From Podarcis cretensis (lineage: Eukaryota): DNA of 64,000 nt. The translations under genes were made by a program, and so were the position numbers. Where the stretch lies: NCBI GenBank assembly GCA_951804945.1, contig OX638154.1, positions 53,692,001-53,756,000 on the forward strand. The letters run 5' to 3'. Shown here piece after piece: positions 1 to 64,000 of the stretch; position 1 is the first letter of the stretch; each line of letters opens with the position of its first letter. The notes under the pieces were generated by a model that saw only the letters and a program-made list of their open reading frames with translations, searched no databases and was not told where the DNA came from.

Positions 1-86
1 CTTTGAATCTCATTAACTTCCCTACCAGGGATATATGAGTCAGCTTTCCATGTGCATGTTATGCTAGAAAAGGAGGCGGGGGAGAG

Positions 87-123
87 ATGTGCACTCGCCA
101 CCTGAGAGAGCTACCTGGACCAG
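87..123 (+). CDS. Putative first coding exon of the LRR membrane protein gene (MCTRHLRELPGP+G)
   Basis: ATG at 87 is open to a good donor CAG|GTATGG at 123/124 in phase 1, matching the phase-1 acceptor (pyrimidine tract, TAG|G) at 5879/5880. Joining gives MCTRHLRELPGPGQKRWTLILFGVVLLA..., a plausible signal peptide. No transcript evidence. Confidence 0.55.
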
Positions 124-3100
124 GTATGGGAAATGGGGTAAGAAGAATAAAACCCATAGCTGACCCAATATTTTTGCCGCCTGGGACAAAGGACAATATT
201 CCCTCCTCCTCAGTTGCACACACAGACGCGGACTAGACTAGCAGCTGAATCCTACTTCAGTGCTTTTGATGGGGCAACATCTCTCACTTCACCCAAGCGC
301 AGCAGGTTAGCTTAGTGGGTAGGGCGAGTGTTGTCATGCTCACATATTGCCTGTGGGCTTCCTGTGGACATCAACATGTTGACCATGTTGTGAACAGAAT
401 GCTGGACTAGATGGGGCTTTGGTTTGATCCAGCAGGGCTTTTCTTATGTGCTAATGGGGTGCAGGCCAGGTTGCATGACACACACACAGCTCTGTCCTCC
501 AGCACCTTGCTCCCACTCTGCTTGACACCTATATGCTACCTGCAGAAAGTAATGCTGTGTTGCAGCAGCTGCACCAATACATATCACATGATTGGAGTGT
601 GTGATGCCTATGGGAGTTCATGGCCTGGGCTGCAAAGTGCCTCTTTGCCTGCTCACAGTTGTGCTCTCTGTGACACATTGGGAGAAGGAGCCTAGGCAAC
701 ACAGCAAGCATTCCCACTACTGGGATCTTACTTCTACCAGCTCAAGGAGGATAGTTGCTGCTGCCACCACCCGGTATCCACTGCTCGAGGCAACTGCCTC
801 AATCGGCATAATGTTAGGGCCGGCCCAGAGGCTGTAAACAAAGGGATCACAGACTGCCTTGTGAATGCTATGGATCTAATCTAATATCCTGTGCCTAACA
901 GCAGCCTGAGTCAGATGCTTCAAAGGAAATGGTACAACAAAAGCACATTTGTAAAGCAAGCCATCCATTGTCAAGCATTTTAGTAGCTAGAAAATTTCGG
1001 GTCTGTATCCCTCCCACAAAATTGTACCTTAACAGATATTGTTTTGGCCTGACTACCATGAATTCGTCTCAATTTTTGGGGAAACTCATTAGTACTGTAC
1101 TAATTTTCATCCTATGATTCCATGACAAATACAAATCTACAGTTTAATCATGGCCCTTCTGGAAAAAAACAATTTTGCTCCTGGCCAAAATAGTGCTGGT
1201 TTCTGTTCACACCAACAGAGGTACGGCTGCTGCTCTTTGCCACTTATACATTTCTCAGGGAATTGGGCACTAATTTTAATAAGCTGCTTTACGAGTTGGG
1301 AATGGTCACTGGACCTTTAAGGACAATAGCCTGGGGAGGAAAAGCTGACATCGCTGCTCAGGAAGAGTCCAGGGAGGGACCCTATTCCGGCTCAAGGTAT
1401 TTTAATTGTTCCAGCACTGCCTAGATAAAATCAATGTCTCCTGAACGGGTTCCAAAGCACCACAGCTTCCGATTACACACAATGGCAGAAGCATAACATT
1501 GTAGAAACACAAGTAGCGGCTGGCTTGGCTATAAGATGGGAGGTTGTCAAGAGAGACAAATAAGAAGCAATTTAGCTTTTAGAAATCTAGGTCTGAGGTC
1601 TTAAAAGCTCAGGATTAAGCTGTTCCAGATCAGAACAATGTAAAATACAACTTTAAAAACACCTTAAAACAAATTACAACCGCAACTAGAGTGGGTCCTA
1701 AATTTATTTATATCTCGCAAGTGTCAAAGGCAAGGGTTAAGAGGTGTGTATCTTCAGCATAGGATGAAAACTGTACAATGAAAGTGCCAGACACACCTCT
1801 GTGGGGACTGAACTCCACAGTGTAGGGGCAGCCACTCTCTCTCATGGGTCAACCCCACGCCTGAGCTTCTGAGGGTGGAGGACCTTAACCCCAAGAGGGT
1901 CTGCAAGGAAGACTGTCTTTCAGATATTTGGGACTGAAGTCAGTTATATATATAAGTAAAATGACATCCAGTTACAGCAGATAAATGTTGTAAATACATG
2001 ATATATATATGAGCACCAGTTTGAGGTTGTGCCTCCCCGGCCCTGGAATCTACTAGCAAGAGTTTCTACATGGTACATTCTAGTCCAGGGATTTCCAAAC
2101 TGTGTGCCAAGACATGCCTTAAAAAAGTTAAGCCAGTGTTTTGGATTCATCCACCACTCTCTGCCTGTTGAAACACAGAGGCCCCAAGCAGCATTGATCC
2201 TCCCTCTTTCTGCCCATACATGGGCAGTGGCATCTTTCCAAGGGAATGAGTCTCCCTGACAGGCATAAGAGAATTCCAGAAACACCACCATTGCCCAGGA
2301 AGCCTGGCCTCATCCTGAACCCTTGAGTAAAGGGGAAGAGTGGACAGAGTTGCGGGCAATATTGATCATTAGTTGCAACGATGCCTGCCCATCTTTCTGG
2401 TAGAAGACCAACAAAATCTCTCTCTCTCTCCTTCTCTCTTTAATTAATTCATATTTTATTTGGGGGGGGGGACAAATATAAAGCAGTAAAGTGATACAAA
2501 AAGAAGAAGAAAAAAGGGAAAGGAACAAAACACAGAACTGTGTAAAGGGGGGGGAACATTATATGAATATGTACAAAAAATACCCTAACCCATACATTCT
2601 TTTATAAATTTGATGTTATCCTAATAGAAAAATTCCAAGGAAAGGTCTTCATGCTCAGCCCTGCCCAGGCTGTGGTGAGTAATAGCTGTACTACGGGCTC
2701 ACTCACTCATTCCTTGAAAAATGCCTCCCGTGTGCTGATATAATGTCTAAAGGCCACCTTAGCAAGAGTGTGATTACTTCTCTAAGCTGTGTTAACAGCA
2801 AAGATGGAGCTAATCACTGTTTGCAAGGGATTTGGAGGCAATTCTTTGTTTGCATTTGGTCTGGTTGCTTCAGAAACCCTATCAACATATGAGAGTGCCT
2901 AGGTAACCAAAGCAGGAAGGGTTGAGGGAGACACCTCAATACAAGTGGCAGGGAGTAGTTGGCTCTGCGCTGAAGATCAGTGGGGCAAATTTAGAGGGGA
3001 CACAATTACTTAGATCCTTCTTCCTGACTTCCTTACAGAAGGAGAGGTGAATGTGTGGCATTCCAGATATTGTTGAATTACAGCTGCCACCATCCCTGAC

Positions 3101-3595
3101 CATTGGCCATGCTGGCGGGGACTGAAGGGAGTCGGAGCCCAACAACATTTAGGGTGGTAGTCAATGCTAGTCTAAGGTTCAGTAGACCCAGCCTAGCACT
3201 TGTGTGTTCAATCTTTGTGTTTCATGGCTTTTTGCAACTACTGGAAAGGGACTAGGTTCAGGAGATTATAAATGCCTTCCTAGCACAGGGAATGGTTCCA
3301 GCTGCCAGGAAGGAAGAATATGTAAGACCACTCCTGAAGAAAGCCTCCTTCGATTCAGAGGATTATAATACTAAACAGTTGCAAATGTCTCTTTCTTGGG
3401 CTAGGTGTTTGAGTCAGTGATTGATGGCCAATGCAAGCACTAAATTATGTGTCTAGATAGGTTTGCTGGAACAAACGAGTTTTTAGCAAGAATTTAAAAC
3501 AGTATAGTGAAGGGGTGCCTGCCTAGTATCAGTAGTTCCAGAGGACAGGTGTTGCAATGCTAAAGGAGTGAGTTCCTGCAAATCAGAATTATATA

Positions 3596-3826
3596 CAGTG
3601 GTACCTCGGATTACAGATGCTTCAGGTTACAAACGCTTCAGGTTACAGACTCCACTAACCCAGAAATAGTACCTTGGGTTAAGAACTTTGCTTCAGGATG
3701 AGAACAGAAATCGCACGGCAGCAGCAGGAGGCCCCATTAGCTAAAGTGGTACCTCAGGTTAAGAACAGTTTCAGGTTAAGAATGGACCTCTAGAATGAAT
3801 TAAGTTCTTAACCTGAGGTACCACTG
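3596..3826. mobile_element. Tc1/mariner (Tigger-like) MITE, copy 1
   Basis: TIRs CAGTGGTACCTC...GAGGTACCACTG flanked by TA on both sides; closely similar to 5227-5444. Confidence 0.85.
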
Positions 3827-3828
3827 TA

Positions 3829-4635
3829 TGCAGAATTCATCATGCGAAAGGCTGGGCTGGATGAATCCCAAGTCAGAATTAAGATTGCTGGAAGAAATAT
3901 CAACAACCTCACATATGCAGATGACACAACCTTGATGGCAGAAAGTGAGGAGGAATTAAAGAACCTTTTAATGAGGGTGAAAGAGGAGAGCGCAAAATAT
4001 GGTCTGAAGCTCAACATCAAAAAAACGAAGATCATGGCCACTGGGCCTATCACCTCCTGGCAAATAGAAGGGGAAGAAATGGAGGCAGTGAGAGATTTTA
4101 CTTTCTTGGGCTCCATGATCAATGCAGGGAGAAAAGCAATGACAAACCTAGACAGCATCTTAAAAAGCAGAGACATCACCTTGCCAACAAAGGTCCATAT
4201 TGTTAAAGCTATGGTTTTCCAGTAGTGATGTATGGAAGTGAGAGCTGGACCATAAAGAAGGCTGATCACGGAAGAATTGATGCTTTTGAATTATGGTGCT
4301 GGAGGAGACTCTTGAGAGTCCCATGGATTGCCAGAAGATCAAACCTATCCATTCTGAAGGAAATCAGCCCTGAGTGCTCACTGGAAGTACAGATCCTGAA
4401 GCTGAGGCTCCAATACTTTGGCCACCTCATGAGAAGAGAAGACTCCCTGGAAAAGACTCTGATGTTGGGAAAGATGGAGGGCACAAGGAGAAGGGGATGA
4501 CAGAGGATGAGATGGTTGGATAGTGTTCTCGAAGCTACCAGCATGAGTTTGACCAAACTGCGGGAGGCAGTGGAAGACAGGAGTGCCTGGCGTGTTCTGG
4601 TTCATGGGGTACATGACTAAACGATTAAACAACCA
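3829..4635 (+). mobile_element. 5'-truncated RTE/BovB LINE, decayed
   Basis: ORFs 3842-4225 and 4225-4500 give the RT C-terminus (NNLTYADDTTLMAESEEEL, YGSESWTIKKAD, YFGHLMRREDSLEKTLMLGK); internal deletion, frameshift near 4222, stop at 4498-4500, AAC-rich tail. Confidence 0.92.
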
Positions 4636-5226
4636 CGTTATAAAGCTGTAAATTATGAAGTTTAAATGTACTCTTATCAGCCTCAACCAACAGGCTATAT
4701 ATATCCAGGCCCGGATTTGGACATCCTGCTGCCTGAATCTGGTCAGTAGTAGCTGCCCTTTCTCATACCAGCAACTTAGCACTTGGAGGAGAGTCATGCT
4801 GTTCACTGTGACTCCACAGTGCACCCAGTGACAAGTGTGGTGTGATTAAGGTCACCAGGCTATGGGGGGGTGAAGTACAGGTGCAGTGGTATAGCACAGT
4901 CTTCCTCAGAGCCCTTGGTTGCTGATAAGAGGAGGAGAGCTCTCAACCCTTTGGCCTCTGGGTCTTGATCCTTAGCGACATTCAAGGAAGAATATTGTTC
5001 TGTGATGCTACACCTGTATGGTAATAAGCTCCAGCGACCAGCAGGGGCACAAACTAGTGATGTCATTAGCCCACGCAGCCACCAGAAGCCTCCAGGTGTG
5101 TGTTCCCATTGATATGCTAGGAAGTAATGGAGTTGTTGCTTCATAAGTTATAATTGCAAGAATGGAATAGTCAAATATGTACCACTCTAAGCTCCTTTCG
5201 CAGTGAGCTGAAGCTGATACTCACTA

Positions 5227-5444
5227 CAGTGGTACCTTGGGTTACATACGCTTCAGGTTACAGACTCTGCTAACCCAGAAATATTGCCTCGGGTTAAGAA
5301 CTTTGCTTCAAGATGAGAACAGAAATTGTGCAGCAGCGGCAGCAGGAGGCCCCATTACCTAAAGTGATGCTTCAGGTTAAGAACAGTTTCAGGTTAAGAA
5401 CAGATCTCTGGAATGAATTAAGTTCTTAACCCGAGGTACCACTG
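5227..5444. mobile_element. Tc1/mariner (Tigger-like) MITE, copy 2
   Basis: TIRs CAGTGGTACCT...AGGTACCACTG with TA target duplication. Confidence 0.85.
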
Positions 5445-5557
5445 TATAGGTTTCACTGGACAGGGGTTAAATTTCCAAAGAGGGCATATGAACCCAAATC
5501 CAGCCCAGTTAAAACTTTAAATAATTTAATTGAATGTTTACTGTGTTTAAGCATACA

Positions 5558-5576
5558 TTGCCACTAGGGGGTGCTA
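5558..5576 (+). promoter_or_regulatory. Candidate CTCF site
   Basis: TTGCCACTAGGGGGTGCTA closely matches the CTCF core; motif match only. Confidence 0.5.
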
Positions 5577-5657
5577 ATGCATTAAATAAAATGGTATTCC
5601 TGGTTCTTTAAAATCTAATTCACATTATAATATGAATTTTAGCTCAGACACATTAAT

Positions 5658-5660
<3 letters not shown>

Positions 5661-5694
<34 letters not shown>
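5661..5694. repeat. (GT)17 microsatellite
   Basis: Read directly. Confidence 0.97.
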
Positions 5695-5696
<2 letters not shown>

Positions 5697-5879
5697 TAAA
5701 AATACCTATGCATTATTTGTGAATTTGGTGAACTACTGGAATCCAATTTAGAGGCAATGGCACTTCACAGATTATTGTCTGTTATGTCTGTCAGTGAACC
5801 AGGAACAACAACGTTGCCATCTAGTTCCCACCTGTAACCTGTGAGAAATCACTGATGCTTGTCATTTTTTTTGCTATAG

Positions 5880-7120
5880 GTCAGAAGAGGTGGACACTCA
5901 TACTCTTTGGCGTGGTCCTCTTAGCAAGAGAACTCGTGTTAGGAGCTCTGGAAGAGACGTGCAACTGCAGCGCAGAAGTTGATTTCCAGGAACTGCAGAC
6001 CAAACTGGCTCCTGAGATGTGTTGCTTGAATCTCACCAGGACTAAAATCAACTCCTTGGACTGGAGCATCTTCGCTGGAACTGCGGGTTTGAGGGAGCTC
6101 TACCTATCAAACTGTGGCATATCAGACATTATCAATGCAGAGAATGGCTCTTCTACATTGGAGATTCTACACTTAGACCATAACCAGCTAAGTTTGCTCC
6201 CAGATGGTTTCCTAAGAAATGCACCCAGCTTGCGTGTCATTCATCTGGAGAGCAACCAACTCCAGAAGCTGCCTGAGTCATTCCTGAAAGCATCTGACCA
6301 AATCCAGGAGATCCACCTTGCCTTCAATAACTTGTCTTCCCTTCCCTCGGGGATTTTCAAACCCTCCCTCCTCACGCTAGGTCTCTCCAACAACAGCTGG
6401 CACTGTACTTGCAGCTTGCTTGAAGATCTGGAAAAATGCCTGCCTGTACCATTTAACGTTGAGGTGGCTTGTAGCACCCCAGAGCGTTACCATGGCATGA
6501 ATCTCAGAGATATCCCTAAGCAGGAGGTGTGCCGGAACCATAGCCTAACGGCTCTCTTTGTTTGCCTGCCTGTGGTGGCTATTCTGGTTCTGGTCACCTG
6601 GTGCTTTTGCAAGCGGCAGAAGAAAACCAGCTACCATCCTCACGCTGGGAAGGAATGCCGGCTGGCTACAGTGGAGAGGAACGGTTCCAAAGACCCTGGG
6701 GACCATCACTGCTACATCCCGTGTGAGCTGCCTATGGCATCGGCTTCAGGGAGCGAGAAGAACATCTTGTTGAGGAACCAGGTCTTGCTAAAGCCTTCAG
6801 CTGCACTACTAGGGAGCAGCAGAGACCTCTATGAAGAGGTGGAGATCAAACTGGGAGCTTCTGATGATTCCTTGGTGAAGGCCAATGGGGAAAGCCTTGA
6901 GCAAGATAAGTCGGGATCCAAAAAAACGACCGTTGCAGAGGAGGGTTACACAGGTGGGGAGTCTGAAGCCGAGACAGTGAGTGTGACAGACGTTCTGAAG
7001 GATTCTGCAGACCGTGAAAAGCTCTATATGAACCAGTCGGTAGATTATTACAACCTGGTTCCAGGCATTGAACTGGAGGACTCAGACCACATGGAGTATG
7101 AGAATGTTGACCTTTGCTGA
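5880..7120 (+). CDS. Single-pass type I LRR membrane protein (LRRC25-like), main coding exon; ~425 aa with exon 87-123
   Basis: Open frame 5855-7120. Hydrophobic signal segment, Cys cap (CNCS...CCLNL), about six LRR units (LRELYLSNCGI, LEILHLDHNQL, LRVIHLESNQL, IQEIHLAFNNL, LLTLGLSNN), LRRCT (NSWHCTC...CSTP...C), TM helix LTALFVCLPVVAILVLVTWCFC (~6545-6610), basic stop-transfer KRQKK, acidic tail with YEEV, YMNQ, YYNL, YENV. The ORF ATG at 5855 lies in the acceptor pyrimidine tract. Confidence 0.9.
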
Positions 7121-8878
7121 GGCTGCTTGTTGATCCATAGTATGATAAGAACACAAAATAGGCTAATTCTTATCCAGTTCCCAACATTATGCAAACTTCA
7201 CAAATAATGAGAGTTCTCTTGTAAATGATTTTGTGTTCCGGGATTTGCTCTTCTTTCTTCTGAGCCTTTGGAATGACACAGGTGTTGTTATTAATATGCC
7301 TAGAAGAACATTTGTATTAGGGTCTGTTCCACTTTGGGGGGGGGGTGTGATGGAGGGACAGTATGAGCTGCAGTTTCTAGCCCTTTGATAGAATTAATTT
7401 TAATTGCGGTTTCCAGTAGAGGTGAAGATTTCTCATGATCTAGCCTCCTTCCAGGAAATAAGATGCGGAACACAAGACTTGGGGGCAGTGGGGAGCCCAT
7501 ATGAGCAGGGATGAAGGTTGCAAACTGGGACAGGATAACAGCTGTGCCCATTCTTTTTTAATCTGCCATTTTATTTAGAGAATTTTTTGGCATTTTTAGA
7601 TTTTTTTGGGTATTACATATCCCTGCCTGGCTTTGCCTGCAGCTCCCACTTAAATCCCCAAACCCTCTTCACTGACCTCCTTTTCTGCTGTGTGAGCTGG
7701 TCTCTGCACTTCAGTTTCTTTCCCTGTCAAACACCAGTCATAGATGGGCTCTGCATTCCAGGAATCTCCTCCAGTTATTTAAAGGCTTAGGTTTCCACTG
7801 CAAGGAGGAGAGTGACATCTAGTGGAAAGGTCTGCACATAGCCACCTTTCTTTCTGCCGTCCTTCTAAACATTGAAAAACTTTTCCAGCATATTTTCACT
7901 ACATCCAATTAATATTTCTCTGATCTAAGTTAAGTGCATTCGTTTCCTTCTGTTTATTCTCATGGAACTTGCTATGCATGTAGCCTGATCTGGGGTGACA
8001 GGTAGGTCCTGCCTCTTGTTTTAAAGATGGTGTTTTGACCCCTTCTGCTCTTATGATTCAGCAGCTGAGCATCATAGAAGTTTATGTGGCACAGAGGTTA
8101 ATGAAACTAGAGTGGCTGGTTAGTAGAAATCAGCATATGAAACTCACACACAGAGAGAGTTCTTGTTTCATATTTTCCCCTTAGGACTGCCATTGGCAGG
8201 AGAAGCCACAACTGGCAGAATTCCCCTTCTCAGCACTGGCCCTTCCATTTGCCAGACAGAGGCAAGTACCTCAGGTAGCAGATGCTGGGGGTGCAGATCA
8301 GTAGCAAGAAGTTGGTAGACAGCGTGGTGTGTGCTAAGCTTCCTAAGCTGGGCTTCTGCTCTCATAAGCATTACTGCCTCCGACTATAAATGCAGCACAT
8401 AACCATCATGGCTACTAGCCATCAATAGCCTTGTCCTCCATATATTTGTCTAATGCTTTCTTGAAGCCACCTAAGTTCAAGACCATCACTGCCTCCTCTT
8501 GGTAGCTAATTCCATAGCTTAACTGTGCACTCCATGAAGAAGCACTTTTATCTTCCCTCCAACATTCAGCATCATTGAATGTCCACAAGTTCTAATGTTA
8601 CGACAGAGAAAGAACATTTTTCTATCCGCTTTCTTCACATGATGTATAATTTCATAAACTTCTGCCATGTCACCTAAAACGTCTCAAATGCTGCAGCCTT
8701 TCCTGGTAGGGGTGTTGCCCCATCAGCTGCTGTAGAGGATACTGAGATGCCACCAATGTTAAGATAAAATTCAGTCGCCAGCAATCTAATCGTGTATGTG
8801 GAATTGAAAGAGAGAATGTACTGTACCTCAAGGCATAAAATGTCCTCAGCAGGTTTTGTCAGAGTCTAGGCCAGGGTC

Positions 8879-9132
8879 CTGAAGCTGAGACTCCAATACT
8901 TTGGCCACCTCATGAGAAGAGAAGACTCCCTGGAAAAGACCCTGATGTTGCGAAAGATGGAGGGCACAAGGAGAAGGGGAAGACAGAGGACAAGATGGTT
9001 GGACAGTGTTCTTGAAGCTACCAGCATGAGTTTGACCAAACTGCGGGAGGCAGTGGAAGACAGGAGTGCCTGGCATGCTCTGGTCCATGGGGTCACGAAG
9101 AGTCGGACACAACTAAATGACTAAACAACAAC
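8879..9132 (+). mobile_element. Short 3' fragment of RTE/BovB LINE with 11-bp TSD
   Basis: Translates MRREDSLEKTLMLRKMEGTRRRGRQRTRWLD; (CAA)n tail; TSD AGGCCAGGGTC at 8868-8878 and 9133-9143. Confidence 0.92.
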
Positions 9133-9136
9133 AGGC

Positions 9137-9258
9137 CAGGGTCTCCAGCTGTTGTTGGACTACAGCTCCCATCATCCCTAGCTAACCAGGACCAGTGGTC
9201 AGGGATGATGGGAATTGTAGTCCAAAAACAGCTGGAGACCCAAGTTTGGGAAACCCTG
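9137..9258. mobile_element. Palindromic hAT (Charlie-like) MITE, left end partly deleted and hit by the BovB fragment
   Basis: Inverted arms GGGTCTCCAGCTG...CAGCTGGAGACCC; right TIR TTGGGAAACCCTG; 8-bp TSD GTCTAGGC (8864-8871)/TTCTAGGC (9259-9266). Confidence 0.8.
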
Positions 9259-10394
9259 TTCTAGGCTGAGGATGAGGCACCTCAGGCCTGCAAGGTGTCT
9301 AATGCATATCTCTCTCTGGCCCCCTGGGGCTCTCCCCATGCCTTACACTACTCCTCCACAACCACCTCAAGTGCTTTTCCCTGGTTAGACTGTGTCCTTG
9401 AATTTTGATATTGTAAAGCTCTTTGTACCGTCTTGCAATGCTTCCCAGTTTTCTCAGAAGCAAGATGTTTACTGTACAAATGTATTCCATATGACAGATG
9501 AAAGCTCTGCTTCCCAAAGAGACACTGGCATCTTAACTCCCCATCGTTATAAACCACAATACACTGAATGTAAAAGACTTAACATATATTTTGTCCTGAT
9601 CTAACATTTGTAGTAAACTAGTCAATCTATGATCTTTCTGGACTGCATCCCTTTCAAAAAGAGAAGAAAAGAATACTAGCGTATGTGTGTGTGTGGGGGG
9701 GATGTAAATAACATGGAATAAATGGCTATGTTCTACTTTTGTAAGAGTTTAACAAAGATGCAAAAGTGTGTCTTTTTCTTGCTTTCGTCTTGCTGTTATA
9801 TGGACGGAGATGGCTCAAGACATTTTGCCACCTGAGGTGGACCAGCAAATGATGCCCCTGCCACCCCACCTCCTCCTCCTCCTCCTAAATACTGCCCCCC
9901 TCCCATGCTGCAGTGATAGACTTGCTGCTGGCTTCTCCTCTTCCTGCAGCCATTTTTCTGCACCCTTACTCAGAATGAGGCATTGTGGAACAACTGGGTG
10001 GGATTTGCCTATTGAGACAGACATTCAGCAGGTGCAACATTAATGACTTACTCTTTAATGCTCTTTTCATCAAAGATGTACAACTATGGAATATGCTCTG
10101 TCCTACCAGGCAATACCACCCACCCACCACAACTTAGCCACAATTGTGTCACAACTTTTGTGGTTGTAATTTGGTCAGCTCTGCTTTAATGCTTCCTCTT
10201 ACTACACTCCTTCCCCGCCCCCCGCCCCCATCGGAACTGGCTGGGGAAAATAATTCATTGTAATTTTGAAAGGCGTTACTTAAATTATCCAACAATCTTT
10301 AGACAACAGAACTCCAAAACAAGAGGGACAGGTGGGGAACAGGTGTGTTTGCTTTAATCCTGAAGAAGAACTGAAAAATTAGATTTAGATCAGC

Positions 10395-10590
10395 AACATG
10401 CTGCTTATGACAAATACTGCCTTGTACAGAGTCAGGCCATTTGTCTATCTAGCTCAGTACTGTCCCTGCTGGCTGGCAGTGGCTTTCCATGGTTTCAGAA
10501 AAGGAACAATTGCAGCCCTACCTGGAGATGCTGTGGATTGAACCTTGGGACCTTCTGCCTCAACTCTGCTACTGAACTACGACCCTTCCC
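10395..10590 (-). mobile_element. Decayed tRNA-derived squamate SINE (Squam3-like)
   Basis: Antisense tRNA-like head (GGATTGAACCTTGGGACCTTCTGC...CTACTGAACTAC) plus LINE-like tail; approximate boundaries. Confidence 0.5.
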
Positions 10591-12792
10591 TAAAGCAAAT
10601 GAGAAAGCTCTCTTGAAGGATGGATTTACAAGCAGCAATAACCATTGCCATCCAAGCCTACATCCCCGTGGGATAAATTACGTCTTTATGACACCGCAGA
10701 GCTGTAAATTCATTATCTGTGTAAAGTCTAGCTATGTTTCCCAGGGGAATTCTCACAGAGGATATATTTCATCCATTCTTCAGAGCCAACTGTTAGCAAC
10801 AAGTTACTATGACATGGTGTGAAATGGGAATCAATGAACAATGATGTAGGTCTCCTGCAGGCAGGTGTTTCTGAGCTAATGCTCCTTGTTCACTCCTGTT
10901 CTCTGTTTCTGGCACCAGGCTGTCTGATGCAGGTTAATCCACAGCCCTTTTGTAGATGTCCAGTGAGTGAGCATGTGGATGAGGGAGGAACTGTGATCAG
11001 ATCCACTGTGTCTTCCCTTTCTGCTATTATTTTATTATGGTCCCCCCCCATCTTTTCATCCGAATATTACAAGAAAACAAAAATTCCTTTAGTGCCGAAA
11101 TCATAAGGAACATTAACATTCTTTGGCTGAAACCCTGGTCACTCATTAATGGAGATCCAGAAAAGCTAAGATCACAGCAATGCACTGACAATACACACCT
11201 ATTTATGTGCCTATGTTCTTTATGCACATAGACACATGCTCATCCTGTAAAGTGTGATGAGTGCCTAAGGCTGCACCTGGAGATCAGCTTCTCACAATGA
11301 CGATTGTGTTAGTTTGGAATTGTGGAAACCTTACCAGAATAAACACAGCACATGATTGCATGATCTGTACAGACAAGAGCACACATGGCTTGGAGTAGTA
11401 TTGATGTGATATACATTACAGACATACCTGGTGTCTTGAAGCATCAGTAGTCTTTAAGGTTTTGGTTACTTATTTATTTAACATAATTCATATACTGCTT
11501 GATTGTCGTAAAACCTCAAGTGAGTTTACAAAAAATATTAAAAATTAAAGTTAAAAGCAGGTCTTTAACTACTTTAAAGTAGTTCAAAAACTACTTTAAG
11601 GCAGCAAAAACTAAACAACAATGAAAACACATGTAACTTCTACACGTCTGCATAAGCCTGCCTAAACAAAAATGTTTTAAGCAGGCATTGGAAAGAGGAC
11701 AGTGAAAGTGTCAATAGGCAGGGAGTTCCAAAGTGCCACACTAAAAGATCGGTTTCTTAGAGAATGAGTACTGTATGGCAGATGTAGCAGTGCCAGTTCT
11801 GCAGAGCAAAACACTCAAGTGGGTATATATAGGGTAAGGCGATCCCGCAAGTAAACTAGTCCCAACTTGCTAAGTTCTAATAGTAACACATTGAACTTGG
11901 TCCGATTTAGAGGCAGGCCTGCTATAAAAATGGTGGAAGGGAGAAGAGAACACTACCTTAAGCTCTTTAGGAAAAAAGGTGAGGTGTAAATGTCATGAAT
12001 AAATTAGAATGGAATTTCCATCTATGGCTTAATTTTCACAAAAGTAAATTATAACCATGAACATCACATAGGCATTTACACAGTTCCCTGTTCTTGGGCT
12101 ACTAACAGCCCACCATCAATCATTCTGAGCAGTCAAGTTTATTTACAATGAGTAAGATATTTAAAGGAAGTGGGTAGCAGCTTTTCTTCTTTCTCTGCAT
12201 TAGTGAGACTGTTATAACCAGCCTCAACTGATCTCCCAGGACAGGTAAGAAGTTCTAGCTTCTTTTCATCAGGGAGGTATTGTCACGTTGCGGTTGCCAC
12301 TCCACCCTTCCACTCTGCCCTAAGCAAAGCTCCTGTGCCTTTATTGACTGAATGGCAGTAGAAATCTAACAGTGACAGCAATAGTTTTATCTAATGCTGC
12401 TCATGCCTGCTGAATATCCACTTAGTAAGCCAAAGCTAGAGGAGCTCTCTCTCACACGCAGCAGCTCCAGCGCTGGGCTGGCCAGGCAAGCAGCCTTTCA
12501 TTTCTCCATGTGTCCAGGCAGCTGTCTTGCTCAAGATTGCCTGTAAGTCTAAGTGCAAGTCTAAGCATGTTTACCCCAAAATAAGGCCCTCTGGTTTCAA
12601 TGGGACTTACTCCATTGTAAGTGTGCCTAGGATTGCGGCCTATGGAAAGTCATCTTATGCTGCCTGCTATGTTTTTGTGGACTTCCAAATCCGAGTTACT
12701 CTCTCGTCTCCTCTTATTTACCTTCTTAGGTCACCCCCTGGTTCACCTCCACTGTTGTTTCTCAGTATCTCTCCAGACATGAGTAGTGGTAT

Positions 12793-13020
12793 TAGGGCTG
12801 CCATACGTCCGGAATTTCCTGGAAATATCTGGGATTCGGCTGTCAAAAATAGTGCCTAGGAGCAAAGTTTGAAAATTGGTCAAAATGTCCAATAGCAGCC
12901 CATATCAGAAGTGTAGATTTTTTTGTGAATTTTCCCCAAAATAGCTTCAAATGTTTTTGGGAGATTTTGCTCAACAGTTTTTTGTGTCCGGTTTTCACTT
13001 TTTGAAATATGGCAACCCTA
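12793..13020. mobile_element. hAT-type MITE
   Basis: TIRs TAGGGCTGCCATA...TATGGCAACCCTA; no clear TSD. Confidence 0.65.
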
Positions 13021-14309
13021 TTAGCTGTAACCCCTGGCAACGGTGTAAAAGCTGAGGCTTGCTTTGCTACCACATTAGCAGTTCCTGCCCCCTTGAGATT
13101 GCCATTACCTGTTCACTCACTTTTTATAGAACACCCATATGATGATGATGATGATCTCAGCTCATTGCGTTCTAGTGTTTTCTGTGTAGTCCTCTATGGT
13201 TTCTTCCATAGCCAGTTTTCTTGCAATTTTCTTTTGGTAATAAAATTCAATGGCAGCACCAGCTTGACCTGTGTGGACAGGCAATGCAGGACTGAGGCTT
13301 TTAACTGTTCTTGTGCCTTTAATTAACCCTTCCTGTTTTATTGCTTTCCAATGAACAGGAGTCGGGAATTAGTGATAAATTGCATATATATCCACCATTG
13401 AAAAGCCTCTATTGCTTGTCTCATGCAGGAGGCTCTAATTACTGCTTTCTTCTCCTCATTTCTTTTAATTGTAGTGATATCTCACATGGGAAGCACTCAG
13501 TTCAGTAGTGTTTTATTGACACCTTTATTGGCTGTATACTTTTTTATTGGGTACATGTCACCTCCAGGATCTGACACCCCCCCCCCCCTTTGCCTATGCA
13601 TACCTGTTGCTGGGGAACAACCCTGAGAGAGGACTGTTGCTCTCATGTCTTGCTTCTGGGCCTCCCATGAACATGTTTGGGAAACAGAATAGTGGACTAG
13701 ATGGGCCATTTGCCTGATCCTGCAGGACTCTGATTATGTTCCTATCACAGTAAAAATACAGGTCCTTGATTTTGTTTAGTTCTTATGCCACAAGAACTAT
13801 TATGTCTATTCTATTCTTTTTATATATACTTTTATTGTGCTTTAAACAAATACAGATAAATATAAACAACCAAAATTACAAAAGAAAAATCCTTAATAAT
13901 AATAATAATGGAAAAAGCTAAAAAAAAAAACTACAAAAAATATCAAAGTACATGGCATAAAACATAAGCTATTATGGGAAAGAAAAAAGGAAAAAGGAAA
14001 TTTCCTCTAGGAAGGGGCCACTCACATGTTGCACACATGCCAATGCTCTTTGGAAAGATTGCAAAACATGTTATGCGGTGGGACTCCTTTTCCTGTATAA
14101 TTCTGCTGCTAGGCCATGGAGAACTGCCATTTATTTGGATCACCAGAAAAGAACTGTTGCCCCTCAAGCTGATGGGTAATTGTGAAAATGGAAAGATCTG
14201 TGGCTAGAAAAAGGTCAGATTATCTGGATGTAAGTACAGTAATGGGTGCAATTAGTGGCCCTTGAATAAGTCCCTTAAATAAGGCAAGGCAAAACAGCTT
14301 GTGCACAGC

Positions 14310-14433
14310 CAGGGCTTTTTTCAGCCAGAACTTGCCGGAACTCTGTTTCTGCACCTCTCAGGTGGGTGCCAGAAAACAAAGGAGGCAGGCGTGATGAGTT
14401 CCAGCCACCTCTTTTTCTAGAAAAATAGCACTG
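14310..14433. mobile_element. Short hAT-type MITE upstream of BEST4
   Basis: TIRs CAGGGCTTTTTT...AAAAATAGCACTG; degenerate 8-bp TSD TGCACAGC/TGCAAAAC. Confidence 0.55.
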
Positions 14434-14616
14434 TGCAAAACCATTCCTGCAGAAGATCTCATGGTGAAGTAAATGGCCTTTCTGATATGTGATTAATTCT
14501 TTGTACTGGCTATCAACTTTTAAGCAGGGCCATCTTGGCAAACTACTATGTAAAATCACCCAAAACCTTAGATGTCTTCAAGTGATGTAAAATGCTAACT
14601 TCCCTTGCCGCTGCTG

Positions 14617-14623
14617 TATAAAA
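14617..14623 (+). promoter_or_regulatory. Candidate BEST4 TATA box
   Basis: TATAAAA followed by a plausible non-coding exon (donors near 14796 or 14814); acceptor TCTCAG at 15117 lies 33 nt before the ATG, fitting the non-coding first exon typical of bestrophins. Confidence 0.5.
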
Positions 14624-15150
14624 GTGACAGCAGCACTAGGACCCACCTGGATGGCCCGTTCCACAATGCCACACTCTGAGGGAAGACCCCTTCCTCAGAC
14701 TGAGGTCCAGGCTGCTCACACCGCCACCACTTTGTCAACGATGAATGGGTGAGCGACAACCCTTCCCTCAGAATAATGCCTGGAGTGCTCTTACAGGTAC
14801 TTTGTTAGCAGCAGGTGGGTGATCAATTCAGCAGTTGATCAGCTGAGCAGGTGAAGGCGGAAGGGAAGAAGAGTGGTGAACAGATCGTACAGTAGCTCCA
14901 GTGACCCGCTGGCTGCCCAATCATTCGCAGGCAGCTCTATGGGCGGGAGATTTGGCCCACGATTCACCGCCTCTCCCAATTTGTTGCCTGAGCCCTGTGG
15001 CTCAATGCAGCTCCTGGTAGATCCAGCCCTGCACTTAGCTTCCCATAATCAAGGTGGCAGGAGAGAAAAGAGAAGTGATATTTTCCTCCCTGGGTGTTAT
15101 TTCTCTCTGTGTCTCAGCTGCTGCCTGCATGAGGCACAGACAAGGCAGCC

Positions 15151-18100
15151 ATGACAGTCTCCTACACCTTGAAAGTGGCCAATGCTCGCTTTGGGGGCTT
15201 CTCCAAGCTACTTTTTCGTTGGAAAGGGAGCATCTACAAGCTGCTCTACAAGGAGTTCATTGTCTTCGTCTTGCTTTACGGAACACTAAGTGTCATCTAC
15301 CGGTAAGTTGGCAATATCCTGTTTAATGGAATGAAACCTCTCCAGGGGGACATAGTTAAAGACGTCTGAAATGGTTGAAGAACGTAAAATTGCTGTTCTT
15401 TTTTTAGGAGCATTCAATGTTGTGGTACTTTTGCTCTCAACTTTCAGAGCTTCCTTACCAATCTGCTTGCCCCACTTTAAACCAACCTCAGAATTACACT
15501 GTTTAGTGGGAAGGAAGGCTTCCAGGGGTGACTTTCTTGCTGGGCCTTTCTCTGCATTACAATTGCATTCCACGCAGCCCACCAGGTCATTTATATGGGG
15601 ATTTCTTTCCATCACAATCATGCTCTTTCCAGACCACCAAATGGGCTGCAAGGAGACCAAATACATGGTGCTCCCCACCCCCCTGCGACCCCTGAAGCAA
15701 AATTTGGCAGTGCTCAAGGGGCAAATTTGGCTGTGGGAGGCAGACTGAATACCTGCAGTGGGCTACACAGATGGCCTGCAAAGGGCTATGGGTTGTCCTC
15801 ATGTGTTTTAAATATTGTGTTTTTAATATTTTGTTGGGAGTCACCCAGACTGGGCCAGCCCAGTCATATGGGAGACATATAAATAAAATAATAGTAATAG
15901 TAATCATTCTAGTAAATAAATCAAATTGTTCTAACATTCAGGAGAATCTGTTTCCCCTGAGCATTATTAGTTGGCCAGGATGGGTGAGTGGGGTATTGTT
16001 GGATTCTGCTGAGAAGGGTAGAGCTTAGACTACAGAGACTGCCACATTTATGCCTAGAGGCTCATGCCCTGCAACCCATAAATGACTTAAGCCCCAAATA
16101 TCTGAAAGACCACCAATGTCAGAATTGATGGAGTGTTTAAATCAGCAGAGACCTCTTGGTAGGGCTTTGAGGGTTTGAAGGGTACCACCTTCCCAAGAAG
16201 GCATTATCTGTAGCAGCCCCTAAGTTGTGGAGGTCCCACCCCACAGGGGTGTGTCTGGCACGTTCTTTATATAGCTCTTAGCAAATGCTGAAGATACATC
16301 TCTGTACCCTGGCCTTTGATATCAGTGCTGTGTATTTTTGGGACTATTCCTGTGACTGCAATTTGTTTTAGCTGTTTTTAATACAGAATTTTAAATAGTT
16401 GTAACCAGCCCTAGGACCTGCTAGTGAAATCTGTTGGAGGTGGTATTAGTGTTGTGTTGTTGTTGTTTTAATATTCCTTGTATCCTTGAAAGAATCCTAT
16501 TGTTTGCCATAGTGACAGTTATTTTGGTACTTAACCAAGCAGAGGGATTGCTTTGGCAGGGACAGAGAAGAGCCCTGGCTCCTGTTTAATTGAAGAAGAA
16601 TGTTTATATCATGAGAGAGTTCAAGCCTGTTATTCTTCCCCGTCTCCTGTAGGCACCTTCTGAATGTGGATCAGAAACGTCTCTTTGCAAAGGTGGCTGA
16701 ATACTGCAACCGCTCAACTGACCTCATCCCTCTGTCCTTCGTCCTAGGTATGATTATGTACCTGCTCTTGATAGGAGGCCTTGTTGCTATGGTTTCTTGA
16801 TTGCTTGCTTTAATTAAGGCCAGATGCATACATTTGGCAAAAGCCCCTTTAATCTTTCGATTGCACAGAATCCCAAATTATTTCCCATTGGGAGGTACCA
16901 CAAATCAGTGGCAGAGCTCATGGTATGCATCCTGGAGTGAATGAGGAATCAGATGATCTGAAGGACTCTTGCCATAGACCACTCTAAAAGTCTTGCTCTG
17001 AATTACTGCGGAGGCTGACCCTGATTTTTGTGTGTGTGCGTGTGTGAAAGTGAGATTAATGCAGCAAACACCACATCACGAAAAAAGAAATGTGAGTGGT
17101 GTCACAAAACGAAAAAAGGGAAGTTAAAAAGTAGGAGGTGGATAATTAAAATGGAAAAGGAAGTGACAGCTTGACAGGTGAGAGAGTTTATGTTTAAACG
17201 ATGTACAGCTAGGGCTGCAAAAATGCACAATGAACATGCCTGACTCTCCTGAGTAAACAGACCTAGTTTTCACATTAGAAGAGTCTATATCAGAAATGCA
17301 AGCCTATATTGATCTGCTTAAAAATGATTCCCTTATGAATTTTCATTGCCTTTGCAAAACTTTACTGTAAAAAGGTCAACTAAAGTAAAACTGCAGTTCT
17401 CCCTAGCCTGAATTATTAGGTGTTGACTTGCTATTCCTAGAAGGAAGGCATTAGAAGGAGTAAACAATGACTCTCCATGCAGGCCAGGTGTTCTTTCGAG
17501 CTTCCAAGAAGCCTATATCATGCCATAGCAAGCATTGGAAGGGAAGGGTAAGATGGGACAACCCTTATATTAGGCATATGGGTAGCTGCCTCAGGCAGAA
17601 GATACTGATGACTAAGGACCAGAGTTGAGGTGTTAGAAGGCAGAGATCTGTGTGTACCATGGGGCCTGCCCTGCACTTACTAAGCTAGCCTTCAGGCATG
17701 GTTGAGGTTGCTGGCACATCAGTACTATTGTCGACTCTGTTTCCATACATGCAATATGCAGGTGGGGTGGGAAGAGGAACCCTCTTGTTCTTTGTCTGGA
17801 TGGGAAACATACCATTTTTTTCCCTCATAGGAAAGCTTCAAGAAGGGAAAATGGGAGGGCAGGGGGGAAACCCAGTGGTTTTGAATGTGTTGATCTTTTG
17901 TTTATATGTGCAAATCTAGATAAGAGCAAGGGTTGGTTTTGCCTCCATGCCTGCCAGAATCCCTGAATATAACTCTTTGCACTTCCCTGTTTTGTATGGC
18001 TGCTGTTTGGTTTTTGATTCAGCCACAGCCTGAAAAATGCTCTTATTTCTTTCCAAGAGTGTTAACTCTTTAAAAAAGAGTGAAATTTCAGCAGATAAGA

Positions 18101-21100
18101 TCGGTACTCAATTGAAGATTATGACAAATCCTAAGCACCCTGGCAATTTCCTAGAAAAATGGTTCCCACCATTAACATGTGTGGATGCTTTGAAGGATTT
18201 TTGTAAATAAACTGCCTCTAAATTGTGATTAGGGGGACGCAGGTGGCGCTGTGGGTTAAAGCCTCAGCGCCTAGGACTTGCCGATCGAAAGGTCGGCGGT
18301 TTGAATCCCTGCGGCGGGGTGCGCTCCCGCTGCTTGGTCCCAGCGCCTGCCAACCTAGCAGTTCGATAGCACCTCTGGGTGCAAGTAGATAAATAGGGAC
18401 CGCTTACCAGTGGGAAGGTAAACGGCGTTTCCGTGTGCGGCTCTGGCTCGCCAGAGCAGCGATGTCACGCTGGCCATGTGACCCGGAAGTGTCTCCGGAC
18501 AGCGCTGGCCCCTGGCCTCTTAAGTGAGATGGGCGCACAACCCCAGAGTCTGTCAAGACTGGCCCGTACGGGCAGGGGTACCTTTACCTTTACCTTTAAA
18601 TTGTGATTGCAGACTTCTGCATTAAGTATTACAGAATTTTATTTGCCTAACAAGAAACAGCAAGCTATGAGGTACACAGTATATTGAAACTTTTCGTTAC
18701 CAAATTCTAAATGTAAAAAATAATTTGACAACTTCATAAATCTTTAGTTTTGTAGCTTTCATAAATGTTTTTGCTTCTTTTGTAATGACCAACCAACAAA
18801 AAGGGAAGTGAAATTTTGTCTTGTGTCATACAGATAAGTTCTTTCACAATTCCTTACCAAATTATTTGACAAGTTAACCAACTCCTAGAGCTCAAATGGG
18901 TAGAATGTTTCTGCTCTCAGTGCCAACGTGCTAAAATGGCAGTTCATTATGCCTGATGACTTTGCCTCATGCTCTCTCACTGTCTCCAAGTCCTCATCCC
19001 TCATCCATCTCTCTCTCCTGGCAGGTTTCTATGTCACACTGATCGTGAACCGCTGGTGGGCGCAGTATACCAGCATTCCTCTGCCAGACCAGCTCATGTG
19101 CGTCATTTCCAGCAATGTGCATGGGAAGGATGACAAGGGCCGCATCTTGCGCCGCACTCTCATCCGTTACGCCAACCTCTCCTCTGTGCTCATCTTGCGC
19201 TCGGTCAGTGCTAGAGTCCTTAAGAGATTCCCCACTATGGACCACTTAGTTGAAGCTGGTGAGTTTAACTTGGGGAAAGGAACAGGATGGTCTGGGAGTC
19301 TCCTTTTATTAGTCTTTCTAAGGTGCCACAGGGATCAAGAGATTATTCCACCAGAACTTATTATGACCCAGTGTCACTGACTGGTGGCCCCTGAACCTCT
19401 TCCCAGTATCAAGGAGCAGATGGAGAGGCAGTGCTCCAACTTTCCCTTGCTCTCTTGCAGGTTTCATGACACAAGATGAGCGCAAGAAGTTTGAGAGTCA
19501 CTACTCAGACTTCAACAAGTATTGGATCCCTTGTGTGTGGTTCACTAATCTAGCAGCCCAAGCCAGGCGGGAAGGAAGGATCCGGGATGACGTGGCACTC
19601 AGATTGCTCATAGATGTAAGTATTGCAGTCAAATTGCTTTACCAGCTATGCAAACGTGAAATAACCACCTGTCTTTCTCTATCCAGGAACTGAACCTCTA
19701 CCGCTCCAAATGCAGCATGCTTTTCCACTATGACTGGATAAGCATCCCCTTGGTGTACACACAGGTGAGCAAGGAGCACTCCACATCCTCTGGATACTCT
19801 TGCACATCTCAATGCTCATCTCTCAGTAGCAGTTTTGTTCCTACAAGTAGACTAAAGGTTACTTTTCCCATACACTTTCTAAATCTCTCTCTTGGTGCAT
19901 CTCCACAGCACAACTCTACTTAGTTTTATTTAACATCTCATTTTTTTATTGCAGAAGAAAGGAACAAGTTTCCAGCTCCAAAATATTTGATGTTCGTTGG
20001 GAAACAGCTGACTAACAAGCTGGGAAATAGATCAGTTTGTGAAAGTGCCAGTTTAATTGTTTTTGAATTGGTAGGGTGCGCAGGACATGCTAGCGCATAA
20101 TGTGCAGACCTCCTGTACTGTAGAATGTTTTGGTTTCTGCAATGAAAAGCATAGTTCCACGATGCTCTCTTGAAACTCTGGCAAATGTTTAACAGCCGCT
20201 TCTCCACAGGTGGTCACCATTGCTGTCTATTCCTTCTTTGCTTTGTGTGTGATTGGGCGTCAGTTCCTACAACCTGTGGACCCAAGTCAAAACAAAACAA
20301 TGACAAAAAAAGATGAGGACCTAGATCTGTATGTTCCCTTACCTACTCTTCTACAGTTCTTCTTCTATGCTGGTTGGCTGAAGGTAAGGATGTTGGCTCC
20401 CATTTTCCATGCAGATGGCTTCATCTGACTTGATCTCCAGTCTTCAAATTATAAGAGATGGGGTGCTGAGACAGAGTTGGTGTGAGCATCATTGCATTGT
20501 TTGAACCAGATGGGAAGATTCAGCTCAGGAGGCTGTCCCCATCTGCAGATTCTGTCGCTTCTGGATATTACAGTACTGTAAAGAGAAGTGGGCTGTGGGT
20601 GTTCTTCCATTCCAGCCTCGATTCCACTCTCCCTGTCATTGAGTCAATTCCTGAATGAGCATGCGCAATTCTCGTTGGGCTGGTTTATTGCAGTTCCTCC
20701 CCTAATGGTCCCTACCCTGAAGGTGTTTTAAACCTTTGCACACTGTAAGGTTCCCCCAGCCTGCTGTTACCTCTCCTTGTAGCAGGGTGGTAGTGATTTG
20801 CCTACACAAACAACACTCACAGCCTAAATGCTGGAAATAAAGGGAGCAAAGACTTGCAACAGAAGGTGCAAGTCAGATGCTCACCTGAAGAAGTAAACTG
20901 TTCTGATTGTGGATGCTCAGTCTCCAGCCTTCCTGTTTACTGGGGAAGGTCTGCAGAGGACTTCTGCTTGTGCCCACTGGAGTAGAGTCCTCCATAAGAT
21001 CAAGGGCCCCAGTAAATCGCAATGGGGGCGGTTTCGTGCACATGGGGATGCTAAAGGGTTGCATGTGCAACACGCCACCCACCCCATTCACAGTTTGAAC

Positions 21101-23502
21101 ATTTGTGTGTTCAGGCATGAACATGGCTAAAATACAGCAGCTTCACTGTTCTGGATTGCAAGCACTGTTTTGTGTGTGTGTGTGTGCACACTGTCATTTT
21201 GGATAGGAACCAGCACCCAAAGAACTAGCAAGCATATTAGTATATGCAACACAGCAGCTCAGCTACCTCTTTAATACTTTTTAATCACATCAAAGCAGAA
21301 TGCTTTGCAATGTTTGGTTCTGTTTTCCAGAGAATGCCATTGGCAGTGAAGACAAGCTAGATGAGACTGTGCTTAGAAGGGCTGCCTGCTAAAATTTACA
21401 AAAAAGGATAGCCCTAATGCCACTCAGTTCCCTCCCACATTCAAATATGGAATATTCATATGCTACACCTTTCTTTTCCTATAGGTGGCAGAGCAGATAA
21501 TTAATCCCTTCGGAGAGGATGACGATGACTTTGAAACTAACAAATTGATAGACAGGAACCTTCAAGTGAGTCTTAAAACAAAGGCCTAGTCACACTTCAC
21601 ACAGGTATATCCAGCATACAACTTGGCGCCCTGGGTGTTTGGGTATTTTTTCATATAATGCTTAATGACTGCCATGCTGGCCTGAAAAATCTGGTAAGCT
21701 ATTTGTCATCTATACTGTTCTACCTCTGTGTATACCTTCTTTCCCATTTCTGCTCTCCAGTCTGAACCTTTAACTTTCTCTAAACTTTTTATGCAAAGCA
21801 ATGGATGCAGAATAGACCATATATCAAAGAATCAATTGTCTTTACCCACATGCTGAATATAGCGCCCTGAATATTCAGTTTGTCTATTAATGCTCCCCTT
21901 CCCACTTTTGACAGGATACTTTCCTTGATAGTACACACAATCCCCTTGTAGGCTTGGACATAAACCAGTTCACCTTTTATTGGGACAACCAATTGCTTAC
22001 TTCAAATCTCTAGTAACACATAGAAAAAGTGGCACTTAGAGTGAGGCAATTTGTACTTTTTGTAGTATCATGAGGAACATTCTAAGATCTTGTTAATTGG
22101 ATCTTTTTTCCCTGGTTATTAAATGATTTTTGTTTTACAGATCTGCAAGTCACTTTGAGACTTTGATTTTTGTTTTACAGATCTGCAAGTCACTTTGAGA
22201 CTTGTACAAAGCAATGAATAAATGTAATCAATCTTAGTAATACAGGCATAAAGGGTGCAACTGTCGATCTGAGACAGAAGCATTTTTATTTAGCTGCCTC
22301 TTATATTGCTGGTGTTCTTTTGATACTTTTTCCTATTGAGAACCTTGTGTTAAAGCACAACTGTAATTAAAGCACAATTGTAATTAAAGCAATTACAAGT
22401 CTTATGCAGGTCTTTGATGAGAAATATTCCTTTGTCTGCTCAGGTGTCTTTGCTTTCAGTGGATGACATGTATCAGAACTTACCACCAACTGGAAAAGAC
22501 AAATACTGGAATGAATCTACAGCTCAGCCCCCATACACAATTGCCACAGTGGCAGAGACCTTGAAACCTTCCTTCATGGGTTCTACCTTTGACATGCGGT
22601 AAGTTCAGCTATGTTGCCATGGCAAAAGGCTGACAACCTGAGCCTGGCAACTTTGTCAAATACAATCTCTTCCATCAGCTATAAGGGAGGGGACCATTTT
22701 CCTGGATTGCATTTTACCATCTCAGCCTTTACTTATAGAGCTTTTACAATTAGCCCTGAATCCAGTGTTAAGAGGGAATATTTACACAATGCATAATGAA
22801 CACAGGATGCATACTGTGAGCAACAGGGCCACATCCAAAAATGGCAAAGTGGCCTAATCCAATCCTGGTTAGCTAACAGGCCCAACCACTTTTTAGAGAT
22901 ACAAGAACCTACAACAATATCAGATCATTTGGTAAGATTGTATGAATGCATCCACCCCACTGTTGCATCATTTTCCTTTGAATTTCATAGTAGGAAATCT
23001 GACCATTCTGATGGTATGGGCTAATTTCAGTGCTTCAATCAGGTGTATGTTTACTTCACCCAGTCTGTTCCCCTTCTGCAGGATGAGTGATGACCCAGAG
23101 CAGAGCCAGCAGGTGGAAGCATCACCCAGCATGAGCCGCATTCAGACTCCCCTGCTCAACCGCTTCCTCACTGCAGCTGCCTCTCCTGCAGTCAGCCTCA
23201 AAAATTTTGGCAAGGGCAGTCGGATTCAGCATCCCCAGCTACTGCGCCTAAGGACTGAGGGCACTTTCCCCTCTTCCAGCCCCAGCTTCTATCGCAGGGA
23301 AGATCCTGAAGCAGTTGGTCGCATTGACGAAGAAGACATGGAAGATGAAGAGACCAGACTTAGTGAAACCTCCTCCCCTGGCTCCCACCTCAAAGTCCCC
23401 CATAAGAACACAAACGCTGAGAATCTGAGAAAAGAGCTGCCCAGCATTACAGTGGTGGAGCCCCCAGATGAGATCAGTATCAGTGACCAACCATCTAACT
23501 AA
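15151..23502 (+). CDS. BEST4: Bestrophin-4, Ca2+-activated anion channel, 514 aa
   Basis: Exons 15151-15302, 16653-16747, 19025-19258, 19461-19615, 19687-19764, 20210-20383, 21485-21565, 22444-22598, 23082-23502; all GT-AG, 1545 nt in frame. [18 protein letters not shown] start, [12 protein letters not shown] neck, RFP motif, [11 protein letters not shown] Ca clasp, SFMGSTF segment. BEST4-type [11 protein letters not shown] and [19 protein letters not shown]; convergent with RPS8 as in human. Confidence 0.96.
18231..18596 (+). mobile_element. Full-length Sauria (Squam1-type) SINE in a BEST4 intron
   Basis: GGGACGCAGGTGGCGCTGTGGG head, (ACCTTT)n tail, TSD TAAATTGTGATT at 18219-18230 and 18597-18608. 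Confidence 0.93.
22124..22203. repeat. Perfect 40-bp tandem duplication
   Basis: TGATTTTTGTTTTACAGATCTGCAAGTCACTTTGAGACTT twice. Confidence 0.95.
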
Positions 23503-23765
23503 GGCCCAATCCTTTTAAGGCAGAATTTAGGACTAATGTCCCACTCAAGCCACACAGGTCCAGTATATACAAGAGAAACTTGCCCTATCTAAACATGCAT
23601 ACATCAAGGGATAAAAACACTAATGCCAAAGATTTGCAGCTGCCCATTCTCATACTGAAAGCCACGCACTCAAAATAGGAAGAAAGTACTGACATATGAA
23701 CACACATACAAACATCATCCTTTTACCTAGCAGGGTTGTCCTTGAACAGGTAAAAAAAAAGCTTG

Positions 23766-23771
23766 AATAAA
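23766..23771 (+). terminator. Candidate BEST4 polyadenylation signal
   Basis: AATAAA ~260 nt after the stop, with T-rich sequence downstream. Confidence 0.55.
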
Positions 23772-25861
23772 CAGGTACTTGCAGTGATGCAGCTTTTTGG
23801 AATCAGCACTCAGTTGAAGAGTTAATTTAGTTTATTTTATTTATATTTATCGAACAAATCTAAGAAATATTGATTTTACATACTGTATAAATAGCTGAAA
23901 GGTTTTTTCAATAGAGAAATGTGTGTGGTTAAACTGAAATGTCGGAGGAAATTCTAGGGAAGCACAATGAAACAAATTCAAAGCTTACTTTCAAAATGTT
24001 TATTGTAAGGCTGCAATCCTATACTTATTTACCTGAGTTAATGAACTCAAAATAATTTACTTCTGAGTAAGCATGTACAGGATTACTCTCTCCCTCCTCC
24101 TATTAGTATAAATATCATATTTATTAGTAAATAGGTCAATGGGGCTTATTTCTTAGTAAGCATATTTGAAAGTGCAGCCTGAGAAGGGGCTATGAATGAA
24201 GGCATTGAAATCTGACCATATGAGCATTCCTAGAGCTATACACACAAAATAACTTAGGATAATCTCCTGAATAAGTTAACTCCAACTTTGATTTTAGACT
24301 ATTACTGTAAAATTTTAGTAGTGGGATGAGCACTGTATCTAGCTGCATATGCTTTCTGTAAAGTTATGCGGAAGTCTGGAGATTTGCTATCTGTCCAAAC
24401 CCATATAAGCAAGCCATTTATTTGTCTGGTATGTTCTTAGAGATCCATGCTCCCATTCATAGAACTGGTCCTTACCCTCTCAAACTGATGAAAATGTATC
24501 TTGTTAGAAGATAGTATTGTTCCCAGCCTTCGAAAGGACCAGACTTTTGGAAAGAGGCCTGGCCCTTCTGCTAGAAGGGAGTTAATCTTGCACTGGAATG
24601 AGACCAGAATGTCACGAAGAAGACAATCTAGACACTTAGCAGTGCACCAGTTGTTTTGTCGCTAAATGTAAAAAATTCAACTAACAGCTTCCAATTTGGG
24701 CAGTTCAACTGCCAACAACAAACGCATTAATAATTTTCTCAGCTTCCATTCATTAATACCCTGTGCACATACCTAATCATTAGAAATATATGCTATGCAT
24801 TGGAAGAGGATGAAGGCTCTGAAAATCTGTTCTCCATGGGGCCACCAAAAGCCGGATATTTTGAAGTGCACACTACAAAGCTCATGTTGCAAGGGAACTG
24901 GGAGAATAGAAGACAACACACCTGTGCTGCTGACATTTATAGCGCCATACTGTATAATGAGAGTTCATCATACCTAAATATAGAGCTTCAACCCTATTCA
25001 GGGAAACTTAACAGTTATTAACTTTAAGACTTGGGCAATTTAGCAAAGACGTAAATGCAAAGCAAAACTTTGCTGCTGTTATACTACAGAGTACTCAACA
25101 CACAAATCAAACAACCATGGCAGATTGATGGTCATTAAGTCCTTAGTTACTTATATACTATTCTAAACAAAAGTGAACCCACACCCCCTCAATGCATGTT
25201 CGAGGGAGTAGTATTAGTAGGCATGCCCGATGGCATTTGGAGACTACCAATTCTACACCGTGAAGAATCCCGTTCAGCAATCCTGCCTGCCAAAATCACA
25301 GCTCTAAGGGTGGCATTTTAGTATAGTGGTAAGGAAAAGCCTGACCCGACCATTACAACAGCATGTGCTTTTTAAGGCGGATGAAGCTTCCAAGTCAAAC
25401 AACTTTCACTCATTTTTTTAAAAAAAACTTCCATACAAGCATACTTAGTGTTAATGCACTAGCTCCTAAACAGGAGGAAGCAACTGCTCCCTGGGTTTTT
25501 AGTATCAATGTAGAACAGCAGCTAAACAAATGCCTGGCCTTAGTATTTTGTCCAAACCCAGGATCCTGGTTAATGTGTCTCTTCCTTAACCACAACGTGT
25601 AACCACAGGACAAACATTGGCTACAGTTCATGGTTAAGGAGGAGAAACCCTAACTAGGATCCCAGGTTTAGAAGACATATTAAGACAAACCTTGCATTAG
25701 CTTTCATCCCATAGCACTTAAAAATCCTGGGAGGAAGCTAAGTAGGTGTGAGCTCCTCGTCAGCAACCAACACGTTCACATGGTCACAGTAAACCATACT
25801 CAAGTCTTTGCCTCACTGTCCATAAATAATCACATCAATCATTTATACAAGACTGTAGGTA

Positions 25862-25867
25862 TTTATT
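25862..25867 (-). terminator. RPS8 polyadenylation signal
   Basis: AATAAA on minus strand ~25 nt after the stop; short 3'UTR is typical of RP genes. Confidence 0.8.
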
Positions 25868-25891
25868 CAGCACATTAGATACAGTGACTGT

Positions 25892-30718
<4,827 letters not shown>

Positions 30719-31100
30719 CCTTCTCCGGAGGCGCCGACTGCAAAGAGAAGGCCGCAAAGCACCACGGGGCGGTTTGTTGCCCGTCAAATCTCGCGATGGC
30801 TTCTGCGTGATCTCAGCGCGTCCGCTGTGCGTCTGAACGTCATCGAAGTGAGACGCGTCTGCGCGGTCGGCGAAGGAATGCGACCGCGGCAAAGACAAGA
30901 ACCGAAGTGTGTCCGACGGCAGGTGTGCGCGGAGGGAAGCGAGCTATTTGTACCCAGCCATGGATGACCGCTGCACACCGCATTAGAGCTTCTGTGCTTT
31001 GCTACTCTGCGCAGGTCTGTTACTCGGCCCATGCAGTTGCGTAGAAAGGTTTCTCCACTTGCAGTAGCTGTAGAAAAGGGAGCTTCTCGCACGTTTTCCG
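30719..31100 (-). promoter_or_regulatory. RPS8 CpG-island promoter with 5'TOP/TCT start
   Basis: CCTTCTCTTT (30742-30751, minus) ~25-30 nt above the ATG; TCTCGCGA motif (BANP/ZBTB33 type) at 30789-30796; high CpG density ~30140-31100. Confidence 0.85.
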
Positions 31101-32964
31101 CAGTTCTGCAGCCATGACAGGTAAGCTAAGCCTGCTAATGTTCCCTCTCCTGCATGACCGTTAAAAAGGTACACGGCTCTTGTAAAATAATTGTATCCGG
31201 TAGTTTAAAAAAATACGCACGCAACGAAACGGAAAGGCAGATTAACACAAAATGTAGGTGGTACCAACTACGCCTGTCCTTCAGTTTGATATGACATTGG
31301 CGACAATGGCATACAGTGAAGGATTGTAACAGTCTGAGAAAGATGGAAACCAGAACATTTGGAATAGGCTAGTGCTGATCTCAAAAAGAATAATACTTGA
31401 ATTAAAAACTAGGATTTCTCAACAAATCTTACTCCAGTCACATTATCCCCCACGACAGGTGCTAAATTAGATACGAAGGAAACATCAGTTACAACTATTA
31501 TGATAAGGGTATCTTCTATAAATTTGGGCTTTGCATAGGTATGTCAAAAACCCACTGCACCCCATACATACATACACACACACACACACATACATACACA
31601 TTTACACACACACATTGAAGACAATGCTTTATACATCTAACAAATGGGCTCTAGTTTATGAAAGCATGTACCATAATAAATCTACTTTAGACTTTAAGGT
31701 GTCAATGCAGGAAAGCCAGTATTTCAGCATAGAATCAGAGTTGGATGGGACCTTGAAGTTCAACTCTTTGCTGATGCAGAAGATCTACAAAATCCCAAAT
31801 AGGAGACCAAGATTTGGTTAGGAAAAAAACCCAATACCCCATTCTAATCTTCCACTGTGCATCAAAACTGACATGAGCCAGATTCTTCACAAATATCACC
31901 TGTCTTACCAAGCATAGCCATATCCCCAGCTGAGAGTCTAGTCATGTCATATCACTACAGCTCTAGGAAAGTTCCAGATTTTACTATGAAATTCTTGCAA
32001 CCTAGTTGAAATTAATTTGAAAGTTGATAAATGTTTAAGTACATGTGAACCTATATAGCCATCCTACAAGTTCAGCTAAGTTTATTTTTTATTACAGTAG
32101 TCCAGAGTCACAATAAATGTTATCCTTTGGTGAGTCAGCGTTCTTCTGCTGCTACCTGAACATGTGATTGAGAGTACTTGCAGCAGATGATTTCTGCATA
32201 TTGGCGAGCAGAAGATACAGTCTCCTATGCTGGCTGTGTATATATAAGTTGTCTGTAGTATGTTGATTCATAATATATTCCTGCTATTTCTGCAAATTAA
32301 ATATTTTGGTTGTTCATGTTGAGTCTGATGCAAAGGCTCTCTTAAGATTGCACATTCCTAGTGAGGTTTTGTTGTTGAATAGCAGGTTCCCATGCTGTAT
32401 AATGCATTGCTTTTAGAAGAGATTTGCCATGTAGCAATGAGTGTGTTGTTCAGGAAGCTTCAAGCCCAAGGAACTGCTGAGCATAAGGAACTAAGTTCTT
32501 TGGGTGCAATAATTGTGTCTTTGAATTTTAAGAATTGAAGCTGTTTCTAGAGCCTGTGGATTATTATATTTATTTCCCACTTTCCCCCAAAGAACTCAAT
32601 ATAGCATATGGGGGGGGGGTTATTGGGTTGTGATTTTATATTGTAACCACCCCGAGACCTGCAGGTATAGGGCGGGATACAAATTAAATAGTGTGTGTGT
32701 ATACTTGGTTCCCCACCCCTGTTTTATCCTCAGAACAACCCTGTGAGTTAGTCTAGGTTGAGACTGACACAATGAGTATCAAATTAAAGTAGGTTTGATT
32801 TGAATTCTCTATATTTTCTTCAGTGTATAAACATTAGCATTTCCACTTAGCCTCTCTCCCTCACTTTACACTTAGATGTTAATTTATGTTCAGTTCTGAT
32901 AATCTCTGCATTGTAATGTAAAATTGTTCTGCACAGAGAGCAAGAGAAGCACAACTATTCAACT

Positions 32965-33227
32965 GGTAAGGTAAAGGTAAAGGGACCCCTGACCATTAGG
33001 TCCAGTCGTGGCCGACCCTGGGGTTGCGGCGCTCATCTCACTTTATTGGCCGAGGGAGCCGGCATACAGCTTCCGAGTCATGTGGCCAGCATGACTAAGC
33101 CGCTTCAGGCGAACCAGAGCAGCGCACAGAAACGCCGTTTACCTTCCCGCAGGAGCGGTACCTATTTATCTATCTACTTGCACTTTGATGTGCTTTCGAA
33201 CTGCTAGGTTGGCAGGAGCAGGGACCC
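32965..33227 (-). mobile_element. 5'-truncated Sauria SINE
   Basis: (AAAGGT)n tail on +, body homologous to 50808-51167, no tRNA head. Confidence 0.88.
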
Positions 33228-33397
33228 CTTGCTTAAAAACCAAATCAGGATTTATTCAAGTTACTCAAAACTTTTCTTTAAAGCAGGTTCTGTTATATGA
33301 AGGCCACAATAACACAAAATAAGGATAGCCAAGTTGCCTTACTTATATAGTATTTCATGAGAAATGAGACACAGAATTGGCAAACTGATGCAAAATA

Positions 33398-33403
33398 TTT
33401 ATT
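33398..33403 (-). terminator. Candidate GPBP1L1 polyadenylation signal
   Basis: AATAAA on minus strand ~730 nt after the stop; a distal pair occurs near 32081-32093. Confidence 0.5.
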
Positions 33404-34133
33404 CCAAGTTAGTTATCTTTTGTTGCAGTAGTTTTCCCCCTCATACAGACTCAATGTGATAGTCACTTTTTTAAATCTGTAAATAATGTTATCAAAATAA
33501 TCTTAATCTTTGAAGTCCCACAAAAAATTTATATTTTACAATCCACCCTGAATATCAAGGTTGCAAGAACACAAACAATTCCTATATCCAAATATTTTAC
33601 AGCTGTACCCCCAAAAAAGAAAAAAACCCAAACACGCCTGGTTAAGTGATGAAGCTCCCCGAGCCGCCAAAAAACAAAATAAAAAAGTTCCATGTTATTA
33701 GCATTAATTTAACACAATTAGAACTTCCATAGCCATTTTGTCATTGACAATGATTGTTTTAGCACATTATTGCCGCACAGCATTTTGCTATGTGGACGGC
33801 AGTATGAGAAGCATGTGGCTGCCCAACTCAGTCCCTTACATCCTGCTGCTGATGAGACTGAAACTATGCCTTGCACCAGAAGGCCATGAGTCACCCATCT
33901 GCATGGACTGTTCTCTATGAAGCATAGAAGGGCAAAACCAAAAATAAGCCAATAGCTTTCTTCTTTGGGATATAATTCTTTCCCTTGTGCATGAAGTTTT
34001 CAACAATAAAAAGAAACTGAACAGACTTGAGACAGAATAAACTCTGCTTCATTTGAACCCCAAACATTTATGTGCTGAACTACAAACTGAGTTTGCTGGG
34101 TTGTTTTGTACTGTGGGTTTTTTGTGCCTATTT

Positions 34134-37100
34134 TCAGGCATCATCGTCTGAAGTTTCACTGCTACTTGTTTCTGTATCCGACTCCTCAAACTCTGTCTTA
34201 AAAGTGCTTCTCCAGTGGGAGAATAGTTGACTGTTGCCACGGCCTTGAAGAAATCCATTCTTCCTAAAGCCGTTTCTTCTTAGCTGCAGGAAAGAAAGGA
34301 AAATGAATTCATATTTGTTTCCCTTTTCCATTCAGAGCTCAAAGCAGAGTACACTCTAATACTATGTACATATAAAACAAAGTCTATATAGGCTTGTCAA
34401 CATGCAAAAAAATAACTGAGTAGACGCTTTTGCAGTCATCTCACAGGTTTTATGAAATAAAACTAGGAAATGAGCAATGCTAAAAGACTGATAATAATAT
34501 TAAACACAAAAGCTAAACATACCTGCTCTGACTTTATTTGGAACTCTTTGAGCTCATCCTCTGTGAGGGGAAGGCAATTCTCATCATTTTCAGGGTATTC
34601 TTGCCACCCCATTGCTTTCAATAACCTAGCAATTTAAAGGAGATGGGGTGGGTTGAGAAAGAGAGGTTGGATTAACAATGGAAGAAAGACCCACCCCCAC
34701 ATCACAATGCATACAAAATTGACACGTTTTCTATAGATACTCACCACTGGTTTTTACATGAATTAGTTAAGTTCTATTTAACAAGCATTGTTAACAATGC
34801 TTGTTAAATAATGTTAAATAATTGTTAACAATTATTTAACAAGTATTCTTCAGCTGCAAAGGAACATAGGGTGACTTTATGAAGAAGGACCTAGGTAATG
34901 AAAGTAAATGATGTGGTTATGAGGGACTGGGGAATGAAAAAGGAATATGGCAGGAATCGGGAGCTTTTTTGTGACAGGCCCACTCCTGAGGGTTAATGTG
35001 AGAAAGAACTGGACCAGTGATGGCTAGAGCTAGAAGCCAAGTGGATGGGGTTGCCCCCTTCTCCCTCTCAGGTTATAACTGAGTAGAATACACCTCTTGC
35101 GTTCTTTATTCATTAGTAAGAAAGCAACTATTCTTGAGGAATAGTTTTTTGTGTATGCATGCTGACATGCATGTATTAGGTGCTTGTCAGCATGTCAAAA
35201 TCTGAGGGGTGATAAATAATGGGGAAAATAATTGTGTCATCTGCCTCTTCCAGAGCAAATGGGAGAAAATGTCTCTTCCCCAACTCACTCTACCTTGTGG
35301 CAGCAACATCACTGTCAACAGGGACTCTGTGACAAATGATGGCAAATATACCTTGCTCCCTACTCCTGTTATGAATCATAGAACTGTAGAGTTGGAAGCT
35401 ATCCCAAGGGTTATCTAGTCCAACTCCCTGCAATGCAGGAATCACAACTAAAGCATCCCTAACAGATAAGGAGCCATTACTCCTATGCCTGCTCTGAGGA
35501 AGCAGCACTGTAGCATCAGAGGTTGAGCAATTACTGGGTTCAGGTTTATGCAGGCCTGATCTAGCCGTGACATTAAGTATCTACTGTTGTGCTCAAACAG
35601 CTGGGGTAGTGTCAGAAGACTTAATGATTTATTCCACAAAAACATTCTGGTCTTATGTGTGATAGATAGCTGTTAGGGAGTTACACCCTTGCCATCACCT
35701 TTGAAATAATATGCCTCTGTGCAAAGACCCTCCCAGTATATGAGCACCCACTGCAGGACAGCACACTACGCTGCAAGAACAGCATGATCAAACAATAGAA
35801 GCAAAAACTGACAATATCATGTGGTTGGTGATAGAAGTTTAAGAAGTTTCAGGTTCTACTTTTACTTCTGACTCTTATTCCACTAATTTATCTACAACGC
35901 TGGTAGAAAAAGATTTTCCTTAGCAGTCTGTCTTCCCTCTCACCTGTGTTCTGCTTCTAATGAGTGAGAAAGGTTCTCCCCTTCTTCTAAAGGCAGAGAA
36001 AGACCATTCTGGTGACAATTCTCTTCCCAGTTTTCCTTTGGTTCTGGTGTGCTGCCATCCTCCATCTGGCAAGGGAGAAAAAAATAAGTCAAATTGCCTG
36101 GTGAAGGCTGCTGAGCTAGGTAGGCCTTGTATATCATGCAAGGCCTACCTAGGCTTTTAGATCATAGTATCAAACAACCACTCTTGTACTGCTATCTATC
36201 CAATCAAAACCACACTTTCTATGGAATAAGCCCAGCAAGACTTCAAAACATGCACAAATTGCTCTGTAAGGAGTTTACTTTTGGGAAAATAATCAATATA
36301 TACCCTGCCTTCCTGACCATAATTAATACTAACAAATTACATTGTAAAAATATTCTTTTTTTCAAGATCCTTCTATCTAGAACCTGTAGTTTCTAGAATG
36401 TTAAGCAAGTCCTACTAGTAAGAACACAATCCAGCAAAGTAAAAACACATGTGCAACGGTGCTATGTGTGCAATTTTCGAGCATTGATGAATCCTACAAT
36501 AAAGGATTGTGAATGGGTTCCCAACAAATAACTTAACCATGTATTCTGCACACATCGGATCTGGTCCCACAGACATCTGACAAAATGCTTAGTTGTAACC
36601 TTATTGTAACCAATAAGGGTCTTTTGCTTCCAAGGTCAGTAGCCAGTACTCTTTAATACCTCTATCACCCTTTATTTCCCAAAAGTAAAAAGACTTTAAA
36701 AGCTTTCAATTACCTTAATGTGCTAGTCCAGCACAATTATTTGGGGAGTGGGGGAATGAAAATGTCTATACTGTTTTGTGTTATGCACTTTACATTTCTA
36801 AAAATTAAATACAGCTTTGTTTTATTTGTTGAAAAAACTAGTACATATAGATTAAAAAATGAATTTCTGCAGGGCTTATTCGTTAAGTGGACATACTGTG
36901 CATGAAGAGGACACACATTTTGTTTATGCGAAAACTCACTCCTTTAACTATCATTTATCACCTATCTGCACAAGTCAAAGAACAGAACCAAAATTCAAAT
37001 TCCCATAAAAAGTAGCTGATTACCAGACAAGTCAAACACTTGGAAAATACCAGTTCTGCCATACCTTTAACACAGCATTTCATTTCACATTCAAAAATCC

Positions 37101-40100
37101 CTATCATTTTAATACTCTAGAAAGAAAAACGGGAGCTGCACCCTTACATCCTCCAATTTGTTGCTCTCATGGCGCTCTGGCAACTCCCCATTCCGGTCAT
37201 CCTTCAAGGCCTTCAAGAACTCACTCTTCTTATCTGTGGTGCGGCGCATCAGCTTTGTCAAGCGAGAGGAGTTTATTTCAATGGGAGGGGTGATGCTGGA
37301 AGGACTCTGTAGAGAGAATAAAAGTGCTGCAAATCTTCCAGAGTTTACTTTTTACCAGAGGGATCCTGTCCTCCCTACCTCATTTCTATTTGTGTCATTT
37401 AAGCTGGGTGATCATAAGTATATCTTCACTGATGTTCAAATACTTTCAAATCCAGTTTTTAAATACAACCTTTCAAGCTTACCTCTTTGGAAGAGGTGAG
37501 AACAGAGCCACTGGCCAGTACAGCAGGTTTGGTTACAGACACTGGACTTGTAAAAGCAGAATCACGGCTGGAGGAGAGCGAGCCTGGTTTATGTTCACTT
37601 CTGTTAGCTTTCCATTGGCTTGGCTACCATGTGAAGAGAACAAATACAGTAACATTAGGGAGCAAGAAACTGCATAAAAACAACATCTATAATTAATCTA
37701 GTAACTCAATTTTTTATCTTGCTTAAAACTAGACAGTCACCTTGATTACTATTTACATTTTTGTCAGCAGGCTGAAAAAACTGGCACCAGCCCCATCACG
37801 GATCCAGGAAAAGAAAAGGAAAAGAAAGTGGTCGGAGTAATGTAGAAAGTTTCCCATCCCCATTTCTACTTGTGACGGGCTTTGGCAGGCCTTGCTTATT
37901 CCTACAAAGAGGTGAGAAGGTGCAACAGTGGGCAATTAGAATTCCCCTGAATGTGTGCAAATAGAGAGGGCTGCATTTATCCTACAAGACACATGTTGTG
38001 CATGGTGATTATATGGTAACACCCTGTGTAAAACATTTAAACTGGAGAGGAAGCATTAAGAGTTGAAGACAGGGAATACAAAAGTAGAAGCCAGGAACAG
38101 CTGGGGAGAAAGCATGCAGAACTGGAGTAACGAGGGAACCTGGCACATGTCCCTAAGTCACAAGTAAATAGAGACTGTTGAGAGCTTAATACCAAATGTT
38201 CCTGTGTCTACTGGTTGTCATAATGCAGCCCTTCTCAGCAAAGGAGAGAGGGCACACCCTCACACTGGGGAGCGGGGAGAAAAGAGAAAAGAAGGGAAGT
38301 GCATATAGAACACCAACTCAAGATAACCAGTTTTTTAAAAAAACTTTTAACCTTCAACATGAACCCCTTCTTTCCATTTACATTCTAATGGTATTGTATA
38401 GGTTTAGTACAGCACAATTTAATATTTCCTTTAGGTTAGTCAACAGAACGTTAAAACTTCACCTGCAGTGGTACCTTTACCTTTTATCTGAGTGAACCTA
38501 TGCATACCTTGGAAGGGGGTGTTGCAGGCTTGGGAACCAGATTTTTGTAGACACTTGGGACAATGGTAGTTGCCTTGTTGCCATTTGAAAGCTGAGGCCC
38601 TGGTGACGTAAATGCAGCTGAGAAGGCAGCAGCAGGATCTTCTTTTGAAACCTTTTTGATGACCAGCATCTTGGTAGGTTGCTTGGCACTAGGAGGGTTT
38701 TCTAGTAAAAGGGGTGGGGAAGAGAAACACACCAAATTTCCATTAAAAATGCAGTTCATCCCTAGTTCAAATGGGAATGGATGGTTTTATAGACACTACT
38801 TGTTACAGGAAGGCAGAAACATAGTCTTCAAGAGTTACAAGTTCACTCTTTTCTCAGCCCAGTTATTGTAGCACCTGCTCAAACAGGAAATATTTGGTGA
38901 CAGCTCATCATATAGGACAGGATCTGAGAAGGACTAGTCTGGAAATGTAGTTAACAAATAGATTTATTTTAGGTTTTCAACCAAAATGGATATTCAGTTC
39001 AAATAAAGCCCAATTCTAAAGGACAGCGCTTTATATAATTGCAATCTGATGAAACAAGTTATATTCACTATTCTTCCATGAGCGTCTTTGGAGGGAACAA
39101 ACCTGGACCAGTAGGAATCAGTTGTGCATATTGTTACAAGCTCATCTTTAGGCCCAATATAGTTTAGATGAGCACTAAGATGCAAATAGCTATGCTTATC
39201 TTAGGCCTCTCACAAAAAGTCTTGATTTTCAATTAGTATGTTCCATTCTGGCTATATGTCTGTAACCAGCGGTATGCATAGGGCCTAACAATCTTAAGGA
39301 CTACTTTGGATGTTACATGGCTGAACATTGGTACCGTAGATGTGTGATTAATGGTTAGTAGATAACATGGGCTGCTTTGGGCATTAAAAAGGATCCATAA
39401 CTCATTGAATCAAGTCCTTCCTTTACTATGTGACTTCTTAAGGCTCAGGGCTCAAGCACCACTCTTGCTTGTGCCATGTGTCTGGTGGTTTGAATGAGGG
39501 ATGGGAAACACAGCACTTTCCACATTGCTGGAAAGAACTGGAGAAGTGCTCTAGATACTGAATGGGCAGAATTTAAATGTCTAGGATGCTGAATGTCAAA
39601 TATGATGGGGGTGGGGGAAGAAGAGAAGAGAACACAGGCATTTCTTGGTGAGACCCAAGGACTCTACCACTAAATATCCAAGGCATCTTTGAAAATTCTA
39701 AGATTCAGCTCAATCTGCTTCAGAATTCTTGGGATTGAAAATGGAAAGACAATTTATATCTTTTACTAAGAAGGTGGCTGTTCGATGATGCCTCAATACC
39801 TACCCCAAACACCAGATGGAGTCCCAACTGGTTTACTCTGGCTGTTCTGTTTTCCAGCTTCTGGATTCAATGATGGCTAGAAAACAAAAAGAAAAACGTA
39901 TGTCTTACTATGATACAAAATTTTATTAACTCCATTTTCAAGTTACTTAGTTAGGACTAAGTTTTAAAAACTTAATAATTGTATTTAAATTCAACATTAT
40001 TCTCTCACAATTTACATACCAACATCTTGACAATGTTCCTTTGCTGTTGTACTTAATTACTCTGCAAACCAGTGCAAGCAAATAGCAAGTTATTAAAGAA

Positions 40101-43100
40101 CTAGGTTGGAGATACAAATAGGTTTAAGTGAAGCAGATGTACTGCATGAAAAGAAGATTTAATTTTTTTATATAGTCTAAACATGGAATAATCAGTATGC
40201 CTGATTAGCATCTAGCATTAGGGAAAGCTGTGAATTTGAAGGAGGAAGAAACTAAAATGATACTGGTTGCCCAACTGGCCCGTGGTAGGAACTTCCCATC
40301 TATATCCAAAGAAAGGAGTTTTCCTTTGAACATGTAAGTGGACACATGTTCTGGATACATCTCTGGGGGCAGAGCCTTCACACATTATGCAGTTTGGGGA
40401 AACACAGAGATGCATGAAAGCATAGAAGAAATCAGTGCTTGTGAAAAATCAGCAGGAAACCTTGTTGAAAACACAGTACTGTACACTTACAAAGTCTTCC
40501 TCCTCAAATTGCAGTTTCTCCTTTTCTTCCTTTTCCTCCCTCGTCTCAGCAGGTGGCTTTTCCTGAAAGGCTGAACCCTTTCGGGAGTGGAAATTGCCAT
40601 TCCAGTGGCGATGGGATCCAGTTCCTCCTCCTCCTCTTTGATTCATGCCATCATGGCCTCGTGAAGAACCATACCAGCCAGGCTGATTGCCAGCTAGCCC
40701 AACATGAACTCCTTTAGAAGCACCAGAGTCCACAGAATCATGACGGTGCAGGGAAGGCTGATGCCAGCAGTCTGCATGAGAGGAAGATTGTTGTATGAAT
40801 AAAAATAGTCAATACCTAAAATATCTGCCATAGTACAGATCTCTAATGAAGCCAGCATGCAGCAACAATGCACTTTGTCAGGGGTTGGGAACCTCTGGTG
40901 CAGGAACCAATTTGGACCTACAATGCACCCCAGCTACTTCTGGCAAATCACACCTATCTATTCCCCTCCCCCCAATGCCATATGCAGCTATTGAAGTGGC
41001 TTCAAAGGAACAATTGGAAGCAAGCTCATCATTGTTCCCTTGCTGAAGCAGGGCACACTCTAACCATCCATCAGTTGATTTTTATGGAAACAAATGCTCA
41101 AAAGGAGGGAAAATTCTTCACTTTAGCAGGGCATTCAGTGCAAACACCATAGCAAACCTGGAGCAAACCTCTTTGAAGGCATACTGGGAGTACTCTTTCA
41201 TAGAGGCACATCACCTCATTGTGATTGACAGGTGGGAGACCCTGCCCAAATTTGGCCTGCAAAGTGTAGGGCAGAAACAGATTTGGCCCACTTGGGGGAA
41301 AACTTCCCCATCCCTGCTCTATGTCAGTTCAGAATATCAACCTTACTACTCCAACCAGATTTTGGGATTACAGCCTTTATTGTGAAGCCCAAGTGAACAA
41401 TATACCCTAACCATTCTACCATACAAGCAATGACATTATAGTCTTCTATCACAGCTGTCTTCTTGATGTTTGCTTAAGTATGCCAACAGACTCCTAGCAC
41501 ATCATGAAAAATCAGAATACCACCTACTTTTTATAAGGCGGGGTGCTCACAGTTTACTCTCTCATAGGAAACAATTGTTACAAAGCCCTGGGTAAGTTGA
41601 AAACCTCCACACTTTTATCTCAAATAATCAGGTTTTTCAAGCATTTAAATGTTTGCAGCACCTGAGTAATAAAACCTAAGACCAGTGTGTACAAGTTCTA
41701 GTATGAGCCCTTTTATATACCTCCTGCAGTTCTGAGGGGACCATTATTAAAAAAGCCATCAGAAGAGTTGTGGCGTCTCCGGCTTACTCCAAAGCGGCCC
41801 TCTCCCCGAGGAAGATGCTCTCCGTGCTTCTCAAGAGTGGTTCCAGAGGCCTATTAAGGAAAAAAATAATAATCAAAACATGCAAAGGCTCTGGAATTAT
41901 GAGCTCTGCATGAGTTTTCAGGAGTTTATCAACAGACTGTTTCCTACTTTGTTCAAAAGTGATATTCCAGTGACCACCAGAAACAACCAACAAAGCTATA
42001 TTTGGTATATATGTACCAGCTTCAGCCACACATTTGCAATTGTGTAGAATCTGTTCCTTCCTTGACGCCTTTTAAATACACTGTGACAGCAAGTTATCTT
42101 GCTATTATTTCAGGATAACAGATTGATCAACTGTCAAACAGTTTAGGACCTATGTTGGAAAATGGCATTTAGATTCTTCATTTATAAGAAGCCACTGAAA
42201 GTGTACATTGAGTGCATTATAATAGTTCTATGCATTATGATAATCCAATCTGGATATTGTCATTAATTATTGCTACCAGGTCTGTCCTAACCAGGAATGG
42301 GAACTGCTGGTGCACCTATCAAAACTAGCAAAAAGCACTTCTGGCTATAGCTGCTACTGGGCACACAGGAGCAATGCCACACCCCCATGCTGCACATTTG
42401 AATCTTAAGGGTAAAGACAACCCTATCCAAATTATATATATACTCTTACAAGGGGCTCCCAGTAGCCTGGCTTCCAGGACAACACCAGCTTAGCTTCAGT
42501 CATATTGTAGCATTTGTTGTTCCCAGAACATCCACTTTGTCCCTCAGGGCACATATTTTGCCCGCATATTTTGTGTGTTACTGTAATGGTAAATGTTTGG
42601 ATTTTCTCTGTGCATGACTTTGAGAGACTGGCTGTTCCAAACCAGGGGTTGAGAACCATTTTCAACCCGAGGTCTACATTCCCTGGGAACCTTCCAGGGG
42701 ATGCATGCCAGTGGTGGGTGGGGCCAGAGGCAAAAGTGCATGGATCAATTAATGTAACTAGAATAGGCTACATTGCAGCCACGCAAAACACAAGTGTTTA
42801 AACCAACCCTTCCCAATGAAGCAAAAAACAGTTTGAAGAGGGCACTGGTTACATTTAAGTTTTGCAGCTTTTTCCATGTCATGACAACACACCATTAGTG
42901 ACAAATTGTCCAAAAATGCAATTTGTATGTTAGTTTTTTTAATGCAAGCATTAGTTTGACAAATGGGCTATCAACTCTGGTAGCAATGTCCTACCATTTT
43001 ATTGTTGATGCACTTTTAATGTGGGCTCAATATGGCCAATATAACTTACTATTTTACAAAACCGTGTATGCATTTCATAATCAAATAGGCAACCTAGTCA

Positions 43101-43211
43101 TAACTTGTCTAAATGTTATTGAAGAGTTTGATCCAAGATTCAGTTGTTTACCTTAGCAGACTGCGGTGTAGAGAAGTTAAGCCAGGCAGGAACAAAGTCA
43201 TGCTGCGCCAT
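34134..43211 (-). CDS. GPBP1L1: GC-rich promoter binding protein 1-like 1 (vasculin-like protein 1), 470 aa
   Basis: Exons 43152-43211, 41721-41850, 40491-40771, 39804-39876, 38508-38701, 37483-37623, 37148-37306, 35944-36065, 34523-34625, 34134-34283 (1413 nt, GT-AG). MAQHDFVPAWLNFSTPQSAK...RRRHNSSDGF...FEEEDFPSLNPE...KMLVIKK...LSHSLEAEHRLLKAMGWQEYPENDENCLPLTEDELKEF...SSETSDDDA. Confidence 0.97.
34775..34841. repeat. Two adjacent perfect palindromes (36 bp and 30 bp)
   Basis: TATTTAACAAGCATTGTT|AACAATGCTTGTTAAATA (34775-34810) and TGTTAAATAATTGTT|AACAATTATTTAACA (34812-34841). Confidence 0.95.
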
Positions 43212-43621
43212 TTAGGTCCAGTGTCTCTCCTTCAATAAAGCGAGGCATCAAACCTCATGGCCAGGATCTAAGACAAGATGAACAACACATATCCACTGTC
43301 AGCCCTTCCCAGAGCAAAGACAACACAGCAAAGACAGGACTGGGCCTGCCCCCAACAGCTTGGACAGCAACTCAGTATCTTTCCAAGAGCTAACTGAAGG
43401 ATATACAACTTGATATAGATCCATTCTGAACTACTGTAGTTCAATGGCTCCTGTTGATTTCCACGCTCCATGCTCAATTCAAACCAATAAACCTAGAAAC
43501 TGAGCTCCATCAACCTTTATAGTTTCTGCAGGGAACTAGAAAAAGTTGATGAGGAATTCAGTATTAATTTCCCCTCCAGCATATTAGAATTCACTCAGGT
43601 CTCCCTCTGTACACTATAAAT

Positions 43622-43876
43622 CATGGGTAGGCAAACTAAATCCCGGGGGCTGGATCTGGCCCAATTGCCTTCTAAATCCGGTCCATGGATGGTCCAGGAA
43701 TCAGCATGTTTTTACAAGCATAGAATGTGTTCTTTTATTTAAAATGCATCTCTGGGTTATTCGTGGGGCATAGGAATTCATTCATCCCCCCCTCCCAAAA
43801 AAAATATAGTCCGGCCCCCCACAAAGTCTGAGGGACAGTGGACTGGCCTCCTGTTGAAAAAGTTTGCTGACCCCTG
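43622..43876. mobile_element. Non-autonomous hAT (Charlie/OC1-like) element
   Basis: Ends CATGGGTAGGCAAACT...AGTTTGCTGACCCCTG; perfect 8-bp TSD CTATAAAT. Confidence 0.88.
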
Positions 43877-44002
43877 CTATAAATCTTTCACAATAAGCAT
43901 GTTTGAACGGTATCATGGCTTTTCCATGAGCACATAACAAGAAATCCACAGTCAACAATATCCCATTTCCCATTTTGTTTGAACTGGGAAACTCTTCAAA
44001 CT

Positions 44003-44462
44003 TCTTCAGTTATCTAAAGCAGTGTTTCCCAACCTTGGGTCTCCAGCTGTTTTTGGACTACAACTCCCACCATCCCTTGCTAGCAAGACCAATGGTCAGG
44101 GATGATGGAAATTGTAGTCCAACAGCAGCTGGAGACCCAAGGTTGGGAAACACTGATCTAAAGGACTGTCACGTGGAGGATGCAGCAAGCTTGTTTTCTC
44201 CTGTCCCAGAGGCTAGGACCCAAACCAAAGTATTCAAGTTACAAGAAAGGTGATACTGACTAAACATCAGGAAGAACTTTCCGACAGTAGGGCTGTTCAA
44301 CAGTGGAAAAGACTCTCTTGTAAGGTGGTGCATTCTACTTCATTGGAGGTTTTTAAGCAGAGGTTGGATGGTCTTCTGTCATGCTTTAGTTAAGATTCCT
44401 GCATTGTAGGGGGTTGAACCTGATGACTCTTGGGCCCCTTCCAACTTACAATTCTATGCTTC
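44003..44462 (+). mobile_element. CR1 LINE 3' end interrupted by a hAT MITE
   Basis: CR1 sequence continues on both sides of 44020-44155 and ends CCCTTCCAAC...ATTCTATG. Confidence 0.85.
44020..44155. mobile_element. Palindromic hAT MITE
   Basis: TIRs CAGTGTTTCCCAACCTTGGGTCTCCAGCTG/CAGCTGGAGACCCAAGGTTGGGAAACACTG; TSD ATCTAAAG. Confidence 0.92.
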
Positions 44463-44758
44463 TAGACACCATCTGAAGGCAACCTCAAGCCATGGCTTCA
44501 AATACTGGTGAGTTCCAAAGCTACTAAACAGGATATTATTTTTAATTAAAGACTTCCCTGTTCTTTGCCACCTCATGCAAAGACAGGAAAGGAGCAGCTG
44601 CATGTGGGTGCACAAGACTTCTTATTTCTTCTTATTAAATCAAGATATGATCATTTGAACATGCCTGTTGTGAAATATCACAAACAGATGGAAATGAAGG
44701 CGCAAAGATTGTGTATTTTCATATAGCTATAAACAAAAGAAGTCCCACAATGACTTAC

Positions 44759-44970
44759 CTAGTCCGGCCTCTGCAGTCCACCACTCTCACTTTTAGCACT
44801 TCTCTTGGCTCTCCAGATTTCTTCCTTCTCCAGGGTGCACCTATGCCAGCTTTGTGGCAAGGGTGAGTCCCAAAGGAAGCACGAGAAGCCGCACTTCGTG
44901 CCGACTGCACCCCTCACCCCTCTAGCTGCTCATCTTAATTGCTCTCTGCACTTATATGAGAAAAAAATAC
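44759..44970 (-). other. GPBP1L1: Putative 212-nt non-coding 5'UTR exon of GPBP1L1
   Basis: Acceptor TCCCTTTTAG|G and consensus donor TAG|GTAAGT bound a GC-richer block; contains uORF ATG AGC AGC TAG. Confidence 0.6.
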
Positions 44971-46671
44971 CTAAAAGGGAGTGTGCATTTTTGAAAAGCC
45001 ACAACTACATTCACCTCATTAATTTTGCTGTTGTTGTTACAATGCTATGCAACTCAGCTTTTACATTACAACAGTACTTATCAGATATGCACAGCATTCA
45101 GAAAGACACCATGATTAATGGTGAACTCCACAAATCCACTCTGTTCATCTTCTGCAACAACTTGATTTGGAATGGGGGCGGGGAGGTGGGTGGCAGGACC
45201 ATGAAGTATCTTGCAAATTCTGAAAATGTGTGTTAAAACTTATATTTGTAGAAGTTCTAAAATGCAAGACTCATCTTCACCACTTATACAGTTGCTTAAA
45301 AAGTTGTTAGCATTCTTAAAACTGTATCTTGAAAGGATTTTCACATAACGTAACTTAAATTTCCTTGCGGAGGAACTAAAAGCAACTTGATGAAGAGGTA
45401 AGATTCACAATGATTTCTGTCCTATTGTTGCTATGAATGCATTCAATTAAAGCTAAAAGGGGCTAAGCCAGAAAATAATCTCTCCCTGAACTAATTTAGT
45501 TGAGTTGTTGCTTTAAAAAAGAGAAAGTTGGTGTATTATAATGAATTTGGGTGACGATCTTCTGAAAAGTGTAGAATTCACGAAGTATTCTCTGAAAGAA
45601 AGACAGTATTACCTATCAGTAAGTGAAGCAAAAAGGATCTAAAAGCTCAATAACATATAAGTTTTCCACGTCTTCTTCAGTTTCTACTGAAATCATGAAG
45701 CAAGCCAGTTTTTAAGTTACCTGTGATTATTTTCAATCAACACCCTATTTCAGCATTTTTAACTTGAAAGTTATCCTATTTGTACCCCATCTGTCCATGT
45801 ATTACCTTATTTTGTCTTCATAAAATAGCTTCATGAAGTAGGTTAGGCTGAAAGACTTTACCACCCACAGTGGCTAGGGCAACCCAGTCAGATAGGCGGG
45901 GTACAAATTATCATGATCATCACCATCATCATTATTATTATTACCACCATCAAAGCTACCTTGTGAGCTTCATGAATAAGGATTTGAACTCTCAACACTC
46001 CAGACATACCTACTTTGCAGGTGCCACCATGTTCAAACACAGGTCTGCCAACATGCACTACCCTACCAACAGAGGATACAAATAACACTCTCTAATTGCA
46101 AATTCACTGAATACCGACAAAAGCCCCCAAAAAGGGCCAGAAAGAAACCAAAGGAAAGTTGTCTGCCTGCTCAGAGGGAACCTTGAGGCTTGCAGATATA
46201 TAAAAAAACACTTTACAAGGGGGCAAAATCCCCAAAGTCAACCAAAAGAGGACTGAGCACAGTCAATACTATGCAATGCTGAATATGTAAATCTAGCTCA
46301 GAAAAACTCTTATGAAAGGTTTAGATTTTATTACCTATCAAAATAACCCGCACTAATACAGTGTCTATAATTAATTAACCCTAACAACTACTAAACTATG
46401 ACTTATTTGAAATTGGACGCATACACACACACCACAGAACACTAGCACATCACTAAGGATGCTATGCATTTTAGAATTTAAAAATTCCACGTTCCGTTGA
46501 TTTATCACCATGGCAGAAATTATACGCCTACAATCACGAAAGGTAAATTATGGAAGGTTTCCAACTGGTCAAAAATAAACTGCAGAACAGCAGCATTTAA
46601 GGTATTCTGCATAGCATTCATTTCTTTAAGTCCTGAATTTCTCTTTGATACATACTTCCTGTAAAGTTATA

Positions 46672-47440
<769 letters not shown>

Positions 47441-48645
47441 TCATATAGCTCAATGTGGAGCTATAATCATGGCAAAGTAGTAAGTTTATATTCCCTAGTT
47501 CACCCTTTTCCAGCCTGATGCTCTCATGACATTTTGGACTACAATTGCCATCATCCCTAATCATTAGCTATGCTAGCTGAAGCTGTAGTTGGGGATGGAG
47601 GGGGCTCCAAGTCAGGGAAAGCTGCTCTACCCTGATTCAAAAAGTTCCATGTCAAGATTGGCACATCATTTTTAAAAGAATCGCCGATTTAATATACTGG
47701 CCCCATAATTACTATGCTGGGAATGGGAAATCTCTGGTTCTCCAGATTTTACTGAACTCCAACTCCCATCAGTGCAGCCAGCATGGCCAGGAACTGGTCC
47801 TCTAGCAACACCTCCTCATGCAAGTCCCCAGTGAAGTGATAACTTTTCTTTTACTGATTGGGGCAGGAAGGGAGGTTAATGATCCATTCACAACCTGGAA
47901 ATTGAACTCCACATCTGTTAGATGGGAATTCAACATTATTTTGCAAGAGACATTAACACACACACAAAAGCCTTCTCAGGATTCAACTCAAACCAGAAAT
48001 GTTGATTTCCTGGAACATATCCTGATGCCCTCAGTTGAATAGATTCCAATTTAACATTTCTGACTTATTAAAGTAAACAAAACAAAAAAGATGGGTTAGT
48101 TTTACCTAATGAAGTATCTCAAAAAATAATAACAATTAAGAAGATGAACCCCGCTGAATGAGACCAAAAGTCCATCTACACACCATTCTGCTCCCAAGAG
48201 TATTTGAACTTAAATATATGATGGGGTTAGAGGGAATCAAAACACTAAATGTGATTTAGATGTTATATCCAAACAAATGCAAAGCTTTTCAGATTTTTAT
48301 TACAATACTTATATTTTTGACATGACAACACACTATTTCACACATTACACTGCATACTTAATGTTTTATTGTGAACATGTTTTGCTGGGCTGTTGTGTTC
48401 TCTCTGCTAGCACAAGTAGAAACAAAGCATAATTCACAAACCATGGTCTGTTTGGAAGTGAAATAAATAATAATTCCCAATTCAGATGCAATACTAAGCC
48501 AGGGATCATAGTTTGCTTCCACTGTGCCCTAGAAGGGAAATGGTAACAGCCCAGAAAGCTATGCTCACAGTAAATCATTAACTATACCATTAAGTATGCC
48601 ATTTACCAAGGCAAGAACATAAGGCCAGCAGCACTTCCCTTATCC

Positions 48646-48781
48646 CAGGCATCCCCAAACTTGGCGCTGCAGCTGTTTTGGCACTACAACTCCCATCACC
48701 CTTAGCCAACAGAACCAGTGGTCAGGGATGATGGGAATTGTAGTCCCAAAACAGCTGGAGGGTCAAGTTTGGGGATGCCTG
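48646..48781. mobile_element. Palindromic hAT MITE
   Basis: TIRs CAGGCATCCCCAAACTT/AAGTTTGGGGATGCCTG; TSD CCTTATCC/CCTTATGC. Confidence 0.88.
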
Positions 48782-48863
48782 CCTTATGCAGTTTAAATTT
48801 TAATTAAAAAATGCACTGAAAATGTAACTTGATTTTAGCATACTCAAAAGCCTGTGGATAGTA

Positions 48864-49223
48864 AAAAGGTAAAGGTACCCCTACCCGTACGGGCCAGTCT
48901 TGACAGACTCTGGGGTTGTGCGCCCATCTCACTTAAGAGGCCAGGGGCCAGCGCTGTCCGGAGACACTTCCGGGTCACGTGGCCAGCGTGACAAAGCTGC
49001 ATCTGGCGAGCCAGAGCTGCACACGGAAACGCTGTTTACCTTCCCGCTGGTAAGCGGTCCCTATTTATCTACTTGCACCCGGAGGTGCTTTCGAACTGCT
49101 AGGTTGGCAGGCGCTGGGACCGAGCAGCGGGAGAGCACCCCGCCGCAGGGATTCGAACCGCCGACCTTTCAATCGGCAAGTCCTAGGCGCTGAGGCTTTA
49201 ACCCACAGCGCCACCTGCGTCCC
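48864..49223 (-). mobile_element. Full-length Sauria SINE, same subfamily as 18231-18596
   Basis: Reverse complement closely matches the BEST4-intron copy; TSD ATAGTA. Confidence 0.93.
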
Positions 49224-50510
49224 ATAGTACTCAGTTATATTTTACTCACAGTAGACCTGTTGGGCTATTTCTGCTAGCCAGCAGGAGCCAACACAAGGGT
49301 TTCTGCTCGTGCAATGAGGCTTACCCACTCTCATCCACCTGTACCACCCTCACAATCATTCAGTCATGAAAGCACTAGGACCCAGCTGAAAGCCCGGATT
49401 GGAATGTTGGATTTGGTATGCAAGGAGTGGGTGAACTACAAGACGCAGCAAACTTTTAAATTGTTTGAAAAAAATACAGAACCCTTTTCTAGATTCTGAT
49501 TAGTCATCTTCTCCTGATCTATGTTACACATAAGCATCTCCCCCACCTCTTTTTCCTATACAGAGTGTAGCTTAAGTGCAGCAAGATATGGTTGTATCCC
49601 AACTTCAACTTTTCCTTCACAAGTAAGGATCCTTTGAAGGAAAACAAAGACAAGTAGAATGTATATCACACATCTTTAGATCGATTATACCGTACTTTTT
49701 TCTTGCTTCCATTCCTAAAGTTAGGTTGTTTATGTCCTATTGTTCAATTATTGTGTTTCTGGGTGTGTACTTGTATTTTAGTTGTTCAAAAATGTCAGTA
49801 TTATTAATAGAAAAGCACATTGCAGTGCTGTGGCATCTATCACTAAAGCTCTCCAGCAGAAACAGATGCATGGTGTCAGCTGGGTGCTCATCCATGGATA
49901 ACTAGTATTTACCCTTCTAGCAAGTAACAATTGAGAATGAATGACGTAATATACTTGTCTAAACTAAAAGTGAAAGTTAATACACAGTATAATTCAGGAA
50001 TTTAACATTACAACTCTTGGGGGGAAAAGTTATTCAATTAACTCAAATACTAAAATTATTTTCCTTTCAGTAAAGTTGTAACTGGGTTCTATTTTGGGAT
50101 AAAAGTTCCAAGCTATTGCTCAGCTTACTAGAGGTTTACCTGAGAAGCAAAACAGAGAAGGGTTAAATTAACACAATGCAGTTACATGTAAATCTGCAAA
50201 TACCTGTGCATTTATTAAAGACCTAACAGATGTTACCATAGACACTGAATAACCAATAGAACTGAGAACAAAAAAAGTTAAGTGTAATCTCCATAGAATA
50301 GCCCTTACTTGTAATGTTTTTAGTACTGTTCCTTTCTAAAGAGTTTTAAAATGGCTATTTGCATGTCTGGCAGCTTTGCAATTTATATCTAGTGAAACAC
50401 TATGAAATCATACCCCCTTCAAAAATATATAACATTGCAAGTTTGTGTACCACATCCATATTATAGTGGTCAAAACCTTGTATGTAAATGTTTAAATCAA
50501 AGGAACCTAC

Positions 50511-52243
50511 TGTCCCAGGGAGCCTCTCAACAATCTGACAGATAAGCTATCACTCATCAGTCTGAAAGTTAGCACTATGACAATGCATCCATCTCATTAC
50601 CTCCTCGAGTGCCTTACTTCAGTGCTTCAAAGGTTTGTCAAACCACAGCTTCAAAGGAAACTGTGACTTAAGTGCAACTAATAAACCAATACGGCAAACA
50701 GCTGAGTGTGCAGAAGAGCCTAGTTTACTCTAGAAAACTGCATGTTTTATGCATTCAGCTTTCTAATCACTGATGCATACAGTTACAGCTCAATGTTTGT
50801 TAGGTATAAAGGTAAAGGTACCCCTGACCGTTAGGTCCAGTCGTGGATGACTCTGGGGTTGCATGCTCATCTCGCTCTAGGCCGAGGGAGCCGGTATTTG
50901 TCCGCAGACAGTTTTTCAGGGTCATGTGGCCAGCATGACTAAGCCACTTCTGGCGAACCAGAGCAGCGCACGGAAATGCCATTTACCTTCACACCGGAGC
51001 GGTACCTATTTATCTACTTGCACTTTGACATGCTTTTGAACTGCTAGCTTGGCAGGAGCAGGGACCGAGCAACGGGAGCTCACCCCGTCGTGGGGATTCA
51101 AACTGCTGACCTTCTGATCGGCAAGCCCTAGGCTCTGTGGTTTAGACCACAGAGCCACCCGCGTCCCTTGTTATAGGTATAGGTATACACAAATTACTGA
51201 GTGATTCACATGGGATTTACTATCTAACCTTAAACAGAAATCTGCAAAAAAACCAATCCAGATTCCATTAATTCTACCCAATCGTGATTAGTTACTGTGT
51301 TCTCAATTAAAAACACAGTTCATCCTACTTCTTCCGAAACCTAATTTGCTCCATACATCTCTTGATTGCATAACTTCCAACGCCATGTGCAGTAATTCTT
51401 TGCTAGTTAGTGCTACATTGCATTTTCCCATATAAATGCATTTTGAGCAATGGAATTCTGTATTGGAAGACACTTTGGAAGACACTATTAGTAGGCAAAA
51501 ACACTTGGATGTGCTGTTCAGCCACATACTAAGACTTACTGGCCCATAGGTCACAAGCAGCACTAGCATCTGGACCCTCAGAACTTGAAGGATTGAACTT
51601 ATTCCCACACCAAAGAAAACTTCTTCATATATTAACAATTTTGAATTTGATCTTTCAGTTTAGTATGGCAAAATGTATTTATGATGAACCAGTATAATCA
51701 ACTAACACTGCTTCAGTCTAAATCCTAGTCTATTTTCAAGCACAGAAAAAAGGAGCAACAGCAGTCTGGCCCAACTCATGTAGAACAGAGTACAAACATT
51801 TCACACCACATCTTTTCACCTTCTACAAAAGCGAACAACAGCCCTAACTTCCATCCTTAGGATGACAAAATTCAAACTGGTATGGTCAACCCTGATCAAT
51901 AAAAATTTCAAAAGGTACGTGATTAATATAACCTGCAGAGCAGAGGCAGTGACTGAAGGCCAAACTAAATGTTAGGATGGGAATATGGGATTCGTCAGAT
52001 CATTATGCGATTGTTCGCCTAATGAGTGATTTTCTAGGAACGCATTATGTTCAGATAATGGGATCTGCATGTATTACTTCCGAGAAAGCTTGAAATCAAG
52101 TAACTGTCATTAAATCTGAAATTTGAAGCCGTGTACTGGAGATGGTTCTTCCACCTTCATTTCCTTCCACTGAAACCTTGAATATGGTTGATTAGATGGA
52201 AGAAGGTGATTTGGCGGAATGTTCTTAGGTGGTTCAGACAACT
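50511..52243 (-). other. GPBP1L1: Putative long uORF-rich 5'UTR exon region of GPBP1L1, containing a SINE insertion
   Basis: Candidate donor GGGACA|GTAGGT at 50510; retained CpGs and clustered short ORFs at 51972-52160; human GPBP1L1 is recalled to have a ~1 kb leader exon. Acceptor and exon continuity uncertain. Confidence 0.4.
50808..51167 (-). mobile_element. Full-length Sauria SINE, second subfamily
   Basis: Head GGGACGCGGGTGGCTCTGTGG on minus, (ACCTTT)n tail, imperfect TSD TTGTTA(TA)GGTATA. Confidence 0.92.
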
Positions 52244-55200
52244 GCTGCAGTGCTTATGATTTACACCAGTGGTTTTCAGATTTTTATTTTATGGGAACCC
52301 ATTCTGCACCAACTTATCTGCTGAGGAACTCCTGTGTCCTATAAAGGGTTATGGGGCTTTTGACACCCAGCTCTGTCAATTCCTGATGAAGCACTGCTGT
52401 CTTGGTACTTGGCAGAGAACCAATAAATTGTAACTAGATGGAAGTGCTGTTGGTGGGCGGTTCATCTGCCCAGGAAGGTGCTGTTCAACCAGTTCTGAAA
52501 AGGATTTCACTCTCCCTGAAAGATCAGGTGTGCATCCTGTGGGTGCTTATGGATTCAACTTTGCCATTTCAACGTGTGATTGCTTCAGTGGCATGTAGTG
52601 CATTTTATCAGCTATGCCTGATATGCTGACTACAACCTTTTCTTGACAAGAGACAACCTGGCCATGGCTGGTTAATTTCTAGACTGGAATAATGCAATGA
52701 GCTTTTCAAGGGGTTGTTTTTGAAGACATTTTGGAAACTGCAGCTTAGACTATTGCAGCAAGACTGCCAACAAGAATGCTATGCAATCATATCTTGCTTG
52801 TGTTATTGGTATTGGTATTAACCTTTTAAATGGGAGTGAGAAAGGTCTCAGCCAAAGGGCTGCAGAAAGGGCCAGGTACAAGAGTGGACAGAATATCAAA
52901 TACAAGTCTTACCTTCCAGTGTTAGAAACAGATTTGAAAGTTAGGAGCTAAATGGCACCTTAAACCTAGGTTATGGGTGCAACAACGGAATGCTTTTTAA
53001 GTAACAAGAATACAAAGCTGAAAATGAGTGAACTGCAGCTAAAATATTATGCTCATTTTTCACATGGTCTAATCCTTCCCTTAAGGATTATTCTTAATAT
53101 TCTTAAGAGGGTCTCTTCTCCAGTCTTCAGAGTAGCTGGAAGTGGGGAGTCAGAAAAGGTCCTCTCTTCCTTCCACTGCAATTTTAATCTGAAATCTTAG
53201 GCGTAGTACTGCGCCCAGAGCTCAGAAACTGCTCACACTAATAAAATTTCCTGTTGCACAATGCGCCTAAAACAATGGGAGTTTCGAACACTGTTACCTT
53301 CGTACAGTAAGCTACACTGTGGCCACAAAAAACATATATTTCCATTCACACAAGAGGTTGTATTTCTATATACAAACCGCAGGTGCCCCTGGAAAGTGTG
53401 TAGTGTATACGGTACCTCCACACATGTGGGTTTATACACACACACACACATAACGTCCATCAAAACAACAAGTATTTCACTAGTAGCTTAATATGTCCCA
53501 CATTAATCTACTAAAGCTTTTGTGAAACCGTTGAAAATCAGAACTACAGGTTAACATACGAAGAATTTACCCTTTGTACACTGAAACAAGAGAGGCATCA
53601 CTACTGATATCATTGTGAAGTGGGCCATTACTAGACTATTATTATTTTTGCCGTCCATAACGCCACACATATAAGCCATGGCTCAACTGAAATTTGATCA
53701 CTGAGTTGCTTCATCCAAGTCAACATATTGGTTGCTGAACCCATATTAATTTGTGCATACTTTATACATGGGTGATGTTCAGAGGATAATCTTGGCTTAG
53801 TAAATCAAGATTTACACAAGTTTCAGGCACTCACATGCAACCATTTCACCTCTTCCTTTGCACAAATGAGCAAGCCAGGAAGCTGCAGCTGACAGCTTCT
53901 TGATACATTCACACTTGGAATTGGTTAATGCAGTGACCACCTTAACACCATGGCTTCATACTGTGGTTTGTTTGAAAGCCATAACTATGGCTCTTGGTCT
54001 GGATACAGCTTCCTGGCTGCTTCACTCTGGTGAAGGAAAGAGTGAAATGGCTGTGTGTGGATGCTGACTCTTGTTTGTATCTCAGGTTAATACAGATGTC
54101 TATCAACATCAAATGGTGATGACCATCACAACACATATATTTATCCATAAACAAAGTCTAAGGTGACCAGTTCCACTGCCGCACTATTTAAAACTTCCCA
54201 AGCTTTAAAATGTTCTGGGTTGTATCTGAAAAGATCATTGCACAAGTGGAATGGCTTTCATTCATATACTTCTCCTCCCCCCTCCATGCACCCCCACCTC
54301 CCCAACCCACTACCTCAGATTTGGGGGTCATGGGGAGGAGACGTTCCACTGCAGGAGCAGAAGTCATTCTATTTATCCAATGGTTGCTGGATTCAACCCA
54401 TAATGGGCTGCAAGTAAGCTCCAATTTTGGTATGGGCAAGTTTAAATGCCTGTACAAATACATAGCTATTTTGGAGATGAAATTATTTGGGTATAAACAC
54501 CATACATTGTTAAATAAGTGGTCTTGAGTCTCCCCCTTTTAAAACAAATAATGTATTATAGTTCTAAAATGAAAGCGGTCTGTTTCAATATATTCTTTAA
54601 AAAGTCATGTCAGACAAATTGAAGACAAGTCAGCCATTTTACACACCTAACAATTTGTTTGTAATTCAGTTACACCTGAACCTGAATTACTACTTTCCAT
54701 ATTTCCAAACACACACAGCTGTAAAATTTCTGTGTACACTCCAGAAATTAAGCCAATGAAAGATCTGCATTAATTGTTCGTAGCATCTATTACATACTTT
54801 TAAAATATATTTTTTTTAAGTGTGCTATGAGTGAATCCCGTATTTGATTAAATACATAGTGGAATTCACCCTTCACAGAGTTTCTCTTTATTATCTAGAA
54901 CAGAATTTTCTTTCCACCATGAATCAAACATATTACAGTCTTTCAAAAAGAAAGCTTAGATTTTAAGACCATCACAATTTAATTTTTTTGCATTTCTTCT
55001 TCTGACCTAATACGGTACTTGAAACTATTTACAAGGCCGTATTTATACCATTTTACAAAAAATGTGATAGGCCCCATATGCACAGTACATACGTTTATTT
55101 CAGAAGTCTTTCTCCATTTTTAAATAGGACTTGTTCTATTTATGTTCTAGATACAGGATGGCAGTTTATGCTTTGGTTTAGGACTGCCATTGGGGAAAAC

Positions 55201-55366
55201 AATGGCCTTTGACATTAGTACCTCCACAGCTGATTTCCCACGGTAAGCATGAGGTTGCTCAGGGGCAGAAAATGTATCTTCACTTTCTCTAATTTTGTGC
55301 CATGCCATTCCCCCGTGGCTGTCATATTGTAACTGGCACCATCAGCATTCTCTCAACATTCAAAAT

Positions 55367-55860
55367 GGTCCAAAAATGTTGGCGACCCCTGATATATGGT
55401 TATGCTACAAGTACCTGAGCTTAACATTATTAATGACAAATTAGTAATATGCTGCAGCCTACTGTAGGAGACATGTTAGGAGCCTGGAAAGAGAATAAAA
55501 ATTAGGCAGTCTCATCACCTTTTTGAAGAAATGTGTGCCCTAGAAATGCATTACATTGGTCTCAATCTAGCCTGACTTTACCATATAGTACTCAACTATT
55601 TTTACAGCTAAAGGTCCAAAAATGGTGGCGACCCCTGATATATGGTTATGCTACAAGTACCTGAGCTTAACATTATTAATGACAAATTAGTAATATGCTG
55701 CAGCCTACTGTAGGAGACATGTTAGGAGCCTGGAAAGAGAATAAAAATTAGGCAGTCTCATCACCTTTTTGAAGAAATGTGTGCCCTAGAAATGCATTAC
55801 ATTGGTCTCAATCTAGCCTGACTTTACCATATAGTACTCAACTATTTTTACAGCTAAAGG
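55367..55860. repeat. 246-bp near-perfect tandem duplication
   Basis: 55367-55612 and 55613-55858 differ at one base by eye (AATGTTGG vs AATGGTGG); GG microhomology at the junctions. Confidence 0.93.
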
Positions 55861-58599
55861 AGTAGGGAAAGGAGAAGTGGAGAGAGGGGAAGTATCAAAA
55901 CCTCTTATCTTTCAAAGTACAGTGTTCTTTCTAAAATACAGAGGTTGCAGCAAAAGAGTGAACTAACATATTTCTTTCACAATAGTCATTCCTTCCCCCT
56001 TAACAGTTGTCCATAAGTCAGTAAAGGCTACCAAATACCATGCAAATCAACTGGTGAGGCAATACTGGCTTCTCTTTCAGTACTTGCTTTGAATGCAACA
56101 TAGCCATTCTCATCTCTTTCCTTAAACATTAACAAAATTCTAGAAACTTAAATGGAAACCTATCCTCTTTGGGAATTATATTCCAGTTCTGTTGTTTCTT
56201 CTAATACTAAATGTTTTTGCACTGCTACTCTTGTGTACAGAAATATTGACAATTTATTACTAGGGCAAAGTTTCTGGAGCAATGAAGTCTTCCAGAGTGG
56301 TGAGGCTTACACTCTTCTCTTAATTTACAGAGGCAGAAAAACTAGCAAGCACCAGAATGCCTAAGTGACAAACGAGTTTCTGTATAAGCTTCACTATGTA
56401 CAAAGCACTTGAGTTTAACTCAGGTATCTAAAACAAAACTGTGCAATAAACCAGTTAGCTCAGAAGTTCCACTACACTTAATGCAGCTTGAAGTTAGTGT
56501 GAATAGGAATGCAGACTATTAACTGGGTGGACATATTTGAAGAGCATTTAGCATAACAATGTTAATATTTTGCAGGATTTAAGAAAATTTCTAATCTTAT
56601 TTCCACTTCTCATTACAGTAGGGTATATGACAACAGAAGCAGAAATTTGACAACACAACTCAAAATCTAATTAAAAAATCCCCACCCACAGTCGTATCTG
56701 TCTACTACTATTAGCAGAAGTGTTAATGCAGCATTCAGTATTTGGACTGTAAGGTTAAATTTCACTTATGGTTGTTGTACAGAAAGGGAGAATTGCAAAT
56801 GGTAAATCAACTAAAAAGTATTAGCTGACATACAAATAATCCCAAACCCACTAATCTCTTTGAGATACATCTAAAAAAGAACAACATGTGACTCATGCAA
56901 AAGTGTGTACAAGTTTATATAAATGAAGTACCTATCAAAATGATTGCAAAATTCTATTATCCTTTCATAATATACTTAGTTCTCATCCTTACCCTGACAA
57001 TGATCACCCAAGACAGGGGTGCAGAGATTGGGGATTTAATGGAAGATCTATGTGATTTTCAGGAGGTTGGCAATGATTTCTGACTATCAATTGCTTAATA
57101 ATAGCAAGACACACAAATCAGATTGCTGAAATGAAGAAAATAGGGTGGCATAGAGCAACAAGGAGTGGATATGTGTGTGGAAGAACTGTCAGCTCAGTTC
57201 AGGTCTGGTACTAAAAACAAATTCTTGGGCTCAGATTCTTTAATTTTAAGTATGCCTTTTGCACCCAACTCTGGTTGATGGATCTTGGGGTTCCAAAAAA
57301 ACAAAACAAAAGTAGAACTTATAAGTCTGGTCTCTTCTCCCACCCCTAAGAAAACACTGGTCACTGGAACTCTTTTTTTCTATTGCATCTAAAAGTCAAA
57401 CAAGTTACTAAAGTATTATTAATAGATCTCTAGATGCAAATTCTTACTGTTAAGGTTATCGGGATGAAGTACTAGTTTAGTACATTCTCTTTAAAAGTTA
57501 AGAATTGTTCAGTTTCCTCCAGGCTATCTTCTACATAGAAGGCATATAGACAAATTGTCCTATTTCCCAAGGAATGTTGGTGCAGAACAGTCAAAGCAAC
57601 TATCCTTTTAAGACACACAACAACTTCCACATTTGCACTAGATTCTATTTAACATTTATATTTTAACTCAGCTACCCAAATTTTAAAGGAAAATGTTTTT
57701 ACACCCCCACACACCCAAATAATTTCAAGCAGTATCTAGAGTTATATAGCCAACAGGAAAGACACATGAAGTGCACATTCCATTCAAGCATTAAAAAAAT
57801 CTACCAGTAACTGCCAGAATCTGACACTACTCCTTACCTTGAGTCATATGCAGCAAAGAAGTATTACACAAGTATAATACTGTATGCCTTCCTTCTGCCT
57901 TAATATTCAAAATACTCTATTTGTACCTCCCTACAAACACACCCACAAGTCAACTCCCTCCTTCTCAGCCTGCTCAGCAAGAACAGTGCTAGATTTTACA
58001 AGGCAGTCTGCATTGAAGGCAAGATATAATTATCCAGTCCTGACACTTGTATATTTGTTCCTGAACACAGAGTCGCTGTTGTTGTTTGGGGCGGGTGTGT
58101 GTGAAAAAGAAAACGAAAACAGTTCCATAGGGAAACTATGCCAAGTCAAGCATTCTTACTTAAATATTCCTAGTTTTGACCCACCACACGTTACTGTCTC
58201 GAGTTGTCCAACAAGCTGTCTACAAGTTGTCCAACAAGCCAGCATTTGCCCCCTTTCCTCTAAAGAATAACTCCTCGCACTTTATAAAATCCTGTGCCCT
58301 ACTCGACAGCCCCCCCCCGCCTACCCCACTTCAGACCCGCCCCCTACCTTAGCCTAGTCTCACAACTGCTCTGATCAGCTTCTCCCTCCCTTCCTATACC
58401 CACGCTGGAACCCCAAATCCATTTCACCCCCATGCCAACAAATAACAAAACAAAATAACCCTCTCCCACCTGCCCTGAAAATCACATGCCACCGACTGCC
58501 TGCCCTGGCCACTCCGCACCTCCTGCTCAACTTTGCACTCCAGAGGCCTACCGTAGCCTCCTCCTTCCGCTATTCACTCTTTACTCCAGCTGATCCTTC

Positions 58600-59720
58600 C
58601 TCGCACACCTCCAGTCTCCACCCCTGCCCCCCAATTGCCCGCGCAGACACCTCCAAGCAGGTCCCCCCATTACCCTCTTATTAGCTATCGCCGCCTCCCT
58701 GCCCCCCAACCCTTGCCAAACACCTCTCCGCGATGCCCCTCGTCCCGAGCGCTTCCGCAAACCAACAACTGCCCCGAGCAACTCTCCCGGCCGCCAAGCG
58801 ACCCCGCAGGGCCTCCACCGCCCCCTCGGCTCTTTCCTGCAACAGAACCTCCACTTGTTTATGCTCCCGCCCCCTCGCCTGTTCTGGGCTTCCCCCTGCC
58901 CGCTCCCTACCTTACTCTCTCCCCAAAGGCCGCTGGCTGCCGCTCAGCGCCGCCTCAAGTCCAGCTCCTCTTCCCTTCTCTCCACACAAGGCCGTGCTTA
59001 CGGGACCAGGCCCCACTCGCCCCCTCCCGCCTCACTCTCTGTGTCGCTTGAGTTCCCCACACCGAACCATAACAAAGCTCTGCCCAAAATGGCTGCCCGG
59101 CCCAGCCCGGCCGGGGGCCGGAGGGGGCGGGGCTACTCACGCGTGCGAAGAGGGGGGGGAAAGAGGGGGAAACACACCCACCTGGGCCCAGCCCGTGCCA
59201 AAAGACCGGGGCGCACGCGCACTCGCTTTCCGCCGCTCGTGCTCTGGCTCGTCCGAGCCAGGCGAAGTAGTCTTTCGCGTGCCGCCCACCAAAGAGGCTG
59301 CTCAGGGCTCTCGCGCGCCTTCCATTTCTGCTCTGCGCATGCGTGAGCGTGTATCCTCCTGGTTGTGTTATCGGAGGCTGCAGGCAAACCAGCCTTTCAC
59401 AGCTACTTCCGTGATGCTGTGCGCTTTCCCCGCACGCTAACGTCCTGCTGCCCGAATACATTATGGACTTCACTTCTTCCTCCTTCGCCCTTATCTCCAG
59501 CCATGGCTCTGAAGTCTCTTCATTCTTAAAGCGCCAGGCACTCATTAATTCTCCCAAATAATTTAAGCCGGTGGAACAAGCAGGCATTCCGCCACCGAGA
59601 AGCGCGCAGGCCTGCCTAATATTGCTGATAGGAATGAAAAGAAAAAGCTTTCCGAAACATTTGTATGTCTGTAGTTTTCTATTTATCAGCGACCGCGAGC
59701 CCAGTGGTGCAAACAGCCCC
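58600..59720 (-). promoter_or_regulatory. GPBP1L1: GPBP1L1 CpG-island promoter and non-coding first exon (~59141-59330)
   Basis: High GC/CpG; donor CGC|GTGAGT at 59141/59140; NRF1-type TGCGCATGCGT (59334-59344); YY1-type CAAAATGGC (59085-59093). Confidence 0.75.
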
Positions 59721-61234
59721 ACCACAGCCTACTTAAATTTTAATAATGATTCTCAGGAATTCAATAGCAACTTTATCTAACCAGACTTTTTCGTTCGTGT
59801 GCATAAACCAGGCCTAAATAAATGTAGCCAAAGCAATTTATGCATTCTTCTACAGCAAAATCTAGGTAATTGGGCCAAGCAAACTAATTTGCAGTGACAG
59901 ACTCCAGAAAGGCTGCAGTCTTCTGATTCCACCATGCTCTCACTGATTAAAGTGGGTCAACTCTATAGAGTAAATAATTAGGTATTGTCAGGTAAACCTT
60001 ACATGACAATAGCTAACTGTCAGGAAGGAAAAGAGACAAACCAGTCGTGCCCTCCAAAACAGATTTAGGATTAGAATAAATAGCATTACAGCAAATAATT
60101 TTGAACGAGGAAAAAAAAGACATAAACTTTGCCTAATCTTTGTTTGCAAATGCAGAAAACTGAAATTGCAAAAACAGCAGCAGCTGCCAGATCCGGTGCT
60201 TTATACTCCTTTATGTTGACACAATGCTGACTACATGCAGTTGGCTTTCTTTTGCCATAGAGACAGGCGAAAGATGCTAGCTCTTTGGTTACTTATGTAC
60301 ATTTCTCCCTGTTATTCTGATTCCTGGTGTGTTGTGCAGAGCTAATTAATTTCAGTGGTGTACAATCCATAAAGCTATGAAACATGGGGTGGGAAAATTA
60401 GGTTACTGAAAGTAAAGGAGAAATTAATGGGGAAAAGAACTAATATATTATGGCTGCCTGATTAATACAAATATTATTATACATACAGTCACAAACCATA
60501 AAGATCAAATGAAGCTAGAAAGAGTGTAATGTGAGATATGCTGTGAAATGTGAATTTATGTGTAGAAGTTACTATAATGTTGCCCCCCCCCCAAAAAAAA
60601 ATTGTTCAGCGCTTTCTACAGTACTTTCAGCACTCAAAAGTACGGTATATTTCATGGACAGAAATAGTTGTATAATGTAACTGATCCCTTCAAATGCTGA
60701 ATCTCCCTTTCTTTCTTTCACACTTCCTTATTCATTGCAAGGCAGGATGAGACAGCAGCAACAAGACTCAGCATGAAGAGCAAACCAGAGAATTAGCATA
60801 GCAGAAATGATACATAACTTAATTAATATCATTTTGATATCTACTGTATCTTATTTATGGTATATACAGTGTATATGAATGGATACATAACAACTTGTGT
60901 GTAAAAACATCAAGTAGGTACCTAAGAAGAGCCATTCAGGTTGAGACTCAAGGCCTATCTAATCCAGCAGTATTTTCCCACACTGGCTAACCAGATGTCA
61001 GTGTGAAACTGATCTGTGGTACAAATTTTAGCTGATCTTCTATTATTGTGGCTTTGAGTGTGTTCTGTAAAGATTTGACCTCCTTGACCAAGGTTGGGGA
61101 ACCACAAGCCCAATCGCAGGCTATGGGACCTCACTGTCAGGCCACCTCATTACCACTGACTGCCTTAATAGCCTATTTGCAGGGGGTGGGGGATAAGTGT
61201 GTACGCTGTGCACATGTGTGCTATGTACTGTGGG

Positions 61235-61410
61235 CAGTGCTTTTTTCTGGGGGGGGGGACGAAGGGGTACACATACCCCTAAACATTTTGTGAATCTTTG
61301 TACTTTTGTCCATTTACTGTATTTATTTTTTCCGATTTGAACTATAGAATGGTAATTTTATTGAGTCCAAATGAGAGCACCCCTAAACATTTTTTTTTAA
61401 AGCGCTTGCT
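61235..61410. mobile_element. Decayed hAT-type MITE
   Basis: Left end CAGTGCTTTTTT resembles the 14310 element; internal CCCCTAAACATTTT repeated; right end degenerate. Confidence 0.45.
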
Positions 61411-61807
61411 GTAGGTAATGAAAAATTAAATCAGAGGGACTCAGGCATACAGCCTACCATCACCAGCCTCAACTCACAAGGGTACTGTGGTCACCATTTA
61501 TAGTCAGTTTAATAACACCAGCTATGCCTGAGCATCACTTGGGGTTAACTTCTGGAATACCTTCCTTCCCATTGGCTTAATGACCACCTGCTCTGACTTA
61601 TAGGAGACAGTAGTTAAAGAGTATTTAGAATTTTTAGCTCTTCGGTGTAACTGGAGCATGCATAGACTCATGTCTGTGTAAGCAGATCAGATTAGTATTT
61701 ATCTTTGAGTAACAGGCTGCAGTTCTTACAGCTGTGAAGAGACTGTGCGATTGCCACCTACTGAGTGGAGGATTCCCTGGGAATATTTTTCAGACCTACC
61801 TTTTATA

Positions 61808-61983
61808 AAGGTAAAGGTAAAGGGACCCGTGACCGACTTTGTGTTTGCGTGCTCATCTTGCTCCATAGGCCGAGGGAGCCGGCGTTTGTCCGCAGACAGC
61901 TTCCGGGTCATGTGGCCAGCATGACTAAGCCGCTTCTGGTGAACCAGAGCAGCGCACGGAAACGCCGTTTACCTTCCCGCCGG
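61808..61983 (-). mobile_element. Sauria SINE 3' fragment
   Basis: (AAAGGT)n tail and body CCGAGGGAGCCGGCGTTTGTCCGCAGACAGCTTCCGGGTCATGTGGCC. Confidence 0.88.
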
Positions 61984-62313
61984 AATTAAGAAGGGAAGGC
62001 TGGATCTTCATCTTGTCAGGTTTTGAGGTGCTCCAAGACATAACAAGTTTGGCCTTGAGATAAGGAGTTGGAATGTTCAGTTTACTGGCTCATGGCCAGG
62101 AATGTGCAGGTGTCTGGTATAGTTTGTGTAGATGGAACTTGCCCTTGTAGGGATTATTTATGTTTTTTTGAAAGCTAGAGGGAGTAGTTATGGTTATACT
62201 TTGTTCAGCTCACAGTGGGAACTCTGGTGAAAGGATGGTTATTTTGAGGACTGTAGAGATGTAGTTGGATGTGGATTATTTTTCTTATGGAGAAGTTGAG
62301 TTGGGATCTAGCT

Positions 62314-62630
62314 CATGGGTAGGCAAACTAACGCCCAAATCCGGCCCAATCGTCTTCTAAATCCGGCCTGTGGATGGTCCGGTAATCAGCGTGTTTTTAC
62401 ATGAGTAGAATGTGTCCTTTTATTTAAAATGCATCTCTGAGTTATTTGTGGGGCCTGCCTGGTGTTTTTACATGAGTAGAATGTGTGCTTTTATTTAAAA
62501 TGCCTCTCTGGGTTATTTGTGGGGCATAGGAATTCATTCATATATTTTTTTTCCAAAATATAGTCCGGCCCCCCACAAGGTCTGAGGGACAGTGGACCGG
62601 CCTCCTGCTAGAAAAGTTTGCTGACCCCTG
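62314..62630. mobile_element. Non-autonomous hAT element (family of 43622-43876) with an internal duplicated block
   Basis: Same termini; TSD ATCTAGCT; ~64-bp block repeated at 62391-62454 and 62462-62525. Confidence 0.88.
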
Positions 62631-62689
62631 ATCTAGCTAGTACTGTACAAGGATTTATGGGAAAGTGTAGGAAAGTGCAATAATGTTGT

Positions 62690-63450
62690 TGCCTATAGAT
62701 GGCGGCAATAGGGCCTTTCATTTTGGCCTTGCAGCGCCATTAAACGCGGGGAGGAGGATCCGCTCGTGCGTTGTTACTTTTAGTACGCAAGGGCGGGAGT
62801 CTCGCCTCTGTTCCAAGCCGAGAGACTAAGCGCGACGCACGCGCACCCGGCGGAATTAAAGCAGGGGACAGGAAACGCCCCTTCCCCAGGCGGAGTGTGG
62901 ATTGAGTTTAGGTTGATGTGAAGAGTGGCGGATTTTGGAGCAAAGCTAGGAAAACGCGAATTGCGCTGGGAAGGCAGAGTCAGTTTCCGCACCCGGGACA
63001 ATTTTACCAAGCACGTTTTTGTAACGAAACAAAACAAATCCAAAGGCTTTGGATTGTGGGAAAGCTTTCTGTAAGAATCTACAAAGGCTGCGAGTCGCGT
63101 TTATTGTGTCTGCCGCTTAGAGGTGAAAGTTAATGAGCAACTAGGTTGATACTACAGCCCAAAGTGCCCACCGGGAGCCCCTTGCAACGCCCTCGATTTC
63201 CCCCTGCTACTAAAGGGTGAGGCTCTATGGGTTTGTGACAGGCGCGGGACGTGGGAGAAACTCGCGGAAAAGCAAAGTATTGGCGGGACCGGATGCTTAG
63301 AGAAAGGAGGGAGAGTGAATTCCCGGAAGAGTGCGGTTCTGCATGCGAGGAAGTGCATAACGTGCATGTGTTACCTTTTGCTTTTGAGAAAGTTTGCACA
63401 AATTTATTAGGGATACACCTTGTCTGCAGCAGGCTATTGGACTAGGTAGG
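62690..63450. promoter_or_regulatory. Second CpG-island promoter, probably of a + strand gene divergent from GPBP1L1 (TMEM69 candidate by synteny only)
   Basis: CpG-rich, several ETS-type GGAA motifs (CCGGAAG, AGGAAGT), candidate donor TAG|GTAGG at ~63447. No coding exon visible in the window. Confidence 0.55.
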
Positions 63451-64000
63451 GCCCGTGATTTGTTCACAGGCTTAAAATTCTACAATGGCTTTTAAGAAAC
63501 TTGGCTTTGTTACACATGTTTAAAATCTGAGCCTTCTCTTTACAGGGTTGTATTAACTGATGAGAGGTTGCAATAACTTTGTATTGCCTCCGGCATTGCC
63601 TTTACCTTGGAGCAACTTGGGTGGGAGGGAAATAAATGGGCACATGCAGCTATATCGTATAGTATCTGTTTTGTTTTGAATGTTGTTGCTTGTCTGACTT
63701 ATATCCAGTGCAGCACTAAGCAAGCAGCACATCAGTGCAAGATTCCTGCTTAAACAATGGGATTCTCCCTGCATGCCCCTTGATTTGTTCTGGGGTTTCC
63801 CAAACCCTTCAGGGCAGATTTGGGCAAGGTTGAGGCAGATGCAGGGGAAGGAAAGGGGGAGAGATTTCCATTCACACTGATGGGATGTTCACTCAGCACT
63901 GCACTGGATACAAACCTGTGTTAGCTTCTGTGCTACTTTAATCTTGTTTTAATAGGTCTGTGGTGTTATCCACTGTTGCTGACATCATCCACCAACATAC

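Follow-up and report, generated by a model that had tools for sequence, protein, structure and literature searches.

What kind of gene stands between a PLK gene and BEST4 in the lizard Podarcis cretensis, and from what did it arise? The window analysed here, a stretch of 64,000 nucleotides (OX638154.1:53,692,001-53,756,000 of GCA_951804945.1, forward strand; gene coordinates below are window positions), had been read from its letters as holding an orphan LRR receptor with an adaptor-like, multi-tyrosine tail. Our own reading, which we hold with somewhat more confidence than doubt, is that of a spliced, single-copy LRR membrane protein of jawed vertebrates, likely a non-catalytic signalling receptor, likely an ancient duplicate of LRRC25, and likely lost in mammals.

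Gene Structure and Protein Architecture

The receptor gene is spliced, single-copy in the P. cretensis genome, and encodes a protein of 419 aa that matches 419-aa lacertid records. Exon 1, coding for MGRDGA and the first base of a Gly before its GT donor, lies within a CpG island 2.4 kb upstream of the window (G000:C6:53689584-53689602). The GT..AG joint from this exon to position 5880 is present in contigs X1 and X5, which come from two studies, and a single raw read of X21 also spans it; the resulting peptide (MGRDGA-G) agrees with lacertid N-termini in databases. Within the window, intron 1 occupies 1..5879 (+) up to the spliced joint, and exon 2 (5880..7120, +) contains all of the remaining open frame, with the stop at 7118-7120; four runs were aligned to the locus up to 7199, and contigs and stranded reads cover exon 2 up to that end of the aligned stretch. 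The sequence-only reading had placed the start of the gene at 87, which proved incorrect: its first exon, 87..123 (+), has no splice joint and a bin depth of 0, 0, 0.35, and 0 in the four aligned runs, and its peptide is absent from the lacertid N-termini compared. An alternative first exon from two database models (a 443-aa isoform; tblastn), at 5005..5096 (+), also has no joint here, with a bin depth of at most 1.13.

The encoded parts are, in order, a signal peptide, a cysteine cap, six LRR strands, an LRRCT, one transmembrane segment (TM), juxtamembrane Cys, and a 169-aa tail. The open exon 5880-7120, the AlphaFold model, and hydropathy bear out the earlier description of an intact type I membrane protein with about six LRRs, an LRRCT, one TM, juxtamembrane Cys, and an acidic tail of roughly 170 aa. 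The predicted signal peptide (5880..5947, +) is drawn from hydropathy and a helix in the model, with a putative cleavage site. It is followed by a non-canonical cysteine cap, CxC...CC, together with the first strand (5948..6061, +), whose four Cys are kept in 125-128 of 133 family members and in which Pfam LRRNT finds no match. The six LRR strands (6017..6400, +), comprising one capping strand, four canonical ones, and one leading into the LRRCT, are recognised by Pfam LRR_8 (E 1.3e-17) and modelled at a pLDDT of about 90; a structure search with the model returned LRR fold matches, and the modelled ectodomain spans about 200 aa. The LRRCT (6386..6532, +) has its CxC in 131/133 members and its last Cys in 130/133, with a Pfam LRRCT match below cut-off. 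The single TM (6545..6610, +), located by hydropathy, contains a conserved L-T (126/133) and Pro (129/133) and ends in juxtamembrane Cys residues (last Cys, 126/133) for which palmitoylation is predicted; the lizard motif is CxC. The tail has 32 D/E versus 20 K/R, and its motifs DLYEEV, KLYMNQ, VDYYNLV, and MEYENV read exactly as first described. With a signal peptide, LRRs, an LRRCT, one TM, and no Ig, FN3, or TIR domain, the protein belongs among the extracellular LRR-only type I membrane proteins.

Distribution among Vertebrates

A search with the tail alone gave 203 matches, and the 120 listed cover all non-mammalian gnathostome classes, extending to chimaera at E 1.7e-40, which places the gene far above chance. 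Orthologues occur in chimaera, sharks, teleosts, amphibians, reptiles, and birds, a pan-gnathostome range wider than that of a lizard orphan. An index-free search of 1.84e9 representatives returned 20 matches, 19 of them family members; an Atlas search with the tail alone as query gave no usable match. The tree of 132 members is broadly species-tree-like, and every unnamed row falls within a non-mammalian clade. The placeholder si:ch211-106k21.5 is borne by coelacanth, reedfish, sawfish, chimaera, and smelt records, and the lizard gene joins this orthogroup: it is similar over its full length, with the tail, is present as one copy, and has a species-tree-like phylogeny. No paper on the receptor was found under si:ch211-106k21.5 or 106k21, and no relevant title on LRRC25 paralogues; it had rightly been called uncharacterised.

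Other family records carry the automatic names SLITRK, CHAD, LRIT, TLR, and 'bestrophin-4 isoform', much as the sequence-only reading had warned. An LRG1/PLA2-inhibitor or SLITRK identity was rejected as a product of such naming, since separate lizard genes exist (an LRG1-like ORF lies on C18); among the lizard LRR ORFs tested, no other one carries the receptor tail.

No mammalian member was found among the 120 of 203 tail matches listed, nor in the index-free search of representatives, as had been anticipated, and a sheep gene table shows BEST4 and PLK3 with nothing listed between them. These searches point to likely loss in mammals, with the reservation that even mammalian LRRC25 went undetected by the sauropsid LRRC25 profile; a rapidly evolving mammalian copy could likewise escape searches of this kind.

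Genomic Neighbourhood

The receptor gene is arranged head-to-head with the PLK gene. A shared promoter was considered and rejected, as the two have separate CpG islands 20 kb apart. Downstream, the bestrophin neighbour reported earlier was confirmed (15151..23499, +; PF01062); it is BEST4 by position and database names, and goose model P0108 aligns at 15142-15303. Further on, a host gene on the opposite strand (24515..29427, -) with two SNORD38 copies, SNORD46, and a SNORA35-clan match in Rfam serves as a synteny marker, which we take to be RPS8-like from short RPS8 motifs found there.

It could be asked whether the receptor works with the adjoining BEST4 channel, as its partner or as a regulator transcribed together with it, in the way LRRC26 does with BK channels. 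Rhineura and Anolis records share the 'bestrophin-4 isoform' name, the goose model fuses both genes, the TM is well conserved, and the Slo1-LRRC26 chain ranks fourth in the fold search. However, the fold matches are those of a generic LRR, the conserved Tyr tail would be left unexplained, BEST4 is retained in mammals, apparently without the receptor, and the supplements of two best4-cell papers contain no receptor entry, making this role highly improbable.

Probable Kinship with LRRC25

LRRC25 has been listed as a mammalian singleton (PMC2235866). The receptor is not simply its orthologue, in agreement with the sequence-only reading: the sauropsid LRRC25 orthologue is a separate lizard gene (G000:C18:9161364-9162299) that retrieves named LRRC25 records, and the two form distinct clades in the tree. 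Several results instead argue for paralogy. An LRRC25 ectodomain profile ranks the receptor first among 58 other lizard LRR ORFs (76 vs 52.7 bits), LRR-block profiles of the two families are reciprocal best (with the block window picked after the alignment was seen), hhalign finds them colinear over 213 columns and through the TM (probability 99.85), the ectodomain tree unites them as sisters (support 100/96), and an LRRC25 cluster appears in the Atlas listing at 0.95.

Location adds to this kinship, by a route other than the one first proposed. The earlier argument from BEST2 falls away, as there is no bestrophin match on C18, the contig of LRRC25. POLO-box and SSDP families, presumably PLK and SSBP, are both found on C6, C11, and C18, and these two marker families provide a paralogon link between the receptor (C6) and LRRC25 (C18).

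Other results point elsewhere. In the reverse direction, a whole-ectodomain family profile places lizard LRRC25 only 22nd of 59, and a single-sequence search places it 29th; a thinned LRR-only tree, subject to long branch attraction, supports the pair weakly (88/36); AU tests reject neither family+LRG1-like (p 0.31) nor family+SLITRK-like (p 0.23); and hhalign detects no homology between the tails (probability 3%). The AU tests, the thinned tree, and the tails, along with the remodelled LRRCT and second tail exon of LRRC25, would suit an independent LRR family whose likeness to LRRC25 comes from a comparable number of repeats and from convergence of the tyrosine tails, a rival that concerns ancestry only. 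We consider it unlikely in view of the reciprocal LRR-block profiles, the 100/96 node, the colinearity through the TM, and the paralogous contigs. Among the relatives compared, LRRC25 is best supported, and the receptor is likely its ancient duplicate or sister.

A broader ancestry may be tentatively entertained. Human GAPT adjoins PLK2 on 5q11.2, much as the receptor gene has a PLK gene for its neighbour, and LRRC25 tails weakly match Pfam GAPT (11/24 proteins, sub-cut-off, best E 0.014). The same model (PF11770) matches 0/29 receptor family members, and GAPT was found in the lizard genome neither by Pfam, where no positive control responded, nor in 120 kb beside the C11 PLK gene. It is conceivable, if somewhat doubtful, that the early vertebrate genome duplications multiplied a single ancestral LRR-phosphotyrosine receptor, of which the receptor described here, LRRC25, and GAPT are the three copies still extant. 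The slow-evolving copy described here would then keep the ancestral form: a leukocyte receptor of jawed vertebrates, LRR-based and ITSM/ITAM-like, which mammals would have lost. Were this true, it would show a TRAP arising through loss of its ectodomain.

The Tyrosine Tail and Its Proposed Function

Five tail tyrosines, which fall within the four motifs first noticed, are near-invariant (Y324 in 128, Y389 in 131, Y396 and Y397 in 132 each, and Y413 in 125 of 133 members); the last Tyr motif is missing in two snakes. Box A (6785..6856, +) holds Y324 in RDLYEEVEI, a Src-SH2-type site, and the C-terminal box (6968..7117, +) holds Y389 (Y[ML]xQ), Y396/Y397 ([TV]xYYxLVP), an acidic spacer, and Y413 (EYEx[VI]DL). 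The spacer is 13 residues in 123/126 members, its acidic ELEDSD fixed in length. Mean conservation is 0.74 in box A and 0.80 in the C-terminal box, both predicted to be disordered, and 0.61 in the LRRs. What stays constant is a pair of Src-SH2-type sites (YEEV, YEx[VI]) together with a single SHP2-like site ([TV]xYYxL); a strict ITIM, [SIVL]xYxx[IVL], occurs in 34/133 members and its T variant in 87/133. Additive scoring with three human SH2 matrices (PMC10065799), in which acidic context alone raises the Src score, puts Y324 in 125/128 members and Y413 in 124/125 at or above the 90th percentile for Src, and Y396 in 117/132 at or above that percentile for SHP2-C, while the near-invariant Y389 and Y397 match neither matrix.

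The mechanism first proposed was a LAT/NTAL-like Grb2/Gads scaffold with YxN as its conserved hallmark; such a scaffold would drive Ras-MAPK. The Grb2 SH2 domain requires a +2 Asn (PMC10065799), and the lizard's three YxN sites supply it, scoring at the 95th-99th percentile for Grb2; at least one YxN is kept in 117/132 members, and juxtamembrane Cys exist. Across the family, however, the +2 residue is N in only 70, 80, and 74 of 133 members at the three sites, while Tyr and its +1 Glu and +3 hydrophobe are held constant; 15/132 members, including full-length teleost proteins, have no YxN; and the receptor has a large ectodomain and a CxC, unlike TRAPs, with their few extracellular residues and CxxC motif (PMC3342071). 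YxN is not supported as the defining feature, and a tail acting mainly as such a scaffold appears improbable.

A comparably poor prospect is that the tyrosines are sorting signals of an endocytic or scavenging receptor. By the rules of YxxPhi and acidic-cluster sorting, Y324, Y396, Y397, and Y413 would qualify through their +3 hydrophobes, lying beside an acidic spacer of constant length. Against this, the near-invariant +1 Glu at two sites and the acidic flanks suit kinase and SH2 use, five tyrosines exceed the sorting requirement, and Y389 has a +3 Gln.

Judged from its sequence, the receptor most likely acts as a phosphotyrosine scaffold that is clustered by a ligand and driven by Src-family kinases. 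A putative ligand would bind the LRR solenoid and cluster the receptor, and palmitoylation of the juxtamembrane Cys would bring it near Src-family kinases. These may phosphorylate Y324 and Y413, whose pYE[ENS][VI] context would hold a Src-family SH2 domain and sustain phosphorylation. The C-terminal cluster could then recruit an SHP-type phosphatase at [TV]x-pY396-YxL, with Grb2 joining at whichever tail site retains a +2 Asn, and the receptor would in this way serve as a tunable activating/inhibitory switch. By analogy with human LRRC25, a myeloid protein bearing YENM as well as an ITIM-within-ITAM (PMC6107485), this switch would most likely act in leukocytes. Five zebrafish single-cell supplements (PMC8517238, PMC10948150, PMC5725498, PMC13381698, PMC12724568) contain no receptor entry and so lend leukocyte expression no support, though marker tables elsewhere may have been missed.

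Significance

Retention from shark to bird, together with a tail that is predicted to be disordered yet is better conserved than the ectodomain, speaks for an important signalling pathway, one seemingly dropped by mammals. Zebrafish, Xenopus, and chicken would allow direct tests of the receptor, which would also give LRRC25 a family and a slower-evolving model. Annotation is also corrected, as family records bear unrelated names and some merge the receptor with BEST4.

Comparison with Known Systems

Like LAT, NTAL, LAX, PAG, and GAPT, the receptor has a single TM, membrane-adjacent Cys, and an enzyme-free tail with several SH2-type tyrosines. It differs from LAT/NTAL-type TRAPs in its 200-aa LRR ectodomain, in place of a very short extracellular part, and in that YxN is not fixed. 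With ITIM/ITSM/ITAM immunoreceptors it shares a [TV]-x-Y-x-x-L followed at fixed distance by YEx[VI]; the ectodomains of those receptors are Ig or lectin rather than LRR, and only the minority of members noted above carry a strict ITIM. The receptor also falls outside the ITAM consensus, YxxI/L-(7/8)-YxxI/L (PMC6107485), its spacer being 12-13 residues instead of 7-8. LRG1/PLA2-inhibitor-like proteins, SLITRK, and CHAD have only generic LRRs and an LRRCT in common with it. LRRC25/MAPA (human 19p13.11) resembles it in its signal peptide, its single TM, a short LRR block whose register is the same and whose last repeat is likewise shortened, a non-catalytic tail that has several tyrosines and includes a YEN[VIM]-type site, and a paralogous contig. 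Relative to LRRC25, the receptor has no mammalian member found, one more N-terminal repeat with the CxC...CC cap, a canonical LRRCT, juxtamembrane Cys, and a longer, single-exon tail that does not align with that of LRRC25, and it evolves much more slowly, with lizard-bird figures of 52-54% versus 34-37% for LRRC25.

Gene structure and encoded protein

The window spans G000:C6:53692001-53756000. The window gene, a predicted LRR receptor with one transmembrane (TM) segment, has its ORF almost entirely in a single exon (window 5880-7120) and encodes a 419-aa protein, 95% identical to its Lacerta agilis orthologue. AlphaFold models a confident six-strand LRR solenoid and a TM helix, with tail pLDDT mostly <50, and fold-search matches are generic LRR proteins. 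The sequence-only reading had started the gene with an exon at 87-123, wrongly, as no splice joint and near-zero read depth (four runs) were found there. Lacertid records begin with MGRDGAG, for which coding DNA lies 2.4 kb upstream of the window. Specifically, the true exon 1 sits inside a CpG island 2.4 kb 5' of the window and has a GTGAGT donor; its GT..AG joint to 5880 is present in contigs of two studies and one raw read (four runs mapped). Exon 2 depth is ~3-5 in stranded reads. Retroelement fragments at window 3595-4620, 5227-5447 and 8870-9120 (reverse-transcriptase-like ORF pieces and SINE-like copies), which we take to be RTE/BovB and Sauria SINE, occupy the intron and downstream sequence; reads over the intronic ones are heavily multi-mapped.

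Relationship to LRRC25

A second LRR-TM gene lies on contig C18, ~30 kb from an SSBP-family match, with two coding exons (G000:C18:9152613-9162299; ORFs L027-L028). Because this separate gene retrieves LRRC25-named records from lizards, snakes, a turtle, alligator and birds, orthology of the window gene to LRRC25 was rejected. Instead, the window gene is probably an LRRC25 paralogue. It is the best other match of lizard LRRC25 in the genome, and with the LRRC25 ectodomain profile it reaches 76 bits, the runner-up among 58 other lizard LRR ORFs scoring 52.7. Its family and LRRC25 are reciprocal best by LRR-block profiles, align colinearly from the LRRs through the TM in hhalign, and join at 100/96 in a tree built on LRRCT-anchored segments from the family (12), LRRC25 (10) and controls (34), with 16 segments removed as redundant or false and one family member unanchored, the controls having been picked for similarity to the window gene, not as the whole LRR repertoire. 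The atlas lists an LRRC25 cluster at 0.95, and C18, C11 and the window's contig, C6, each carry PLK- and SSBP-family genes. Counting against sisterhood, LRRC25 ranks only 22nd and 29th in two reverse searches with the whole ectodomain, support falls to 88/36 in a thinned LRR-only tree, and AU p values are 0.31 and 0.23 for LRG1-like and SLITRK-like alternative sisters. Also against it, the tails of the two groups do not align. A link through BEST2, earlier offered for this kinship, fails here because C18 lacks a bestrophin.

More boldly, GAPT may be a third copy beside these two; the part of PMC10827653 consulted names it together with PLK2 at 5q11.2. Against this, Pfam GAPT matched 0/29 members of the window-gene family, and GAPT was not found in the source lizard genome, either by Pfam or in a 120-kb stretch next to the C11 PLK gene. 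Pfam GAPT gives weak, sub-cut-off matches in LRRC25 tails, the lizard's among them (11/24 sauropsid proteins), a hint that GAPT may be a relative without an ectodomain. On C11, a CpG island (G000:C11:42238001-42240000) lies 32 kb upstream of the PLK gene, and its surroundings yielded neither an LRR nor a GAPT-like ORF.

Genomic neighbourhood

The gene order is PLK gene (minus), window gene, BEST4, RPS8-like host (minus). That the receptor acts as a partner of adjacent BEST4 is highly improbable. Database models from Rhineura and Anolis (P0003, P0016) label its protein 'bestrophin-4 isoform', and a goose model (P0108) fuses it in frame with the first coding exon of BEST4 (window 5880-15309); such models may reflect read-through transcription or annotation merging. 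The RPS8-like host carries two SNORD38 copies, SNORD46 and, on its 3' side, an H/ACA snoRNA matching SNORA35 (clan CL00034; window 24515-24647, minus). A further CpG island lies at window 58001-60000, ~28 kb past the 5' end of the RPS8-like gene; short kinesin motifs found no match near it.

Taxonomic distribution

The TM and tail query gave 203 matches, of which 120 were listed: squamates, turtles, birds, caecilians, salamanders, frogs, lungfish, coelacanth, non-teleost and teleost fishes, sharks, rays and chimaera. No jawless fish is among the matches listed, nor any mammal in the 103 named rows (three with incomplete species names); the other 17, unnamed, all fall within non-mammalian clades in a tree of 132 family members, which omits one 69-aa fragment. 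An index-free search of 1.84e9 representatives returned 20 matches, of which 19 belong to the family and the other is an unrelated Ig-repeat protein; 13 members were new, and the 10 looked up were teleosts, a bird and a gharial. From the protein matches listed (120/203) and the representatives search, we infer that the gene was probably lost in mammals. Fast divergence can hide members, since the sauropsid LRRC25 profile missed mammalian LRRC25. In the portion of a sheep gene table consulted, RPS8, BEST4 and PLK3 are present, with no entry in the 14-kb gap between BEST4 and PLK3 (PMC6334744). Family records bear the placeholder si:ch211-106k21.5 or wrong names. The gene is already in databases; our literature search found no paper on it.

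Conservation of the cytoplasmic tail

Across 133 sequences, which are 90% clusters and not independent of one another, the two tail boxes are conserved at 0.74 and 0.80 vs 0.61 for the LRRs. All four tail motifs first proposed are present in the window protein, and their tyrosines proved durable: Y324 is retained in 128, Y389 in 131, Y396 and Y397 in 132 each, and Y413 in 125. The proposed Grb2 specificity held less well, the +2 Asn at the three YxN sites occurring in only 70, 80 and 74 of 133. This residue is a defining feature of Grb2 binding in the part of PMC10065799 consulted. At least one YxN persists in 117/132 members, and a pure Grb2 adaptor is an unlikely reading. Fixed features are DLYEEVE, YYxLVP with T/V at -2 (118), EYEx[VI]DL and the spacer, which is 13 residues long in 123/126. 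Published SH2 matrices for only three domains, whose scores are predicted fit and not binding, give Src-type fits at Y324 (125/128) and Y413 (124/125), an SHP2-C-type fit at Y396 (117/132), and Grb2 fits in 70-80 per site. The Y389 context is Y[ML]xQ (Q in 118), which presumably resembles STAT3 sites. Two snakes (P0024, P0028) have lost the terminal Tyr motif, a pipefish (P0193) is without box A and the last Tyr, and the TM region is missing from a gharial record (P0194), perhaps through a model error.

Proposed mechanism and comparison with known systems

The best reading, which we hold to be somewhat favoured, is that ligand would cluster the receptor, palmitoylation would follow, and Src-family kinases would phosphorylate the tail and dock at Y324/Y413; SHP-type recruitment would come next, with Grb2 too where Asn is kept, and the output would be a tunable signal. 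An endocytic receptor is a doubtful alternative. By analogy with myeloid LRRC25, expression may be in leukocytes; five zebrafish supplements hold no entry for the gene. Identity with an ITAM receptor was rejected, as the family's tail spacing differs from the consensus in the consulted part of PMC6107485, and identity with a TRAP was rejected on the window protein's large ectodomain (PMC3342071, consulted in part). By its putative mechanism, the receptor is best likened to LRRC25/TRAP-type receptors.
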